From a virus, in IMG/VR virus record IMGVR_UViG_3300032805_000001, positions 56,104 through 120,103 of that record: a DNA stretch of 64,000 nucleotides. One strand, 5' to 3'. Position numbers and translations under genes: made by a program. Under the pieces are notes generated by a model that was given only the letters and a program-made list of their open reading frames with translations, was not told where the DNA came from and searched no databases. How positions within the stretch are numbered: position 1 is the stretch's first letter; the number at the start of each line of letters is the position of its first letter. Shown piece after piece: positions 1 to 64,000 of the stretch.

Positions 1-465
1 CAGCCCGGCGAGGTGTTCATCGCCGACTTCGAGGAGGGCAGTCATGGTCTCCTGACCGCCTGGTACAACGAGATGATCGCCTTGTATGGGCAGCAGATCG
101 CCCCCCATCTGTGGACCTACACGGGGCTGAACTTCGGGGCGGCGCAGGGTGTGCTGCCGGTTCAGTGGCTCGCCGACTACACCAGCGCCGAGCCGGCGTC
201 GCCGCACAAACTGTGGCAGTTCACTTCGGCGTACCCGGTGCCCGGGGTCGGGTCCTGTGACTGCTCGGTGTTCCACGGCACTATCGACGAGCTCGCGGGG
301 CTGGCCTGCCAGCCGGCCGCGGCGTCTTTCCATGTTTCGGTTGCGCCGCCCGGCTGGTGGAGGCCGGGAGGCCCGCTCACCCTGACCGGCCCGGCACCGG
401 ACGGCAGCATGTGGGAGACGAGCACCGGCGATGGGAAGACGTGGACTGAGCCGGCCAGGCAGTGA
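1..465 (+). CDS. GH25 muramidase (endolysin), 5'-truncated by the window
   Basis: DFEE catalytic-like motif, WTYTG and WQFTS...PGVGSCDCSVFHGT, typical of the GH25 C-terminal half. Confidence 0.75.
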   Translation, partial: QPGEVFIADFEEGSHGLLTAWYNEMIALYGQQIAPHLWTYTGLNFGAAQGVLPVQWLADYTSAEPASPHKLWQFTSAYPVPGVGSCDCSVFHGTIDELAGLACQPAAASFHVSVAPPGWWRPGGPLTLTGPAPDGSMWETSTGDGKTWTEPARQ

Positions 466-535
466 GGCCTGTGTGGCTGTAGGCTTCCCGATGGCTCCCT
501 GACACCTCACCAGGCACTCCCAACCCCCGAAGGCG

Positions 536-1330
536 ATGATGAAAACTTGGGACACGTTCATGCTCGGCGGTTCCGAGTCCGAGATGGACGTCCTTGAGTG
601 CAGGCTCCGGGAACTGGAGGGGGTTCCGGATCTGCATCACATCATCACCGAAGCTGAGATCACCCACCGCGGTGATCCGAAGCCGCTGTGGTTCAGGGAG
701 TTCCGGGAACGGTTCGCCTCGTGGGGGGAGCGGATCACCTACGTGCACGTCCCGGCGACCGCTCTCCCGTCACGGAGAGACAACCCGGACCCGTGGTCGC
801 GGGAGTACGCGCAGCGGGAGTTCTGCCACGCCGGCCTCGACCAGGCCGACCCCCGCGACATTGTGCTGCACGGCGACCTCGACGAGATCCCCCGGCCCGG
901 GGCGCTCGCCGCGGTCAGCGCGAAAGAGCTGCCGTTCCCGGCCGTGTTCCAGATGCGGCTGTGCATGTACGCCGTGGACTGGCTGCATCCGCTGCCGTGG
1001 CATGGGACGATCCGCACCCGGGTACGGTCGGCGGGGTCGTTCGCCAGTTTGCGGGGGATGCGGAACGACCTGCCGATGATCATGGAAGGCGGGTCGCATC
1101 TGTCGTGGATGGGCGGCACCCCCGCGCACGTCGACAAACTGGACACGCACTGTCACCTGGAGATGACCCCCGAGACGGAGACGGCGCTCCGGTCGGGGGA
1201 GTGGCTGCGGGAAGGCCGGCACAGCGACGGGCACACACTCGAGCCTGTTGACGTGGACGACACGTGGCCCCGGTGGGTGTTCGAGCGGAACTGCCCTAGC
1301 ACATGGTTCCGGCCGAGAAAGGAAACCTGA
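536..1330 (+). CDS. GT17 (MGAT3-like beta-1,4-GlcNAc transferase) family glycosyltransferase
   Basis: DTFM..E.DVLECRLREL, ITEAEITHRGDPKPL, WSREYAQR, GDLDEIP and GGSHLSW motifs. Confidence 0.8.
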   Translation: MMKTWDTFMLGGSESEMDVLECRLRELEGVPDLHHIITEAEITHRGDPKPLWFREFRERFASWGERITYVHVPATALPSRRDNPDPWSREYAQREFCHAGLDQADPRDIVLHGDLDEIPRPGALAAVSAKELPFPAVFQMRLCMYAVDWLHPLPWHGTIRTRVRSAGSFASLRGMRNDLPMIMEGGSHLSWMGGTPAHVDKLDTHCHLEMTPETETALRSGEWLREGRHSDGHTLEPVDVDDTWPRWVFERNCPSTWFRPRKET

Positions 1331-1332
1331 CG

Positions 1333-1980
1333 TTGCTCGTGTCCGTCCTGCTGCCCTCCCGGGGGCGGCCCGGCTCTCTCCACGGAACCATCACCGGCCT
1401 GTTCGAGCTCGCCACCGACCCCGGGCAAGTTGAGATCCTCATCGCCGCCGACCCCGACGACGACGCCACCATCCACGCCCCGCTCCCCGAAGGCAACATC
1501 CGCATGTGGGTCGCCCCGGAACGGTACGGCTACCACGGCCTGCACCACTACGTGAACCACCTCGCCACCATGTCCGGCGCGACGTGGCTGATGCTGTGGA
1601 ACGACGACGCGAAAATGCTCAGCCGGGGATGGGACGCTATCATCGGCGGCTACGACCCGTCCACCGTCATCTGGCCCACCCACAACGACGCCGCCGCCTA
1701 CGGGTGCAACATCTTCCCGATCTGGCCCCGCATCTGGACCGACTGCATGGGCCACGTCGCGCTCAACGCCCACTGCGACTCGTGGATCCAGGACGTCGGC
1801 AACGACCTCGGCCGGACCGGGGAACGGAACACGATCGCGATCATGCACGACCGGTTCGACCTGACCGGCGGTCACAACGACGGAACCTACCGCGACCGGA
1901 TCTACACCAAAGACGAATACTTCCAGATGGAAGAAGCCCGCCACGCCGACGCGGACAAGATCCGGGAAAAGCTCCATTAA
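1333..1980 (+). CDS. GT2-like (GT-A fold) glycosyltransferase
   Basis: VSVLLPSRGR N-terminus, EILIAADPDD, LWNDD; TTG start chosen just after the upstream stop. Confidence 0.7.
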   Translation: MLVSVLLPSRGRPGSLHGTITGLFELATDPGQVEILIAADPDDDATIHAPLPEGNIRMWVAPERYGYHGLHHYVNHLATMSGATWLMLWNDDAKMLSRGWDAIIGGYDPSTVIWPTHNDAAAYGCNIFPIWPRIWTDCMGHVALNAHCDSWIQDVGNDLGRTGERNTIAIMHDRFDLTGGHNDGTYRDRIYTKDEYFQMEEARHADADKIREKLH

Positions 1981-2585
1981 TGGGCGGTTCCGCTTACACG
2001 TACGCCGCCAGTCTCAGCTACACGCCGGAAGAATGCATCGTCGAGGTTGGCTCGGAACGCGGCGAAGGATCCACCGCATACCTTGCGTTTCTCGCCAGTG
2101 AATGCGGCGTCCCGTTCTTCTCGATCGACGTTGACCCGGACGCTGCGGAACGCGCCCGGAGCATCGGGGGCGTGCAGGTTCTTCTTGGTTACGCCGAGGA
2201 TCACCTCGCGAACTGGGATGGGCCGCCGGTCAGGTTCGCCTGGATCGACGGGCACGACTGGCCCTACTCCTGGTGTGCCCGGGAAACCTGGTTCAAAGAT
2301 CAGCAAGCACGGTACGCGGCCCGCGGTGACACCGTGACCGAGGAAGCGAGCATGGCGTCCCATCTGGTGATCGCCAGGCTTATTGATCCGCTGACCCGTT
2401 CAGGAACGGTAGTGATGTTCGACGACACCTGGCGTGACAGGAACCGGCGGCGCGGTGAGGGCCGCTGGCGCGGCAAAGGCGGCACGGCGGTCCCGTACCT
2501 GATCAAGACGGGGGCGTGGCGGCTGACCGGCTGCGTCAACGGCACCGAACCCGATGACGGCTTCGCCCGGCTGGAGAAAATGTGA
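1980..2585 (+). CDS. Class I SAM-dependent methyltransferase (Methyltransf_24-like)
   Basis: IVEVGSERGEGST, SIDVD, AWIDGHD, VVMFDD, GKG motifs; ATG overlaps the upstream TAA. Confidence 0.7.
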   Translation: MGGSAYTYAASLSYTPEECIVEVGSERGEGSTAYLAFLASECGVPFFSIDVDPDAAERARSIGGVQVLLGYAEDHLANWDGPPVRFAWIDGHDWPYSWCARETWFKDQQARYAARGDTVTEEASMASHLVIARLIDPLTRSGTVVMFDDTWRDRNRRRGEGRWRGKGGTAVPYLIKTGAWRLTGCVNGTEPDDGFARLEKM

Positions 2586-3823
2586 ACGTCGGCTGGATTG
2601 GCCTGGGCCGTCTCGGGCTGCCGTGCGCGCTGGTCCTCGACGCCGCCGGGCACACCGTCACCGGCTACGACCTGTCCCCGGTACCAGCAGAAATCCTCAC
2701 CGGCAAGTGTCCCCCGATGCAGGAAGAACACATCACCGGCCTGCTGGCCTCCTCGTCGCTGAAACTGCTCAGCTCACCCCGTGACGTGGCAGCCACCTCC
2801 GATGTTGTGTTCGTCGCCGTGCAAACCCCTCACGCGCCCGCCTACGGGGGAGAAGTACCCGCACCGGAGGACCGGCGGGACTTCGAGTACGCCTACCTTG
2901 TGCAGGCGTGCCGGGACGTGTGCGCCGCCGCAGCGGCCATGGCGAAACCTGTCACTCTCGTCGTCGTGTCCACGGTCCTGCCCGGCACCGTGAACCGGCT
3001 CATCCGCCCCCTCCTCAACCCGCATGTGCGGCTCATCTACTCCCCGGCGTTCATCGCGATGGGCACCACCATCAGCGACTACCGCAACCCCGAGTTCGTC
3101 ACCTGCGGCGTTGACCGGGACGAGGACGCGGAACCGCTACGGGACGTGTTCGGGGCCGTGCACACCCGGCCCCTGTTCGTCACCAGCATCGAAACCGCCG
3201 AACTGATCAAGGTCTTTTACAACTGTTTCATCAGCACCAAAATCGTCCTCGGTAACACGCTGATGGAGATCGCGCATAAGACCGGCGCGGACTGTGACGC
3301 GGTAATTGACGCCCTGACGCTGGCAACCGACCGGATCATCTCCCCGAAGTACCTGCGCGGCGGCATGGGAGACGGCGGCGGCTGCCACCCCCGCGACAAC
3401 ATCGCCATGTCCTGGCTCGCGGAACGCCTCGACCTGTCCTACGACCTGATGGGAGAAGTCACCAGGGCCCGGGAAGCGCAAACCTGGTGGCTCGCCGACC
3501 TCGCCCGCTCCTACGCCGACCAATCCGGCCTGCCGATCACAATCCTCGGGAAAGCCTACAAACCCGGCTCGGACCTCACCGCAGGCTCACCGGCGCTGCT
3601 GCTCGCCCACCAGTTGCGGGACAGGGAACCAGCCCACTGGGATCCCCACGTGGAACCACGATCAGCCTCACCGCTGCAACGCCCGGCCGTGTTCGTAGTC
3701 GCCACCCGGCACCCCGCCTTCAGCAAGGCCTGCTACCCGGAAGGGTCGATCGTCGTGGACCCGTTCGGGTACGTCCCCGACCATTCACACATCACCGTCA
3801 TCAGGGTGGGCCGCAAATCATGA
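2582..3823 (+). CDS. UDP-glucose/GDP-mannose dehydrogenase family
   Basis: GLGRLG Rossmann motif, VAVQTP, STVLPGT, K..YN, GGGCHPRD catalytic Cys, GKAYKP. Confidence 0.93.
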   Translation: MNVGWIGLGRLGLPCALVLDAAGHTVTGYDLSPVPAEILTGKCPPMQEEHITGLLASSSLKLLSSPRDVAATSDVVFVAVQTPHAPAYGGEVPAPEDRRDFEYAYLVQACRDVCAAAAAMAKPVTLVVVSTVLPGTVNRLIRPLLNPHVRLIYSPAFIAMGTTISDYRNPEFVTCGVDRDEDAEPLRDVFGAVHTRPLFVTSIETAELIKVFYNCFISTKIVLGNTLMEIAHKTGADCDAVIDALTLATDRIISPKYLRGGMGDGGGCHPRDNIAMSWLAERLDLSYDLMGEVTRAREAQTWWLADLARSYADQSGLPITILGKAYKPGSDLTAGSPALLLAHQLRDREPAHWDPHVEPRSASPLQRPAVFVVATRHPAFSKACYPEGSIVVDPFGYVPDHSHITVIRVGRKS

Positions 3824-4272
3824 GGAAGCTCAACCTGGGCTGCGGCACCCGTCCCCTGCCGTGGCATGTGAACGTCGACATCGTGCAGATGACCGGCGTC
3901 AACGTCGTCTGGGACCTCGACGTAACCCCGTGGGAGCCGTTCAAAGACGAAGAGGCCGACGAGATCGCCGGCTACGACATCTTCGAGCACGTCAACGACC
4001 CGATCGGGTTCATGTGCGAGTGCGCCCGGATCCTGAAACCCGGCGGCATCCTCAACTTGCACACCAACTACTGGCAGTCCCAGAACGCCTACACCGACCC
4101 GACCCACAAACGGTTCTGCACTGAGCGGACGTTCGAGTACTGGGTGAAAGGCACCGAGTTCAACGACCGGTACGGCCCCGCCTACGCACGCAACGGGATC
4201 GTGTTCGAGTACGTATCCGGCTTCCCCTGCCTGGAGGGCACCGAGCTGGCCGTGAAGATGCGGCGGATCTGA
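3820..4272 (+). CDS. SAM-dependent methyltransferase (type 11)
   Basis: LNLGCG, NVDI, FEH, RILKPGG, DPTH motifs; ATGA overlap with the upstream gene. Confidence 0.85.
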   Translation: MRKLNLGCGTRPLPWHVNVDIVQMTGVNVVWDLDVTPWEPFKDEEADEIAGYDIFEHVNDPIGFMCECARILKPGGILNLHTNYWQSQNAYTDPTHKRFCTERTFEYWVKGTEFNDRYGPAYARNGIVFEYVSGFPCLEGTELAVKMRRI

Positions 4273-4481
4273 TGGGCGGCTACAAGCTACTGCTGGTGCC
4301 AGTTGACGAGATAGACCCGTCATGGCCTGGATCGCCGCTAGAGGCCTTGGTGAGGGCCGAGCGCGGCGTTAGCCCGCTCAGGGCTGGCCCGTTCGAGGTG
4401 ATCGCGGACGTGGGCGAGGACAAGCGCATCAGGATGTCCCGCGCGCTCTACGACGAGATTGAGGTAGTGGACCCCCAGTGA
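4272..4481 (+). CDS. Hypothetical protein
   Basis: Short ORF translationally coupled on both sides. Confidence 0.45.
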   Translation: MGGYKLLLVPVDEIDPSWPGSPLEALVRAERGVSPLRAGPFEVIADVGEDKRIRMSRALYDEIEVVDPQ

Positions 4482-5272
4482 ACCTCTCCCGTACCGCCAT
4501 CATGATGACAGGCTGGCGCCGCCCCCAGTACCTGCGCCGCACCCTCGCCTCCTGGGCACGCGTCGACGGCGTGCACGACGTGGCCGCGTTCACCATCTGC
4601 CTCGACCCGTCCGACCGCACCACCGCCATGCTCCAGGTCGTCCACGAAGCACAAGACGCCGGGATGCCCGTCACCGCCCACGTCAACCCGGTCCACCTCG
4701 GCGTGTCCATCAACCCCGTCGAATCCGGCACCGCAATCCTCAAAGAATACGAGGACGTGGACTACCTCGTCCTCGCCGAAGAAGACCTTGTGGTCGCCGA
4801 CGACGTGCTCCGCTACCTCACCTGGGCCGATGAGACGTTCCGGGGCAACCCGGAGGTGCTCATCGCCTGCGCGCACTCACCGGACAACCCCACTGCAGAC
4901 GCCGACCCGGCCGCGGTCGTACTCCAGCGCCGGTTCCGGTGCTGGATCTGGGGAACCTGGCGGGACCGCTGGTTCGGCACGCTCGAACCGACATGGGATC
5001 GGGCGTACTACACGGGAAACCAGGAAACAGGACAGCAAGCCGGGTTCGACTGGCACCTCGACCTGCGGGTCATCCGCGGCAAAGACCCGCACACCAAAGG
5101 CCGGCAGTACCTGTGCGCCCTGCCGCTCGCATCCCGCAGCCAGAATATCGGCCGGTTCGAGGGCGTGCACGCCGACCCGACCGCCTTTCCCGCAACGCTC
5201 AACCCGTCGTTCCGGGAAACGTTCGGCGAAGTGGAGTACAAGGTTCGGTTCGGCCTGCAGGCGCCAGCCTGA
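4478..5272 (+). CDS. GT-A fold glycosyltransferase (GT13/GT2-like)
   Basis: WRRPQYLRRTLAS, VLAEEDL, WIWGTW..RW, SRSQNIG..GVH. Confidence 0.75.
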   Translation: MNLSRTAIMMTGWRRPQYLRRTLASWARVDGVHDVAAFTICLDPSDRTTAMLQVVHEAQDAGMPVTAHVNPVHLGVSINPVESGTAILKEYEDVDYLVLAEEDLVVADDVLRYLTWADETFRGNPEVLIACAHSPDNPTADADPAAVVLQRRFRCWIWGTWRDRWFGTLEPTWDRAYYTGNQETGQQAGFDWHLDLRVIRGKDPHTKGRQYLCALPLASRSQNIGRFEGVHADPTAFPATLNPSFRETFGEVEYKVRFGLQAPA

Positions 5273-5292
5273 TCACCGGGAAGAACGGGCCG

Positions 5293-6519
5293 TTACATCT
5301 CCTCGAGCTCTTTGAGTACCGGGACCAGGTGGTTGGCGAGCACAAGATCCGCGTCGTACGACTCAGCGAACGTCCGGGCCCGCTTCCGCCGCATCACCGC
5401 CGCCTCAGTGCCCTTCTCCTGGTAGGCCTCCTCGTACGCCGCGGCGATCTCACCGGCGTACGGGGCCTTCCACCAGGCGTTGTGCCCGGTGATGTGACCG
5501 AGCTGGCCGTTCCAGTACGGCTCACCGTCCACCAGCCACCCGGCCCCGCACAGTTCCGTCATCGCCGAATGATCAGTGACAACCGCCGGCGTGCCACCCG
5601 CGGCAGCCTCAACGATCGGCAACCCGAACCCTTCACCATGCGAAGCGTTCGACAGCAGGTCAAGGACCCCGTACCAGGCAGCGAGATTCACCGGCTTGAT
5701 CGCCCCGGTCACATACGTGTACCAGTCGCTGAACCGCACATGCTGATCCAGGTCCAGCGCCGACACGATGGCCTGCAAGTCCAGGGCACCCGGGGAGCGG
5801 GGGAGCGCGTGAATCAGCAGCAGCGCGTCATCATGCCGTTTACGGAACTCCGCGAACGCCCGCAACTGCGCCGGGTACGACTTGCGGATCGTGTCCTTGT
5901 TCGCCCCGTTGATCCCGATCAGGAATGCGTCCTCGGGCAAGCCGAGCTCGCGGCGGTTCTGCGCCGGGTCCGCGAGCGGCCGGTACACCTTCTGCGTCTC
6001 GATCCCGTGCGGGACATACAGCGGGGAGAACCCCGCCTTCCGCAGCTCCTGCTCGCCGTACCGGGACATCGCGATCGGCACTGCCCCGGACCGCTGCAAA
6101 GCCTGCCGGTCCATGATCCCCATCGGCTGGCAGTCGACCGGCATCCAGTTGGCCACCTTCAGGCCCTGCAACTGGCCCGGGTCGAGCACCCACTGATCCA
6201 TCAAGGTGATCACAAAGTCCGCGTTGGTGCGGAGAGCATGCTCGCGGAGGATGTCGTTGCCGTACGGGTCGACCGCGCCGGGCAGGACTGGGACACCGCC
6301 CCAGTCGATCGACATGCCCTGGATGCCGTAGTAGGCGGAAACGATCATCTCGTGGCCGAGAGCTTGCAGGCGGGGAATCCAGACCTGAGTCTGCTGCCCG
6401 TACCCAGTTATCGTGGGGCCGTTGGAGTGCCAGAGGATGCGGGCTACCGGAACCACCCCCGCGGGGTGGTCGTGATCGTCATGAGGTAAGGGTAACGGGA
6501 ACTGCCGCATGTAGCACAT
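5293..6519 (-). CDS. GT4 (GT-B fold) glycosyltransferase
   Basis: TGYGQQT, YVPHGIET, RKSYP, SHGEGFGLPIVEAAAGGTP. Confidence 0.9.
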   Translation of the reverse strand: MCYMRQFPLPLPHDDHDHPAGVVPVARILWHSNGPTITGYGQQTQVWIPRLQALGHEMIVSAYYGIQGMSIDWGGVPVLPGAVDPYGNDILREHALRTNADFVITLMDQWVLDPGQLQGLKVANWMPVDCQPMGIMDRQALQRSGAVPIAMSRYGEQELRKAGFSPLYVPHGIETQKVYRPLADPAQNRRELGLPEDAFLIGINGANKDTIRKSYPAQLRAFAEFRKRHDDALLLIHALPRSPGALDLQAIVSALDLDQHVRFSDWYTYVTGAIKPVNLAAWYGVLDLLSNASHGEGFGLPIVEAAAGGTPAVVTDHSAMTELCGAGWLVDGEPYWNGQLGHITGHNAWWKAPYAGEIAAAYEEAYQEKGTEAAVMRRKRARTFAESYDADLVLANHLVPVLKELEEM

Positions 6520-6615
6520 GGTGGATATGGGGTTCCTTGCATGCTTCTGGGCTACTCCCCCGCTCTGAAATTTTAGAGCGCGAGAAGACGGCTTCTCACG
6601 AATTGATCATGTATC

Positions 6616-7680
6616 ATGGGGGACATGACCATAACCCCGATCGAGCGGATCATCCTCCCGCCCGGCGACGGCCGGCCCGACTGGCTCCCCGTCGCCGTCA
6701 GCGGCACACCCGCCCCGCCACCCGGCATCGACCCGCACGCCGCCTACATCGCCCGGCTCAAGAGCCCGCAATCCAAGCGCGTCATGAACGGCTGCCTGAA
6801 CAACCTCGCCCGCATGATCGCCAGCGACGCCCTCGGCGCCGAACCCGAACTTGACGACAACCCCGGCAAGGCCTTCCCGTGGTGGCTGCTCCGCTACCAG
6901 CACACCTCCCGCCTCACAGCCCTCCTCGACAGCCACCAGCCGCCCTACGCAGCGTCCTACATCAACAAGCACCTCGCGGCGCTGCGCGGCATCCTTGAGG
7001 AATGCTGGAAACTTGAGCTGATGAGCGGCGACGACTACACCCGCGCCAGGCGCATCGAGGACGTCAAGTTTCACCGCGAGCCCGCCGGCCGGCTCATCCA
7101 CGACGACGACATGGCCAGGCTGCTCGCCGTCTGCTCGGACGGCATCATCGGAATCCGGGACACCGCGCTGCTCGCCACGCTGTACTGCACCGGTATCCGC
7201 TGCGAAGAAGCCGCCACCGCGCTCATCGAGCACTACGACGGCCGCGAGCGGACCCTGCGTGTCCTCGGCAAGGGAAACAAGGAACGCACTGTCCCCATCC
7301 ACCCGGCCGGGATCCCCCACCTTGAAACGTGGCTCGCCCTGCTCGGCGACCAGCGCGGGCCGCTGTTCCGCACCGTCGACAAGCACAACCGGATCGGCGG
7401 CGCGGTCAGCCCTGGTGCCATCCAGCGGCGGATCAGCCAGCGTTACCAGCAGGCCGGCATACGCAGGCTCACGGCACACGACTTCCGCCGGACGTTCCTC
7501 AGCGAGTTCCTCGATTCTGGTGCCGACGCGATGCAGGCACGAAAGGTCGCCGGGCACGCGAGCGTCGCCACGACCCAGCTTTACGACCTTCGCGAGGACC
7601 GCGGCATCCGCGAAGCCGTGAGCCGGATGAAGATCGCCCTCCCTGCCCCGCCGTCAGTGGATGCCGTCTCTCCTTCCTGA
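6616..7680 (+). CDS. Tyrosine recombinase
   Basis: Complete catalytic set: TGIR, GKGNK, HDFRR, AGHAS, LYD. Confidence 0.92.
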   Translation: MGDMTITPIERIILPPGDGRPDWLPVAVSGTPAPPPGIDPHAAYIARLKSPQSKRVMNGCLNNLARMIASDALGAEPELDDNPGKAFPWWLLRYQHTSRLTALLDSHQPPYAASYINKHLAALRGILEECWKLELMSGDDYTRARRIEDVKFHREPAGRLIHDDDMARLLAVCSDGIIGIRDTALLATLYCTGIRCEEAATALIEHYDGRERTLRVLGKGNKERTVPIHPAGIPHLETWLALLGDQRGPLFRTVDKHNRIGGAVSPGAIQRRISQRYQQAGIRRLTAHDFRRTFLSEFLDSGADAMQARKVAGHASVATTQLYDLREDRGIREAVSRMKIALPAPPSVDAVSPS

Positions 7681-7691
7681 CCTCTCCCCCC

Positions 7692-7725
7692 GAAAGCCCC
7701 CCGGCCTCCTCCGGGGGGCTTTCCT
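7692..7725 (+). terminator. GC-rich hairpin terminator
   Basis: gaaagccccccgg / ccggggggctttc inverted repeat directly after the recombinase stop. Confidence 0.7.
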
Positions 7726-7741
7726 TATACCTGGAGGCAGC

Positions 7742-8707
7742 GTGACCGTTCCCGCCCGTGTCCCCGGTTTGCGTGGCCGTCTCCCGGTCAAGCCGCCGGG
7801 TGAAAGGTTTGCTCTCCGGTTTGTCCACGAGTACGTCGTCGAGCCGCTTCCGGCACCGTCGTACCCGGTCGACGTGACCGGCGGGATCGGCGACCAGGAC
7901 TGGTTCATGCTAGGCAATGGCCCTGACCCAACCTGTACTACTCATCCCAACGGGGTGGGTGACTGCGGGTTCGCCGGCCGGCAGCACCTTCGCATGGCGA
8001 AGGCCGCGAACTACGGGCAGATGGAAACGTGGGAGACCAGCGACGAACTCGTCGCTGAGTACCTTGCGTACGACGGCGGCCAGGATGCCGGCGTGAACCT
8101 CGCTGACGTGCTTCTGGCGTGGTACAAGGCGGGGAGGATTTTCGGGTTCGCCCCGGTCGATCACACTGATCCGGCTGCGGTCGATTCGGCTATGGAGGCG
8201 TTCAATGGTGCCTACGCCGGTGTGAATCTGACCGATGATGCCAATGACTTGTTCAGCCAGGGTCAGCCGTGGACTGTCGCTGATGGTGAGCAGCCCGATC
8301 CTGACCAGGGTCATTGCATTGTGAAGGTGAAGGCGGACGGGCGGAGTGTCGACGGGTATGTGACGTGGGGGGCGCTGCAGCCGGCGATGGTGGATTGGAG
8401 TGCGGCTTGCCTGGAGGAAGTGTGGGCGGTGATTACTACTGAGGATGAGGCGGCGAAGGTTGACATGGCTGCGCTGGTGGCTGATATCGAGGCCTTGGGC
8501 GGTACGGTTCCCACGCCTGCGCCGGTTCCTCCCGCCCCATCTCCTCCAGCGCCGCCCGCCCCGCCGGTGCCGCCCGCACCGGTGCCACCCGCACCGCAGC
8601 CCGCGAACCTGCTCGAGGAACTCGCCGCCCGGATCCGCATGGTGGCCGCCTCCGCGCAGCAGGACATCACCGAACTGCTCGCGTTCCTCGCCTCACATGG
8701 CTTGTAA
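7742..8707 (+). CDS. Putative papain-like cysteine peptidase with Pro-rich linker
   Basis: MLGN...GDC (Cys), GHCIV (His) and YVTWG; PPAP repeats near the C-terminus. Confidence 0.5.
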   Translation: MTVPARVPGLRGRLPVKPPGERFALRFVHEYVVEPLPAPSYPVDVTGGIGDQDWFMLGNGPDPTCTTHPNGVGDCGFAGRQHLRMAKAANYGQMETWETSDELVAEYLAYDGGQDAGVNLADVLLAWYKAGRIFGFAPVDHTDPAAVDSAMEAFNGAYAGVNLTDDANDLFSQGQPWTVADGEQPDPDQGHCIVKVKADGRSVDGYVTWGALQPAMVDWSAACLEEVWAVITTEDEAAKVDMAALVADIEALGGTVPTPAPVPPAPSPPAPPAPPVPPAPVPPAPQPANLLEELAARIRMVAASAQQDITELLAFLASHGL

Positions 8708-8994
8708 CCGCCTGCTTTTCGTGTAGCCTTTTCGCTGGGTTCTGATTCTGGCACCTCCAGCCGGCCCCGGCTGAGCAACGTGATCCGGCCCCACTGAGGC
8801 GATCACGGACCCGTCCTGGCAAGTCGTTCTGGCCCCGCCTGAGCGCCCCGATCGCAGCAACTTCTCCTGGCTCCACCGGGGCGAAACATAACGGGTAGTA
8901 CGCAAAACATACCAGTGGTTATCACGGGCAGTAGTGGACACGGAAGGGGCTGTAGTGAGACGCTTCATCGGTCGGTCGTGTCAGGAGGCCGCTG

Positions 8995-9522
8995 ATGTTG
9001 ACGCGCATACAGCTGTTCGAGAAGATCCGCAGGGACCGGCGCCTGGAGCCGGACGTGTCGCAGCGAGAGCTGTCGCGGCGGTATAACGTGCACCGCAGGA
9101 CGGTGCGGGCGGCGCTGGAGTCAGCGATCCCGCCTCCTCGCAAGAAACCCGCCCGAGGCCGGCTCTCCGTCATAGGCCCCGCCGCGGTGTGGATCGACGC
9201 GATGCTGCGGGAAGACCTCACGGCCCCGCGCAAGCAGCGTCACACGATCCAGCGCATCCACGACCGGCTGCGGATCGAGCGGAGCCTTGACAGCGGCGAC
9301 CACTCGGCGCCGTTCCCCGTCGAACTGCCCATGCGCTGCATCGGGGCCGGGTGCAAGCCGGCCGGCGTCGTGCTGGATATGTTCGCGGGGACCGGGACGA
9401 CGTGCGAGGCGGCACGCAAGCTCGGACGGAAGGCCATCGGCATCGACCTGAATCCGGCCTCGCTGGACTTGGCCATACGACACCGGCTGAGCCAAGGGGA
9501 CTTGTTCGGTGATGCGGCGTGA
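8995..9522 (+). pseudogene. istA: Chimera: IstA N-terminal HTH fused to the C-terminal part of an N4/N6 DNA methyltransferase
   Basis: IRRD..SQRELSRRYNVHRRTVRAAL..APRKQRHT..RI.DRL (IstA) followed by H.APFPVELPMRCI..VLDMFAGTGTT..GRKAIGIDLN (MTase motif I). Confidence 0.8.
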
Positions 9523-9941
9523 CCTGCGTAGAGATAGCGGCGTTCCTGGCCGCCCGGCTGGGCGAGGACGAGGCGACGGCGAAGGCGGCCACGGCCGGCC
9601 CGTGGGAATTCGAGGGCGACGATCCGACCGATGACGAGCTCTACTCCATCCATGACGGCATCGTTGACCTCACGGGCGTGACCGTGGCGTTCACCAGGGA
9701 CCGGCAGGTGGCCAACGGTCGCCACATGGCCCGCCACGACCCCACCCGGACGATCCGCGAGGTCGAGGCCAGCCGGGCGCTCATCGAGCGATATAAGCGC
9801 GCCTGCGCCGTGCGAGAGTCGGTCGTGAGCTTCACCGCCGGCCAGGACGACGGTTACCGGCAGGCATGCCTTGATGCGATCCGCGACCTCGCCGCCATTC
9901 ATAGCGACCATCCCGACTACCAGCAGGAATGGAAGCCGTGA
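9519..9941 (+). CDS. DUF6221-like phage protein
   Basis: AFLAARLGEDE...ARHDPTRTIREVEA...SDHPDYQQEW. Confidence 0.8.
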   Translation: MTCVEIAAFLAARLGEDEATAKAATAGPWEFEGDDPTDDELYSIHDGIVDLTGVTVAFTRDRQVANGRHMARHDPTRTIREVEASRALIERYKRACAVRESVVSFTAGQDDGYRQACLDAIRDLAAIHSDHPDYQQEWKP

Positions 9942-10306
9942 ACGACCTGCTTGCGTTCGTGAGCGCCCGCCTCGACGAGGACGAGCAGGAGGCGAAGTAC
10001 GCCCTGGAGCGCCTGTCCGAGTGCGCGGGAATCCAGGTCTCCGACCCTGAAGACGGCGGCAACATCGGGCACATGGTCGCCTACTCGTTCCACGCCCGCC
10101 GCCACGACCCCGCCCGCGCACTCCGCGAGGTCGAAGCTAAGCGCGGCATCATCCGCGAGCATGAGAGCAGGGACGGTCGCTGCCGCGTCTGCACGGCTAT
10201 CCACGACGGGCGCGCTACCCGGTTCCGCGCGCCGTGCCCGACTCTGCTCTCCCTCGCTGCCGTCTTTAGCAGCCACCCCGCCTACCAGCAGGAATGGGAG
10301 CTATGA
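9938..10306 (+). CDS. DUF6221-like phage protein (tandem paralog)
   Basis: LAFVSARLDEDE...RHDPARALREVEAKR...SHPAYQQEW. Confidence 0.8.
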   Translation: MNDLLAFVSARLDEDEQEAKYALERLSECAGIQVSDPEDGGNIGHMVAYSFHARRHDPARALREVEAKRGIIREHESRDGRCRVCTAIHDGRATRFRAPCPTLLSLAAVFSSHPAYQQEWEL

Positions 10307-10445
10307 ACACGCAATCAGGATCGGTGAGCGAAGCCGAGGCCATGGACGAAGCGCTCGCCACCGCGGCCGTGCTCGGTGCAGCCCTCGCACGCTTCGAGAA
10401 TGCGGTCGACCGCCTGAAAGAGGCGCAAGCCGGGAAGATAAGCGT

Positions 10446-10697
10446 ATGACGGAAAGCACCGATAACCGCATAGCCAAGGCCCTCAGCATCGCTCCGGACG
10501 GCATGCATGACGGCGCGCACCACAAGGACTGGGTGATCGACCAGATCGTCCGCGCCCTCACCGGCTGCCCCGTGGTCACCAAAACCGCGACGGACTACCG
10601 GGGCCAGGAATACGACTACGAAGCACAGGGAGAGTCGACGCAGTACAAGGCTTTCGTCGCAGCGAACGACGGCTGGAGTGAAGGGGTGGCGCCATGA
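10446..10697 (+). CDS. Phage hypothetical protein
   Basis: DGAHHKDWVIDQIVRAL...W.EGVAP motif recalled from small phage proteins. Confidence 0.6.
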   Translation: MTESTDNRIAKALSIAPDGMHDGAHHKDWVIDQIVRALTGCPVVTKTATDYRGQEYDYEAQGESTQYKAFVAANDGWSEGVAP

Positions 10698-11109
10698 CCG
10701 AAGAGGAAAAAGGCCGGGAAACCCGCTATCCCCCCGTGATCTCCAGGTCAGCCACCAGCTTGGCGAACTCGGCGTCAGAGGTCTCGTATTCGCTCTTGCT
10801 GGCCAGGAACTCGCCGTCACACATCAGCCGTACCTCGTTGGCGTACTGGATGAAGGCGTCCAGCGCCTCTTTGCTGACAACGACACGGGACATGTCCGTA
10901 ATTCTTCGCCCTGTCTTCACCCGCTGGCCGGGAGTACGTCTCACGCTAGCAACGTGCTCCGTCGCGCCGCAGAGGCTTAACGCCGCAACCAGGCGGCCTG
11001 ACTTCACCTCTGCGGCGCGACGATCAGGGGCGCATCCCGTGAGGGTTCCCGCAGTTCGCGCGGGGTGGTGCGCCCCAGCCACCGCAAGCCACCCTAGCAG
11101 CAGGACGCG

Positions 11110-11391
11110 ATGATCGACATCAGAAGCACAGGCCTCCAGTTCCGCGGCGTCCCGGTCACTCTTATGAGCGAGGGCGTGGAGGCGCTGTTCCGCCGTTGCG
11201 GCGAGAATGTGGGAACCGGCGTTGGCATGATCCTGCAGACCGCCACGGATCTCGTTGAGCCGCTTGGCTGCATACTCCAATCCGATGCTGTCGGCGGCGT
11301 GACGGTCCTGGTCGAGCGGTTCGATTGCACATACGACTTCGGCCGTCACGAGGGCGGACGCTGGTCCGTCTTCCTGCCGAGCGAACGATAG
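11110..11391 (+). CDS. Hypothetical protein, paralog of 57461-57739
   Basis: IDIRS.GLQFRGVPVTL.SEGVEALFRRCG is shared with the second copy. Confidence 0.65.
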   Translation: MIDIRSTGLQFRGVPVTLMSEGVEALFRRCGENVGTGVGMILQTATDLVEPLGCILQSDAVGGVTVLVERFDCTYDFGRHEGGRWSVFLPSER

Positions 11392-11582
11392 TGGGGAACC
11401 GGAGTGCGGAGATTACACTCGCTGAGCGGCTGCGCCTGTTCTGGTGGAACTGGGTGCGCCGGCCGCTCATCAATGCCCTGTGGCGGCTGCGGAGACGGCG
11501 GTGATCCCGCAGGAGGCATTTGGGGAGGGCCGCACTGACCCGCCCTGTCAGGGGGCAGGCCGGTCGCACTCATCCACCAAGC

Positions 11583-11909
11583 TTAACGGCGATTTTCCTC
11601 GCTGCGCGTTTCAAGTTCACCAGCGAGGAGCGCTGCCGCCTCGGCTTTCGTCGGGGCAGCCACTTTGATGCCTGTCGGCTGGTGGAGGAGACGCACGGTC
11701 GCACCAGGACCACGGAAGACCTCAATGCGGCAGTCCTGCAGGAAGGCGGGTTCGAGGTTGAGGTGGAGCAGGATGCGCTTCACGTCAGCTTCCAATCCGG
11801 TAAGGCGCTGTTCTAGCCGTTCGCCGCGTGACTTGTCCTGCGCGTCGGCCATCGCGGCGTAGCTTCCCTTGCCGTGAACGCGGTCCCAGTCATCGATGTC
11901 AGCACCCAT
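11583..11909 (-). CDS. Hypothetical protein with a release-factor-like VR..H.PTGI segment
   Basis: ORF track; TVRLLHQPTGIKV. Confidence 0.45.
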   Translation of the reverse strand: MGADIDDWDRVHGKGSYAAMADAQDKSRGERLEQRLTGLEADVKRILLHLNLEPAFLQDCRIEVFRGPGATVRLLHQPTGIKVAAPTKAEAAALLAGELETRSEENRR

Positions 11910-11945
11910 GCAGCGGACCTTACCCTGCCGACGGCGCGAGCGGTG

Positions 11946-12197
11946 ATGGGGAACCGGGCCGGGCTGACCCAGCTCTGTCAGGGAGAGGATCGACCGGCCC
12001 GATTCCTGAAACCCATGCTAGGGCCTAGTCAGGTGACCGCAGCAGGGCCGGAGTGGAGCCAAAACTCCTTGCGATCCGGCTCGTGATCCGGGGCGGCCGG
12101 GTGGGGCCAGATCTAGCTGCTACGACAGCACCCGTGGAGACAAGTGGAGCCAGATGAAGTTGCTCTCCTGGAGCCAGAACACGTTGCCCTACTCACT
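11946..12197 (+). repeat. ~250-bp repeat (IS21-like right end), copy 1
   Basis: Near-identical to the reverse complement of 57061-57312. Confidence 0.95.
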
Positions 12198-12224
12198 GGG
12201 TTCGTTAGTTTCGTTAGTTTCGGG

Positions 12225-12268
12225 ACGCCGGCCAGCCGCCCTGCGGGGGTGGCTGGCCGGCGTTTTTT
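12225..12268 (+). terminator. Rho-independent terminator
   Basis: acgccggccagcc...ggctggccggcgt stem followed by a T tract. Confidence 0.75.
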
Positions 12269-12457
12269 GCGTGCCCGGGTAACCGCCGCGGGAACGGGTT
12301 CACGGGGAACAGGGCCGGGGATACGGTCCCGGTCGCCGGCTTGTCCAGTGAGCCGAGAGCGTTGCCGAGGCTTTCACCGAACATGGGTGTCTCCTTACAC
12401 ATGGTTCCGGCCCAGCCGCCTGAACGGGCAGCCGGGCCGGAGACTTTGGTGCCCCGA

Positions 12458-13279
12458 TCAGGGGCAGTTGTAGAAGCCGGGTGTCAGGCTGGTGACCGGG
12501 TTGGTGCAGCCGACGACCTTCCAGATCGAGTTGGCGGTGTCGCTTTCCGGGTAGAGCATCTGCCACGTGCCAGGGCCGCCCCAGCCGGTGTCGTTGAGGG
12601 TCTCCAGGGTGTTGTGGGAGTGGAAACCGTTCGACACGGTGTCCTCGGCGAGGACGTAACCGCCGGTCACCGGGACCGGGGAGAAAACCTGCCACTGGTT
12701 TGCGCTGGTGACGATCCCCGGGTTGCCGGCGCCGCCGTTAGGTGTGCCGGGAGTGAAGGCGGCCCCGGCCGAACTGCATGTACGGAGCACGGTCCACCAG
12801 TGCTTCCAGCCGGCCGGCTTCTCAACCGACAGGCACAGGTTCGCTGAGCTGTTCCAGTCGGCCGTTGTCACGGGGCCGCTGCCGGTGTGGCCGAGCGGCA
12901 CGCCGTCCGGCGTGTACATGGCGACGTATTCGCCCTGCCCGTCGAGCGGGTCCTTCACCTGAACGCCGCCCAGGTTGTACTGGAAGACCGTCCAGTCTTC
13001 GCTGCTGTCACTGGCGCTGTACGGCTCGATGACGACCTTGGAGTTCCAGACCGAACCGGTCGCCGACAGCGTGAGGCTGGAGGCGTTGGGCTGCGTGCCG
13101 TTGCCGAGGCCCGGAAGGTAGATGCCGCCGCACCCGATGGGCGGCGACGTCGGGTGGGCGATATTGGTGCACGTTGAGGTGGTGGCGCTGGCCGGGCCTG
13201 CGAGCGCGGCGGCTCCCATCCCCCCGGCCAGAGCAAGCACGCCGGCACTGGCTGCAAGCTTTCCCTTGAAACGGTTCAA
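12458..13279 (-). CDS. Secreted protein of unknown function
   Basis: Sec-type signal peptide (MNRFKGK..LALAGG..ASA); rich in Cys, Trp and Gly. Confidence 0.7.
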   Translation of the reverse strand: MNRFKGKLAASAGVLALAGGMGAAALAGPASATTSTCTNIAHPTSPPIGCGGIYLPGLGNGTQPNASSLTLSATGSVWNSKVVIEPYSASDSSEDWTVFQYNLGGVQVKDPLDGQGEYVAMYTPDGVPLGHTGSGPVTTADWNSSANLCLSVEKPAGWKHWWTVLRTCSSAGAAFTPGTPNGGAGNPGIVTSANQWQVFSPVPVTGGYVLAEDTVSNGFHSHNTLETLNDTGWGGPGTWQMLYPESDTANSIWKVVGCTNPVTSLTPGFYNCP

Positions 13280-13427
13280 CGTTTCTCCTGTTGTATTTGT
13301 ATTTGGCGTGACTGAAATTTCCCAGCCCTAATCCGATGGCTGGCTGGACGGGGACATGTTCCCCCGGCACCTGGCAGCGGCTCCACGGGACGCTGGCACA
13401 TGCCCGGGGACTGTCCCCGGCCGGGGG

Positions 13428-13850
13428 TTACGCCACCTGCTCCCCCGGTTTCTCCTTCTTCGGCGGCTTCTTCTTCCCGCGCCTCAGCGTCTGTTCCCAG
13501 TGCTTTACCACCGCCGCGATCTCGTCGTCGTCCGCGAGACGTTCCTGGGCTTCCCGCAGGATCCGGTCACATTCCCCGAGAGAAACCGGGCGCGGGCGGC
13601 GCCGGCGCGGGAGAGGCTGTTCCCGGTACCCCGGGTCGTCCATCTCGGATGTCATGAACGTCATCGCGCCCACGACCATCGAGAGGATCGACAACGCGAA
13701 CGCGAGAGGCTGGCCGAGCAGCAGCCACCATGCGGGGCCCAGCACGCCTGCCAGGATGACCCAGACGACGGAGAAGGGGAGGCGGGCACGGAGAATCCAC
13801 GCCGCGGCGGGCGGGAAGAAAAACGCCCCGAGGGCGATGGCGGTGCTCAC
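13428..13850 (-). CDS. Membrane protein
   Basis: Hydrophobic N-terminal half, charged C-terminus. Confidence 0.5.
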   Translation of the reverse strand: MSTAIALGAFFFPPAAAWILRARLPFSVVWVILAGVLGPAWWLLLGQPLAFALSILSMVVGAMTFMTSEMDDPGYREQPLPRRRRPRPVSLGECDRILREAQERLADDDEIAAVVKHWEQTLRRGKKKPPKKEKPGEQVA

Positions 13851-13984
13851 GTTAAGACACTCCGGATCACACGTAGTTGACGCGTCGGTTCGCTGCCGGG
13901 TTTACGTCCCGGGGTTTCGCTTCCCCGCTGCCGCGGGTATTCCTCTGGCGGGGACTACCGGATCCCCGCCCTCCGTTCCGGATG

Positions 13985-14031
13985 GTCACCCCCGGGGCAT
14001 CCCGCACGCTGGCAGGCGTGCCCGGGGGTGA
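13985..14031 (-). terminator. Hairpin downstream of the DUF397 gene
   Basis: gtcacccccggg...cccgggggtgac perfect stem. Confidence 0.55.
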
Positions 14032-14046
14032 CTGGACGGGCTGACG

Positions 14047-14271
14047 TCACTTCCCGAACGGGTCGAACTCGCCGCGTTTCGCACCGCCGAGGAACGCGTC
14101 CCATTCGGCTTTGGTGAGTTCAAGGAACGTGCCGGGTACCCGGCTGTTGCGGACGCCGACCATGCCGCCGGGCAGGGCCGCTACTTCGAGGCAGTTGCCG
14201 TTGGCGAGACTGTCGGAGCTTTTGACCCAGGATGATTCTGTGCCCGGCCGTCTCGATAGCTGCTCGTTCAT
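14047..14271 (-). CDS. DUF397 domain protein
   Basis: WVKSS.S..NGNCLEVA...VGVRNSR.P...W.AFL.GAKRGEFD. Confidence 0.9.
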   Translation of the reverse strand: MNEQLSRRPGTESSWVKSSDSLANGNCLEVAALPGGMVGVRNSRVPGTFLELTKAEWDAFLGGAKRGEFDPFGK

Positions 14272-14954
14272 GTCCTGTCCTCCTCGGGGTTTTCTGGTTT
14301 TCACGTGGGCCTATGGCCCGTTACCGCAAGCTGTTCCCGGACCCATTCCGGGTTGCGGCGGATGAACTCGCGGACCTGGGCGGTCACGTCATGCCGCTCG
14401 CTGGCCGCGAACGTTGCCGTCCCGTCCCTGTTCTCGCTGACCACCCGGCGCCGGGTGACCGCGAAAACCTGCCCGCTGAAATCGGTGAGGTAAAGACTCA
14501 CCGGGTAGTGCCGTCTGCATCCCGGTTCGGTGCAGCAGCCGCTCACGTCCCCTCCCCGGGCGGTGCGTGCACGCCGGTTTCCAGGCCGTCTGCCCGCGTG
14601 GCCAGCAGTTGCGCCGCGTCCTCAAACTTCCGGGCTTCCGCCAGGTCGAGGACAGCTTCCGGGCCGGGGGCCACGCTGGCGGCGACACGTGAGCAGGTGG
14701 CCTCGCCGCGCAGGAAGCTGATGCACTGCTGCCGTTCGTCGGCGCGGGCCAGCGCGATGAACTGTTCCGCGATCCGTGCCGTGAGGTCCGTTGCTGCCTG
14801 AACGTCGGTGACAAGAGCGGTCGCCACGGAACCGGGTGTGCGGGCGGTCAGGAACGCCTTGTTCAGGCACCTCCGCAGGGAAGGCGGCGGATCGGAGGCT
14901 GCCGCAACGTCACGCTTGCCGTTTGCGCTGGTCACAGGCACTCCCCTGCCGTTG

Positions 14955-15001
14955 ACATTTGCTAGCCCTACCGGTAACAACGACCTCACACTAGCAGATG
15001 T
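14955..15001. other. Candidate attP site of the serine integrase
   Basis: Imperfect inverted arms ACATTTGCTAG / CTAGCAGATGT spanning 47 bp, immediately upstream of the integrase. Confidence 0.55.
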
Positions 15002-15019
15002 TGAACTAGACTGGCCCGC

Positions 15020-16510
15020 ATGTCCCGCGACGAGAACGGCCGGCGTGCCGCAGTGATTTACCTGCGGCAATCCCTTGACCGTCTCGGCACTGAAGACGCC
15101 GTGACACGGCAGCGGGAAGACGCCGTGGCCATCGCCGCCAGCCGCGGATTCCGGGTCATCGCGATCCACGCCGACAATGACACGTCCGCGAGAGGCCGCA
15201 GTAAGCGGCCCGGGTTCGACGCCACCCTCGCCGACGTCGAAGCCGGCAACGCCAGTGTGATCATCGCCTGGAACATGGACCGGCTCACCCGCAACTCCCG
15301 CGACCGGCTCCGTCTCATCGAAACAGGCCGCAAAGCCAAAGCGCTCGTTGTTCTCGCCCGCGGATCAGACATCGACTTGTCTACCCCGTCCGGGCGGATG
15401 ACCGCTGACATTCTCGCGTCCGTCGCGCAGGCCGAGATCGAAACGAAATCCGACCGGCAGAAACGCGCCAACTTGCAGGCCGTGCAACGGGGACGCCGGG
15501 TCGGCGGGCGGCGGCCGTTCGGGTTCGAGCAGGACGGCAAGACGCTGCGGCTAGACGAAGCTGACGCGATCAGGGACGGCTACCACGCTTATCTCGCCGG
15601 TTCCACCCTGGCCGCTATCGCCCGTGACTGGAACGCCCGCGGGTTCACCGCGCAGAAAGCACCGTGGGCCGGGTACAGCGTCGCCATGATCCTGAAAAAC
15701 CCCCGCTACATGGGCTGGCGGGGGTACGCGCCCGCGGATGAGAACCGTAAGGGCCGGCCTGTGATCGAGGCGGTCACCCAGGCGGAATGGCCCGCGATCG
15801 TCACCGAGAACATCTGGCATGGAGTCAACGGGATGCTGGCCAGCAAAGCCACGTCGGCTGTGAGCCGCGGCGGGCGTTACCTCCTGACCGGTGTCGCCTG
15901 GTGCGCGCTGTGTGACGTTGAGGGGCAGCCGTCGACGGTGCACGGCGGCGGGGCGGTCCGGCATTACCCGATGTACCGGTGCAGCCGCACCTACGGCCAT
16001 GTCAGCCGCAAAGCCGAGCCGATTGACCGGTGGGTGTCCGCGTACGCTGTCGCCCGCCTGTCCCGCAAAGACGCCCGTGAGCTGCTGACCAGTGCATCAT
16101 CGGAACCTGGTATCGGGGAACTGCGCGCCGAGTACAAGTCGCTGCTCGAGCGGAAACGGAAACTTGCGGAGGACCTGGCGCTGACGGACATGGACCCTGG
16201 TGACTACCGGGAGATGCGGGAGGCTTTCCGGCGGCGTCTCGGTGAGCTTGAGACCGCGATGGCCGGCAGCGGGCGGGCTTCGATTCTCAGGCCGCTCATC
16301 GACGCTGACAATGTTGAGGCGATGTGGGATGCGATGCCCAGAGCCCACCAGCGGCAGGTGATCGACAGTATTTTCACTGTCACCTTGTACCCGGCTGGGC
16401 AGGGAACGCGGACGTTCCGGCCGGAGACGGTGCGGGTTGAACCGAAGCGGGAGAAGCAGGCACTGAAAACACAGCCGGTACTCAACGAGAAACGGCGGAT
16501 AAGGCAGTGA
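15020..16510 (+). CDS. Large serine recombinase (integrase)
   Basis: YLRQS catalytic motif, RPGF, DRLTR, recombinase domain, C..C zinc ribbon, coiled coil; TAGACT -10 box 7 nt upstream (leaderless). Confidence 0.95.
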   Translation: MSRDENGRRAAVIYLRQSLDRLGTEDAVTRQREDAVAIAASRGFRVIAIHADNDTSARGRSKRPGFDATLADVEAGNASVIIAWNMDRLTRNSRDRLRLIETGRKAKALVVLARGSDIDLSTPSGRMTADILASVAQAEIETKSDRQKRANLQAVQRGRRVGGRRPFGFEQDGKTLRLDEADAIRDGYHAYLAGSTLAAIARDWNARGFTAQKAPWAGYSVAMILKNPRYMGWRGYAPADENRKGRPVIEAVTQAEWPAIVTENIWHGVNGMLASKATSAVSRGGRYLLTGVAWCALCDVEGQPSTVHGGGAVRHYPMYRCSRTYGHVSRKAEPIDRWVSAYAVARLSRKDARELLTSASSEPGIGELRAEYKSLLERKRKLAEDLALTDMDPGDYREMREAFRRRLGELETAMAGSGRASILRPLIDADNVEAMWDAMPRAHQRQVIDSIFTVTLYPAGQGTRTFRPETVRVEPKREKQALKTQPVLNEKRRIRQ

Positions 16511-17103
16511 CAGACGAAATCCTTGAGGAAGCGCGAACTCGGGTGCTAGCTGATATTGATGCTGCGCTTGCACGCGACTGGAACAACATCCGCCTGTGTT
16601 CCACGCTCGAACGTGAACGGAAGATCATTCTTCAATCCGACTGGCAGCCGAGCCGGCCACCACGCCGGATGCCGTCACTCTGGGCCATCGCCTCCTACTG
16701 GGACGAGCGCGACACTTTCGGTGACATCCCGCTCGATGCCGCCCCATTCTGCTTCGGATGCCGCAAGCACGCTGGATGGTGGGGACTTCCAGCATGCGAG
16801 GCCCGATGGAATGACGCCTCCTGCTTCCTGGACCGGGCGCATCTTATTACCCGGGACAAGGGTGGTCTTGATGGACCTCAGAACCTCGTCCCCCTCTGCG
16901 AGCGCTGCCATAAGACGATGCCGTTCTTTGGTGTCGGCGACGAGTGTGACGCAATCGAATGGGTGCGGGCTGGCGGCCGATTCGCGACGCCGGGTGTACT
17001 TGAGATGGAGGTCGCGGCGCTAGAAGCCAGATACGCTGCGGCGCGCGACGAGGCTAGGGCGGAAGCGGCCATGGCGCTCGGCGGCCAGTACTCACTCTGG
17101 TGA
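16507..17103 (+). CDS. HNH endonuclease
   Basis: CFGC...RAHLI...GG.D..NLVPLCERCH. Confidence 0.75.
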   Translation: MTDEILEEARTRVLADIDAALARDWNNIRLCSTLERERKIILQSDWQPSRPPRRMPSLWAIASYWDERDTFGDIPLDAAPFCFGCRKHAGWWGLPACEARWNDASCFLDRAHLITRDKGGLDGPQNLVPLCERCHKTMPFFGVGDECDAIEWVRAGGRFATPGVLEMEVAALEARYAAARDEARAEAAMALGGQYSLW

Positions 17104-17495
17104 GGACGGTGGCTGCTGCGCCGGACGGGTGGTGGCTGAAACCTGACGAGCGCATCAAGGTCCAGGTGGACCGGCCGGAAGGTGGGAGCCAGTGACAGTC
17201 GTGATCAGCGTCGTCGCCATCGTCGTCTTCGTCCTGGCCATCGGGGAGGTCATCTGGCGGATGTGGGACTGGCCGGCGAGAGACCCCGGATGGTGGGGTG
17301 CGGGACGGCTGACCGCGATGGTCCTGATCGCGGTCCTGACGTTGCTGATGTTAGATGCGGACCCGGGGCGTCCTCGCTTCCGCGGGTGTCAAGCCCGCCC
17401 CGGGCCGCCACTTCGGGCCGCCCCCCTAGGTCGCCCGCAGAGAGTGTAGCGACAAAAGAGGCGATTTCGGGAACCGGCGCGGGGAGACCGCAGGT

Positions 17496-18071
17496 TTACG
17501 CTGCCTCGCACTCACGGATCCGTTGCAGCACTTCCCCCTCGCTGGCTGGCCGCAGATCCCACGCGTCAGTCCCAGCGTGCAGTGAGCGGTGCCCGTCGAC
17601 CTGTGCCGGCTGGTGGGTGTGGCCGTGGATCAGCCACAGGCCCTCGTCGGGCAGCCGGTACTGCGTGCCGCGTTCTTCGGCAGTGTGGTCACCGGCACCA
17701 AGGTAGGGGAAGTGAGACAGCAGGACCGGGCGGCCGTCGATCCGGATCCGGGCGAATGCCTGCACCGACTCGAACACTTCAAGCCAGCGGCGCTGCCGGG
17801 AACGCGCGCCGCGGTTGCCGGGCCAGCAAGAATCGTGGTTGCCGGTGATGAGCTGCTTGCGGCCGTTCAGCCGGGCGGCCTGCTCGAGTATGCGCGTCTC
17901 GTTGCCGAGGCCGACGTCTCCCAGATGCCACACGAGGTCGCCGGGGCGGACGGTTTCGTTCCAGCGCTTGACGATGAGGTCGTCATGTTCTGCGGGGCCG
18001 GTGAAGCCGCGCAGTTCCGCGACCATCTTGTGCAGGAAATGCGTGTCCGAGGTGAAGTAAACCGCGCTCAT
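17496..18071 (-). CDS. Calcineurin-like metallophosphoesterase
   Basis: SDTHF.H, HLGD, GNHD, LSHFP, HGHTH. Confidence 0.92.
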   Translation of the reverse strand: MSAVYFTSDTHFLHKMVAELRGFTGPAEHDDLIVKRWNETVRPGDLVWHLGDVGLGNETRILEQAARLNGRKQLITGNHDSCWPGNRGARSRQRRWLEVFESVQAFARIRIDGRPVLLSHFPYLGAGDHTAEERGTQYRLPDEGLWLIHGHTHQPAQVDGHRSLHAGTDAWDLRPASEGEVLQRIRECEAA

Positions 18072-18287
18072 TTAGCCTGCGCCCGCATCTCTGGTTTGTG
18101 AACGTCCCGGTGCCAGCGCTTGCGGGCCCCGTCCGACCCCAGTACGGGTGACACCGCTCCGCAGGAGCACTTGGCGACTCCCGTTCTTGGGTGTCCCCAT
18201 GGGCGCACGTACTGGCCGTCCCGGTCGCTCCACTGGAACGGCTTCCCTTCACGCTCCAGGCCGTGGCCGGGGAGGCGGGTGCTGGTG

Positions 18288-18578
18288 TCAGGCATCGCCA
18301 CTCTCCTCCCGTGCAGGCTCACCGTCAGCCAGGATCACCTTGCAGAAGCGGCAGTACCGGGTGCCGGGCTCGATCCGCTTCCCGTAGCCGAGGTACGTGA
18401 CGTACCCCTTCTTTGCTACGGCCTCATCGTGTTCGCCGCGGGCACACCGGGCCTGCTGGTTTGCGACAGCGAACAGTTCAGCGGCCGGATCGGGGCGGGG
18501 CAGTGACCGCTGGATGTAGTTGGTGCCACGCTTGAAACCGTCCTTGTGGCCCCAGCGGTCCACCGGGTCAGGCTGCAC
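18288..18578 (-). CDS. Small Cys-containing phage protein, paralog of 62438-62677
   Basis: DGFKRGTNY...C.RGEHDE...RYC..C. Confidence 0.55.
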   Translation of the reverse strand: MQPDPVDRWGHKDGFKRGTNYIQRSLPRPDPAAELFAVANQQARCARGEHDEAVAKKGYVTYLGYGKRIEPGTRYCRFCKVILADGEPAREESGDA

Positions 18579-19769
18579 GGCTCATCCGCGATGTTCGCTG
18601 CCGTTTGCGCTGCGCCCAGTACCTGCGGGCCGCTTCCCGGCAGTCATCGTCGACCAGTTCACCGCGGTCCTTGTGACGCGCGTAGGCGGCGTAAGTGCCG
18701 CACGGCTGAAGCTCATCCAGCGGCCGGTAGCGGCCCTTGACGGGCATTTCGCGGACGGGACCTTCGAGGGGGCGCCCGTGCTCGTCCCATTGCACCCATG
18801 CGAGCATGTCCGCTGCTGACATGTCGTCGATAGGGATCATGCCGGCCTGGACGACGATCAGCGCCCGGATCGGCTCGGGGATTTCCTGGCCGGTCAGGGT
18901 GGTGAGGAACCGGCCTACCGCGTCGCGGTTTTCTTCACGGACGAGGATGGCGAGATCGCAGGCGGCTTGCACCATCCGGGCGGCCAGGTCCCCTCGGCGG
19001 GCTGCTTCGGCCCGGTCTCTGGCAGCGGTCAACCCGGCTCCTTCTCCCCCGCCGTTTCGTATTCGGCGAGTTTCTGGCGGAGCCGGCTGCATTCGGCGCG
19101 GAGCCGGGCCAGTTGGATACCCGCCTCGATGAAGTCCCTGGGTTCCTCCCATGCGGTCGGCGCCGCGCCGGGAGCCGGGGTTATGTCCTGGCCGGGTTCG
19201 GTGCCCATAAGCCCATCACCGCCGCATCGTTGCCGCTGAGCGCCCTGATCGCGGCGAGGATCAGCGCATCAGCCCGGGGCCGTTCGACGTACCACTCTTC
19301 CCGCCCGCAGTTGAACACGCCGTTCTCGTCGGCGGTGACGCCGAGCATCCCGGCATGGGCGAGCGGAACGTACAGTTCGTAACGCCACCGGGGGCTGCCG
19401 AACGGGGCTCTGCCGCTGAAAATTTCCCCTTCACGCCACACTGCGGCGACGAGAGCGGCGAGGTATCCGCGGATTGTTGCGGCGCCGGAGTCGTTCGCTG
19501 GCATTGGCAGGTTGAGGACCTGTTCGGGGTCCGGTTTGGCGGTGGTCACGGCGTGGCTCCTTTCGCGGGCTGGGCGGATTCGCCGATGACACGGCGAATG
19601 TCCCCGGCGGCCATGCGGAGCGCGCCGCCTACCGCTGGCCGGCAGCCTTTGTCGTCAGCTAGGGCGGTGTAAACCTCGGTGAGATCGTGGAGGCGGCGGA
19701 TCAGGCCTGCCGTGTCCACGCCACCCTCGGTGATCGTTTCGGCGGCGGTTTCGGTGGTGTCGGTGCCGC

Positions 19770-20267
19770 TCATGCGATCAGCCCCATCTCCCGCGCCCGC
19801 ATTTCAGCGGCCGGGACCGCGAACTGGACCGGCTTCCCGCGGGCAATCGCATGCAGGATTTCGCCTGTCGTGGATTGGCCGAAGTAGCCCGTCTCGTCGC
19901 TCACCACGAGCACGTAGTCAGCGAGGTCAATTTTGTGTTTGTGCAGCTCGTCCAGTGCGGTCTTGGCGGGCGCGAGGTCACCGGCGATGATGCCGAGGTC
20001 GGCGTCGGACTTGGTGTCGCAGCCGATCGAGAGCACGATTTCGCCGGCGAGCGTGCGCCGCAGGTTCGCTTCGCGGAACGCATTGAAGAACCGCGTTGAC
20101 CCGCAGAGGCAGACGATGCGCGGCCGGGGCCCGCTGAAGTCCGGTTCATCGTTACAGCCCTCCGAGCATGGTGCGGTGTGCACCTCGTCATCGTCGTGGT
20201 CGCAGTGGACGCAGCACACGTGGGCGTCGCCGTAGAACTCGTCTTCGCCGGGCTTGATCTCGGTCAT
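19770..20267 (-). CDS. Nucleoside 2-deoxyribosyltransferase-like (DUF4406-like) protein
   Basis: IVCLCGSTRF, HK.KIDLAD.VLVV, GY.G.ST..EI..A...GKPV. Confidence 0.7.
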   Translation of the reverse strand: MTEIKPGEDEFYGDAHVCCVHCDHDDDEVHTAPCSEGCNDEPDFSGPRPRIVCLCGSTRFFNAFREANLRRTLAGEIVLSIGCDTKSDADLGIIAGDLAPAKTALDELHKHKIDLADYVLVVSDETGYFGQSTTGEILHAIARGKPVQFAVPAAEMRAREMGLIA

Positions 20268-21064
20268 GATTCCCCCTAACTCTCGTAGTCCAGCAGTTCC
20301 CGCAGGACCATCCCGAAGGCGATCTCACGGAGCCTGAGACGGTCTATTACGTGCGAGTCGTCTACCGGGGTTGCGGGGAGTGCCACGTTGACGATTTCCC
20401 TGGCGGCCGTCACGCAGCGGATGAGCTCGTCACGGTCGTTGCTCTTGCGCCTGCTCATTCCGCACCGCCCTGGAGTGGCGACAGCCCGAACGCGGCACGC
20501 TCAGCGTTGATTCGGGCGGTGTAAGCGTCATCGTCCTCGCCGGCGAGGGCAGTCGCACAGCGGCCATCCTCTGGCATGAGTTCAATGTCGCAGCCGGTGC
20601 CGCATTCCATGCAGCACCAGGCGGGGCAGCCGGCCGCGTCGCAGCCGGTGTCGTACAGCGGGGCGCCGCAGTCCTCGCAGGTGTCAGGCGATACGGCGAA
20701 CTGTTCGCTGGTGCTGTCGTACCAGACGGGCATCACTGGCCTCCCGTCGCTGCCGGGGTCTCGCCGAGGTAAGCGCGGGCGACATCCAGGGCGTAGGCCC
20801 AGTGACCGGCTGCGTCCTTGCCGTGGACGGCGTAGTCGGCTGCGGCGAGCTGAAGCCAGTTAGCGACTGCGTGAGCTACGCCGGGGTGCATGTCTGCGAT
20901 GTGCTCAGCGTTCGCGGGATTGAGGCCGTCTACGACAGTTTCCTGGTCACCGTCGATCACTTCGGTGTCGTTCTGTTTCCACGGGCTGGGCGCAGCATGC
21001 TCAGCGCGTTCCCGCATCCGTTTGGCTGCGCGCCTCATCGTCTCGGCGGGGGATTCGGTACTGG

Positions 21065-21724
21065 TCATGGTGTTACTGCTCCTCGGGGTTCTGTCGTTGC
21101 TGATGGTGCTGTCACTGCTGGTACGGATACTGATGGGCTCGCCGCGGCGGGCCTGGTGGCGGGTACGGCGGGCAGGGCCGGGGTCACCGTCGATGTGGGT
21201 GCTGCTGTCGCGGGTGCTGTCGCTGTCGGTGTGGCGGGGATCGTGGGGACGGTTTCACCCGGCGCCGGGGAGACAAAGCTGGAAGGGGTCTCAGACGGCT
21301 CTGGGATGGACGGAGACGGCCTTACGGGTGCGCCCCCGACCAATGACCCCACCGTCGTCCCCGAAGCCTTAGCGTGCCCCACAGAGGCTGCCAGGGACTT
21401 GTGGAGCACCTTCGCCTCCACCCCCGACAAACCAGCCATCGACACAGCGAACACACCCACCGCGACAGCAGGAACCGCGACCGCGTACTGCCACGGCTTC
21501 GCCGGCTTCACCCGCCGCCACGGCAACTGCCGCGCGTGATACGTGGCCCGCAGGAACAGCCACCCCGCCACCACAGGCAGCACCGACCCGATCGCAGTCC
21601 CGGTCACAGTGCCCGTCGTCCCGGTGTGAGAACCGATCCACGCACCCGCCCAGGGAACCGCGAGAGCCGTGAACACCGCACCGCCAACCTGGGTGGGGGT
21701 GAGCTTCGGGGGGGCGTCCGTCAC
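21065..21724 (-). CDS. Membrane protein with Pro/Thr/Ala-rich tail
   Basis: Three hydrophobic segments followed by low-complexity sequence. Confidence 0.55.
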   Translation of the reverse strand: MTDAPPKLTPTQVGGAVFTALAVPWAGAWIGSHTGTTGTVTGTAIGSVLPVVAGWLFLRATYHARQLPWRRVKPAKPWQYAVAVPAVAVGVFAVSMAGLSGVEAKVLHKSLAASVGHAKASGTTVGSLVGGAPVRPSPSIPEPSETPSSFVSPAPGETVPTIPATPTATAPATAAPTSTVTPALPAVPATRPAAASPSVSVPAVTAPSATTEPRGAVTP

Positions 21725-22840
21725 GCGACCCTCCGCAGGTGCCTGCGCCTGCCGTCCCGCCCGGTCCCCTCGGGATGGTCCCGCTCGTGCGCGGCCACCG
21801 CAGCTTCCAGGACCCTCCGGTGTTCCTCCGCCTCTGTCGCGGTCACCGGCAGGAACCTGCCGGACGGTCCCGCCGGCTGCGGGCGGGCCGCTTCAGCGGC
21901 GAGAGCAGCAGCCCGTTCCGCCTGAGCGCACCAGCCGCACGGGGCTTCCCCCGCAGCCTGGTGGGCGAGCATCCCCCGCAGGGTGCCGCACGTCTCCCTG
22001 AACGTCGTCACGCTGCGTCTCCCGTCCGGTTCGTGTCCCGGCCCCAGCCGCGTTCCGCGCGCAGCGCCCCGAGGATCTCCCGGCGTGTCTCCTCCGACGA
22101 TGGGGCACCCGTCTGGGGGCGTTCCCATGGGGCCAGCGCCTCGACCGGGCGCCAGCCGTTGCCGAGGAGCGCGGTCACGTAGCCGCGGGCGAACACTTCG
22201 TCGTCCTCTTCGGGGTCGCGGTGCTTCAGGCGGTAGACGAGCGCCTCAGTGGCGCGGGCAGCCTCCCGGTCAAGACTGGTCATCACCGCACCTCCGGGAC
22301 GGGAGCGACCCAGCCCGCGTTCAGGAACGCCGCGGTGATCACCCGGGCCAGCTCCTCAGCCGACAAGTTCAGGCCGCCGGGGAACACTCCCCCGCAGGTA
22401 CGGGCGGCGGTGCGGAACATGTCCCAGGTGCGGACCAGGGCCTCAACCTCGCCCTCGATGAAGTCGAGAGGGGCGATGCCAAGGTCGTAGGACTCCCGGG
22501 CTTCCGGGCTCAAGTGGGTCATGACGCCGCCTCCGTGGTCACAGCGCATCCTCCGGGTTCCATCGCAAGGCATCCGTGCGCCGGTTCTGACGTGCTTCGA
22601 TGTACGCCTCGTCCTCGGCTGCCCGCAGGGCGTACTCAGCGAGGACGAGGGCTTGCCGGGCTTCGGCCCACTGCTGCCGGGCCCGGCTGATCCTGGCCGG
22701 GTCGGCGTCTCCTGTGCGGACGTCCATGTAGTTCCGGGCGGTCGCGATGGCTGTGGCGTTAGCCGACCGGTACGCCTCGGCGAGGCATCTGAGGCAGTTG
22801 CAGCCGGGTTCGTGGGTGATGCCGAGCGGAATGGCGTCGG

Positions 22841-23641
22841 TCATGCGGCATCTCCGTACAGCGGCAGGAATCGGGTCTTGGGGTCGGGTTCGCGTTCGAT
22901 TGCAGCCTTGACGTAGGCGAATGGGTTGGCGACGGGCTGCCCGGCGAGGATCCGATCTCGCACCTTGGCGGCCCATTCGGCGCCGACGACGCGATCCGTG
23001 CGGTCGTAGAGGGTCTGAATGATCATGATCAAAATCGGATCATCGGGTACCCGATCGCTACGGTCCGCAGATTGATCACTTAGAGAAGTAATAGATCTAT
23101 CTATCTCTGACTCTGACTCTGCGATCGATACCCGATCCGACCCCGATCGGGTAGGCGATTCGCCCTCCCGATCGGGTACCCGATCACCTCCCGATCGGGT
23201 AGGCGGCTCGGGGTGAGGACAGAGGGGGCAGTCAGGGTCGATACGGCCCCGTCCGACATGCCACCGCTTGTGGTTGCCGAGCGAGCCACCCTTCCCCATC
23301 GCTGTGCGCGCCTCATGCGCCTCCTCGGCGCTGCGCTGATGCACCAGGTAGTCGTGGATGACGTAATCCCCGGGGCTGGGCTGCGGGCAGCGTTTGCAGT
23401 CATGCCCGGGTCCGTGCCAGAGGTCGTTGGCGAGCAGCAGTCTGGCGAGTTTCAGCGGCTGCTTGCGATCCGATAGGCGCGGCACCATGCCCTGGGGAAA
23501 GAACCCGTCGGTGAGGTTGCGGGAAGCGTAGGCCATGGCGCAGACGTGCAGCCACGCAGCGTCGCCGCCGACGGTGATGATTTTCCGGTTCTCAGGCAGA
23601 TCGTCGGCCATCCTGAAGTAGGTGCGGCTGTCACCGCCCAC
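22841..23641 (-). CDS. Phage replication initiator-like protein
   Basis: YFRM.DDLPENRKI..L...AYASRNLTDG..YVIHDYL.HQ actinophage Rep-like N-terminus; NPFAYV C-terminus; internal repeats. Confidence 0.7.
   Translation of the reverse strand: MGGDSRTYFRMADDLPENRKIITVGGDAAWLHVCAMAYASRNLTDGFFPQGMVPRLSDRKQPLKLARLLLANDLWHGPGHDCKRCPQPSPGDYVIHDYLVHQRSAEEAHEARTAMGKGGSLGNHKRWHVGRGRIDPDCPLCPHPEPPTRSGGDRVPDREGESPTRSGSDRVSIAESESEIDRSITSLSDQSADRSDRVPDDPILIMIIQTLYDRTDRVVGAEWAAKVRDRILAGQPVANPFAYVKAAIEREPDPKTRFLPLYGDAA
23040..23205. repeat. Putative replication origin (iterons plus AT-rich patch) inside the initiator gene
   Basis: Repeated CCGATCGGGTA / ATCGGGTACCCGAT units and an AT-rich stretch at ~23070-23120. 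Confidence 0.55.
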
Positions 23642-24638
23642 CTACGCCTCCCCTCTGGGTGTTGCCGATGATGTCTATCCCGGCGGCCACCTCACGAGGC
23701 ATGCCGTCGAACGTGAGCCTATACGTGCGCCGACGCATGGTGCAAGTCGCGCCGCTCCGCATGCGCATGGTAAGGTGATCCCAGTTGCGACCTGGATCGC
23801 GATAACGAGCATGTTGCGGACCTTGCGCCGCAGCACGCCAGCCCCGATAGTTGGAGCGTGGACGTGGTAGAGGAGCTGGTCGCCGAAGCGGCGGCAGCGA
23901 ACAAGGCAAAAGCGGCGTACGACGCCCACCTGAAGCGTGTCCGTGAACTGCTGCCCATCGTCCGGAAAGAACGCCCGGACCTGACAGTCGTCCGGCTGGA
24001 AGCCATGATCGGCCGCGCCTACGACCGGGGTACCATCTCCCGCTACACCGCCGAAGCGGCCGGTACCGCGAAGAAGGCAAAGCCCGGCCGTGAGCCGCAT
24101 CCCGCTTCCTGACCCGCCCACTAACGCCACCGCCCCCTCATCCCGCACTACCCGCACCTCTGCCGGGTCCGTGACCTCATCCAGGTCCCGGGTGCTGACT
24201 TTCCACACCTCACCGCGATCCGCGATGAGCACCTCAACCCACCCGGTCCTTCTGCCGATGACTCCCGACACTCCGAGCACCCTGGCGTCGCCGGTGAACC
24301 CCTTACAGGCAGCTTCAGCGCCGGCGAGGAGAGCGGTGAGCCGCCCATCCTGGGATGCGGGGAGGACCGGTGGCGGCAGGAGGGCGGGGGCGGTCATGCG
24401 GCGTCCTGCCAGAGTGCGAGCTGCCCGGCCTGCGGCGGCTCGCGGGCATCAAGCCAGTTAGTGACAGCGGCGTAGTCGGCGGGCCTGCCGGGAAACCGGG
24501 TCCGCGGGTCGTTGACCTGGGCGGCGAGGATGCGCCGCATCGCGGGCACGATCGGGTCGTCCCAGGCGGCGATGGCGGTGCGCCCGTCAGGGAGGTGGGA
24601 GCACACCCAGTGGCCCGGCGGGAGGTCGCGGATGCTGG

Positions 24639-25052
24639 TCATGCTGTTCTCGCCGCGAGCCGGCTGATAGCGGTGAGCTCGCGCGCCATCCGCCCCGACA
24701 GATAATCCCCGGGCCTCCAGACCGACCAGTCCTGCCCTGCTGCTGTGAGCGCTTCTCCCATTGCCTGCTGTGCCGGGGACAGTTTCCCTTTGGCTGTTTT
24801 CAGTTCCCGCCAGAGGATGCCGTCAGAGCCCACTAGGAGATCGTCGGGGACGCCGGGGGTGGTACCGCGGCTGGAATAGACGTGGATGCGGATGACGCCG
24901 AGGTCGTTGCAGATGGCCCGGACGTGTTCCTCGAGTTCCGCTTCGCTCATCGCCGCGGCGAGCGCGTCCCGGCCGTCTGCTGACCCGGCGGCGGAAGACC
25001 TGCCCCTTCCCCTGAGCTGGCCTTCCGCCACCGGGAGTTCTGGGGTGTTCAC
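24639..25052 (-). CDS. VRR-NUC domain nuclease
   Basis: MSEAELE..V, GVPD.LLV, RELKT.KGKLSPAQ, VWRP.D. Confidence 0.85.
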   Translation of the reverse strand: MNTPELPVAEGQLRGRGRSSAAGSADGRDALAAAMSEAELEEHVRAICNDLGVIRIHVYSSRGTTPGVPDDLLVGSDGILWRELKTAKGKLSPAQQAMGEALTAAGQDWSVWRPGDYLSGRMARELTAISRLAARTA

Positions 25053-25520
25053 GGTTCCGCGCCCACGGGTACCGGTTCCCGTTCCGCGGCGAGACGTGCC
25101 CGCGCCGCGTCTCGCTGTTCGATCGAGCGGGTGATCCGCTGCCATTCGCGTACCAGGACAGCCGCCTCGGCGAGGAGCACACCGTCGCTCCACGGGGCGC
25201 CTAGCACGTGGAGTGTTGCCGGGTCGCAGGCTTCGGTGACTTTGGCGCGGATCCGGCTCATGATGAGGTCGCGGCGTTCAACGTCGGTGACTTTCACCCT
25301 GTACTTGTCGTCGCCCCTCATGCGGGTACCAGGTCGATCCACCGGGTGCCTGAGGCCGGGCATGGTTCGCCTGTGGTGTCGTTGTGCCTGGCGACCACGA
25401 ACGGGTCTGTGGGGGTGCCGGAGCCGCCTAGCAGGGTCCGTTCGCGGCAGGTGAAGCAGATGTGCACGGTCATGTCCGCGGTCATGTCGGGGGTCCTTTC
25501 GGGGGTACGGAGCGGGCGGT

Positions 25521-26045
25521 TCACGCGGCCGATCCTCCGTCCGGCTCGTAGTCGATCCACTCGCCTGTGCATGTGGGCCAGACGCGGACCCCGCTGCCGT
25601 CTTCGTAGCCGTGCACGAGAACGGGCAGCAGGCCGGGGAGGCGTGCCGCGCCGGGGACGATGAGTCCTTCGGCGAGGGCGAAGAACCGTTCCCGGTGGGC
25701 GAGTTCATGGCCGGCCACGCACAAGCTCACGAGATTGCAGCAGCAGTCCGCGTGGGCGCGGGTGTCGCCGCCGTGGCCTTTGAGCCGGCGGTGGTGCTGG
25801 TGTTTGGCGGGGAGCCCGCAGTGCACGCATAGGCCGAGGTCTCGTCTGGTGACGAGACGCCGGATGTCCGGGGGGATCGTGTCGCGTGGTGCGGTGCGGC
25901 GGGCGGTTTCCAGTTTGATGACGGGCGCGAGATGCTGCCCGGTGATCTTGGTGACCGTGCCGGGCTGCCTGGTGCGGGACAGTCCGCTGGTGCGGGACAG
26001 TCCCTTGTAACCCTCGCTGGGACGGAGGGGTGTTGTGCGGTTCAC
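25521..26045 (-). CDS. HNH-like endonuclease
   Basis: RRD.GLCVHCG...HHRR...GG...NLVSLC..H. Confidence 0.7.
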   Translation of the reverse strand: MNRTTPLRPSEGYKGLSRTSGLSRTRQPGTVTKITGQHLAPVIKLETARRTAPRDTIPPDIRRLVTRRDLGLCVHCGLPAKHQHHRRLKGHGGDTRAHADCCCNLVSLCVAGHELAHRERFFALAEGLIVPGAARLPGLLPVLVHGYEDGSGVRVWPTCTGEWIDYEPDGGSAA

Positions 26046-26160
26046 CAGAGCACCTCCAGGTGGCATCCGTGCTCACAGGGCGGCCCGTCGCAGGCCTCAC
26101 AGTCGCCTGCGCCGCAGGTCTCGGGGTTGATCAGGGTGGCTGGTTCCGGGTCGCGGTGCA

Positions 26161-26544
26161 TCACGCCCCCGCCCCGGCCATCTCGTAGGCCTGCCGCACG
26201 CTGGCCCCGAGCGAGCGGACGATTTCGGCTTGGTCGCGGAGCACCCGCAGATGGTCTTGTGCGGATTCGCGGGTGACGACGGCCCGGTCGTAGGTGAACT
26301 GAAGGTCGGTCACCTTGTCGTCGACCCAGGCGTCCCGTTCGGCGGTGGTGACACCGCCGCGGGTGACTTTGGGTGCCTGCCCGGACAGGAGAGCCCGGCG
26401 GCGGGCCCGGTTCAGTTCATGCTTGGCGTCAACTTCGACGTCGCGGGCCTGCGCGAGGGCTTGCTGCGCGCGGGTCAGGTCGGTGACGAGGCTGCGAAGT
26501 TTCGCTTCCACCGCCAGCGGCGTCAAAGGCTCAGCCGCGGTCAT
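26161..26544 (-). CDS. Phage coiled-coil hypothetical protein
   Basis: Coupled ORF within the early operon. Confidence 0.55.
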   Translation of the reverse strand: MTAAEPLTPLAVEAKLRSLVTDLTRAQQALAQARDVEVDAKHELNRARRRALLSGQAPKVTRGGVTTAERDAWVDDKVTDLQFTYDRAVVTRESAQDHLRVLRDQAEIVRSLGASVRQAYEMAGAGA

Positions 26545-27077
26545 GCTGCCCTCGGCTCACCCTGGTCCGCGGAATCCTCAGCCGGGCCGGGGAGGAGCTC
26601 GGCGGGGGCGACGAGGTTCACGCCCTGCAGGTCGCCGTTCCGCCACGCCTCCGCGATGGCTTCCCTGCCGCTGGTCTCGAACCGGATCGACACGTACGGC
26701 TTCGACTCGCCGACCTCAATACCCGGCACCACTTCCCCGGTAGCCGGGTCGATCGCCCTGCCGGCTTTCTTTGCCGCGTCGGTCAGCTTCTTGACGTAAC
26801 TGGGCCGGATGACCATTTCCACTTCGCCGGGATGGTTGGCGAGCACCCACGCCATCAGCAGTTCCTCGCTGGCGACGTAAGCGGAGTGACCTTCCCCGCC
26901 GGCCATGGACACTGTGGCGACCTTCGTGCCGTCGGGCAGGCGCGCGGCAGCCCGGTTGGTTTCCGTCGCGGTGAAGCTCGCTTCAGCTTGCAGTTTGAGA
27001 GTTTTGAGGCGGTCGCTGATGAGGTCGCCGAGGGCCTTGACGACGACTGCCTGCATTGCGGTTTCGCTGAGTTTCAC
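26541..27077 (-). CDS. Phage hypothetical protein next to ERF
   Basis: DPATGEVVPGIEV motif, common next to recombination genes. Confidence 0.55.
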   Translation of the reverse strand: MKLSETAMQAVVVKALGDLISDRLKTLKLQAEASFTATETNRAAARLPDGTKVATVSMAGGEGHSAYVASEELLMAWVLANHPGEVEMVIRPSYVKKLTDAAKKAGRAIDPATGEVVPGIEVGESKPYVSIRFETSGREAIAEAWRNGDLQGVNLVAPAELLPGPAEDSADQGEPRAA

Positions 27078-27955
27078 GCCGCCCCCTTGGCTGCTGCCTG
27101 CTCGTTCATGACGGCGGCCACCTTGGCGGCGATCAGGCCTTCAAGACCTTTCCGGTCCGCCGGCGTGCAGGTGCCGTCGTTGAAGGCCGCAACGACCTTT
27201 CCCCAGACTTTGGTGCCGTCTTCCCGGCTACTGATGCCATCGATCTCGCGCTCGATCACCTCAAGCCAGGCGGGAGCTGACTGTGCGGGTTCCGGCCGGG
27301 TGGCGTGCGGTTTGGGATCCGGTCCCGGCACGGGTGCGAGCGCCCGGGGTGCTGCCTCTTGGGTGCCGTCGCTGTTTCCGGTGTCACTGTCCGTGGTGGC
27401 CTGTGCGGCAGGCTTAGCGGTGTGGGCGCGCGATGGGTTCTGCTGCGTCCAGGGCCGGGCTGGTGCCGCGTTTTCAAACACGTCCCCCGCCGACTGGCGG
27501 TAGGACTGCTCGGCTGCCCCGGCGTCGTCGTCGTCGCCGTCCGGTGCGACCCCGGTCACGGCGCACAGAGAGTACCGGCGGGCATACGTGATCGCCCCGC
27601 CGATCGCCTGTGGCGTCCCGTTTGACGGCAGCGGGTACACACCCTCATCGGTCTCGCCGGAGATGTGTGTGAGCTTGTACACGAGAACGAACTGCCCGTC
27701 GATCAGGGTCGGTTTGGATGTGAATGCGAGGCCATGCTTGGCGAGCCTCGGGAGAACCGCCTGGGACACGTCGGCAAGGTCGGCGTACTTGTACGTGTAG
27801 CCCTGCTTGCCGTCCTTGCCGGGAACCTTGGCGGTCTCGCCCTTGCCGATTCTCGGCAGGTCGGCTTGCAGGGCGGCGAGGGCCGCAAACAGGTTGTCTT
27901 GTGCGCTCACGCTGTCACCTTCTTCCCGGGTCGTGGCCGTGCTGGGTGCGCTCAT
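27074..27955 (-). CDS. ERF family ssDNA-annealing protein
   Basis: YKYADL, L.KHGL, L.H.SGE, PQAIGGAITYARRYSL...G..D.DDD. Confidence 0.92.
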   Translation of the reverse strand: MSAPSTATTREEGDSVSAQDNLFAALAALQADLPRIGKGETAKVPGKDGKQGYTYKYADLADVSQAVLPRLAKHGLAFTSKPTLIDGQFVLVYKLTHISGETDEGVYPLPSNGTPQAIGGAITYARRYSLCAVTGVAPDGDDDDAGAAEQSYRQSAGDVFENAAPARPWTQQNPSRAHTAKPAAQATTDSDTGNSDGTQEAAPRALAPVPGPDPKPHATRPEPAQSAPAWLEVIEREIDGISSREDGTKVWGKVVAAFNDGTCTPADRKGLEGLIAAKVAAVMNEQAAAKGAA

Positions 27956-27970
27956 GCCGTCACCGGCCTT

Positions 27971-28022
27971 TCCGGGGCGATGGAGGTGATGACTTCTCCG
28001 GGGCGATGGAGGTGATAACTTC
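27971..28022. repeat. 26-bp tandem duplication
   Basis: tccggggcgatggaggtgat(g/a)acttc present twice. Confidence 0.85.
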
Positions 28023-29117
28023 CGGGATGCGCCACTCGCCGTCTGCCTGCTCGCACGTGTCTTTGCGGTAGGCGGCAAGTTCGACTTTCACGCCGTGAAG
28101 GTCACCGTCCAGGTAGAGGTAGGCGTCCTGGTCGCCTCCTTCGCGGTAGGTGTCGATCCGGCTGGTGAAAGCGCACGGAATTGCCTGCATCGCGTACCGC
28201 ATCTCGGTCACCGGGTCTGGCGAGCTGAGATAGTGAAAGGTGATGGGGCTAACTGCTCCCTGGTACGGGAGCGGCAGGTCGTTGTTCTGGTCGATCGCGT
28301 CGGCGAGGGCACGCAGGCCCCTTGTGAAGGCTTCCCGGCTGGCTGGTTGCCTGGCCATCAGGCGGCTCCCCCTTCGATCGCGGCGATGGGATGGACACCG
28401 AAACTGGCTTCGTACCGGCGGGCGCACCGCGGGCACCGCCACACCGCCCCGAACAGGTCCTGCCGCCACCCGCACCGCTCGCTGGCCGCGTACAAGCCGG
28501 CGAACCCGTCAGCGTTGGTGTCGCGGAACTCACGTGAGCACCCAAAACACCGGATGCCGAAGCGGAAGTCGCTCAGGCGGGGGGTGCATTGCACGCCGTC
28601 CCGGCAGGCGGAGAAGATCGGCGGTTCCTGGGAGACGTGCCGGGGCCGGTACGGGGCGGGCACGGTCTGCGTGTCAGCTATCGACCCTGGTTCGGGAGGG
28701 AACGCGCTGAGAGGAAGGACCGTGACCGGGCCGTAAAGCATCTGGGTCGCGGCACCGTCCACCAGAACGGCGGGAAACTGGCGGGCGGATGCGGCAGTGC
28801 GGGCGGTCACGGCTTCCGGGGTGTGCCTGCCGCGCCGCGCCCGGAACCTCATGCCGCAGCCCCCACGTCCGTGAGGTCGGGCACGAGCATCTCCCATTCG
28901 ACGGGGGCGGCCGTGTCCCGGCCCGCGTAGAACGCGGCGAGGTCCCGTGCTTGCGGCGGCAGGGCAACAGTCGCCTGGCTGCCGCCGGGGATGCGGAAGA
29001 CCACACGGTCGCCGCAGTCGATGATGATGGTGCCGCGCGGCACTGTCCTGCTGAGCGCGAGCACGATCGCGTCACCGGCCACGATGTCTTCGGCTGTCAT
29101 GGCCACCCGTGCGGTTC

Positions 29118-29396
29118 TCATGCCGCCGGCTTCCCGTGCCGCTGCTGCTGCAGCGTGGCGACGGTCATGGTGGCGGCGAGCAGGTCGCGGACTTCGCGTT
29201 CCCTGTACCGGCGGTGGCCGCCGAGCGTGCGGACACACGAGATCCTGCCCGCCTTCGCCCACCTGGTGACTGTCTTCGGGTCGACCCGGAAGATCGTCGC
29301 GACTTCGGTTGGCGTCAGCAGCGGCCCGTTTTCGTCGGCGAGGGACGGGGCGGGGGGCGGGGTGGGGGATGGGACGGAAGCAAGAACCTTAGCCAT
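29118..29396 (-). CDS. bldC: BldC-like MerR-family HTH protein
   Basis: LLTPTEVATIFRVDPKTVTRWAKAGRISCVRTLGGHRRYRE closely matches the BldC core as I recall it. Confidence 0.8.
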   Translation of the reverse strand: MAKVLASVPSPTPPPAPSLADENGPLLTPTEVATIFRVDPKTVTRWAKAGRISCVRTLGGHRRYREREVRDLLAATMTVATLQQQRHGKPAA

Positions 29397-29604
29397 GAGG
29401 CTTCTTCCCTTTCGCTGGTAAAGTTGGTGCGCGGCTTCTTCCCGCACCAATGCCTCCCGGTTGCGCGGGGGGCATTGACTTTTCAGGCGGCCTCCGGGAT
29501 GCGGAGGATGAGCGCTGTTTCCTGCGCGGGCGTGAACGGGGGGTAGCTGTCCACTTCGGCGCGGATGCGTTCTTGATCCTCGGGCGGCAGGCTGCTCAGG
29601 GCCT

Positions 29605-29865
29605 TCATGCCGCGTCGGCGGTGTCGGTTTCTTCGGGGTTTTCTTCGCCGTCGTCCCTGACGATGGCGGAATAGTCCACTTTGAGGGCGTTGGCGATCTG
29701 ATGCATGAACACCTTGCTGGTGTTTGGCTCACGGCCCTCGATGTTCCAGATGGACTGCGGGTGCCTGCCGATCTTGCGCGCGAGCTGAGGCACGGTGATT
29801 CCGCGTTCCTCGCGGAGGCGGCGCAGCTCTGCTCCGTTCGGCTTTATTGTTCGGACTGGAGGCAT
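29605..29865 (-). CDS. Cro-like XRE HTH regulator
   Basis: LRRLREERGITVPQLARKIG..Q.I.NIE...IANAL.V; first gene of the leftward operon. Confidence 0.85.
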   Translation of the reverse strand: MPPVRTIKPNGAELRRLREERGITVPQLARKIGRHPQSIWNIEGREPNTSKVFMHQIANALKVDYSAIVRDDGEENPEETDTADAA

Positions 29866-30065
29866 GTCACGAGAATATGAGACAAGTTGAGCTAAGCGCA
29901 AGTAGGACATGCCGTGAGTTGGAGAGGACCGATGATGCTCAAGTCAACTCTGAGCAACTAAGACCCGGGATACGCTGCTAAAACTTTGATAGAGTCGCGG
30001 ACACTTGACGACTCTCAATCCCTCATACAGAGTCATACAGAGGGCAAACCAGAGGAGTTGCGTGA
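29866..30065. promoter_or_regulatory. Divergent cro/repressor control region
   Basis: Lower-GC intergenic region; TGCTCA...TGAGCA inverted repeat (~29936-29956) and TCATACAGAG tandem repeat (~30023-30042). Confidence 0.6.
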
Positions 30066-30662
30066 ATGACCGCCGACACGGACGAAACCCGGACATGGAA
30101 GCGCCTTGGTGAGCTGCTGACCCGCCGTCGCGTCGCCCTTGACCCCCGCTACCACAATCGCCGCCTGTTCTGCGACGAACGGCAGATCAACTATCGCCTC
30201 GTCTACGACATCGAACTTGCCAAGCGCGCGGACTTTGCCATGGCAACCCTTGCCGCCGTGGCACAGGCTTACGCGGTGACATTCGAGTCCATCCAGCAGG
30301 CATTGGACGGCGGCGAGCTTGAGCCCATCCCCGAGGCCGCCAAGCCGGCCCCCCGCTTCCAGGTCCTCCCCGGCGGCGCCGGACAGGTCCCCGGCGAGAC
30401 TGACGCCAGGGACCTGTCCGTGTTCGACGTGCTCGCCGGGCCGATCATCCGCGAGCTGTGGGAAACGATCGAGAAGGCGCGGGCAGCCAATCCTGACGCG
30501 TCAGGACGGGACATCTTCCCATCCGATCAGACACTCGCGGACATATGGGACATGGGCGGTCAGCATGTGCCCGTGCATCTGCGCCTCAATGATCGTGAAA
30601 GACTCCGGCCGATGGCCGCATATGTCCTGAGCAGGAGGGGTGAGGCAGGCAGGGCAGGCTAG
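30066..30662 (+). CDS. Putative immunity repressor (XRE-like)
   Basis: W.RLGELL.RRR...YRLV.DIE..TL..VA.AY; divergent from the Cro-like gene. Confidence 0.65.
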   Translation: MTADTDETRTWKRLGELLTRRRVALDPRYHNRRLFCDERQINYRLVYDIELAKRADFAMATLAAVAQAYAVTFESIQQALDGGELEPIPEAAKPAPRFQVLPGGAGQVPGETDARDLSVFDVLAGPIIRELWETIEKARAANPDASGRDIFPSDQTLADIWDMGGQHVPVHLRLNDRERLRPMAAYVLSRRGEAGRAG

Positions 30663-31317
30663 TAGCCTGGCGATTATGGTCATAACAGTCCGCTCCCTTG
30701 CAAATGCGGTACGTTTCCCGTTAATTAGGGGGTAGTTCCCGCGAAGTCGCAGAACAAGGGGGTTGGGGGATGGACAAACCGGACACAGGTGAGTTTCGCA
30801 GGATGCGAGCCCAGCTCGACGAGGAACGCCGCCGCCGCATCTGGCTAGAAGAACGCCTCACCGGCCTCGCCGAGCTCGTCGGCCTCATCAAAGGCGAGCA
30901 AGGATCAATCTGGGAACGGTTCAGCAGGACTGAAAGCCACGGCCAGGCGCAGGACGCCGCGTGGCGGAGGGCGCTCGGCCTGCCGGAACCGCGCAAGCCG
31001 GGCGACGGGCCGCCACTGCACACGGTCAAGGCCGTCGCCTTGTTCGCCGTGCTGCGGCTGCTCGTGACCCACAAGACGGTCCTGGCACTGGCGATGGTCA
31101 CAACGACGGCCTGCATGTCCCCGGCCACCGTCCACGCCTCGCTGCGGGCAGCCCCCGCAGCGCATGCCCACCACGGGAGACGGCCACACCCCGCCCCGCC
31201 GGCCGCCTGCCACCGGCCCGCCCCGCCGGCTGCGGCACTTTGACCGCCACACGCCCCGGACATGAAAAGACCTCCGCCCGGCCGGATCATCGACGGCCGC
31301 GCGGAGGTCCCCCAAGC

Positions 31318-32135
31318 CTACGGTTTCCGCGCCACCCCCGCATACACGATGGCCGCGCTCACATCCCGGACTTCCCCGTCCGGCCGCCAGCACCGGGCCG
31401 GCACCAGCCCCGGCTCCACCATGTCCAGGCCCGTGAAATACCCGGCGACATGCTCCCGCGTATGCGGATGCACCCGGACCCGGCCATTCCCCGCCACCTG
31501 GTTGTACTGCGCCGCGGCGTCCTCACCGGCGATCCCCGCGGAAATCACCACCAGCGACCCGGAAACGATCAGCGACCGGAACACCTCCATCGCCTCCCGC
31601 GCCTCATCCGGTGACACGAAATGCAGCACAAGCGTGAGGATCAGGCACACCGGCCGGCCCGGGTTCATCACCTCCCGGACCCGGCTGTCCCCCCAGATGA
31701 TCCCCGGCGCCCGCAAATCCTGGGTGATCGCCGCCACCCCGGGCGTTTTCGCCGCGGCAAGATCAGCGGCAGTTTCCGCTGTGATCACCGTGTCCACGTC
31801 GACGTAAACAACCCGGACCATATCGGGGTACGGGCTGGCCGCCCGTGCGATCTCATGCACCATCGGATGCACGGGCGCCCCGGCACCCACGTCAACGAAC
31901 CGGGTGTACCCCTCCCCGGCCGCGTAGGCGACAGCACGCTCGACGAACTCGCGGTTCTCGGCCGCTGCGGGCGCGATCCAGGGCAGCCGCCTGCCCACCT
32001 CGGCTGCCGCTACCCGGTCAGTCTCGAACGCGGGTCCTTTCTTCAGCCACGCGGTGTACATGCGTCCCGGTGCCGGCCCGGAAAGGCCGCTGCCCTCATC
32101 CCCTTCACCTGCCTGGCCGCTCCACGGGCTGCGCA
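31318..32135 (-). CDS. SAM-dependent methyltransferase (actinomycete Methyltransf_19-like); start uncertain
   Basis: PGRMY..WL, ENREFV.RAV, FVDVGAG.P..HE.A, RVVYVD, DLR.P, VLHFV, F.GL.MVEPGLV. Confidence 0.85.
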
Positions 32136-32922
32136 TCACAGGTGTCCCGGACGCGGCGAGCCTGGTACCGAACCTCACCTCAGCGAGACGATGCTCCAGG
32201 CTGGCATGGTTGCGGCTGCCGTTTAACGGCATGTTCATCCCGATCCCCCCAAGGATTCCGCGAACGTGCGCCTGCCATCACGTTAGCCGCAATTACGTCC
32301 CATGCAATAGAGGTATCCCGCAACCCTGCGTATGCATCCCGTATGCACTGGGTGCCCGGAACATAGAACACCCTCCCACCGCCGGGGGAAGCGATGGGAG
32401 GGTGTTCTCGGTCATCCGCCGGAGAGGCGGTTCCGGGCACGCGACCCGACGGGGGCGCGGGACGCGTGTTCGCAACACTTCCCACGGTGAGGGAATGATC
32501 CCATTCTGTCAAGCGAGACGCCAAAACGGGAAGACAGTCAGCAGGGCGGTCATTCCTCCAGTCCGAGCCGGCAACCGCCGATGTACTCCGCGTCGCGCGG
32601 GTCACCGTCCGGGAAATAACCTTCGTCGTCGCCCCCCGGAAGCGCCCCGGCCAGTCCGCAGGCGCAGCACTTGCCACCTTCCCGCCAGTGACCACAGTGA
32701 TAGCCGTCGCTGGTCTCCGGGCAAATATCCTCCGGTTCGGGAATGCTCACTTCGCCGCCTCCGGGATCTGCCGCCGCAAGTCCCTCACCTCTAGGGCCTT
32801 GGCCGACTGGCGGTCGTCCAGAATCCGGTACTCCCGGTACGCGGCCCGGGTTTCTTCGGCCATGACATCAAGCTCCGCCTCGGCCGCCGCAAGGCTGGCC
32901 TTGAGGCCGGTCAGCGTGTCGT

Positions 32923-33120
32923 TCACTTCTGCTCCTCGGGGTTCTCGCTGTTCTCGATAGCACGCCGGTAGTACTTCACGGCTGCAATCACGACCTTGCG
33001 AACGTTCAGGCCGGTCTTCTCGGCGTAGGCGCGGATCCAGGCGTCGTCGTCGGCGTTGTCCAGGCGTATCCCGCCAAGAGTCTTCAGTGTGTGCCGGTCG
33101 GCGCTGCGATCCTTGGTCAC
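32923..33120 (-). CDS. Small ribbon-helix-helix-like protein
   Basis: IRLD...W..AYAEKTG..V..V...AV..Y. Confidence 0.45.
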   Translation of the reverse strand: MTKDRSADRHTLKTLGGIRLDNADDDAWIRAYAEKTGLNVRKVVIAAVKYYRRAIENSENPEEQK

Positions 33121-33521
33121 AGTCGCCCGCGATCAAGTGCCGGGAAGGTGCTGGCGACCTCAGCCAGCGCCTCGATCTGCTCAAGGGTGACACGCTGGGA
33201 ATAGTCGATCGACACGCCAGCCGTAAAGAGAATCTTCTCGGCCGCCTTCCGGCGCTGGTCGAGCTCGAACTGCTCAAACGTCCGCACATATGACCCGTAG
33301 TGGCTGGTGGAGCCGCGCTCGTTGCCGGTTTCCATGTCGAACTCAATCGTGCAGTGGTCGCGCACTTCATTGCCGCGCCAATCGCGGCGCGTTTTCTCGT
33401 AGGTGACGGTCGCGTACTTGCGGCCGACCTTGGTCACGGCACCGCGGTAGTTCTCCTCTGGGCTCTCCGGGTAACGCATCCGACACAGGATGAGTACCTC
33501 GTCACCGATCTTGAGGTTCAT
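33117..33521 (-). CDS. Phage hypothetical protein
   Basis: LKIGDEV...VTKVGRKYATV beta-barrel-like motif. Confidence 0.55.
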   Translation of the reverse strand: MNLKIGDEVLILCRMRYPESPEENYRGAVTKVGRKYATVTYEKTRRDWRGNEVRDHCTIEFDMETGNERGSTSHYGSYVRTFEQFELDQRRKAAEKILFTAGVSIDYSQRVTLEQIEALAEVASTFPALDRGRL

Positions 33522-35120
33522 TGGGCCCCGTTTCTCGCGGTGGTGTTTTTCAGAGCGTATAAGGGTGGAGTTCCACCGTCAAGGCCCCCACCCGTGATCC
33601 CCGGCAGCCGCAGGTCAGCCGTCCCGCGCCTCCGCGAGCCCGGCCCGGATCAGCGCGTTCACCTCGGCGACTTCCTCCGCATACGCGAGTTCATCATCAG
33701 CCGGCGTTTCGTCATCATTCATCCCCTGAGCGTCACCTCAGATGCCGGCGACGGCAAGGGACGTTCAGACTGCCACCCCGATGACTATTGCCACCAGCGG
33801 GCGGCCGGCCGTGCCGCATCCCGGGCCGCCAGCCGCCCGTTGTGCGCCGCGCACGCCTCCGCAGCCAGCTCCGGTGTATCCATCACCCCGATCAGGACGT
33901 CATCATCGCTGATGTCGTCGCCGATCTGCGCGTACACCATGCGCCCGGTGTGACCCACACGCCACGGGAAGGTTGCGAGACGGATGTCAGTAGTCATGGG
34001 TACATAATGGCGTTATCGCCCTGTCACGGAAAGCAGCGAGAGGGCGCCGGACCCCGAGACGCCGGCGCCCCCTCGCAGTGGCCGCCTCAACGGTTAAGCG
34101 GAGGCCGGAGGCAGCCACGACTGGCGGGGAACGCGTCCGCCGGGCCCGCGGGATATTCCGGGTGCGCTCCCGTAAGCCAAGGGTATTGGATCACCTGCCC
34201 GCGCCCGCATCATGCCCGCTGCTCTTGCCGGGCTCGGCCCGCTCAGGGACGATCAGGGCATGGTCGCTGCGATCCTCGTACCGCTCGGGTTAATCATCAT
34301 CGTCCGGCTCGTCTGGCCGAAAGCCAACCCGGGGGCGAAGCTCGCAGCTATTGGCGGGGTCCTGTTCGCCCTGTGGGCGTGTATCGCGGTCGCGAGCCTG
34401 CATGCTGCCGGTGTCGTCGCTGCGGGTGTCGCTGACGGGATCACCGGGTTCATCCACGGGCTCGTGGGGCTCCTTGATCACCTGTGACCGGCACATCCCG
34501 CCGCAGCAGGTCAAGCTCACCTTGCAGGTAGGCGATGCGGCCCCGCCGTCTCCGCTCAGCAACTGCGGGACTGCCATCTGCGGCCAGTTGGAGTACCCCC
34601 TGTAGATGCTTGTGGAGTAAACGCAAGTCGGTCAAGATCTTCGGGTTTTCTGCCGCCCTGACGCCGAGTTCTTCCTTCTAAAGCAACTCTGCGAACGCAG
34701 ACAGGAGGAGTTCGGCAAGCGCAAACGCGGGTTCACCAAGGCATCCAGGCCCACATCGAGGCGCCGATCACCTGGCAGGGAGGAACGGGAGGAGGCCGCA
34801 GCGATGCGGGACGCGATCAGCGAGCACGCCTATCAGGCCATGCAGACCGCGCCGCCCGGCGCGCAGAACAACCCAATGTTCTGGCGGGCGTCGAAGGTGG
34901 AAGCGCTGATCGGTGAACTGTCTGCCATCAGTCCCGAGGTAGCGGCCGGCCAGCTCCTCGACCCGGCGTTCCGGTACTTCACTGGCTACAGCCGGGAATG
35001 GTGGTCCCGGTTTACCGAAGCCTGCGAGAAGCGGCTAGCCGAGGAGAGGCCCGATCTGGAGCCGGTCAGGCGCAAACCGGGCCGCGCGCCGTGGGCCGAA
35101 AGCGGACTGAACAGCCGGTA

Positions 35121-35381
35121 ATGGGCTTACGAGCATGGTGGCGGCGACGGCTCATCGTGGCCTGGACTACGCCGAAGCCGCACCGTGATGGGCGCCCGGC
35201 AACACTCCCCGCCGTCCGCGTGACAGTCGGCGACCTGTGCCCCTGCGGCAACGGGAGCGTCCGCCGCACCTACTCAAGTCAGCATGGGGCGTTTCTCGGA
35301 TGCACCAACTACCCGAGGTGCCGTCGCGCGTGGCTGCCTGATGGCAGTCGCCTGGCTGTATGGCAGTGGCGAGGCGTGTAG
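35121..35381 (+). CDS. Topoisomerase-type C4 zinc-finger protein
   Basis: CPCG...G.FLGCTNYPRCR. Confidence 0.7.
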   Translation: MGLRAWWRRRLIVAWTTPKPHRDGRPATLPAVRVTVGDLCPCGNGSVRRTYSSQHGAFLGCTNYPRCRRAWLPDGSRLAVWQWRGV

Positions 35382-35386
35382 CAGCA

Positions 35387-35425
35387 AAAAGACGGCCCGG
35401 GGTTTCAAGTCCCGGGCCGTCTTTG
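35387..35425. terminator. Bidirectional terminator between convergent genes
   Basis: aaagacggcccggg...cccgggccgtcttt. Confidence 0.8.
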
Positions 35426-35435
35426 CGTGTACGGC

Positions 35436-36185
35436 CTAACTCTTCTCGCCCTCGCTGCGGACCACGTAGTCGTACCCGAGCACCTGATCTGGCGGCATGC
35501 ACCACTCCCCGTACAGGATGACGCCTTGCTGATCACTCCAGATGTGCGTGCCAGCCAGGATCGGGGAGCCGACGGGCAGCCTCAGCGCCCCCGCCTCCCG
35601 CGCGTCGGACGCCCGGCCCCGCACATAGTCCCTGCCGTGGGTGACGCGCCGCTTTGTCGCCCGCTCAATCATCGTGATCGCTCCCCCGGGGATCGGTGCC
35701 CGCTCAAGCAGGTCCGGCGCGACCATCCGGCTTGACTCGGGAATCCAGTCCACGGACAGCGCCCGCGGCCTGCCGCCGTGATGGGAGACCTCCTCGCGGC
35801 GGATGATCTGCGTTCCCGGTTCGATGCCGAGCACGTCCGCGACATAGGGGGGGGCGCTCACGATGTCCACTTCGGTAACGACGATCGTCTCCCCGTTACT
35901 GCCGGCACGGTGCATCGGCGACGTTGACACCCGGTCTTTCGGTGTCCGGCTGGTGCCGTGCGGGTCGGACACGAAACTGCCCTGCGGGGACGTGTAGATC
36001 AGGCCCTCGACCTGAAGGAGCCCGATCGCTTTCGCGGCCGTGGATGGGGCGACGCTCCACTGGCTGGCGATAGCGGAGATCGCGGGCAGCCGGTCACCGA
36101 CGCTGAGCCGACCGCCCACAATCTCGGATCGATAGAAGCCCGCGATCTGGGCATATGGCGGGGCGGGTCGTTCGGCTGGCGGCAT
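35436..36185 (-). CDS. GntR/HutC regulator (KorSA/TraR-like)
   Basis: PPYAQIA..I..G.L..GDRLP wHTH plus UTRA domain; divergent from the transfer operon. Confidence 0.9.
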   Translation of the reverse strand: MPPAERPAPPYAQIAGFYRSEIVGGRLSVGDRLPAISAIASQWSVAPSTAAKAIGLLQVEGLIYTSPQGSFVSDPHGTSRTPKDRVSTSPMHRAGSNGETIVVTEVDIVSAPPYVADVLGIEPGTQIIRREEVSHHGGRPRALSVDWIPESSRMVAPDLLERAPIPGGAITMIERATKRRVTHGRDYVRGRASDAREAGALRLPVGSPILAGTHIWSDQQGVILYGEWCMPPDQVLGYDYVVRSEGEKS

Positions 36186-36344
36186 CCGGGGATCTCCCTG
36201 TCGTGTGCTAGCGGACGGGTGTCCAACCCAACCGTCCGTCTTTCAGTAAGCGTATGCCAGTAGACGTTGACTCTCGCGTACTAGCGGACGTACTCTCAGC
36301 GGAGACGCTGGAATCCCCGGCGGTTCCACGGAAGGACGGCGAAC

Positions 36345-36656
36345 ATGACGGCTCCCGCCACTGGCACCCGGAAACCCCGGCCACGTCGCCGGATTCCCGG
36401 GCGTCCCGACGGGGACCGCCTAGTCCCGTTCTCTGCGGCATCCGAGCGCTTGGGCCGCTCCACGGACACGCTGCGCGAATGGCACGACGAAGGAAACCTT
36501 CCCGCCGTTGTGACACCGGGCAGCCAGTGGATGACGTTCGAGTCGTTCATTGCCTCGGTGCTCGCGTCGGCCCGCCCGGGTAAGCCGGGCGACATTGCCG
36601 CTCTTGCCCGCGCATGGTTCGCGGCGCACCCCGCCATGGAAGGAGTGGTTGCCTGA
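36345..36656 (+). CDS. HTH DNA-binding protein
   Basis: ASERLGRSTDTLREW..EG.LPA. Confidence 0.6.
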   Translation: MTAPATGTRKPRPRRRIPGRPDGDRLVPFSAASERLGRSTDTLREWHDEGNLPAVVTPGSQWMTFESFIASVLASARPGKPGDIAALARAWFAAHPAMEGVVA

Positions 36657-37302
36657 TGGCCCGCTCGGCGGCAAAAGAGAACGGCCCCAAGGCGCTGAGG
36701 ACACCTGGAGCCGTTGAACAGGATCGCCCCCCTGAAAGGACCCATCCTGATGGCCAGAAACGTAGCACGCACCCAGGTCGTCCATGTGGACGACACGCCG
36801 GCCGCCGGCTACGGCCGCCGTCTCGGCCGGCAAGCCGCCGCGATGGGCCCGGCCACCGACCGCCGTCCCGTGTCCAGGCCCATGGAACAGTCCTGGGTCC
36901 GCGCGCGGGAGATCGCCAAGACCCTCCACGGCAGCCTCACCCCGTCCGTGCGGCAGGCCTACGCCACATCAGGCGACCCGATGGACCAGATGATCACCGA
37001 GGCGCTCGGGGAACTGGACGAACAGCGCCACTTGGCGGCCGTCCGGTGAGCGCCCCGCCTTTCCTGGGCCAGCCCGGCTACGAAGACGACGACCCGCAGC
37101 CCGACCTGACCATGGTCATCCTGCACGAGGCCCTCGACCTGCTCGCGACCGCCGCGCTCGCCGCCGAGACAGACGAGGCGGCCCGGGTGCACGGGCTGCT
37201 CGGCGAGGTCGAGACGGTCGCGTTCGGGTTCGCCGCGGACTCCGCCGAAGCGAACGGGCTAAACCTTCTCACCGGCGCGATCCGGCGCAGGGCGGAAGCG
37301 GC

Positions 37303-38288
37303 GTGAACTCGATCATCCCTCCCGCCATAGCCCCTTTCATGAACTGGCTGGGGACGCAGATCGCCGCGATGCGAACCGTCATCGGTGCCCTGATCACAGG
37401 CGCTTCGATGCCGGCCCGGCAGACGCTGCTCTACACGTTCGTCCTGATTGTCATCCTGTACTTCCTCGTCAGGATCTTTACCCGCAAGAAGAAGCCAAAG
37501 AAGACGTAACCCCCCAACCCCAGTACCGCACGGTGCCGGGCCCATCACCGAAGGAAACAGCCCATGAACTCCGCCCATGTTCTCGCCGCGACTTCCCCGT
37601 CCGTTCACATGCCGCAGCCGATGGCCGCCGCCATCGCGATCACGTTCCTCGTCCTCTTCGTCTTCCTCGTCCTCAGGGGGCTCGCCAGCTTCGGCAAGTC
37701 CAGCCGGTAAGCAAGCCGCCGTCCAAGCGGGCCACCGTCATCGAAGGAGAAATCACCCATGAGCTTCGCTCACATCATCACCGACCCGGCCGTCCATCAG
37801 GCGGCCAGTAACACCTGGGACGCCTACGACACCAAGACCGCCGGGCAGGCCGGCATCTTCGCCGGATGCGTCGCCGGTTTCCTGCTCCTGGTCAAGATCG
37901 TCAGGGCCGCTGGCCGTAAGCCCGCCACCAGCAACTAGGCCGGGGGTCCGGCAAGGCGCCCATTCCACGCCGGGCCCCCGCAAGATCCACTTCAGCCAAA
38001 AGGGAGCAGATCGTGTCTGCATTCAACCACCCGGCCACGAGGAAAACCCTCGCCGCCCTGGGTGGTACCGCCGCAGTCGTCGCCGTCTGCCTGATCGCCG
38101 GTGCTGTTTCCCGGCTCGCCGGCGGCGGGACAGGTGTAGCGGTCATCGTGGCCACGTTCGCGGGCTGCTGGATCGTCTTCAGCCCCCGGCCCCGCCGGCA
38201 TCCCGCAACACCGCGGCGTCGCAGCCGGGGCCGCGACCCCCAGATCACCGTGACCGAAAGCCAGGAACCGGCGCAACTCGCCGCATGA
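37303..38288 (+). other. Run of four small membrane-protein ORFs (spd-like): 37303-37509, ~37565-37710, ~37759-37938, 38013-38288
   Basis: Each has an RBS, one or two hydrophobic helices and a basic tail. Confidence 0.55.
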
Positions 38289-39205
38289 CCACGGAATCCG
38301 CTAAAACGATCTTCAAAGGGACCACGATGCCCGGCATGACAAAGCACCGCACCACCGAACGGCACGCCAGCAAGACGCGCCGCGACCACCTGTGGGTACT
38401 AGCCGTCATCGCCGCCTTCGCCCTGTACGACGTATGGGGAGGCTGGACACATATCGGCAATGAGTCCGGTTTCCCGCACGGCACCGGATGGACCCTCACA
38501 GTAATCGTGGAAGTCTACTGGGGCTACGCCCTTTACGCATGGCTCGCCGCCGCCCCCGGCCCCCGCTCCCGCAAATTCGCCATGTGGTCCGCAGGGGGAG
38601 TATTTATCCTCAGCCTCGCCGGCCAGGCCGCCGCGCATTTGGCCGCACACAAAATGCCCCCAGTCGGGGTAGTGGTATTCGTCAGCGCACTCCCGGTTAT
38701 TGTGCTCGCGCTCATCGCCATTCTCGTTCACCTGCGTCACATCGACCGGGCAGAGATGGCTGAGGGGGAAACAGAATCGGCCGGGCAGGCGGAACTCGCT
38801 GCGGTACGGGCCGAGCTGAGCGAGGCGCGGGAAGCGGCCAAGGTCATGCAAGCCGGCTTGGATGCGGCCCGCGCCGAGACCGCCGAGGCGGTAGCGAAGG
38901 CGGAAGTACTCGCGCGGAAGCCGGCCGGTACCGCAAAACCCAAGGGGGCTCAGCGCGGTACCCGGAAGCAGGGCCGGGGGAGCGGTACCGCCGCCGCTAA
39001 CGCGGAGCGCACGTTCGATGAGTTGCTAGCCGACGCCCGCGCCTACCGCGCCGAGCTCGCCACAGCAGGCAAGGGGGAGAGGCCGACGAAGGAGCGGCTG
39101 CGGCTCCGCTTCGGAGTAAGCAGCGGCACGGCTCTCGCGGTCTGCCGGGCACTCAAGGATGACGAGCCCATCGAGGCTCCGGAAGCGCCCGGGGCGGTGG
39201 GCTGA
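38285..39205 (+). CDS. SpdB2/DUF2637-like spread protein
   Basis: Four TM helices, coiled coil, C-terminal HTH-like segment (PTKERLRLRFGVSSGTA). Confidence 0.65.
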   Translation: MTTESAKTIFKGTTMPGMTKHRTTERHASKTRRDHLWVLAVIAAFALYDVWGGWTHIGNESGFPHGTGWTLTVIVEVYWGYALYAWLAAAPGPRSRKFAMWSAGGVFILSLAGQAAAHLAAHKMPPVGVVVFVSALPVIVLALIAILVHLRHIDRAEMAEGETESAGQAELAAVRAELSEAREAAKVMQAGLDAARAETAEAVAKAEVLARKPAGTAKPKGAQRGTRKQGRGSGTAAANAERTFDELLADARAYRAELATAGKGERPTKERLRLRFGVSSGTALAVCRALKDDEPIEAPEAPGAVG

Positions 39206-39785
39206 GATGACCCTCCCGTCCCGGTGTCCGGGCGGCGGTTCGCGGGGCCGCATGCCCGGCCTCCACGGGACCTCTCACAGGCACTGGAATCGGGGGGAAA
39301 TTCCTGAGATTTCTTCCGCCCCCCATGCGGTGGCCTGTCAGGCGACCCCACTCCCCCGGGAGATGACCCCCTTCTGGCGGCGGCCCCGGCCTTGGGTGTC
39401 ACCCGCCGGCCCGACGTGCGCGCGTGATTTTACTACTTCTGAAAGGTGGTCTCGCCATGCACGTTAACGTCACACCCGCTTCGCGGAAGCGCCAGTGGCA
39501 CATCGACAAGGTAAACAACGCCACCACTCCAGCGGATCAGATGGATTGCGCGATCTCCTGGGCGCGTGCCGAGCTGGCCCAGTGTGCGTCAGCAAGACCG
39601 GAGGACGCTCCCGGCCTGCGCCGCCAGCTCGCTCACATGATCGCGATGTTCGCAGCGGACATTCACCGCGTTCACCCCGCGCCCGAATTCAGGGATTCGC
39701 TCCCACCTCTGCCCGGTGGCGGGTGGGCACCTAAGCCTCGCAGTGACGCCCGGCACCCCTGAGAAGACTGGAGACGAAGACGGCC

Positions 39786-40322
39786 ATGGCCAACGACCAC
39801 GCCACCCCAGTACCGCCCCGCGCGCTGTTCGTGCTGCGCGGTGGTGCCGGTACTGACGATGCGGTACCGGAGGCCAGTCCTGCGACACTACCGGCCCCGG
39901 TAGAGGCCGGCGCCGGGGACGGTACCGAGATGCAGCCGGTACCGGTCTCGGTCCCGATGACGGTACCGGAGCGTGCCAGTCTCGCCGCCCGGCACTGGGC
40001 CACCGTCGCCGCGGACGGTGCCGGGCGGCTATGGCTGAACCCCGGCCGGATCCTTTACGTCCTGTGGCACGGCCAGCCTGAATCACTCGCCGGTCATCGC
40101 GTTTACGTGAAATCCCGGGCATGGGTGCCACCAGACCTGGACGGCAAAGCAGCGTCGTTTATCACGGGCGCGGGAATCGTTTACCACCTGCTGATCGCCC
40201 GCCCCCTGAAAACGGTCTGCCTGATCGTGAGCGGGGCAGCGGAAAGACCGCTGCGTCTCGCCGGGCTCATCGCATTGCTGCTCGTCCTCATCTTCGCCGT
40301 CCTGCCGCACGTTCCATTCTGA
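39786..40322 (+). CDS. Membrane protein of the transfer operon
   Basis: C-terminal hydrophobic helices; operon context. Confidence 0.55.
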   Translation: MANDHATPVPPRALFVLRGGAGTDDAVPEASPATLPAPVEAGAGDGTEMQPVPVSVPMTVPERASLAARHWATVAADGAGRLWLNPGRILYVLWHGQPESLAGHRVYVKSRAWVPPDLDGKAASFITGAGIVYHLLIARPLKTVCLIVSGAAERPLRLAGLIALLLVLIFAVLPHVPF

Positions 40323-40432
40323 AAGGAGACCACCATGTGGTGGGTAATTTTGTTCCTTATTCTCGCCGGGTTCGTGGTTATCGTCGCTGAACTCCTGACT
40401 CACATCCCGCAGATCGCCTGAAAGGACTCATC

Positions 40433-40891
40433 GTGAATTGGGCTTCGCTTCTTCTCGCCGCCGTGTTCGGCACCCCGGCGGTGGTGATGCTGATACGCCA
40501 CAAGGCGCCTCGTGTGACGGCGATCCTCGCCGCGCTCGCAGCGATATGCCTCATCGCAGGCATCCCGTCGTTCCTGGCCATGATCGGTCACCCGATCGGT
40601 TCCGGCCCGATCCTGCTCGGGATCGTCGTCGCCACCATCGCGTTCCTGATGTTCTTCTGGCTCGACGTGATCCGCGGCGAGCACAAGATTCCCCTGATCG
40701 GCCGGAAGGGCGCCGCTGGCGGCCAGCCGGGCAGCGGCGGGAAAGCAAACCATCACATCCGCCCGCTGGTGGCGAGCGTGGGTCTCGCCGTGTTCGGTTT
40801 GATGATCGCGATCAACTGGCATTCGGTTGTCACGGGCACGAGCACCGGCGTCTCTCAGACGTTCACGTCGATCACGCACGCGGGGGCCTGA
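40433..40891 (+). CDS. Multi-pass membrane protein (TraA-like position)
   Basis: Four hydrophobic segments immediately upstream of FtsK. Confidence 0.6.
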   Translation: MNWASLLLAAVFGTPAVVMLIRHKAPRVTAILAALAAICLIAGIPSFLAMIGHPIGSGPILLGIVVATIAFLMFFWLDVIRGEHKIPLIGRKGAAGGQPGSGGKANHHIRPLVASVGLAVFGLMIAINWHSVVTGTSTGVSQTFTSITHAGA

Positions 40892-40894
40892 CCG

Positions 40895-43000
40895 GTGGGC
40901 CGCGTCGTGAGGTCCTGGAGCGGAGACGGCCTGGTGCACGGCGAGGTCGTCTCCGATTCCGGCGTGCCCGATGACACGGCGCGGCCCGGACCTGAGCCGG
41001 GGGAAACGCCCCGCAAGCCGGGCGCGCTGCGCCTGATGTGGCGCCACCACGGCCCGGTCGTCCGGCCGTACCTGTGGCTGGCCGCGATCTGGCTGGACGC
41101 TGCCGCCGCGCACCGTGCGGCGCCGGCTGCCCGGCTGCTGCTCACCGCCGGCCCTGTAGCGGTCATGTACTTCCGCCTGCGCCGGAAACAACCCCGTAAG
41201 GGGGGGCGCCTGACGGAAGCGGATGAGATCGCCGCGCGGCATTCGCTGGTGTCGTGGACAGCCGGATCGGCGTGGCTGCTGACTGCGGGTATTCTCACCG
41301 GCCCGTCCGTGTGGGCGGTCACAGTACTGGTCGTCGCCGGTTCCGTGCTCGCCGGCGCGCACGCGCACGAAGCAGCGGCGGCCCGGCAGGCGCCGACCCC
41401 GCCACCCGCAGAAGAAGACGAAACCGACGCGACAATCCCTGTCCCGGTCCCGGAGCCGGCGGGGGAGGAACACGGCCTAGCCCGGCAGGCTGCCCTCGGC
41501 GAAGACGAGTACACCCCGCCCAGCCTCAGCCTCCTGCAGTCCGCCCCGCCAGCCGACAGCACCCAGGTCACCAAAACCACCAGCGACGTCGCGGCTGCCT
41601 TGTCCGCGGTGCTGGAACAGTTCGGTATCGACGCCCAGGTAGCCGGGTTCACCCGCGGCCCGCAGGTCACCCGGTACGCGATCGAGGTCGGCCCCGGTGT
41701 CAAAGTCGAACGGGTCACGGCGCTGACCAAGAACATCGCCTACGCGGTCAAAAGCGCCGACGTGCGGGTCCTGTCGCCGATCCCGGGCCAGTCCGCGATC
41801 GGCGTGGAAATCCCCAACACGGTCAAAGAAATCGTCGCCCTCGCCGACGTGCTGAAGTCCGCGGCGGCCCTCGCCGACCATCACCCGATGATCGCCGGGC
41901 TCGGCAAAGACGTCGAAGGCCGCGTGGTGATCGCGAACCTCGCGAAAGCCCCGCACATGCTCATCGCCGGGGCGACCGGATCAGGCAAATCAATCTGCGT
42001 GAACAGCCTCATCACGTCGATTCTGCTACGCGCCACCCCCGGCGAGGTGCGGATGATCCTGGTCGACCCGAAACGGGTCGAGCTGAGCATCTACGAAGGC
42101 ATCCCGCACCTGATCACCCCGATCATCACCAGCCCGAAGAAAGCCGCCGGGGCGCTGGAATGGGCTGTGGGGGAGATGGAACGCCGCTACGACGACCTGG
42201 CCGCTTCCGGGTTCCGCCACGTCGACGACTTTAACCGCGCGGTCCGCGCGGGAACCCTGACCGCGCCTCCCGGCAGCGACCGGGTGTACCGGCCGTACCC
42301 GTACCTGCTGATCATCGTCGACGAACTCGCGGACCTGATGATGGTCGCCCCCCGCGACGTCGAGGAGTCCGTCGTCCGCATCACCCAGCTTGCCCGCGCC
42401 GCCGGCATCCACCTCGTGCTGGCCACGCAGCGGCCGTCCGTGGACGTGGTGACGGGGCTGATCAAAGCGAACGTGCCGTCCCGGCTCGCGTTCGCCACCT
42501 CCAGCCTCACCGACTCCCGGGTCGTCCTCGACCAGCCCGGGGCGGAGAAGCTCATCGGCCAGGGCGACGCCTTGTTCCTGCCGATGGGGGCGAGCAAGCC
42601 GCTGCGGCTTCAGGGCGCGTTCGTGTCAGAGAAAGAGATCCGGGCGGTCGTCGCGCACTGCAAGAAGCAGGCCCGCCCCGCCTACCTGGACGGCGACCCG
42701 CTCGAGGTGACCGCCACCGCGACCGCCCGTGAGGCTGACGGCGACATCGGCGACGACCTGGACCTGCTCGTACAGGCCGTCGAGCAGGTCGTCACCACTC
42801 AGTTCGGGTCGACGTCGATGCTGCAGCGCAAGCTGCGCGTCGGGTTCGCCAAGGCAGGCCGGCTGATGGACCTGATGGAGGCCCGGGGCATCGTCGGCCC
42901 ATCCGAGGGTTCCAAGGCCCGCGACGTGCTGGTCAAGCCGGACGAGCTTGACGAGACCCTGGCCAGCCTGCGGCTGGCCAGCAACCCCGAGGAGAACTAG
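40895..43000 (+). CDS. ftsK: FtsK/SpoIIIE DNA translocase (TraB-like position)
   Basis: GATGSGKS Walker [12 protein letters not shown] Walker B, LATQRPS, gamma domain [21 protein letters not shown]; N-terminal TM helices. Confidence 0.95.
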
Positions 43001-43200
43001 CTAGTGATGATCAACGAAAATGCCCCCCTAGCCGAACTTGCCCGCATCGCGGATGACGTTGAGGCTGGTCGCATCCCGCTGCCGCCCCGCTGGAAGTTCG
43101 AGCGGCCAAGTCCCGGTGTACAGGTGTGGACCGTCCCGTCAGGCCGGCGTTTTGTGTGCGACGCGGACGGCAACTTTCTGCCGGATCTCAGTGACCGGCG

Positions 43201-43614
43201 ATGACATCGATTCTCGACCGCGTGACCGGCACCGACGAGGGGACCTTGATGCCGATCCCAGAATCACTTCCGGCCGTCCCGGGTACGTCTGCGATTCCCT
43301 GGTGGGTTGGCGTGCCCGGCCTCGACCCGGACGCACGGTGCGCCGACCACGTGTTCGCCGCGCAAGCAACCGCCATGGCATGCGCCGCGCACGTTCTCGG
43401 CGCCGACGCGGGCCGGTGGGACTGGTGGCGCACAGAACGGTCCGCCCCGGTCGCCAGGTGGCTTGAATGGCTGCTGAGACACAACGGTGAAGCCGACGCC
43501 TACATGCGGCGGCTCGCGTTGCGGCTGATCTGCGAACGTGCCGCCGCCTTGCCCGATGATGAGATTCTGCGCGCCGCCCAGTCGCTGCACCGGGCGTGCA
43601 CACCCCGGCGCTGA
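43201..43614 (+). CDS. Hypothetical protein
   Basis: Coupled ORF within the operon. Confidence 0.5.
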   Translation: MTSILDRVTGTDEGTLMPIPESLPAVPGTSAIPWWVGVPGLDPDARCADHVFAAQATAMACAAHVLGADAGRWDWWRTERSAPVARWLEWLLRHNGEADAYMRRLALRLICERAAALPDDEILRAAQSLHRACTPRR

Positions 43615-43622
43615 GGTGACCC

Positions 43623-44123
43623 GTGCGGAAGGTCCTCATCCTCGGCGCCGCCGCGGCGGCACTGTACGCCAGCACCAGTCACAGTGTTCCCGCCCTCACC
43701 GCCTCATCCCCGGCCGCGAAAGCAGTCAGCTACACCGAGGCGCAAACCAGCAAACCGTACCTGTGGGGCGGCCCGACCGCCCCCGGTACGTCTGGCGGGT
43801 TCGACTGCTCGGGCCTGGCACAGGCGGCGTGGAACGCGGCGGGAGTGAACATTGCGAGGACCTCCCAGCAGCAGTGGGCCACCGAAAAACACGTCACCGA
43901 TCCGGGCCCCGGCGATCTGGTGTTCTTCGCCGGCAGCGACGGCACACCATCCGCTCCCGGGCACGTCGGCGTGGTAACCGACCCGGCCCGGCACCTCATG
44001 GTCGACGCCTACGGCAGCGGAGAAGGCATCAGGGCCGAAACGTACGGCCTGCCCACCTCAGCGCCGGGCCTGACCACCCCAGCAGGGTTCACCGACCCTG
44101 CCGCGAGCGGGAGTGCAGCATGA
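43623..44123 (+). CDS. NlpC/P60 peptidoglycan endopeptidase
   Basis: PYLWGG, FDCSGL, PGDLVFF, GHVGV; signal peptide. Confidence 0.92.
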   Translation: MRKVLILGAAAAALYASTSHSVPALTASSPAAKAVSYTEAQTSKPYLWGGPTAPGTSGGFDCSGLAQAAWNAAGVNIARTSQQQWATEKHVTDPGPGDLVFFAGSDGTPSAPGHVGVVTDPARHLMVDAYGSGEGIRAETYGLPTSAPGLTTPAGFTDPAASGSAA

Positions 44124-44539
44124 AAAAAGGCCTCGTCGTCATCGCGGCGGCTGTGACACTGTACGCGGGCACCCACCATGGCCTCCCGGCGAACGTCGCC
44201 GGAGCCGGCGCCTCCCCGGGACGGGGAACGGCAGGCAGCAACGAGACCCTCGCCAACTCGATGGCCGCGTCATACGGCTGGACCGGTTCAGAAGTGACCT
44301 GCCTCGACGAACTCTGGACCGAGGAGTCCGGGTTCAGTTCCACGGCACTCAACAGTTCATCCGGCGCCTACGGCATCCCGCAGTCACTGCCCGCCTCGAA
44401 AATGGCCGCCGCCGGGCCAGACTGGCGGACGAATCCATCCACACAGGTCAAATGGGGCCTTGGTTACATTCATGATGTTTACGGGACGCCGTGCGCCGCA
44501 TGGGCGCACGAGAAGTCCACTAACCCAAACTGGTACTAG
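44120..44539 (+). CDS. Lytic transglycosylase (SLT-like)
   Basis: CL.ELW..ESG..A.N.SSGAYGIPQSLP..KM..WRTNP.TQ..WGL.YI..YG.PC.AW. Confidence 0.9.
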   Translation: MKKGLVVIAAAVTLYAGTHHGLPANVAGAGASPGRGTAGSNETLANSMAASYGWTGSEVTCLDELWTEESGFSSTALNSSSGAYGIPQSLPASKMAAAGPDWRTNPSTQVKWGLGYIHDVYGTPCAAWAHEKSTNPNWY

Positions 44540-44551
44540 CGGGGAGCACCC

Positions 44552-44980
44552 TTGAACACCTTCGATAACGCCGGGATAACCCCCGAAGCCGCCCGCAAAG
44601 CGGCAGCGCAGGCCGCTGAGGCGATCAGGTTCCTGAACAACGCCACCTCCAGCACTAGCACGGAAGCGCTCAGGGAACCGGGTGACGTGGACGCGATCCT
44701 GGGAGACATGGAAACCCTCGTCCAGCGTCTCCCGCAGCTATTCACCCAGTTGAGCCAGTGGATGACCGCCCAGTGCCGTGAAGGCGGTGTGCATGTCGAC
44801 TGGGCAGCCCTGTACTTCTCGTCAACTGCGCCTCTTGCGGTCAACGCGCTGACAGGCGACCTTACTGAAGCTGCTGCCATGGCTGAGATGCTGCGGGAAG
44901 TGCTGCACGGGGCCCGGCAGATCACGGCCAGGCTCAAAAGCGCGGACGGCTGGGGCGAGGAGGAGCGATCTGATGGCTGA
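44552..44980 (+). CDS. Hypothetical protein
   Basis: AAEAIR.LN.AT motif, common in actinomycete mobile elements. Confidence 0.5.
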   Translation: MNTFDNAGITPEAARKAAAQAAEAIRFLNNATSSTSTEALREPGDVDAILGDMETLVQRLPQLFTQLSQWMTAQCREGGVHVDWAALYFSSTAPLAVNALTGDLTEAAAMAEMLREVLHGARQITARLKSADGWGEEERSDG

Positions 44981-45390
44981 GATTCTGACACCCCGCTGCC
45001 CGCTGTGCGACAGCCTGCCGGTGATGGTGTTCGGCGCTGGCACGCAGGCGTTCTGCGGCAACGACGACTGCGCCTTGCTGTGCTGGGATCCGTCGCTCAG
45101 TTTGGACGCGAACCTGCTCGATAGTGGCGTCATCAAGTTCCCGCCGATTACTGAAAGCTGAGATCTGCGGGGGCGACCTGGACAGCGAGGTAAGAACGAG
45201 TGGCAGCGCGCCGGCTGGCTGGGCGCGGATGCTGAGACATGCCACACATCGCCGCCCTCTCTGCAGGTCACGGCCGGCTTGGCTAGCGCCCCCCAAACGC
45301 GAGTGAGTGTCCTCCCCGGGCTGGGATCTGCGATCCGGTAGCCTGTCCGGCGAACGCGCATACTTCACCATGTCCGGTGAAAAGGGGGGC

Positions 45391-46104
45391 ATGCCGCTAA
45401 TGACCGGCTACACGTTCTCCGACGACTTCGACGGCCCCGCAGGATCGCCGCCGGACCCGTCGAAGTGGGTGTATGACCTCGGCGGCGGCGGCTGGGGCAA
45501 CCAGGAACTGGAGACCTACACCGCCTCGCGGGCCAACAGCTACCTGGACGGCAACAGTAATCTCGTGATCGCCGCCACTGAGGTCAGCGGCGCTTACTGC
45601 TCGGCGCGACTGAAAACCCTCGGCATGTTCGCTCAGATCGGCGGCAGTTTCGAGGCGCGTATCAAGCTCGCGTCGCAGCCGGGCGTGTGGCCGGCGTTCT
45701 GGCTGATGGGCCAGAACATCACCAAGGCAGGCTGGCCGGCCTGCGGCGAGATCGACGTCATGGAGGACTTCGGCCAGTCCGCGATCCGCTCGACGGTGCA
45801 CACCCCCAACCAGGCGGCCACCTACGCGCAAGGCTTCGACCTTGCCAGCGACACAGCCTGGCACACCTACCGGGCGGACATCAGCGGCGAGGGCGTGGTC
45901 TTCTCCCGGGACGGCTACGAGTACGGGCACACCCCCCGCAGCTACTGCCCGCCGGGCGCGTGGGTGTTCGGCCCGGACGGCCCCAACAACGGCGGCCTGT
46001 TCATCCTCCTCAACGTTGCGGTCGGCGGGTACGTCGGCACCCCGCCGCCATCGGCGAAGTTTCCCGCCGTGATGCTCGTCGACTACGTGCGGGCCTGGAC
46101 CTGA
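45391..46104 (+). CDS. GH16 beta-glucanase (laminarinase-like)
   Basis: FSDDFDG, GWGNQELE.Y, WPAFWL, GEIDVME catalytic motif, LNVAVGG, VDYVR. Confidence 0.92.
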   Translation: MPLMTGYTFSDDFDGPAGSPPDPSKWVYDLGGGGWGNQELETYTASRANSYLDGNSNLVIAATEVSGAYCSARLKTLGMFAQIGGSFEARIKLASQPGVWPAFWLMGQNITKAGWPACGEIDVMEDFGQSAIRSTVHTPNQAATYAQGFDLASDTAWHTYRADISGEGVVFSRDGYEYGHTPRSYCPPGAWVFGPDGPNNGGLFILLNVAVGGYVGTPPPSAKFPAVMLVDYVRAWT

Positions 46105-46126
46105 AAACCAGCGGAGAAACGGGAAC

Positions 46127-48133
46127 GTGAGCGGCAGCGGCAGTGAACTGGTAGACCGCGCGATCAGCGCGACGCTGAAACAGGTCAGCGACGGGCACGT
46201 GAAAGCGGGAGAAGACACCCTTGCAGGCTTCCGGGCTGTTACCGGCCACTGGAAAAGCGGCGAACGGTGGGTGCAGAAACCCCGGTACACGGGGTCCAGC
46301 GCGAGCACCGGCCCCCTGCAGGAAGGCCGGAAGGTCCGTTACAGGCCTACGCTGTCGCGGCGGCAGAACTGGACATTGGCCGCGCTCACCCTCCTCAGCA
46401 CGGGCGCGAGTCTACTGCTGCTCGTATGGCTGATCACCGCGTCAGCACTGACTCACACCGTCACCCTGGCGAGGCCGCCAGTACCGCGGGAGATCCCCGG
46501 CTGGACCGGCACCCTTACCGGCCTGCCGCCGTTCCCAGCCGCGATGCTCCTGCCCGGCACCTCATCCCGCCTCGACCCGATCGCGGTGATCCTCGTCGCG
46601 CTCATGGTGCTGCTGGAAAGCAACCGGGTGTGGCAGACCCTCAACCTTGCCGTGTTCGCCAGTAAAGCCCGCGACCCGATCCCGCTCCGCCCGGCGCGGC
46701 CGTTCCGGGTCGCCGTGCTCACCACCATCGTCCCGGGTAAGGAACCCGTGGAGATGGTCCTCGGCACCCTCCGTGCGATGAAAGCCATGCACGGGACATT
46801 TGACGTGTGGCTGCTCGACGAAGGCAACGACCCGGCGATCCGGGAAGCGTGCCACCAGATCGGCGTGAAACATTTCAGCCGCAAAGGCGCCGAACGCTAC
46901 CACCAGCCCAGTGGGGCCTACCGGACGAAAAGCAAGGCAGGCAACCATAACGCCTGGCGGGACCAGCATGGCAGCAGCTACGACATCGTGGCCCAGATGG
47001 ACCCAGATCACATCCCGTTCGAGGATTTCCTCGACCGCACCCTCGGATACTTCAACGATCCGGATACGGCGTTCATCGTCGCGCCGATGGTGTACGGAAA
47101 CTGGGAGGGAGCCGACTACGGCGGCCCCGCCTCAGCCGGGAACTGGATCGCGCACGGCGCCGCGCAGCAGGCGTTCGTGTTCCAGGGCGTAGTACAACGC
47201 GGCCTGAACGGCCTCGACTCCCCGCTGCTGATCGGCACAAACCACCTGTACCGGGTAACCGCCTGGGATCAGATCGGCGGCTACCAGGATTCGATCATCG
47301 AGGATCACTTCACCGCGATGGTCGTGTACGCGACGCATAACCCGGTAACGGGAAACCGGTGGAAAGGCGTGTACACGCCAGACATCATCGCGGTCGGCGA
47401 GGCCCCGACCTCGTTCACAGACTGGTTCAACCAGCAGAAACGCTGGGCTTACGGCATGTGGGAAGTCATTCTCCACCATTCCCGCCACGTGCTGCCGCGC
47501 CAGAAATGGTCACAGCGGCTGTCGTACGCGCTGCTTCAGCCTTACTACCCGTCGGTGGCTTTGAACTGGCTGCTGTCGATCGCGCTGACAACCACTTACA
47601 TGACATCCCGGGTGTCGCTGCATCTTCCGCTCGATATCTGGGCACCACTGTGGGCCGGGTCGGTGCTGTCCTGCCTCGCGCTGTCGTTCTGGTTCCGCCG
47701 GTTCAACCTCACCCCGGTCGAGCGGCGTGAGTGGGGGATGCCAGGCATGGTCCTGATGCTGATGACACTGCCCGTCTACGTGGTGGCGGGGGCCAGTAAG
47801 TGCGCGGGCCGGAAGCTCGTCTATGCGGTCACCGCGAAAGGGGACCTGGCATCTCCTGATGGCATCCGCACGTTCCGCTCGCATCTGCTGTGGGCCGCAT
47901 GGTCCGCGGTGGTCCTCGGCCTGAGTATCGCCGGGGTCGTCTCATCCTGGCCGGGCTTGCTGGTGTGGGCGGCGATAACGGGCGCGATCTCGATCTCCCC
48001 GGTCGCCGTGCATTACCTGCACCGGCTGTTGCGGCGAAGCGGCACCCCCGCGGTCGAGGCGCCCCCGGTGCTGCCTGCCGTGGAACAGCCGCGGCGGCTG
48101 GAGCTGGAAGGCTCTGGCGAGTGGCCACGCTAG
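46127..48133 (+). CDS. Cellulose synthase-like GT2 (CslA-like)
   Basis: TT.VPGKEP, LLDEG, KAGN.N, DPDH, IED, QQKRW motifs with flanking TM helices. Confidence 0.88.
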   Translation: MSGSGSELVDRAISATLKQVSDGHVKAGEDTLAGFRAVTGHWKSGERWVQKPRYTGSSASTGPLQEGRKVRYRPTLSRRQNWTLAALTLLSTGASLLLLVWLITASALTHTVTLARPPVPREIPGWTGTLTGLPPFPAAMLLPGTSSRLDPIAVILVALMVLLESNRVWQTLNLAVFASKARDPIPLRPARPFRVAVLTTIVPGKEPVEMVLGTLRAMKAMHGTFDVWLLDEGNDPAIREACHQIGVKHFSRKGAERYHQPSGAYRTKSKAGNHNAWRDQHGSSYDIVAQMDPDHIPFEDFLDRTLGYFNDPDTAFIVAPMVYGNWEGADYGGPASAGNWIAHGAAQQAFVFQGVVQRGLNGLDSPLLIGTNHLYRVTAWDQIGGYQDSIIEDHFTAMVVYATHNPVTGNRWKGVYTPDIIAVGEAPTSFTDWFNQQKRWAYGMWEVILHHSRHVLPRQKWSQRLSYALLQPYYPSVALNWLLSIALTTTYMTSRVSLHLPLDIWAPLWAGSVLSCLALSFWFRRFNLTPVERREWGMPGMVLMLMTLPVYVVAGASKCAGRKLVYAVTAKGDLASPDGIRTFRSHLLWAAWSAVVLGLSIAGVVSSWPGLLVWAAITGAISISPVAVHYLHRLLRRSGTPAVEAPPVLPAVEQPRRLELEGSGEWPR

Positions 48134-48142
48134 ATTCCCCGT

Positions 48143-49069
48143 ATGGTGAAGCGGCGGCCCGGCGAGAAGTACTGGCAGCACTCGTTCGAGCTCAACGGCG
48201 GCCGTGGCGGCGAAGACGGGCATGAGTGCGCTCGCGGCCGGTGGTGCGCCTCAGCTAAGAACGCCGAACAGCCCGATGGCACCACCGCCCGCGTACCCGG
48301 TTTCACCTACCAGGTGTTCTGCCAGGCATGCACAGACAAAATCGTCGAAGTACTCAAAATCATGCCAGCGTCCTATGCCCGGCTGGAAGAGGAATACGGC
48401 GCCCCCGTCCATCGCAACGACCACGCGGTACGTGTCCCGTTCGGCCCGTCCATCCCGATCCGCCTCGACGTCGACGCGCTGATGCGTGAGACGCCGCTCA
48501 TCATCGGCCAGTGGGCGGCCCGTGTCCGCTCCGTCCCCGGCCTGCAGCTCACCGTCCCGGATTACCCGCCGGACAGCCGTGAAGGGTTCGCGGACGCCTG
48601 CAAAGTGCTCCGCCTGCATCCCGGGCCGCTGTCTTCCCTGCTGCCCGCCTGGATGACCCGCACCTACCGGCTGCCGCTCGACGAGGATACTGAGATCCTG
48701 ATAGCCGACAAGGAAATCGTCCGCGCCGGCGAGGATTACGTGTCCGTCCAGGTGCTATGCGGCGGGGCGACCGCGGGCAACGAGATTCTCGGCCTGGATC
48801 ACCGGTTCGCTGCCGTGCTCGGGGAACTGCGCAGCAAGCCGCAAGAGTTCATGGGTGTCCCGTGCCGGGCTGACGGGTGCGGGTGGATGTCTCTCGTCCG
48901 CGCCGAGCCCCCTTCGGATCCGGATGACCCGGGCTATCACTCGATCTGCCTGAAATGCCGGAACAGGATGACGGAGAGTGAGTACAAGGAGTGGGTGGCG
49001 CTGTGCGCGGCGTATGAGCGGAACCGGCGCACCGTGCCGACCTTGGAAAACACGCCCGGCGTGGCGTGA
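48143..49069 (+). CDS. Actinophage zinc-finger hypothetical protein (possible late-gene regulator)
   Basis: C..C near the N-terminus, PIRLDV..L, C-terminal PC...C..SL...C..C. Confidence 0.55.
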   Translation: MVKRRPGEKYWQHSFELNGGRGGEDGHECARGRWCASAKNAEQPDGTTARVPGFTYQVFCQACTDKIVEVLKIMPASYARLEEEYGAPVHRNDHAVRVPFGPSIPIRLDVDALMRETPLIIGQWAARVRSVPGLQLTVPDYPPDSREGFADACKVLRLHPGPLSSLLPAWMTRTYRLPLDEDTEILIADKEIVRAGEDYVSVQVLCGGATAGNEILGLDHRFAAVLGELRSKPQEFMGVPCRADGCGWMSLVRAEPPSDPDDPGYHSICLKCRNRMTESEYKEWVALCAAYERNRRTVPTLENTPGVA

Positions 49070-49185
49070 TCACGCATGTTGATGTCACACCTGTAATTCA
49101 TGTATTGTCCAAACACAGGAGTAGTGGGCCCCGGATCAGGTGAAGCGCCGCCCGGGGCTTTCGTTTTGCCCCGGGGGAGGTTTCG

Positions 49186-49464
49186 TTGCGGATCACTCGC
49201 GGGGACGGCCTGATCTTTGTTGACCAGGCGGCCGAACTCTGCGGCGTCGAGGCTGTGACGGTGCGGAACTGGATCAACCGCGGGTACGTCGTCATCACGG
49301 TCACCGACGGCAAGAAGACCAAACGCCGGCACTACCTGCCGGTCGCCAAGCGGGAGAACGGCCTCATCCTGCTCGACCCGGTAGAAGTCGCCAAGGCTGA
49401 GCATGCGACTCGCAAAGCAGCCCGCCGTGACACCATTCGCGAACCGTTTCCCGCAGCCGCCTGA
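49186..49464 (+). CDS. HTH DNA-binding protein
   Basis: QAAELCGV..VTVRNWINRG. Confidence 0.7.
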   Translation: MRITRGDGLIFVDQAAELCGVEAVTVRNWINRGYVVITVTDGKKTKRRHYLPVAKRENGLILLDPVEVAKAEHATRKAARRDTIREPFPAAA

Positions 49465-49900
49465 CACCAGGCCATGATCACCCGGGCGGTACACTTGAGC
49501 AGGGCGTTCGCCCTCTTCCTCCCTGCTCGCGGTCGGTGTTTCATGCTGCTTTTGCGCGTTCTTCTCGCCGTGTCCTGGTTCGTGATCTTCGCCGGTTTCG
49601 GTGCCTTGTTCCTGTTCCTCGCCCCCCGCGACCCCGGCAACGACGACGACCCTGGTTCCCCGCCTGATCCGCCCGGAGGTGCCCTTGTACAGCTTCCGTG
49701 AGCGTAAGGCGGCCCTGGATGCGGCTGTGGCCGTGTCCGCCCAGCCCGGGGAAACAGCCACCCCTGCGGCGGTCCTGGCCGCCGCCACGGCGTTCCTCGG
49801 CTGGCTGACCGGAGCCCGTCTCCGCGTGGCAGTTGATCCGGTCACTTACACCCAGGGCAACCCAACCCGATCACAGGCAACCCTTTTCCTAGGAGGAGCT

Positions 49901-50209
49901 GTGCAGCTCACCGACACCCAGCAGGTCACCCTCGCCGTCGAACCCGAAGACTCGAAAGGGGAGGCGACCTCGGACACCCTCACCTGGTCCACCGCGGACA
50001 CCACCGTGATCTCCCTGCAGCCGTCCGCCGACACCCTGTCCTGCCTGTGCGTCGCCGGCGTACCGGGAACCGGCATCGTCGTCACCGTCACCGACGGCAC
50101 GATCTCGGCAAGCGAAAGCTTCGACGTGGTGGCAGGCACGGCCGCGTCGCTGGTGATCACCCCCGGAACCCCCGAGGAACAGCCGCCCCCCGCCCCCCCG
50201 GCGCCGTAA
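49901..50209 (+). CDS. Ig-like domain protein
   Basis: Strong RBS (aggagg); LTDTQQVTL.V...D.KG...TWS..D..V beta-rich pattern. Confidence 0.6.
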   Translation: MQLTDTQQVTLAVEPEDSKGEATSDTLTWSTADTTVISLQPSADTLSCLCVAGVPGTGIVVTVTDGTISASESFDVVAGTAASLVITPGTPEEQPPPAPPAP

Positions 50210-51217
50210 GACCGCAGCAGGGGGGAGGGGCCCGGGGTGCGCGTTTCCGTCACCGGCCCGCTGGGGCGTCTCACGCGGGGAACCCGGCGGTGAAACACTG
50301 CCCGGTGACCGGCGACCCCATCCCGCAATGTGACTGCGGCGCCTGCGACGACCTCGACGTACCCGAGCAGGACTGCGGCGACACCGAAAGCGGCCCCGGG
50401 CTATGACCGCTGACGCTGAAGACCGGATTCCCGGCGCGTGCGGGAACTGCCACTCAGCCGACGTCCACCCTCACTGCCCGTCACCAACATGCACGTGGGC
50501 GAAATGCGGCCACTGCCACGCGGTCACGGCAATCATCAACGGCGTCCCGCGCGTCGTCGGCGGCGTCGGCGGCCTCCCATGACCCCGCCGACCGCGGCGC
50601 AGATGGACGCCGCGCTTGCCGCCCTCACCGGCGCCCTGACCGAACACAAACCCGGCAGCGACCTCGAGCGGAACCTGCTGCGCCTGGAACTCGTCCGCCG
50701 GGCGACCATGGCCGGGATCCCCTGGTCCCGGATCGGCGCCGCGATGGGCCTATCCGGCAAGGCGTGCAAGGCGAGGATGAAGACGCTCGCGCGGGTGACA
50801 CAACGACAGGTGCTGCTCGCCAAACAGAACGGCTAGGCTCACCCCGTGTCCGTCCTCACCGAAATCTTCACCGCCCAAGGCGAAACACCCGGTCTCGCTT
50901 CGGTGCAGGCCAGCCCGTCAGACGTGACTGCCGCCGCTGGCATGGTGGGCTGGCTGTCCGACCCGGATTCCCGCTGGATCCCGTGCGCGGTCGAGGCTGC
51001 CCATGATGCCTGACAGCCTCCCAGACCCGTTCCTGCCCGTCGACGCGGGGGCGATTGCGCTGGCCAGCATGTACGCCGGGCTGCGCCGCGCCGGCCTTGA
51101 CATGGTTGAGGCCGCGGTCCTGGTCGGCGCGCAGACAGCGATGATGGCCGTGATCACGGAAGCCGCGCGGCAGCCACCACGGCAGGACTAGGGCACGGAC
51201 GCAGCGGGAGACGGCCT

Positions 51218-52252
51218 CTACCCGGCGGGCACGTCAAACCGTGCCGCCCATTCGCTGCCCGCATCAACTGGCCCCGGTTTCCCGTCCGCCCGCACCGCGA
51301 GCCGTTCCGGGTCAAACAACGCCCGCCGCATCGCGCCCAGCTTCTCCCGCTGGACAGGAGTCAGCTGCCGCCGCGTGATCGCGTTACTGATCGCGCTCGC
51401 ACCAACCCCGAACGCCTCCGCCACCTGTTTCGCGGTGACCAGCCCGTCCGGCCGGTCCGATTCCAGCGCCGCCAATTCCCCGTCCGCGCGGGGAACACAC
51501 GCCGCCGCAAGGTGCTCTACCCGTGCCCGTGCCAGCGCCGGACTTACCCGCCCCGCCCCCACAAACAGCCGCTCAGCTTTCAGAAGCTGCACCACCGTGT
51601 CACGGGATACCCCCTGCCCGTGTTCCTTCACAGCCCGCCTGGCGACCTCGGCAATCTCCTCATCGGTAGCAAGTTCACGATCCCCCGCAGACTTCAGGCC
51701 AGCGGCTTTGATCAGCCGGCCGGCCAGCCTGAAATCCCGGAACCCCACCGCGGCGTCCGGGAACTGGGCCGCCAGCTCCGCGGACACCCGCCGCGCCGTC
51801 ACATACCCGTCCCGATCGTTCATCTCCCGGATCGCCGCGATGAACTCATCACGCGGATAGTCCCACTTCCGGCCGGCCGCGCCGATAGCCCGCTTGTCGT
51901 CACGGCCCGCCATCCACGCGGCGAGCTCACCGATCATCCACTTCCGGCCTTCCTTAGTGGGCACCGACGCGGGCATGACCCGCCCAGTAGCCCGGTTTTC
52001 CCGCCGCGCCCGGTCAGCCTGCTTGTCGTAGGAACGAACCGACTCCCGCGCCAGCCCCGTCAGCTCAGCCGCCTCATCCACGCTGGCGAGGGTGAGCCGC
52101 CACGGCCGCCCATGCCACGGCGTCCCCGCCACCGCCCGGCGGGGAACCGCCAGCACACCAGCCCGCCCCTCCTCATCCAAGTCCCGCGTGGCAGCACGCA
52201 AGTCAAGGACGAGATAGGCGAAATCAGTGCGAGTGGGAAACTTAGCGGGCAT
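51218..52252 (-). CDS. Multi-HTH DNA-binding protein
   Basis: EAAELTGL...SVR.Y and TAKQVAEAFGV..SAI HTH-like segments. Confidence 0.55.
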   Translation of the reverse strand: MPAKFPTRTDFAYLVLDLRAATRDLDEEGRAGVLAVPRRAVAGTPWHGRPWRLTLASVDEAAELTGLARESVRSYDKQADRARRENRATGRVMPASVPTKEGRKWMIGELAAWMAGRDDKRAIGAAGRKWDYPRDEFIAAIREMNDRDGYVTARRVSAELAAQFPDAAVGFRDFRLAGRLIKAAGLKSAGDRELATDEEIAEVARRAVKEHGQGVSRDTVVQLLKAERLFVGAGRVSPALARARVEHLAAACVPRADGELAALESDRPDGLVTAKQVAEAFGVGASAISNAITRRQLTPVQREKLGAMRRALFDPERLAVRADGKPGPVDAGSEWAARFDVPAG

Positions 52253-52560
52253 CGGTCACACCTCCTCCTCTCGTTCTCGCGCGCACTGAGCGCTGTATCT
52301 GCCTGTCACGCCCACCTCACGACTTGTGTTCTTTGCCGTCGATGTCGTGCGGGATGCCTCGCTCATCAAAAAACGCGCACAGTTCGCGGACTGCGGCCTC
52401 ATCGCCGGTAACAACCTCATAGCCGAATCGCCCGGACTCCGAGACCGGCAACGGCGCGGAGGTAGCCTGCCGCACGTAGTCCATTGCCTGGCCGATGGTG
52501 CTTGCCATGAACTCCAGAGTGATCATTGGATTTGTCCTCTCGTCGCTGCTCTTGCCGTGC

Positions 52561-53070
52561 CTATGACCATCCGGTGACCGTCACTCCCACAAGCCGGTCC
52601 AGAATCCCCGCACTGCCCACAACCGCCGGCGCCCCCCACGTGAGCGCCTGTGACTGTCCCGGCTGCACCGTAATTGACGCCGGCTCACTCACTTCGGTAA
52701 TCACAGATCCCGCCCGGTCATTGACGAACCGGACCGTCACCGAATGAAGAGTGACCGCAGCGCCACCCTCATTGCTCACGTCGACCGTGACCACCGGCGT
52801 GCCGTAGCTTGAGTACGCCCCGTCCGTGAACGACACCACAGCCGGGCCCGCAGGCGTCGCCCCCGCCGCCGCGTGATGCACCGCGAGAACCGCGGCCAGG
52901 GCGAGGACGGGCAGCAGCGCCACCCGTCCCCACCGCTTCGCCGGCCCGTTGCCGATGATGGCGAACAAGAAAACGAACCCCGCCGCCAATGCCAGCCAGA
53001 ACGGCACCCCCAGCATCACGGCACCGCCCACGGGGACTCCCAGGGCAATGCAGACCGCCCAAGTTCTCAT
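52561..53070 (-). CDS. Membrane protein with a beta-rich C-terminal domain
   Basis: Three hydrophobic helices followed by an Ig-like pattern. Confidence 0.55.
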   Translation of the reverse strand: MRTWAVCIALGVPVGGAVMLGVPFWLALAAGFVFLFAIIGNGPAKRWGRVALLPVLALAAVLAVHHAAAGATPAGPAVVSFTDGAYSSYGTPVVTVDVSNEGGAAVTLHSVTVRFVNDRAGSVITEVSEPASITVQPGQSQALTWGAPAVVGSAGILDRLVGVTVTGWS

Positions 53071-54260
53071 AACGCAACCCCCTCTTCATCGGCTGGCGCA
53101 GAAGCCAGCAGTCGTAGGTACTCGTGCTCAACTTTCCGCGAGTGTGCCACTCCGTAGGCGACCCTCCCGGGCCGCCATGAAGTCAGCAAAGAATCGTTCT
53201 TACTGCAGTTACAGGAGACGCAGGCCGGTACAAGGTTGAACTCAGCCTCAGCGCCGCCGCGCGTCAGCGGGCGAACGTGGTCGATCGTTGCGGCTTCCGC
53301 CCCGCAGTACACGCACGGCCCGGACGTGCGGATTGCCGCATACACCTCGGGCGGCACCGGTCCGGCCACCTCTGCGGCCTCTTTGCGGGCACGCCGACTG
53401 TTGCCGTACGAGCGGGCCCGCGCTTCCCACTCGCCGGGTGGTAGTGCGGAACGCCAGCATGCTTGGCAGTAGCGGGCGAGTCCGCGGAATCTGCGTCCAC
53501 AGCCTGCACAGTCGCGCTCTATGGCCTCGCAGGCGTGGCAGCGGCGGCTAGTTCCTTTGAAGACTTGCCCGCAGAACATGCACTCACGCTCGGTCGCCTG
53601 GCAGGCGTGGCAGCGGCGAGTGTGGTTCTTGAAGGGTTTTCCGCACTCAACGCAGGTTCGTTCAATCTTCCGGCAGGCGGGACACGGTTCCTGGTGCCCG
53701 CTGTACCGCTTGCCGCACTGAGGGCAATCACGCTCAACAGTCCGGCAGACGTGACAGCGCCGGTTCGTTCCCCTGAACTGGGCGCCGCACTCGATGCATG
53801 CACGCTCGCGCTGTAGGCAGGCAGAGCAGGTGTTCTGGTTTCCCTGGAAGCTCTGCCCGCATTCCTGGCAGGTTCTAGGAGTTGCCCGGCAGAGGTAGCA
53901 AATGCTGACGTCGCCCCGGAATTGCCTGCCGCACTGGTCGCATGCTCGCATTCCGTACGCTGGCCGACATGACCGGCAGCGAGTAAGGCGGCCCTTGATC
54001 GGCCGGCCACACTCGGCGCACTGCCGTTCGGGGACAGGCTTGCATGTCTTGCAGAGCCGTTCGTCCCCCTTGTATGCCGCCCCGCACTGAGTGCAGGTGC
54101 GCTCCGCCTGACGGCACATCTTGCAGCTGCGTCCGTTGCCCTTGAATGTGCGCCCGCACTTGATGCAGGAGCGCTCGGTCGCGGAGCAGGCACCACATCG
54201 CCGCTTGTCCCCCTTGAAGGTCTTCCCGCACTGTGCACACTCGCGCTGGCCGTAAGACAT
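53067..54260 (-). CDS. HNH endonuclease with 11 tandem C4 zinc-ribbon repeats
   Basis: 11 x RxCxxCGxx(F/Y)xGxxxxCxxC, then CVYCG..TIDHVRPL.RGG...NLVPACVSCNCSK. Confidence 0.9.
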   Translation of the reverse strand: MSYGQRECAQCGKTFKGDKRRCGACSATERSCIKCGRTFKGNGRSCKMCRQAERTCTQCGAAYKGDERLCKTCKPVPERQCAECGRPIKGRLTRCRSCRPAYGMRACDQCGRQFRGDVSICYLCRATPRTCQECGQSFQGNQNTCSACLQRERACIECGAQFRGTNRRCHVCRTVERDCPQCGKRYSGHQEPCPACRKIERTCVECGKPFKNHTRRCHACQATERECMFCGQVFKGTSRRCHACEAIERDCAGCGRRFRGLARYCQACWRSALPPGEWEARARSYGNSRRARKEAAEVAGPVPPEVYAAIRTSGPCVYCGAEAATIDHVRPLTRGGAEAEFNLVPACVSCNCSKNDSLLTSWRPGRVAYGVAHSRKVEHEYLRLLASAPADEEGVAL

Positions 54261-54308
54261 GGGACCAGTGTAGTCCCATACCGGTCCATGTCTCATACTG
54301 GTCCCATG
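54258..54308. promoter_or_regulatory. Divergent control region with a perfect 12-bp inverted repeat containing both start codons
   Basis: CATGGGACCAGT (54258-54269) / ACTGGTCCCATG (54297-54308). Confidence 0.7.
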
Positions 54309-54482
54309 AAGCATGTGAATCTGCGCCTGGATGACGAACTGCACGCCCGCCTCAGGGCAGCGGCGGAAGCCGACCGGCGCTCCCTCAACACGATGATTGC
54401 GGTACTCATCGAAGAGGGATTGCAGCGGCGCACCGCGCCGGCTCCCGCAACTCCCGGACCTCACTCCTCCTCGCCCGTATAG
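54306..54482 (+). CDS. Arc-family ribbon-helix-helix regulator
   Basis: VNLRLDDELHARLRAAAEADRRSLNTMI..LIEE. Confidence 0.85.
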   Translation: MKHVNLRLDDELHARLRAAAEADRRSLNTMIAVLIEEGLQRRTAPAPATPGPHSSSPV

Positions 54483-55552
54483 TCCAGCTCAGTGTTTTCA
54501 AGCGCGCCGCCGAGGTCCGCCGCGAACGACGCGAACTCTTCGGCCGCCGACTTGCCTTCGTCCTCAACTGGCGCAGTCGCCTGGTCAAGCGCGAGCTCCA
54601 CGACCGCGGCCCGGACACGCTCCGGCCATTCCCCGCCCGCAGCATCAGCAACGGCCACCAAGGGCGTGCTGATCTCCTCGGCCCGGCCATCCAGTTCTTC
54701 CGGCATGTCCGGCTGATAGTCCGCGAGCTCATCCCGCACCTGCGACGCCCACGCCTGCAGCCACTCATTCAGCTTGGCCGCCTGCCCCTCAGCGACGCGC
54801 GAGACCTTGGCAGGGCGATCATTCTTGCCCGCACGCTTCATGCGAATCTTGAAGCCACGCGAGAGCAAAGCGTCCATGCTGTTGCCCGTCGCCTTCTCTA
54901 TCGCGTCGAGCCCGGCAAGAGCCACGGCGCCGAACACGTTGACGCGGGTGGCCTTGTTGCCCTTGCCGTTCACTGTCGTACCGTGCCGCGCATAGCCTCC
55001 ATTAAGTACGGCCCGGACGCCCGAGGCGCGCTGAGCACTGGAGAAGAGCAGATCCCCTTCGTCGAGCAGAACCGTTGCATGCTCTTTGCTCAGCGTGTGA
55101 ATAAGCCCGGCCTTCGTCGGCTCAAGATCCAAGCCGAACGTGTCCGGGCACAGCATGTTGAGCAGCTCCAGGCACTTTGACTTCCCGGATCCGGGCTCGC
55201 TTGACAGGAAGTACAGCCGTGGCGTCGCGCGGAACACCAGCGTCCCGTTCTCATCTTTCATGTGGCTGTGCGCGACCCAAGCGACCATCACGTCAAGCGC
55301 TGCGGGTGACGGAAGGCGCACATACGTCCCGATCCACTGCCGCAGCAGATCCAGGAGCTGATCACCCGGTATCCGGTCCGCTCGTGGCCGGACCGGCGCA
55401 GCCGTCGGCCGGGGAACGACAGCGCCGGTCATCCCAGCCGCGGCGCGAGCCGCCGCGAGCCGCCGCTCCGCTGCTTCCCTGCCCGCTTCCATGTGCCGTG
55501 CCGTGTCCGCGGCGACACGCGCGGCCGTGGCAGCGTCGGTGGCGTCGCTCAC
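54461..55552 (-). CDS. DUF3631-domain P-loop protein (replication-associated); the ORF stays open upstream to 56158
   Basis: YV.LPS, W.AHSH, TPRL.FLSSEPGSGKS, LLDE.D, LNGGY, PL.AVAD.AGG.WPER.R.A. Confidence 0.8.
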   Translation of the reverse strand: MSDATDAATAARVAADTARHMEAGREAAERRLAAARAAAGMTGAVVPRPTAAPVRPRADRIPGDQLLDLLRQWIGTYVRLPSPAALDVMVAWVAHSHMKDENGTLVFRATPRLYFLSSEPGSGKSKCLELLNMLCPDTFGLDLEPTKAGLIHTLSKEHATVLLDEGDLLFSSAQRASGVRAVLNGGYARHGTTVNGKGNKATRVNVFGAVALAGLDAIEKATGNSMDALLSRGFKIRMKRAGKNDRPAKVSRVAEGQAAKLNEWLQAWASQVRDELADYQPDMPEELDGRAEEISTPLVAVADAAGGEWPERVRAAVVELALDQATAPVEDEGKSAAEEFASFAADLGGALENTELDYTGEEE

Positions 55553-56241
55553 TCCTGCCTCCCCTCGCCGTCCGTGATCAGCGACAGCAGATCCGCCGGC
55601 CCGGGCGGCGCCGTCTGCGCCCGCTTCCGCCCCGCCCGCGTCCCCGGCGCCTCGAACAGCACCAGGTCCGCGCTCGTGTCGAAGTCCCCGCGCTGCATCG
55701 CCGTCCAATCCGTCCCGCCCGTAGGTGTCCACGGAACCGTCATCGCCTGCCTCCTCAGTCATGTCTTCCCGTGCGAGCCGGTTACCGGCCTGCATCTGGC
55801 GGATGTACTCACCGATCGTCACCCGCGGCGACACACGCCAAAAGTCGTTAAGCTCCTCACTCGCGTACTTCGCGGCGACGTCCGCCCGGCCCGCCCAAAG
55901 CTGGAACGGGTTAGTGATCCCAGCCGCCTCACCGTCACGGGACAGCAGATTCCCGCAGCACTGCGCCTCCGCCGCGAGGAACTGCTCGTGCGCCGCGTCA
56001 TACCACTCCGCGCGGACCTGGGCGCGTTCCCGTGCCGCTCTGTCGGCCTGGTCGCGTCGTCTTGCTTCGGCGAGAACGGAAGCGTCCGCATCGGCCGCCC
56101 ACCTCTCCCGCAACTGTTCGTCGGACATGCCACGCACGTCCTCTACCGTGACCGACACGATGCCTCCTCATCGTTGGGTCTTGCATGCCCTCCTCCCGTC
56201 ACGAACGGGCGCCGGCCTCATGCCGGGGGAGGGCTGGCGGG

Positions 56242-56712
56242 TTACTGCCGCGCGGCGATGTACTTGTCGAGCGCTTCCAGTACGCCGTTAGCCGACTGGA
56301 CCGCTTCCCTCAAAATGTCCATGCCCGCCGCGATGCCCGTAGTGTCCGGCGTGCCAACGTGGCGCATCTCTATGCAGGGAGAGGCGAGCTTGAGGTGCGG
56401 GCCGGCGTACACGAAAAACTGATAGTGACCGCCGTCGGGGTCGGCCGCGTACTCGAAGTACAGTTCGGTTTGGTCAGGCTGGACGACGATCCCCTCTTCG
56501 CACGCGATGCGGACCACGGCGTCGACGTTGCACTCCTCGTCAAAGTCCCGCGGACTCCAGTCGGCGCCGATCTCGGGTAGCTTCTCCCCGGTGTCCGGGT
56601 TGCGCGTGCCGCCCCGCATGCCGTCCGGATACGCCTCTACCGCGGCCCGCAGCCATGCGCGGGCGCGCGTCTCATCGAGCGTGAACCGTGCCCTAGCCGC
56701 CTGAACCGTCAT
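56242..56712 (-). CDS. Hypothetical protein
   Basis: Clean ORF with RBS (gaggagg). Confidence 0.55.
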   Translation of the reverse strand: MTVQAARARFTLDETRARAWLRAAVEAYPDGMRGGTRNPDTGEKLPEIGADWSPRDFDEECNVDAVVRIACEEGIVVQPDQTELYFEYAADPDGGHYQFFVYAGPHLKLASPCIEMRHVGTPDTTGIAAGMDILREAVQSANGVLEALDKYIAARQ

Positions 56713-56804
56713 CTCTGCCTCCTCAGTGATGGGTTTGCTTTTGCGTGCCCTCCGCGCGTCTCGCTCGCGCCGCCGGCCTTATGCCGGCGGGAGGGCAGGT
56801 CTTG

Positions 56805-57062
56805 CTAGAGCGATTCGGTTTCCCAGAGATAGGCGTCGTACAGGTCGCCGAGGAACACGCGCAGTTCATCGCGGCCCTTTTCGACGCGCCGGTAAAGCGC
56901 CTCCGCCTTGCGCGAGTCGTCGTCTGCGCCGTACTCGTCGCACCACTCCTCAAAGCTTCCCGTGTTCTCAAGTCCGGCCGCGTCGGACACAAAACTGTTC
57001 AGTACCTCATCGGCCCTCGGCTCATAGGTGAGCGCCTCACCCATGCCGAACATCGTTTTAAG
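56805..57062 (-). pseudogene. 3' part of a phage gene interrupted by the IS21-like end
   Basis: SFEEWCDEYG.DDDSRKAE motif; the 5' part is replaced by the element terminus at 57063. Confidence 0.6.
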
Positions 57063-57312
57063 TGAGTAGGGCAACGTGTTCTGGCTCCAGGAGAGCAACT
57101 TCATCTGGCTCCACTTGTCTCCACGGGTGCTGTCGTAGCAGCTAGATCTGGCCCCACTTCACTGGCCCGGATCACGACCCGGATCGCAAGCCATTTTGGC
57201 TCCACTCCAGCCCTGCTGCGGTCACCTGACTAGGCCCTAGCATGGGTTTCAGGAATCGGGCCGGTCGATCCTCTCCCTGACAGAGCTGGGTCAGCCCGGC
57301 CCGGTTCCCCAT
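57061..57312 (-). repeat. ~250-bp repeat (IS21-like right end), copy 2
   Basis: Reverse complement of 11946-12197 with a few clustered mismatches. Confidence 0.95.
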
Positions 57313-57460
57313 TCTCCGGGCGGCAGGGTCCGCAGCGGGCGCGGGTCGAAATACATGCCGTGCGCTTCGGCCATATGCTCAGCCGTCTCGACCTCATCGA
57401 ACAGGTGCGCGTACTCGTGGCCGCACAGCGAGCACACAGCTACGATCTTCATGTTTAGCC

Positions 57461-57739
57461 TTACCGTTCTCTCGGCAGGAACACGGACCACGCGCCGCCC
57501 TCATGGCGGCCCTGCTCGAATGTGCAGCCGAACCGCTCAGCCCAGACGGCGACATCGCCGACTGCGAACGACAGGACTATGCAGCCGGCCGGGTCAATGT
57601 CCTCGGCCGTGCGCAGGATCAAGCCGATGCCGGTCTCGACGCTCTGACCGCAACGGCGGAACAGCGCCTCCACGCCCTCGCTTATCAGGGTGACCGGGAC
57701 GCCGCGGAACTGGAGTCCCGCGCTTCTGATGTCGATCAC
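57461..57739 (-). CDS. Hypothetical protein, paralog of 11110-11391
   Basis: IDIRSAGLQFRGVPVTLISEGVEALFRRCG...GRHEGG.WSVFLP.ER. Confidence 0.65.
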   Translation of the reverse strand: MIDIRSAGLQFRGVPVTLISEGVEALFRRCGQSVETGIGLILRTAEDIDPAGCIVLSFAVGDVAVWAERFGCTFEQGRHEGGAWSVFLPRER

Positions 57740-58128
57740 TGAAGCCACCCCTCGTAGTCCGGGTGGTCATTCCAGATCGCGGCGCGGATCGCGATGACCT
57801 GGCGCAGGATCATAATCTCGGTATCGACGCGGAGGCGCTCGCCGAGTTCTTCGACCTGCCGGAGCTTGGCCAGCAGCGAGCGGTCCGCCTCGATCTCGCG
57901 GAGCGTCCGGGCCGGGTCATGGAGGACGATGTGGTCGGCGGCATAGCTTCCCCTGATAACCCCGAAGGACTCGTCAAGGCTGTCGTAGAGCGACACCGCT
58001 GATGGCAACGGCGAATCGGGAGCAACCGCCCTATCCCAGGGGCCAGGAAATCACAACTGCGTCGCCGTCGCCGCTGCCTCGTACTCGTCCAGCCGGGCAG
58101 TCAGGAACGCGATCAGGTCGGTGGTCAC
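57736..58128 (-). pseudogene. DUF6221-like gene with an in-frame TGA
   Basis: VTTDLIAFLTARLDE start is in frame with HDPARTLREIEA...DHPDY; stop codon at 58051-58053. Confidence 0.7.
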
Positions 58129-58427
58129 GGACAGTCCCCGCAATCGCAGTCACGGGGATGCTCGCCCCATCCCACGGGCTTGCCCGCATCCGGGTGACCG
58201 GACGGCACCTGCCCCGGCTGCCTGGACTCCTTCGGTCTGCGCCCCGGCTTGCGCTCGGTGGCGAGGAATTTTGTCACATCCGACTCCAGCCATACCGGCC
58301 CCATCGCTAGCCGCTGAACGGGCTCCGGGAAGTCGGGGTGCGCGGCGAGCTGGCCCGCACGCGTTCTGGACACGCCGGCAAGGCTGGCCACTTCGGCCAG
58401 CCCTGCGAGCTTCGGAAACCGGGTCAT
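58125..58427 (-). CDS. AlpA-like DNA-binding protein
   Basis: GLAEVA.LAGVSR.R..QL...PDFPEPV..L..GPVW...DV. Confidence 0.75.
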   Translation of the reverse strand: MTRFPKLAGLAEVASLAGVSRTRAGQLAAHPDFPEPVQRLAMGPVWLESDVTKFLATERKPGRRPKESRQPGQVPSGHPDAGKPVGWGEHPRDCDCGDCP

Positions 58428-59105
58428 CCGTAGTCCTTCTCGTATTGCGCAAGCAGGCGATGCGCGAGCAGGTCCCTCGTGACCGCGCCGCGCGTAGCGC
58501 CCAAACGGGTTTCGTAGCCGCATGAGCAGGTCACGTCGTAGCCGGGCCAGACTCCCCGCATCCTTGCCTGGCGCCTGATCCGTTCACGCCTGCCATTGAC
58601 CATCGCTCCGGTATAGACCCACCATGTGGCGCGGTGCTCGCGCATGGTCTCCGGGGAAACCGAGGTGACGCTCTTGGTCGTGATAGCGCCGCTTCGGCGC
58701 GGTGCCGTGAGCGCAGCACCACGGTCAAATGCTGGGTCTATGTCCGGGCAGCCGCGCCCCCCTGCTTCCCGTTCTCCTGCGCCAGCGGGGCCAGCCGCTT
58801 CGTCCGGCCCCGCGAGGTTCGCGATGCGCCTGTCAGGCATTGCGGCAGGCCTCGCACTGGCCGCCATACTCGCCGGCGCCGCGCGCTGACGGGTAGAGGG
58901 TGAAGTAAGAGTCGCGGTGGGACTGGCAGAGGATGCGGCCTGTGGTGTCGGTGTGGTCGTGGTAGACGCGCAGGGCCTGGTTGCTGACCTTCTGCCACTC
59001 GGCGAACTTCGTGCTCATGTCCCGCTCCCTTACGTCGTTTGCTTATGACTTAAGAGTACGGCATCCCCTGGATGTTGTCAAGGGTTTAGCTGTAATGTCC
59101 GCAGA

Positions 59106-59327
59106 TCAGTTCACGGTTCCGTCTAGCGAAACCCCTAGCGCAGCCGCGAGCTTGGCGGCGATGGAGAACGCCACGTCGCGGCCGTTCTCCGCACGCCACG
59201 CTACGGACTTGCTCGTGATTCCGGCCGCCTCGCACAGTTCCCGGACGCTCAGGCCCTGGTCGCGTCTCGCCTGCTTGAGACGCGCGGCCAGTGCGGTGAC
59301 CGCCGGGTCTGGATCGGCGCCAGTCAA
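59106..59327 (-). CDS. XRE HTH regulator
   Basis: LKQARRDQGLSVREL..AGI...RAENG...KLAAALGVSL. Confidence 0.8.
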   Translation of the reverse strand: MTGADPDPAVTALAARLKQARRDQGLSVRELCEAAGITSKSVAWRAENGRDVAFSIAAKLAAALGVSLDGTVN

Positions 59328-59332
59328 CTTCC

Positions 59333-60130
59333 TTACCCGTTCTCCGCGCGAGCGCGGGTCTGTGCCAGCCTGAACGACTGGGTGCCGGTCTCGATGATGT
59401 GCGCGTTATACGTCAGCCGGTCCACGATCGCCGCGCACAACCTGGGGTCGGTGAAGGTGCGTTTCCACTCGGAGAACGGGGCGTTGGACGCGACCGCCAT
59501 CGCCCGGCGTTCCTCCCTGTCGGTGAAGATCTGGAATAGCAGCTTCGCGCCGGTCTTGTCTAGCTCGAGATAGCCGAACTCGTCCAGGCAGAGCAGGTCA
59601 CACCGGCCGTAACGGGCGATGACCTTCGTTAGCTGCCGTTCATCCTGAGCTTCGGCGAGCTCGTTGACGAGATTGGCGGCAGTGGTATAGCGGACCTTCA
59701 GCCCGGCCTCGGCGATGGCCGTCCCGATCCCGATGAGCAGGTGAGATTTCCCGGTGCCGGAGTCGCCGACCAGGCAGAGCGGCTGGCCCGCCACCACCCA
59801 TGCGGGGTGGCAGAGGGTGGCGATCTGCTCGGGTGAGATCTCCGGGTTGGCGGTGTAGTCGAAGTCCTCGATCCGCTTCGGCCGCGGGAACGCCGCCTCG
59901 CGGACCAGGCGTATCTTGCGGCGCTCGTCCCGGTGCTGCATCTCCTCGGTGAGCAGGGCGGCCAGGAAGTCTTTATAGGTTGCCCGCTCCTTGAGCGCCT
60001 GCTTGACGGCTTCTTCGTATCCCTCGCGGATAGCGGGCAGATGCAGGGCACGGGCGGCCTGCTCGATCACCATGTCGGCCGGGTCGTCGTCCACCACGGG
60101 CGGCCGGGCGTCCCTCGTCGCCGCGGTCAT
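59333..60130 (-). CDS. istB: IS21 helper ATPase IstB
   Basis: L.LP, A.FP..K.IEDFDY, GDSGTGKSH, LCLDEFGY, SN.PFSEW, AIVDRL, SFRL. Confidence 0.95.
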   Translation of the reverse strand: MTAATRDARPPVVDDDPADMVIEQAARALHLPAIREGYEEAVKQALKERATYKDFLAALLTEEMQHRDERRKIRLVREAAFPRPKRIEDFDYTANPEISPEQIATLCHPAWVVAGQPLCLVGDSGTGKSHLLIGIGTAIAEAGLKVRYTTAANLVNELAEAQDERQLTKVIARYGRCDLLCLDEFGYLELDKTGAKLLFQIFTDREERRAMAVASNAPFSEWKRTFTDPRLCAAIVDRLTYNAHIIETGTQSFRLAQTRARAENG

Positions 60131-60765
60131 GGCGCACCTCGCCGGGTGCGGCGGGACAGCAGTTCGTCATAGGCTGCTACCGATGGGAGGGGCCTGGTGT
60201 CCTCGGGTATCGGCGTCCGGCGTTCCGCCAGCGTGATCACGTCAGCCTGTCCTGTCTCTGTCGCTGCTGTCTTGACGGGTGCCACCTCGGGCGCGTCCTG
60301 GCTAGCCTTGCGCGCTTCGATGGCCACGAGCTCGGGGCTCGCCGCCCCGGCTTCCAGCGCCACCATGATTCCCGCGATCACCTGCGCGGCGGCCATGCGG
60401 CGATGCAGCAGCAGCACCTCGATAAGCGCCCTGGTCCCGGCCGCGTCGCCGTGCGCTTTGCGAGCCGCCGCCCAGAACGCGTCATGCGCAGTGGTGAACG
60501 TTCCTGCCTCGCGGGCCTGGGCGAGCCCCGTGGATCCGGCCAGCGCGCCGGGCCGGACCATCAGGATCTCCAGGTAGTGATCCAGCGTGTCCCGGTAGTC
60601 GTACCGGCGGGTCAGCCGTGCGTACTGGGCGATGACCTCGTTGCGGTCGAACACCAGCAGCTCGTTGGCCCGCAGGCTGACCCGGACCTGCCGGCCGATG
60701 AACCGTGCCGGGACCGAGTAGTAGCACTGGCGGATGACGATCCGCGAGTCACGGCGGACGGTCAC
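60127..60765 (-). pseudogene. istA: IS21 transposase IstA, C-terminal fragment (no DDE core)
   Basis: YSVPARFIGRQVRV.L, LDHYLE.L..RPGAL.GST.L.QAR, GTRALIEVLLLHRR, PLPSVAAYDELL. Confidence 0.85.
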
Positions 60766-61795
60766 CCCACGTACAGCCCCCCCAATGCGGCCCAGACGGC
60801 GCCGTAACGCGCCCCGCAACACCAGCACCAGCCAGCGCCGCACCAGCCAGCACACTCACAGCAGCAACCCTCGCGAACCTCCGCATAGCAAGACTCCTCA
60901 CCCGGCACGCGCAACCCCTCCTGGTTGCACGCACAGGGCGAGAAGGGGACCAAAGGCCCCCTCGCTCACAACGGCAACGGCAACGGCTCAACCGGCCGCG
61001 TACGCGCCCACAAGCGAACCTCAGCCAATTCCGCAGCGTCGCACAGCACATCCACCATCGCGCCCGGATGCAGCGTCTCAAGGCCGTAGAGCGCGTCCTC
61101 AACACCGCTATACGGCGTCGGAGCCACGAAGTGACCTTCGCTGCCGAACGTCTCACACCACACCAGCACGTCACCAGGCAACGTGAACAAGTAAAACTGC
61201 TCAGGCATCATGAACTCCCTCACTCACAGCCCGCATCCCTCCTGATGTGAGCCTTGAGCAAGGCACGAGCAACCCCCCTACCCTGACGAGATAGGGACAT
61301 TGTTCGCACACTTGCATAACCGCAGGTCAGAGGCCATATCACTGAGTGCTGGGCAGAGCCAAGACCGGTTCCCCTCACGAGGTAACCCCAACTCAGGCAG
61401 ACAAGCCTGCTGCTATGTACGTGTCAAGAATCGAGCGGTCAAGCGTTCGCCGGCTACAGCTAGCGCTTGCCTAGGGTCTGATCTGAGCTACCTGCCGGGC
61501 GTTGTCCCTGCCCGTCGTGCTCATGACAGTGACTCTACCCTCGCACAGATCACGTGTCAACCCAGAGAATGAAGATTCTCACGAGTCAGGGTCACAGGGT
61601 ACCTGTACTAAGCAAGGAGCGGGCAGGCCGGGAAACCTCGGCTGGCCTGCCAGGATGGCGCGGACGGCGCCCGGGCCGGCCCGGCTCGGCTCGCGCGCGA
61701 GCTCATATCATCGAAGCGGGAGATCGCGGAAATTCCCACGACTACCTGAGCGATTTTCGTGCAGTATTTTCGCCCGGTTTCTAGGGGCCGATTCT

Positions 61796-61938
61796 GGTTA
61801 ACCGTTTCGCGGGTGTGGCTGGCCTATGGGCGGGTGACCCGGATTTTCTGGTTAACCTGTATTTCTGGCTGTGGTGTGTCCTGGTTTTGACGGTGGTGTC
61901 CGTTTTACAGGTTAACGGTTAACCGCTATACTGGTCTC
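61796..61938 (+). promoter_or_regulatory. Leaderless promoter with repeated GGTTAAC(C) boxes
   Basis: GGTTAACC at 61796 and 61850, GGTTAACGGTTAACC at 61910-61924, TATACT at 61927, ATG at 61939. Confidence 0.6.
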
Positions 61939-62105
61939 ATGACGAACCCCGAGAACATGCCCCGCCTGTCTGACGCTGCGATCGAGGATGGGCTCCGTGC
62001 TCTGCTCGAGGCGGCTCAGACCGCTGAGCGGCTGAAGGCTCAGACCCGTGCCGCGAAGGAGATCGAGGCGGCGTGGCACGATCCGCACTGGCTGGACGCG
62101 GGCTG

Positions 62106-62441
62106 ATGGGCCGCAGGAGGCTTCCTGAGGGGAAGCGGAACGTGATCGGCTTGAAGGTGTCTGACGCGAAGTTTCAGGCTGTGGAGGCGGCGCGGGGGGA
62201 TCTGGACCGGGCTGTGTGGGTGGAGGCTGCGATCGATGCGGCGCTCGGGCTGGATAGTTTGCCGCCGAGGATCCCGGCTCCGGCGGCTGTGCGGAAGGCT
62301 GTGAAACGGGGGGCTGGTGCTGTGACTGTTCCGGCGGCGACGCGGCAGCGGTGCGCTCATCCGGGGACGCGGCTGATCGGCGGGTTCTGCCGGGAGTGTG
62401 ATCATCTGATCGAACCGGGTGGCTACTGGCGGGAACTATGA
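62106..62441 (+). CDS. RHH-like protein with a small C-terminal Cys/His motif
   Basis: GRRRLPEG..VIGLKVSD...V.AARG.L.RA.W..AAI. Confidence 0.55.
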   Translation: MGRRRLPEGKRNVIGLKVSDAKFQAVEAARGDLDRAVWVEAAIDAALGLDSLPPRIPAPAAVRKAVKRGAGAVTVPAATRQRCAHPGTRLIGGFCRECDHLIEPGGYWREL

Positions 62442-62677
62442 ACCGGGACGCCGACGGGTTTAAGCGCGGCACAAACTACTGCCACCGCATGGCGATGGCG
62501 AACTGCGATTCACGTGCCGAACTGGCCGCCGCGCTCACCCAGGACGGCAAGTGCGCTGCCGGAGAGCATGATGAACGGGTTGTCCCGCCTCGGTATAGCG
62601 TCTGGTCGTGGCGGGACAAGCGGCACCGGGAGACTGGCGAACGGTATTGCGCCCGCTGCGGATTGACGATCGCGTAA
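62438..62677 (+). CDS. Small Cys-containing protein, paralog of 18288-18578
   Basis: DGFKRGTNY...CAAGEHDE...RYCARC. Confidence 0.55.
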   Translation: MNRDADGFKRGTNYCHRMAMANCDSRAELAAALTQDGKCAAGEHDERVVPPRYSVWSWRDKRHRETGERYCARCGLTIA

Positions 62678-63045
62678 CACGCCTGCGGGCCGGCACCACT
62701 GGGACGGTAGCCTGCATGATGGGTCACTGATACGGGATCGCGACCTTTCCGCTCCTCCGGCATCAGGCCCGGGATGCGGATAGGTGACCATTTAACGGCG
62801 GGTGCGGCCAGAGCTTCGGGCTCACAGCCGCACCCGTCGCCGTTTTCCCTGGTGATCTCGTAACGCCCGGTCTGGTTCGTAGCCTCCGCGGCGGCGTGCC
62901 CGTAGTTTGCGTTGTGCCATGACGCGGGCGCAGGCGGGGGAGCAGTAGATCGCGTTCGCGCGGCGGGAGCCGAGTTTCTGGCCGCAGTCGGGACGGGCGC
63001 ATGTCCTGGGTGGCGGCCCGGTAGCCCCGTCTGGTGCGGCGGTGT

Positions 63046-63400
63046 CTACGGTGCCCATTCGTGCTTGTAGTCCGGGTGATCGCTGTAGACGGCGGCAAGA
63101 GCGGTCACTGCCGGTCTGAGTACGGCCAGTTCACGTTTGGCGTCCATGTAGTCCTGGGCGCTGATTTTGCCGGCGTACGGGTGGCCTTCCCCCATGACCG
63201 GTGGGTGTTCCACGAGGAGCAGGGTATTCGCGTAGAGGTCCAGGATGCGGCGTTTGGCCGTGACCTCGCGGAAGACGCGGGCCGGGTCATGTCGGGCGAT
63301 GTGCGCTGTCAGGCCGGTTATGTGACCCTCGATCAGCGGCTCACCGTCCACTAGGACCACGCCGATAGCGGGTTCTTCCGCGACCCAATGCTCAGTGGGG
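63046..63400 (-). pseudogene. DUF6221-like gene, 5'-truncated
   Basis: HIARHDPARVFREV.AKRRIL...LAAVYSDHPDY..EW; the family N-terminus is absent. Confidence 0.7.
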
Positions 63401-63476
63401 CCGTTCCAACCTGAACTAGCTGGCCAGGGGGCTGGTATGGGCCGGTTGGGTGATGCTCGTACTGGTGGGAGCGGCT

Positions 63477-64000
63477 GAGCGTAGCTGCTGATCATTTGGC
63501 GCGCTTGGGTTGTTCGGCGTGTCGCGGCCGGATCGGGGGACCCTGCCGGTTATCGTCTGTGTCCATCCGTGTTCGCACAGTAAATACCCATGGGGGCGGG
63601 ATGGAGCTGACGGAACGGATCACCAGCCGGGTGACCGAGCTGACCGGCGAGGTCGAGCTACTGCGCAAACAGCTCGCCGACGCCGAGCACGAACTGGAAC
63701 GGCTGGAGATCGCCGGGCAGGTCATCACCCAGCTGACGGCCGATGACGCGGCTGCCGCCAGCCAGGAGCCGGCCGGTTCCGGGCCGTCCGGGCAGCGAGG
63801 GTTCGGGCTGCTGGTACCCCCGCGCAGCCAGGCGTCCGGCCCTGGCGGCCTGCCCGGTGACTACCGGTCGCTGCTGGAGGCGGTGTCCGCGGTCGCGGCC
63901 GAGACCGGCGGGGCGGTGACCTGCATGCAGGCCGCCCAGCGGGCCGGCATCGGCCTGGCCGGCCGCCAGGCCGAGAACGTCCGCGCCAAGCTCAAGCGGC
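63477..64000 (+). mobile_element. Probable left end of an ISKra4-like IS with its accessory ORF (63601 to beyond 64000)
   Basis: GAGCGTAGCT terminus resembles G(G/A)GYGYAGCT ends as I recall them; ORF MELTERI..coiled coil..LPGDYR.LL..ENVRAKLKR resembles the accessory protein found upstream of actinobacterial transposases. Confidence 0.5.

Follow-up and report, generated by a model that had tools for sequence, protein, structure and literature searches.

A probable internal deletion derivative of a cargo-bearing IS21-family lineage in a virus record

Our analyses identify a 3,453-bp unit in a virus record (copy A, positions 8743-12195) that is probably a non-autonomous, internally deleted copy of a cargo-bearing IS21-family lineage, which in its complete form constitutes a 'transporter IS'. 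The ends of the unit, its 8-bp target duplication, the architecture that it shares with its family and the joint of the deletion are all directly observed. Positions refer to the window, i.e. the 64,000-nucleotide stretch corresponding to positions 56,104 to 120,103 of IMG/VR record IMGVR_UViG_3300032805_000001.

Results

Copy A starts with TG (8743-8744), finishes with CA (12194-12195) and is abutted at both termini by a perfect 8-bp duplication, CTGGGTTC (Table 1). Direct reading on both sides bears out the TG..CA ends and duplication proposed in a first-pass annotation of the same DNA; the chance of an 8/8 match at the exact register was estimated by hand at ~4e-5 (0.28 per position, ~68% G+C). 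The four boxes per end listed in that annotation are the same as those found here, with cores GGC[CT]CC at 8763, 8787, 8831 and 8869 in the left end and complements GG[AG]GCC at 12055, 12103, 12146 and 12170 in the right; the repeats stand, but the spacer given as N6 is actually 6-8 nt. The left and right arms are connected by the repeat pairs I1, I2, I7, I9, I13 and I14. A looser version of the box motif matches 59 times in the whole 120,103-bp record, where same-strand clusters (at least 3 within 180 nt) occur only at the left end of copy A, at its right end and at 57081-57196, the last corresponding to a second right end (copy B); within the record, box clusters are hence confined to IS ends. 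Homology among copies A, B and a further copy, C, ends exactly at the terminal CA. Two other readings of the right end, as part of a Mu-like transposable phage and as a 250-bp MITE, were both rejected, because its inner boundary is the stop codon of gene X in the modal architecture and the two borders of the 250-bp unit do not form inverted repeats.

Table 1. Features of copy A and of the related copy B, in window coordinates
Feature	Position	Strand	Basis or remark
Target-site duplication, left copy, CTGGGTTC	8735..8742		read directly
Left end (IRL), starts TGATTCTGGC	8743..8994	+	four IstA-type boxes; 91.3% identity with left end of L051
In-frame fusion ORF, 175 aa: IstA 1-96 + N6/N4 methyltransferase C-terminus	8995..9522	+	Pfam, tblastn, NF033546
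DUF6221 gene a, 140 aa	9519..9941	+	Pfam E 5.9e-28; phrog_6326
DUF6221 gene b, 125 aa	9929..10306	+	Pfam E 1.3e-22; phrog_6326
Two small ORFs, 51 aa and 83 aa	10294..10697	+	51 aa, no family match; 83 aa, phrog_23179 (unknown function)
55-aa ORF	10726..10893	-	homologues between X and right end in L062, L063
Structured non-coding block, ~130 nt, near-invariant, just upstream of gene X	10959..11090	+	z -4.35
Gene X, 93 aa	11110..11391	+	conserved gene beside right end in this IS21 lineage
Segment of 555 bp between X and right end	11392..11946		bounded by 11-bp direct repeat
108-aa ORF inside the 555-bp segment	11583-11909	-	
Right end (IRR), four boxes, ends GCCCTACTCA	11947..12195	+	direct reading, box search, family comparison
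Target-site duplication, right copy, CTGGGTTC	12196..12203		read directly
Copy B, same lineage, 5'-side truncated, no left end	57063..60763	-	
Copy B istA, C-terminal part, about IstA aa 323/330 to end		-	
Copy B istB	59333-60130	-	NF038214 253 bits (cut-off 200)
Copy B XRE-type HTH	59106-59327	-	
Copy B DUF6221	57736-58008	-	
Copy B gene X	57461-57748	-	
Copy B right end	57063-57311	-	

The first gene of the unit is a fusion, in which IstA residues 1-96, comprising the HTH DNA-binding part, run into the last ~75 residues of a methyltransferase at a deletion joint located at 9281/9282, 9281 being the last base that matches istA. Compared with a full-length relative, 95 of the 96 residues are identical and the match then stops; by tblastn, the stub corresponds to IstA residues 3-91. 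The ORF reaches 40.6 bits against NF033546 (cut-off 160), as expected for a stub, and its methyltransferase piece covers positions 138-219 of the 221 in the Pfam N6_N4_Mtase profile (E 1.2e-19). In tblastn searches, IstA residues 92-322 were found nowhere in the 120-kb record, which holds no intact IstA, and istB was absent from copy A. Since only IstA residues 1-96 are kept and the DDE domain characteristic of an IS21-type transposase is gone, copy A is an IS21-family derivative and not an autonomous member. The istA remnant had previously been put at the first ~95 codons, which holds for the stub with its exact length corrected to 96. Similarly, the interior had been described as filled with phage gene pieces, and a methyltransferase fragment, two DUF6221 genes and small ORFs are indeed present; however, within the cargo the methyltransferase alone is incomplete, the remaining ORFs being whole, and this sole gene fragment sits at the deletion joint. 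The product of DUF6221 gene a shows ~35% identity to 7 actinophage records. The 555-bp segment downstream of gene X lies between two copies of the direct repeat TGGGGAACCGG (11392-11402 and 11947-11957). It is missing, with X abutting the right end, in 7 of the 14 metagenome loci having a right end, and a variant skipping 11390-11947 was observed in run X6.

Full-length relatives were located through gene X, and 17 metagenome loci were analysed. The complete relatives L051 and L055, on soil and wetland metagenome contigs, display the order left end, istA, istB, 1.1-2.9 kb of variable cargo, X (90-95 aa) and a right end of ~250 bp. L051 (620-5135, 4,516 bp) is flanked by the 8-bp duplication GCTACCTC and encodes a 533-aa IstA (NF033546, 211 bits, cut-off 160) and an IstB (NF038214, 250 bits, cut-off 200), followed by cargo, X and the right end; its left end is 91-94% identical to that of copy A. 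The L055 element (6,033 bp) includes in its cargo a full N6_N4_Mtase (E 3.7e-22, profile positions 2-220 of 221), which aligns to the fragment of copy A with ~49% identity over 45 residues, so that the direct parent of copy A is not among the relatives seen. No target duplication was detected around L055, whose contig is probably an assembly chimera, to judge from the match between its left flank and the right flank of L061. Gene X occurs in L051 and in L055/L056, the full-length methyltransferase in L055/L056 only, and DUF6221 in other copies of the lineage. An XRE repressor, an excisionase-like HTH protein, an N6/N4 DNA methyltransferase and DUF6221 genes can all be accommodated in the cargo bay. 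As L051 and L055 hold cargo together with istA-istB, the cargo belongs to an autonomous element, a 'transporter IS'.

In 14 of the 17 metagenome loci, and likewise in copies A, B and C, gene X is followed by the right end; the remaining three contigs break off 28-198 nt past X. The complete right ends number thirteen and adjoin 12 different outer flanks, the homology breaking off precisely at the CA. Perfect 8-bp duplications were found in three elements of very different size (A, L051 and L062). Neither the right end nor the non-coding left end had any blastn match in the 31 genome loci retrieved with IstB, the ends being too diverged and the box layout alone being shared.

Besides copy A, independent deletion derivatives are represented by L052, L062, L049 and copy B. 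In L062 (1,951 bp, duplication GGTGCGGC) istA codon ~19 is joined into a DUF6221 gene, in L052 istA codon 36 runs into the final 17 codons of istB, and in L049 all that is left is an internal fragment of istB. A 13-nt microhomology considered at the L052 joint was rejected, inspection giving only 2-3 shared bases. Copy B, which also holds small ORFs, has a right end 95.6% identical to that of copy A, with ~95 identical terminal bases. Copy C has kept its right end and X; a left end is missing over 22 kb, and the copy continues directly into phage replication genes. Copies with different interiors were thus found among the metagenome loci and in copy B, and autonomous partners with istA and istB in L051 and L055, both of which the first-pass annotation had suggested looking for.

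A total of 46 X-family proteins were found. Gene X has no match in Pfam, PHROG, NCBIfam or PADLOC, none in PDB by Foldseek at E <=0.001 and no usable one in the protein atlas. In a wide VIA-align search, the best score (Z 4.7, MqsR) and the many RelE/ParE/YoeB/HigB rows (Z 2.6-4.0) fall under the tool's own noise guide, and a RelE/ParE-like fold is a possible but weak lead only. A profile search of 1.84 billion proteins yielded 31 representatives at E <=0.001, some of which, long repeat proteins, are probably spurious. Using tblastn, X had no match in 50,697 phage records (cultured phages), in plasmids, or in 32 loci comprising 31 obtained via an IstB relative (named genomes and MAGs) and the plasmid locus L004. 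Because the lineage sample was gathered via gene X, its constant presence there is partly circular. No Rfam match was obtained at E <=0.1 for 8600-12400, including the structured block upstream of X.

The contiguity of copy A was assessed on unitigs from individual runs. In run X5 one 5,510-bp unitig spans 8300-11026 with 0 differences, and in run X3 unitigs cover 8743-9775, 9746-11080, 11172-11975 and 12168-12600. Both outer junctions are covered by unitigs of three runs, the left being bridged by at least 30 bases and the right by unitigs carrying 28 element bases. The istA/methyltransferase joint is bridged by X3 and X5 unitigs with 0 differences; two X1 unitigs end just short of it, at 9239/9252. 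Short unitigs fail to bridge the repeated right end (~11975-12168), and a further break lies at 11080-11172. As regards misassembly, named beforehand as a finding that would undo the element, the left end and the internal junctions are covered by unitigs of several runs. The fusion protein of copy A forms one 90% cluster with a single member, present on 5 contigs, and no second site was found for its deletion joint or for an identical unit. The first-pass annotation had also suggested an empty site with a single CTGGGTTC, and none was found: no unitig joint skips 8743-12203 in 4 runs, the exact 33-nt left-flank pattern matches nothing in viral contigs, and the relatives of the left-flank gene in L037-L039 (~71% identical) lose similarity at window 8505 and reveal no empty site. 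These negative results do not argue against the existence of such a site.

Discussion

Since cargo of this kind is already present behind istB in autonomous relatives, copy A is most simply explained as one internal deletion derivative. IstA would have inserted copy A, or its ancestor, at CTGGGTTC, the 8-bp stagger being set by IstB. A single deletion would then have fused codon 96 of istA to the final third of a cargo methyltransferase, at the expense of the DDE domain, of istB and of the cargo lying upstream. As both ends are intact, an intact relative could move copy A in trans, while the retained HTH stub of IstA might, more speculatively, bind the end boxes and damp transposition.

Different scenarios might otherwise explain the present structure. 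The cargo of copy A is strongly mosaic, and, given that its parts have different nearest relatives (left end, 99%, L052; right end, 95.6%, copy B; X, 76-86%), recombination subsequent to the insertion could have replaced some of the interior. Taken further, a complete or cargo-free IS21 would have inserted at CTGGGTTC and had its interior rebuilt in place through homologous recombination or gene conversion with family copies or phage DNA, the present unit never having transposed as such. This mosaicism, the 555-bp block bounded by 11-bp repeats, the junction of copy C with phage replication genes in the absence of a nearby left end, and the observation of copy A at one locus only are consistent with such rebuilding; nevertheless, we consider it unlikely, as one simple deletion suffices for copy A, perfect 8-bp duplications flank three elements that differ greatly in size, and the cargo is ancestral to the lineage. 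Rebuilding in place overlaps with the internal-deletion reading, timing being the sole difference.

The first-pass annotation had instead favoured capture, whereby an IS21 shell took up phage early-gene fragments in place of its transposase, like plant Pack-MULEs. The lack of a transposase and the one gene fragment in copy A, the distant actinophage homologues of DUF6221 and the methyltransferase, and the different interiors of the copies point in that direction, but autonomous relatives hold the same kind of cargo along with istA and istB, the single fragment is accounted for by one deletion joint among otherwise whole cargo ORFs, and X finds no match in the phage records searched. We regard capture as quite improbable; of the earlier proposal, the non-autonomous cargo element with IS21 ends is retained, whereas the swap of transposase for phage cargo is not, the relatives' cargo preceding the loss. 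Finally, an assembly artefact, with ends or interior misjoined via repeats shared with copy B, is barely credible, since despite the near-identity of the two right ends and the two unitig breaks, the matching 8-bp duplication pairs both flanks, each outer junction is represented in unitigs of three runs, the internal joint is spanned in X3 and X5, and the exact fusion protein recurs on 5 contigs.

Beyond copy A, a broader proposal can be made, which we advance only tentatively and consider possible rather than probable. These elements may represent a lineage of their own within IS21, belonging to the mobile DNA of actinobacteria. In it X, with its possible RelE/ParE-like fold, would be a dedicated third gene at the right end, and a hypervariable bay would ferry early genes of phage type among phages, prophages and integrative elements, the deletion derivatives (A, L062) being moved in trans as cassettes. 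The genes carried would include an orphan methyltransferase, regulators of the XRE and Xis-like types and DUF6221, along with the conserved structured ~130-nt block. If true, this would constitute a bacterial counterpart of non-autonomous cargo transposons. To the two-gene IS21 plan the lineage contributes a third, conserved gene and a bay of variable cargo, and its several natural deletion derivatives that keep both ends allow the testing of cis versus trans needs, of the role of X, and of whether elements of the IS21 type carry phage-type genes, orphan methyltransferases for example, from one mobile element to another. For genome annotation, a block described as 'IS fragment plus phage genes' can be one transposon unit.

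Comparison with known systems

IS21 is the structural model for transposases steered by an AAA+ partner and has been described as a two-gene element, with target duplications of 4-8 bp across its family. The published description of IS21/IS5376 includes TG...CA termini, the terminal CA carrying the 3'-OH, transposase-binding repeats L1/L2 and R1/R2, and a 5-bp target duplication for IS5376 (PMC10122671), while 3 IRL and 2 IRR are given for ISMyo2 (PMC4608216). Copy A displays the TG...CA termini, repeated boxes and short duplication of the family and lacks the IstB AAA+ helper downstream of istA, which is present in copy B and L051. The nearest canonical IS21 elements found lie on a Micromonospora contig (L006) and at a Winogradskya humida locus (L007). 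TG..CA ends, several repeats per end, istA followed by istB and a short duplication are common to canonical IS21 and this lineage, and L006 has 4+4 boxes of the same type, in the same layout as L051 and L055. In contrast, the ~80-300 nt that separate istB from the last right-end box in canonical elements (L006, L011, L013, L019, L022) are replaced in this lineage by 1.1-2.9 kb of cargo plus gene X, and copy A additionally differs from them in being without the DDE domain and istB.

Among non-autonomous elements, plant Pack-MULEs capture host gene pieces, Ds elements of the Ac/Ds system comprise many independent internal deletions, and MICBce1 exemplifies the MIC type. Copy A and its relatives resemble Pack-MULEs and Ac/Ds in that non-autonomous elements bear the ends of an autonomous family, and Ds in their many independent internal deletions. 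They depart from Pack-MULEs in that the autonomous partners carry X and the methyltransferase, and other copies DUF6221, so that cargo precedes loss of the transposase. Closer parallels are the tIS, an IS carrying passenger genes unrelated to transposition, and the MIC, in which IS ends surround passenger genes with no transposase and which is movable in trans (PMC3129680). L051 and L055 are like tIS, with transposition genes and passenger genes within one pair of ends, whereas copy A has lost the transposase of its own that a tIS retains. No description of an IS21-family tIS was found in the literature searched, and the lineage may already have an IS name in ISfinder or TnCentral. Copy A and L062, which combine intact IS ends and a duplication with passenger genes but have no transposase, are MIC-like; they differ from MICs in that their origin is visible here, as the internal deletion of a cargo-bearing parent.

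Ends of the element and their recurrence

The IS21-type element A (3,453 bp) begins with TG, finishes with CA, and is flanked on both sides by the 8-bp direct duplication CTGGGTTC, read directly; the probability that all eight flanking positions agree by chance at this exact register was estimated by hand at ~4e-5. Four IstA-type repeats (boxes) at the left end have complementary counterparts in four at the right end, and an arm-to-arm repeat comparison matched the two arms to each other, such that the ends and flanking duplication are as the first-pass annotation had described them. A looser box motif was matched 59 times in the entire 120,103-bp record, while same-strand clusters of at least three boxes within 180 nt occurred at only three sites, namely both ends of A and one further right end. 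The window represents bases 56104-120103 of this IMG/VR virus record, in which A is directly preceded by a tyrosine integrase and a 348-aa gene, and directly followed by a terminator-like hairpin; genes for sugar modification are found on the upstream side and a serine recombinase on the downstream side.

Coordinates (window) of element A, copy B and associated features
Feature	Position	Remarks
Element A	8743-12195	TG at 8743, CA ending at 12195
Target duplication	8735-8742; 12196-12203	CTGGGTTC
Left boxes of A	8763, 8787, 8831, 8869	core GGC[CT]CC
Right boxes of A	12055, 12103, 12146, 12170	complementary to left cores
ORF with HTH and C-terminal Pfam N6_N4_Mtase	8995-9522	E 1.2e-19, profile 138-219 of 221
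DUF6221 genes of A	9519-9941; 9929-10306	Pfam
Non-coding block upstream of X	10959-11090	~130 nt
Gene X of A	11110-11391	adjoins right end on inner side, oriented toward it
Block between X and right end	11392-11957	555 bp
108-aa ORF	11583-11909 (-)	
Tyrosine integrase	6616-7680	
Copy B	57063-60763 (-)	
Repeated right end (B)	57061-57312 (-)	
Box cluster of third site	57081-57196	
Gene flanking B	56805-57104 (-)	
DUF6221 gene outside A and B	63046-63495 (-)	

The 250-bp right end of A is repeated at 95.6% identity in the same window (copy B), and is also present in a second viral contig, G001 (copy C). In the alignment of these three right ends, the outer homology stops exactly at the terminal CA and the inner homology at one common point, TGGGGAACCG; the outer flanks all differ and hence correspond to three insertion sites. 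In all three copies, the right end is adjoined on its inner side by a homologous gene of 93-107 aa, referred to as X, which is oriented toward it.

B is a same-lineage element truncated at its 5' side, with the C-terminal part of istA, istB, an XRE-type HTH gene, small ORFs, a DUF6221 gene, X and the right end in this order on the minus strand. Its istA remnant extends from about IstA residue 323/330 to the end (the C-terminal third), its istB is intact, and the HTH gene begins a few bases past the istB stop. The sequence preceding the istA break bears no relation to the IS21 lineage, and IstA residues 92-322 are found nowhere in the 120-kb record. The right end of B has replaced the start of a flanking gene, the first 14-15 codons of which are now IS-derived, and another DUF6221 gene is located past the truncated istA. 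The window therefore contains at least four DUF6221 paralogues, two of them in A, one in B and one outside both, providing ample homology for recombination between cargo (the genes between istB and the right end) and surrounding DNA. C consists of the right end and X (G001 2940-3981), its 'interior' continuing into same-strand phage replication genes; no left end, istA/IstA or istB/IstB was found in the following 22 kb of G001. It looks like cargo recombined with a phage genome, or like an element minus its left part.

Complete relatives and deletion derivatives

X-related proteins formed 46 clusters, nearly all metagenomic, and metagenome contigs scanned with the X alignment yielded 17 loci, which were aligned with A and B using blastn and tblastn. 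A right end was present downstream of X in 14 loci, the three remaining contigs stopping 28, 63 and 198 nt past X. The terminus itself is included in ten of the 14, which, together with A, B and C, gives 13 complete right ends in 12 different flanks, one flank being common to L054 and L055. Full-length istA was found in three of the 17 loci (L051, L055 and L056), istB, whole or partial, in six (L049, L051, L055, L056, L057 and L059), and the left end in five (complete in L051, L055, L056 and L062, cut by the contig start in L052).

The autonomous partner sought by the first-pass annotation was recovered in the form of complete istA-istB relatives. L051 is a complete element of 4,516 bp with the 8-bp duplication GCTACCTC, whose IstA (211 bits, cut-off 160) and IstB (250 bits, cut-off 200) both pass the NCBI IS21 equivalog cut-offs. 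L055 spans 6,033 bp; its cargo includes a complete N6_N4 methyltransferase (E 3.7e-22, profile 2-220 of 221), to which the fragment in A aligns. The nine bases before the L055 left end, GGCTCGCAC, are those found after the right end of L061 and not those of its own right flank, which makes the L055 contig probably chimeric between two copies; the L055 and L061 contigs probably describe one insertion. In L051, L055, L057, L059 and B, 1.1-2.9 kb separate the istB stop from the start of X, and similarity between copies ceases right at the istB stop.

Other cargo-bearing copies with different interiors, which had likewise been looked for, include L062, L052 and B, among others. L062 (1,951 bp) retains both ends and the duplication GGTGCGGC, with istA codon ~19 leading into a DUF6221 gene; L052, 99% identical to A in its left part, has istA codon 36 joined to the final 17 istB codons, and the sole istB remnant of L049 is an internal fragment. 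Internal deletion derivatives thus arise repeatedly in the IS21 lineage of A.

The IstA of A shares 95 of its first 96 residues with that of L051 and diverges thereafter, the final matching base being 9281, and from about residue 100 on the fusion ORF is formed by the methyltransferase end. As judged from this comparison, a single deletion from istA codon 96 into a cargo methyltransferase explains A, accounting both for the absence of the DDE domain, istB and upstream cargo and for the only gene 'piece' it contains. An interior of phage gene pieces, as initially proposed, therefore applies to the methyltransferase, whereas the remaining ORFs are whole. In A, the 555 bp separating X from the right end are bracketed by copies of an 11-bp direct repeat, TGGGGAACCGG; the ORF inside this block had no family match. 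Its ...RLLHQPTGIKV... segment may resemble the stretch that follows the GGQ motif in peptide-release-factor-like proteins.

Public sequencing runs were consistent with this structure. One 5,510-bp unitig of run X5 covers the left junction and the interior to 11026 with no difference. In run X3, the istA/methyltransferase joint and the right junction are likewise represented in unitigs, as is the region leading from X to the right end. The breaks fall within this repeated end, as anticipated. Run X6 contains a variant skipping 11390-11947; no joint skipping the whole element was seen in the unitigs of the public runs. The exact IstA-methyltransferase fusion protein is encoded on five contigs, probably the same locus in sibling samples.

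Cargo and gene X

A DUF6221 gene followed by X was found in A, B and seven of the 17 loci. DUF6221, for which a full-text literature search returned no paper, matches phrog_6326 and seven actinophage records at ~35% identity, the methyltransferase piece of A has distant matches in actinophages and plasmids, and one cargo protein of B weakly resembles excisionase-type regulators. Searches with X were negative in 50,697 phage records, 72,556 plasmids and every family library used, as was tblastn against 32 loci (31 genome or MAG loci found through IstB and the plasmid locus L004). On these matches, part of the cargo is phage-type, and X looks lineage-specific. The fold of X was modelled with confidence (mean pLDDT 90.6) and resembles RelE/ParE/MqsR-type toxins only weakly (Z <=4.7). 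In the modal architecture, found in seven of the 14 loci having a right end, the X stop codon abuts the 250-bp right end, which accounts for the common inner boundary of the latter.

A non-coding block directly upstream of X is near-invariant in six copies (A, L047, L048, L052, L057 and L058), the adjoining coding DNA differing by 10-25%. Its predicted fold comprises a 15-16-bp stem with an inner hairpin and then another long stem (MFE -77.4 kcal/mol, z -4.35). Covariation is nearly absent owing to the close similarity of the copies, and the block had no match in Rfam.

Mobility and comparison with known elements

The nearest elements in named genomes belong to Micromonosporaceae, with IstB 83-84% identical: L006 (Micromonospora), a canonical 3-kb IS21 with the 4+4 box layout of A, and L007 (Winogradskya humida). 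The right-end box cluster could be located in 11 of the 31 loci found through IstB. The last box lay 83-304 nt from istB in five of these (L006, L011, L013, L019 and L022), ~600-670 nt in five Streptomyces/Kitasatospora loci (L015, L016, L017, L024 and L028), and ~1.2 kb in L007, where two ORFs had no family match. The L007 element (3984-7966; cultured strain NBRC 14915) has ~1 kb between istB and a four-box right end, and its flanks have GCCGCC in common. The long spacing in L007 and the Streptomyces/Kitasatospora loci implies that extra DNA behind istB is not unique to the lineage of A, and either could offer a laboratory handle for cargo-bearing IS21 elements.

According to PMC10122671, IS21 ends are multiple repeats bound by IstA, a reactive 3'-OH is located on the terminal CA, and correct target duplications need IstB. 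A retains every cis component but no trans component; IstA and IstB would have inserted either A or its complete parent, and A could still be mobilised by an intact relative. That the deleted form itself has moved we regard as less likely than not.

In the full-text literature searched, no IS21-family member carrying passenger or accessory genes was found described. In the terms used in PMC3129680, IS ends enclosing passenger genes constitute a MIC if the transposase is missing and a transporter IS if it is present. The analogy with Pack-MULEs, proposed in the first-pass annotation, fails on its defining point, because in the lineage of A the cargo was present before the transposase was lost.

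Follow-up and report, generated by a model that had tools for sequence, protein, structure and literature searches.

An HNH endonuclease gene of a large soil-actinomycete phage carries eleven tandem zinc modules that probably direct the enzyme to DNA

Translation and Pfam matches indicate that the gene described here, P0001, encodes a natural fusion between a long tandem array of zinc modules and an intact HNH nuclease, carried on a phage-like record (IMGVR_UViG_3300032805_000001; 120,103 bases) from a large soil-actinomycete phage. We analysed 64,000 nucleotides of this record, hereafter the window, and the features concerned are listed in Table 1. The array probably directs the enzyme to DNA, and we put at about even the chances that P0001 is a free-standing mobile HNH endonuclease aimed by an 11-unit polydactyl nucleic-acid-binding array. 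There is one copy of the gene in the record, at record positions 109173-110363, and translation of the reading frame marked out in a preliminary description of the window, from its ATG to its end, gave a protein of 397 amino acids. On sequence grounds the start at 54260 is favoured over a 465-amino-acid ORF with an upstream extension, because the extension runs on the opposite strand across an RHH ORF with Pfam support and because homologues begin a few residues ahead of the first cysteine.

Table 1. Features of the P0001 nuclease gene and its immediate surroundings, in window coordinates
Feature	Position	Strand	Description and basis
P0001 nuclease gene	53067..54260	-	397 aa (ATG at 54260, end at 53067); zinc-module array, basic linker and HNH nuclease; translation, Pfam
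Zinc-module array	53445..54245	-	residues 6-272; 11 tandem Cys4 units, 44 Cys; CxxC scan
Basic helical linker	53322..53444	-	residues 273-313; family alignment, structure model
HNH (His-Me finger) domain	53091..53321	-	residues 314-390; own CxxC...CxxC zinc site, D-H / N / N motif
Inverted repeat, perfect 12 nt	54258..54308	.	arms 54258-54269 and 54297-54308, 27 nt apart
RHH (Arc/CopG-like) ORF	54306..54482	+	divergent; opens at 54288, likely start 54306; Pfam, PHROG
DUF3631 gene, upstream of nuclease	54461..56158	-	565 aa; Pfam DUF3631 3.8e-16
Downstream ORF	52561..53070	-	169 aa; start overlaps nuclease stop by 4 nt

The array is built from units of the form C-x2-C-x10-C-x2-C which recur with a period of 24-26 amino acids. 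A CxxC scan found 22 such motifs within it, pairing into the 11 tandem units that had been described from the letters alone (24, 24, 25, 26, 24, 24, 24, 24, 24, 24 and 24 amino acids long, in order), and two further CxxC motifs inside the HNH domain. Eight of the 24 unit positions are fixed (R1, C3, C6, G7, F10, G12, C17 and C20) and the other 16 vary. Basic residues recur at set positions of the unit (1, 8, 11, 15, 16 and 21), position 1 being Arg in 90% of repeats, and the array as a whole has a net charge of +33 and a pI of 9.3. The units score above the curated Pfam cut-offs for DZR (PF12773; E 1.3e-11, 44.9 bits against a cut-off of 27.3) and DZR_2 (PF18912; 29.0 bits against 27), and a Pfam search with six of the units at E <= 10 gave only DZR (five stretches), DZR_2 and a faint zf-LYAR. 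DZR describes a ribbon pair of unassigned function, whereas P0001 has a long regular array fused to an HNH domain and, in its structure model, the second CxxC lies at the start of a one-turn helix and not in a second hairpin.

The AF2 model is confident over array residues 105-272 (pLDDT 95.3), and the modelled unit consists of a beta hairpin and a 4-residue helix. Comparison of this fold with the PDB gave no Foldseek match at E <= 0.001 and no VIA-align score above Z 2.7, but all 11 solved chains with a VIA Z of at least 2 were DNA-bound C2H2 arrays (Z 2.1-2.7, rmsd 3.9-4.2 Å over 71-96 residues; four array units lay on four C2H2 fingers at 3.9-4.1 Å over 96 residues) and the top Foldseek rows, below significance, were DNA-bound C2H2 arrays as well. 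Among solved structures the modelled array thus appears to resemble, weakly, only DNA-bound polydactyl C2H2 arrays. Matches in BFVD were low-TM multi-zinc viral proteins only, several of them HNH fusions, and the ESM Atlas matches to residues 1-275 (all scores <= 0.86) were viral DZR clusters which are leads only. Like the C2H2 arrays of CTCF, ZFP568, PRDM9 and ZBTB, the P0001 array is modelled as tandem hairpin-then-helix modules with a short conserved inter-unit linker, and every unit within the protein is different; the classical C2H2 consensus and its TGEKP linker served for this comparison. Unlike C2H2 fingers, the units have Cys4 ligands, a period of 24 amino acids (about 28 in C2H2) and a helix of 4 residues (about 12 in C2H2), so that, going by the model, they would have no classical recognition helix. 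The array has no sequence relation to C2H2 arrays and the structural matches to them are weak (Z <= 2.7, TM 0.14-0.37).

The basic linker and the intact HNH domain that had been recognised by eye were both borne out. Pfam HNH (PF01844) matched residues 316-356 (6.2e-08, 33.1 bits against a cut-off of 21.4), HNH_5 (PF14279) scored 28.0 bits against 27.5, and the core aligned to the solved Gme HNH nickase 4h9d (E 2.6e-06) with the D-H pair, two Asn residues and the pair of CxxC motifs all matched. Residues H328, N342, C347, C350, N351 and K354 are invariant across 66 sequences. A VIA-align search with the full-length model, which covered the HNH part only, scored the fold against HNH domains of type II-C Cas9 (Z 8.1, 8.0 and 7.4) and against EcoKMcrA (Z 6.3). 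Profile, motif and predicted fold together place the C-terminus of P0001 among the HNH / His-Me finger endonucleases. The linker, with helices at residues 277-293 and 304-311 in the model, is conserved both within the family and in phage HNH proteins of the plain kind (R289, R290, G300, P301 and Y307 are kept), and tblastn matches to phage HNH genes begin at about residues 269-289.

The nearest known counterparts are the zinc-ribbon HNH nickases that Xu and Gupta described (PMC3592412); our literature search found no study of a tandem zinc-ribbon-array nuclease, and Xu and Gupta 2013 was the only close precedent. That paper describes the phage zinc-ribbon HNH enzymes as nickases specific for both site and strand, their sites being 3-7 bp long; N.phiGamma, N.BceSVIII and Bth193 have 1-2 extra zinc sites (four in Bth193). 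One such HNH domain was fused to Zif268, giving the Zif268::N.phiGamma nickase with a 12-13-bp site, and N.phiGamma without its zinc-ribbon domain was weakened in activity and relaxed in specificity, so the HNH domain can hold specificity itself (PMC3592412). Like these enzymes, P0001 is a phage-borne HNH protein with its own [CxxC]2 site and extra N-terminal CxxC modules, and in joining an array to a nuclease it follows the same logic as the Zif268::N.phiGamma nickase; unlike them, it has 11 regular 24-amino-acid units, and it does not adjoin cos or terminase genes as theirs do. The preliminary description had stated that phage HNH homing endonucleases usually carry only one or a few accessory DNA-binding modules, which agrees with the 1-2 (at most 4) zinc sites of the known zinc-ribbon enzymes, and 11 therefore lies far outside the range covered in that source (PMC3592412). 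The best phage match was Gordonia phage GAL1 gp80 (30% identity over query residues 150-363; PHROG 1271, E 1.5e-15, residues 175-367), which also has CxxC modules before the same linker and HNH domain, but these are only three, are about 40-45 amino acids long and close with C-x(2,3)-C and then a helix, and so are not the 24-amino-acid unit.

Sequence searches indicate that the P0001 family is rare and is found in soil actinomycetes and their mobile elements. The array was present in 4 of 401 Streptomyces-genus genomes, and at five loci of the genome collection plus one Rhodococcus plasmid, with one Streptomyces having array genes at both chromosome ends. All inspected family members that were intact (unframeshifted) ended in an HNH domain. 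Array length among homologues ranges from 1 to 13 canonical units with a mode of 6-8 (121/194 HNH-bearing sequences with at least one canonical unit); an invariant repeat number had been named beforehand as grounds for giving up the idea of a modular DNA reader, and this objection therefore fails. The closest orthologue, at locus L087, is 68% identical to P0001. This protein, P0212, has 12 units, and the 11 units of P0001 each have a one-to-one counterpart in it, with 103 of 264 unit residues differing. Among viral contigs, none of the best 80 of 517 relatives matched the query before residue 177, and the pattern scan may have missed array-bearing phages. As a stand-alone gene that occurs sporadically and whose neighbours are not conserved between its phage, plasmid and chromosomal-island settings, P0001 is like the free-standing phage homing endonucleases. 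Where those enzymes have a helix-turn-helix, AP2 or NUMOD module, or a few of them, as the accessory domain, P0001 has a long zinc array.

C2H2 arrays and TALEs read DNA through a few variable residues on a fixed repeat, and it had been proposed for P0001 that a largely conserved scaffold displays a hypervariable patch at unit positions 13-16 in a modular, code-like way. The 11 four-residue strings that had been read out for this patch (DKRR to LARY) are all correct, and it is richer in polar/basic residues than most other variable positions (72-74% polar against 42-66%), but it is not specially variable. Across 531 family repeats the entropies at positions 13-16 (3.59, 3.76, 2.97 and 3.33 bits) are like those at positions 2, 4, 5, 9, 18, 19, 22 and 23 (3.27-3.85 bits), position 15 being Arg in 7 of the 11 P0001 repeats and in 41% of family repeats; between P0001 and its L087 orthologue the patch has changed at 20 of 44 residues compared to 76 of 132 at other non-scaffold positions (Fisher p 0.17); and 545 repeats yielded 448 distinct patch strings, fewer than the 485 and 489 strings obtained when two other sets of four positions were taken. 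By all three measures the patch behaves as other non-scaffold positions do and a hypervariable patch was rejected; nor was an otherwise fixed scaffold confirmed, with only 8 of 24 positions fixed. A TALE-like code was rejected too: the repeats of P0001 have a mean pairwise identity of 43%, 16 of 24 positions vary, and the many distinct strings form no small recurring set of patch types. Nothing so far in these sequences points to a programmable reading code. When counted within proteins there are 539 distinct patch strings in 545 units, and hence nearly every unit differs from its siblings.

At the DNA level the P0001 repeats have a mean nucleotide identity of 52% and a maximum of 64%, and given these low values and the lack of any TRF result within the gene, recent tandem duplication in P0001 was rejected; repeats 10-12 of the Rhodococcus copy are at 72-74%. 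Against the closest relative, omega was 0.26 for the array and 0.09 for the linker and HNH domain (NG86, one pair): by this comparison P0001 is under purifying selection throughout, with a higher rate of change in the array than in the nuclease domain. Omega was 0.51 for the patch and 0.37 for other variable sites in the same kind of analysis (NG86, one orthologue pair), which gives no indication of diversifying selection. Positive selection was rejected as omega was below 1 everywhere, in a test that is weak because dS for this one pair is about 1.2, near saturation.

These patterns bear on a reading that we hold to be unlikely, if still deserving of weight, in which the array would bind DNA without reading its sequence, as an electrostatic clamp, ruler or sliding anchor for affinity or processivity, and a short specificity would reside in the linker and the HNH domain. 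On this reading P0001 would nick or degrade DNA at frequent sites, perhaps to break down that of the host or of a competitor. The most conserved non-structural residues are the basic ones at set positions, the variation is spread over the remaining positions without a preferred reading patch, and the omega values at variable sites are compatible with relaxed constraint, all of which would suit a clamp, as would the specificity retained by the N.phiGamma HNH core without its zinc-ribbon domain in the sections cited (PMC3592412). A clamp does not, however, account well for units that nearly all differ within a protein, and the one-to-one pairing of units in orthologues of 68% identity is more in keeping with a separate role for each position than with clamps that could stand in for one another. 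An enzyme that cuts often would also be toxic to its carrier unless a cognate protection gene came with it, and no methylase was found adjacent to P0001 or among the neighbouring ORFs scanned.

Upstream of P0001, the nuclease gene has its ATG within the inverted-repeat arms, as the divergent RHH ORF has one of its own (Met7), and the repeat may have a control function. The RHH ORF matched RHH_5 (2.9e-06), HicB (3.4e-06) and Arc (1.6e-04) in Pfam and Arc-like repressor families in PHROG, making it a possible regulator of the nuclease gene; the idea of RHH and nuclease as a conserved cassette was rejected for the closest locus, as L087 lacks the RHH ORF. Judged from its family match, the DUF3631 gene is a RepAM-type replication initiator of actinomycete integrative elements, DUF3631 being equated in the relevant part of PMC3218068 with RepAM, the replication initiator of pMEA300. 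A DUF3631 gene occupies the same position in L087, with 27% identity to that of the window (E 1e-06). The 169-amino-acid downstream ORF has a hydrophobic N-terminal half, matched no family and is not conserved in L087.

More widely, tblastn of 23 window neighbours found nothing at 6 genome or plasmid loci and, at 32 metagenome loci, one shared flank gene (in L087) plus scattered weak matches. When 236 ORFs around 39 loci were clustered, the nuclease cluster was widely shared (23 ORFs) and the other clusters spanned at most 3 loci, and 8 of 10 neighbours had no family in Pfam. A conserved partner gene was rejected, as neither tblastn of neighbours nor flank-ORF clustering gave anything general. 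The search for an empty allele found no viral-contig match to the RepAM gene and one weak match in phage records. PHROGs found a terminase among the first ORFs of the record where Pfam did not: a TerL piece lies at record 96-1286, with a different endonuclease at 1315-1980. Even with the record ends joined, P0001 is about 11 kb from the TerL piece and hence not beside the terminase, and a terminase-associated role was not favoured given this distance and the other endonuclease beside TerL.

Packaging-associated phage HNH genes usually lie near record ends, and the nearest phage relatives of the P0001 HNH domain, genes annotated as HNH endonuclease, do so (within about 1.3 kb of the right end in GAL1 and of the left end in Gordonia phage Patio). 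This is consistent with a reading that we nevertheless find decidedly improbable, namely that P0001 is an accessory nuclease of the life cycle of its element, nicking an origin together with RepAM or serving as a terminase HNH cofactor, with the array reading a single cis site. The gene comes directly after the DUF3631/RepAM gene in both the window and L087, and as noted in the sections drawn on, DUF3631 is the replication initiator family of pMEA300 (PMC3218068) and many phage HNH genes adjoin cos and terminase genes (PMC3592412). Other loci, however, have no adjacent RepAM or terminase gene and their neighbours vary from locus to locus, and the terminase piece of this phage is remote. The two RepAM proteins are also much less alike than the two nucleases (27% against 68% identity), and therefore the RepAM-nuclease pair is not co-evolving as a unit.

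For the guided mobile endonuclease that we prefer, the following mechanism is proposed. Each 24-amino-acid unit would bind one zinc through its two CxxC knuckles and form the beta hairpin and one-turn helix; the basic residues at positions 1, 8, 11, 15/16 and 21 would grip the phosphate backbone, and sequence preference would come from variable polar residues across the unit, positions 13-16 among them. Left to itself, an HNH domain of the nickase type would cut often; the array would confine it to sites that are long and rare, which is proposed to make the gene tolerable to its carrier. The gene would be a selfish or accessory cassette of soil actinomycetes, passing between their phages, plasmids and integrative elements and the ends of their chromosomes. 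In this phage it sits after a RepAM-type gene and next to a divergent RHH gene whose product possibly represses the nuclease. Counting against this mechanism, RepAM adjacency in the two closest loci could mean a replication role instead, the resemblance to C2H2 arrays is weak, the N.phiGamma HNH domain can hold specificity without its zinc ribbon (PMC3592412), omega is below 1 at the variable positions, and the searches found no empty allele or target site.

A stronger form of the proposal, which we consider very unlikely, is that the P0001 family is a natural phage and prokaryote counterpart of the engineered zinc-finger nucleases. Its portable units would each read a few bp, 6-14 units together reading roughly 20-40 bp, and new specificities would arise through point changes and as units are gained or lost.

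RanBP2-type fingers are Cys4 modules that read ssRNA triplets modularly and have a conserved Trp and Asn; they presumably share the cysteine spacing of the array, but position 1 of the P0001 unit is Arg rather than that Trp, and no RanBP2 family was among the Pfam families listed for the six units at E <= 10. Least probable of all, in our estimate, is that the array is not a reader of dsDNA and binds single-stranded nucleic acid, some structure or modification of DNA, or another protein, which that spacing, the many binding roles of zinc ribbons mentioned in PMC3592412 and the lack of a good match among solved structures would allow, but to which the lack of a conserved partner gene and the fusion to a DNA-cutting domain like those of Cas9, McrA and the phage nickases are opposed.

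Zinc-ribbon HNH nickases with 1-4 zinc sites are known tools. If the array of P0001 reads DNA, no tandem DNA-reading module known so far would be smaller than its unit, and the whole would be the first case in bacteria or phages of a nuclease coupled to a polydactyl zinc array, which would bear on how mobile nucleases gain long specificity and possibly on engineering; were the zinc-finger-nuclease parallel true, it would offer a compact programmable scaffold (24 amino acids per module) already wired to a nickase. The P0001 and L087 pair, with its matched units and many residue differences, is a natural experiment for tying residue changes to target changes. Should DNA binding by the array prove non-specific, the P0001 family would still be an accessory nuclease that is widespread, though unannotated, on the mobile elements of actinomycetes.

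The nuclease ORF (minus strand, stop at 53067) has two candidate starts, a GTG at 54464 for a product of 465 amino acids and an ATG at 54260, from which translation reproduced the 397-amino-acid protein of the preliminary description. The shorter form is likely, judging from the sequence, because the 68 extra residues lie antisense to an ORF with ribbon-helix-helix (RHH) family matches and because homologues start a few residues ahead of their first Cys. A motif scan found 11 units of the form C-x2-C-x10-C-x2-C at residues 6-272, with periods of 24, 24, 25 and 26 amino acids and 24 for the rest, and confirmed as exact all eleven four-residue strings previously quoted from before the second CxxC (unit positions 13-16, the “patch”). 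The array matches the Pfam families DZR (E 1.3e-11) and DZR_2; HNH and HNH_5 match the C-terminus. The HNH core aligns with the solved Gme HNH nickase at D-H, both Asn and both CxxC, and superposes on type II-C Cas9 HNH domains (Z 8.1, 8.0 and 7.4) and on EcoKMcrA (Z 6.3). We give an even chance to the best-supported reading, in which a zinc array that is polydactyl and very basic (net charge +33) aims an HNH nuclease that is mobile and free-standing.

Eight of the 24 unit positions are fixed (R1, C3, C6, G7, F10, G12, C17 and C20), while positions 8, 11, 15, 16 and 21 are basic, and position 24 acidic, in most units. The patch had been called hypervariable; it is indeed variable, and exceeds most other variable positions in polar and basic character, but it is not specially variable. 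Across 531 family repeats, entropy was 3.59, 3.76, 2.97 and 3.33 bits at positions 13-16 compared to 3.27-3.85 bits at positions 2, 4, 5, 9, 18, 19, 22 and 23, and 545 repeats held 448 distinct patch strings against 485 and 489 in two further sets of four positions. The 11 units pair 1:1 with those of the closest orthologue, at the metagenomic locus L087, with changes at 20/44 patch residues, 76/132 other non-scaffold residues (Fisher test, patch versus other non-scaffold, p = 0.17) and 7/88 fixed positions. For this pair omega (NG86) was 0.51 (patch), 0.37 (other non-scaffold positions), 0.04 (fixed positions) and 0.09 (linker and HNH together), a weak test of selection since dS is ~1.2; the array (dN 0.305) has diverged ~3x faster than the nuclease domain (0.106). 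That the array is a non-specific clamp is the strongest alternative to an aimed nuclease, and we consider it unlikely.

The virus record (120,103 bases, estimated completeness 97%, its right-hand 64 kb being the window) holds one copy of the nuclease gene. It seems that at the left end either mobile genes have entered the packaging region or the terminase is split across the record ends; tail-type proteins are also encoded in the left half. The window encodes integrases, a serine recombinase, an FtsK-type translocase, a GntR regulator, glycosyltransferases and an IS21 remnant, this truncated insertion sequence lying ~5 kb from the nuclease gene. Judged by gene content, the record is a phage carrying modules of the kind usual in actinomycete integrative-conjugative elements (portal and tail genes together with GntR, FtsK-type and RepAM genes), DUF3631 being the RepAM replication initiator of pMEA300-type integrative elements (PMC3218068).

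Positions of features in the virus record, the window and the Rhodococcus plasmid
Feature	Position	Details
Terminase large-subunit piece	record 96-1286	PHROG 2, E 7.9e-28, profile positions 356-592 of 807 only
HNH-like endonuclease ORF	record 1315-1980	next after terminase piece
Transposase	record 2887-4053	after endonuclease ORF
Portal-MuF fusion	record 5295-8981	after terminase, endonuclease and transposase ORFs
Large serine recombinase gene	window 15020-16510	
Second, unrelated HNH ORF	window 16507-17103	198 aa, Pfam HNH 4e-05, directly after large serine recombinase gene
GntR regulator and FtsK-type translocase	window 35436-43000	translocase with alpha and gamma domains
Perfect 12-nt inverted repeat	window 54258-54269 and 54297-54308	arms contain nuclease ATG and RHH ORF ATG (Met7), 45 nt between
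DUF3631 gene	window 54461-56158	Pfam E 3.8e-16; followed by nuclease gene
RHH ORF	up to window 54482	divergent from nuclease gene; RHH_5 2.9e-06, HicB 3.4e-06, Arc 1.6e-04
IS21-type istB	window 59333-60855	IstB_IS21, E 3.3e-62; preceding transposase is C-terminal part only (Mu-transpos_C_2)
Rhodococcus sp. USK10 homologue	NZ_CP076046.1, plasmid locus L001 7770-9140	456 aa, 13 canonical units

The L087 protein (68% identical to the window nuclease) is also encoded after a DUF3631 gene, the two DUF3631 proteins sharing 27% identity, and a 156-amino-acid gene further upstream is common to both loci; L087 apart, a search across loci found no conserved neighbour genes. It is rather improbable that the enzyme serves specifically as a nickase for replication or packaging, linked to RepAM or to terminase. 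The RHH gene was absent from the L087 locus, so the RHH-nuclease pairing is not conserved. The nuclease stop overlaps the start of a 169-amino-acid ORF, for which a search for family matches returned none.

Of 3760 candidates in a word-indexed search, 69 proteins reached E <= 0.001 and 66 of these E <= 8.9e-47 (221-501 amino acids); family proteins were named at source only as ‘HNH endonuclease’, ‘McrA’ or ‘hypothetical protein’. When representatives at 50% identity were searched exhaustively, 58 proteins fell at E <= 1e-30, 284 at <= 1e-10 and 14,739 at <= 0.001, these last being for the most part plain HNH domains. The effector was HNH in every sequence inspected. Of 194 HNH-core sequences collected, 121 had at least one canonical unit (15, 6, 8, 11, 11, 22, 23, 16, 5, 1, 1, 1 and 1 sequences with 1 to 13 units respectively), the longest arrays being those of the Rhodococcus plasmid copy (13), the L087 orthologue (12) and the window protein (11). 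Several database members (P0135, P0136, P0192 and P0081) retain the array but go out of frame ahead of the HNH part or inside it; assembly frameshifts or decay of these copies may be the cause. Within proteins nearly all units differ (539/545), and no small alphabet of unit types was found in the 545 repeats. A natural, portable, code-like zinc-module nuclease, suggested by the architecture, is a decidedly doubtful reading.

Matches by tblastn occurred in 64 of 50,697 phage records, none covering 80% of the nuclease query; the best, in Gordonia phage GAL1 (residues 150-363, 30% identity), has three CxxC modules, longer than the units of the window protein. Among 72,556 plasmids only that of Rhodococcus sp. 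USK10 carried a homologue (48.5% identity), missing from the gene table of PLSDB. Units 10-12 of this homologue resemble one another most (72-74% nucleotide identity), a sign that unit duplication was more recent there. The genome collection gave five loci, four in Streptomyces and a short one in Plantactinospora, metagenomes gave 32, and an array-only search found the array in 4 of 401 Streptomyces-genus genomes. Copies in S. stoeckheimensis lie 0.6-1.5 kb from both linear chromosome ends, within the terminal inverted repeat, with another at the extreme end of a different contig, so the gene is telomere-adjacent on several replicon ends.

The full-length AF2 model had a mean pLDDT of 86.5 (units 5-11 > 90) and pTM of 0.56, and residues 105-272 alone gave 95.3 and 0.61. 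Each modelled unit runs from a two-stranded hairpin with the first CxxC, through a loop (positions 13-16), to a 4-residue helix from the second CxxC, the element order of the classical C2H2 zinc finger, much shortened. Only 11 chains among 48,161 PDB representatives reached Z 2, all DNA-bound C2H2 arrays (CTCF, PRDM9, ZFP568, several ZBTB proteins, HIC2 and TFIIIA). Z did not exceed 2.7, and superposition of four units on four fingers gave an rmsd of 3.9-4.1 Å over 96 residues. Foldseek of the array against the PDB gave no match at E <= 0.001, and BFVD matches were multi-zinc viral proteins, several with an HNH fusion (TM <= 0.21). In these models the likeness to DNA-bound C2H2 arrays and viral multi-zinc proteins is weak and does not demonstrate DNA binding; an array ligand other than duplex DNA is the least probable reading.

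Searches of a literature library found no paper that names tandem or multiple zinc ribbons, or arrays or repeats of them, and for HNH with zinc modules, phage and homing only Xu and Gupta 2013 as a close precedent; DUF3631 is named in one paper there. Their zinc-ribbon HNH nickases are the closest studied enzymes and, as described in that paper, carry one or two additional zinc sites, and four at the most, recognise 3-7-bp sites and are encoded next to terminase genes, with N.phiGamma lacking its zinc ribbon showing weaker activity and relaxed, not abolished, specificity (PMC3592412). Unlike these, the window nuclease gene is not beside a terminase gene and its protein has far more zinc sites, and so the window nuclease is a variant of the zinc-ribbon HNH nickase kind.
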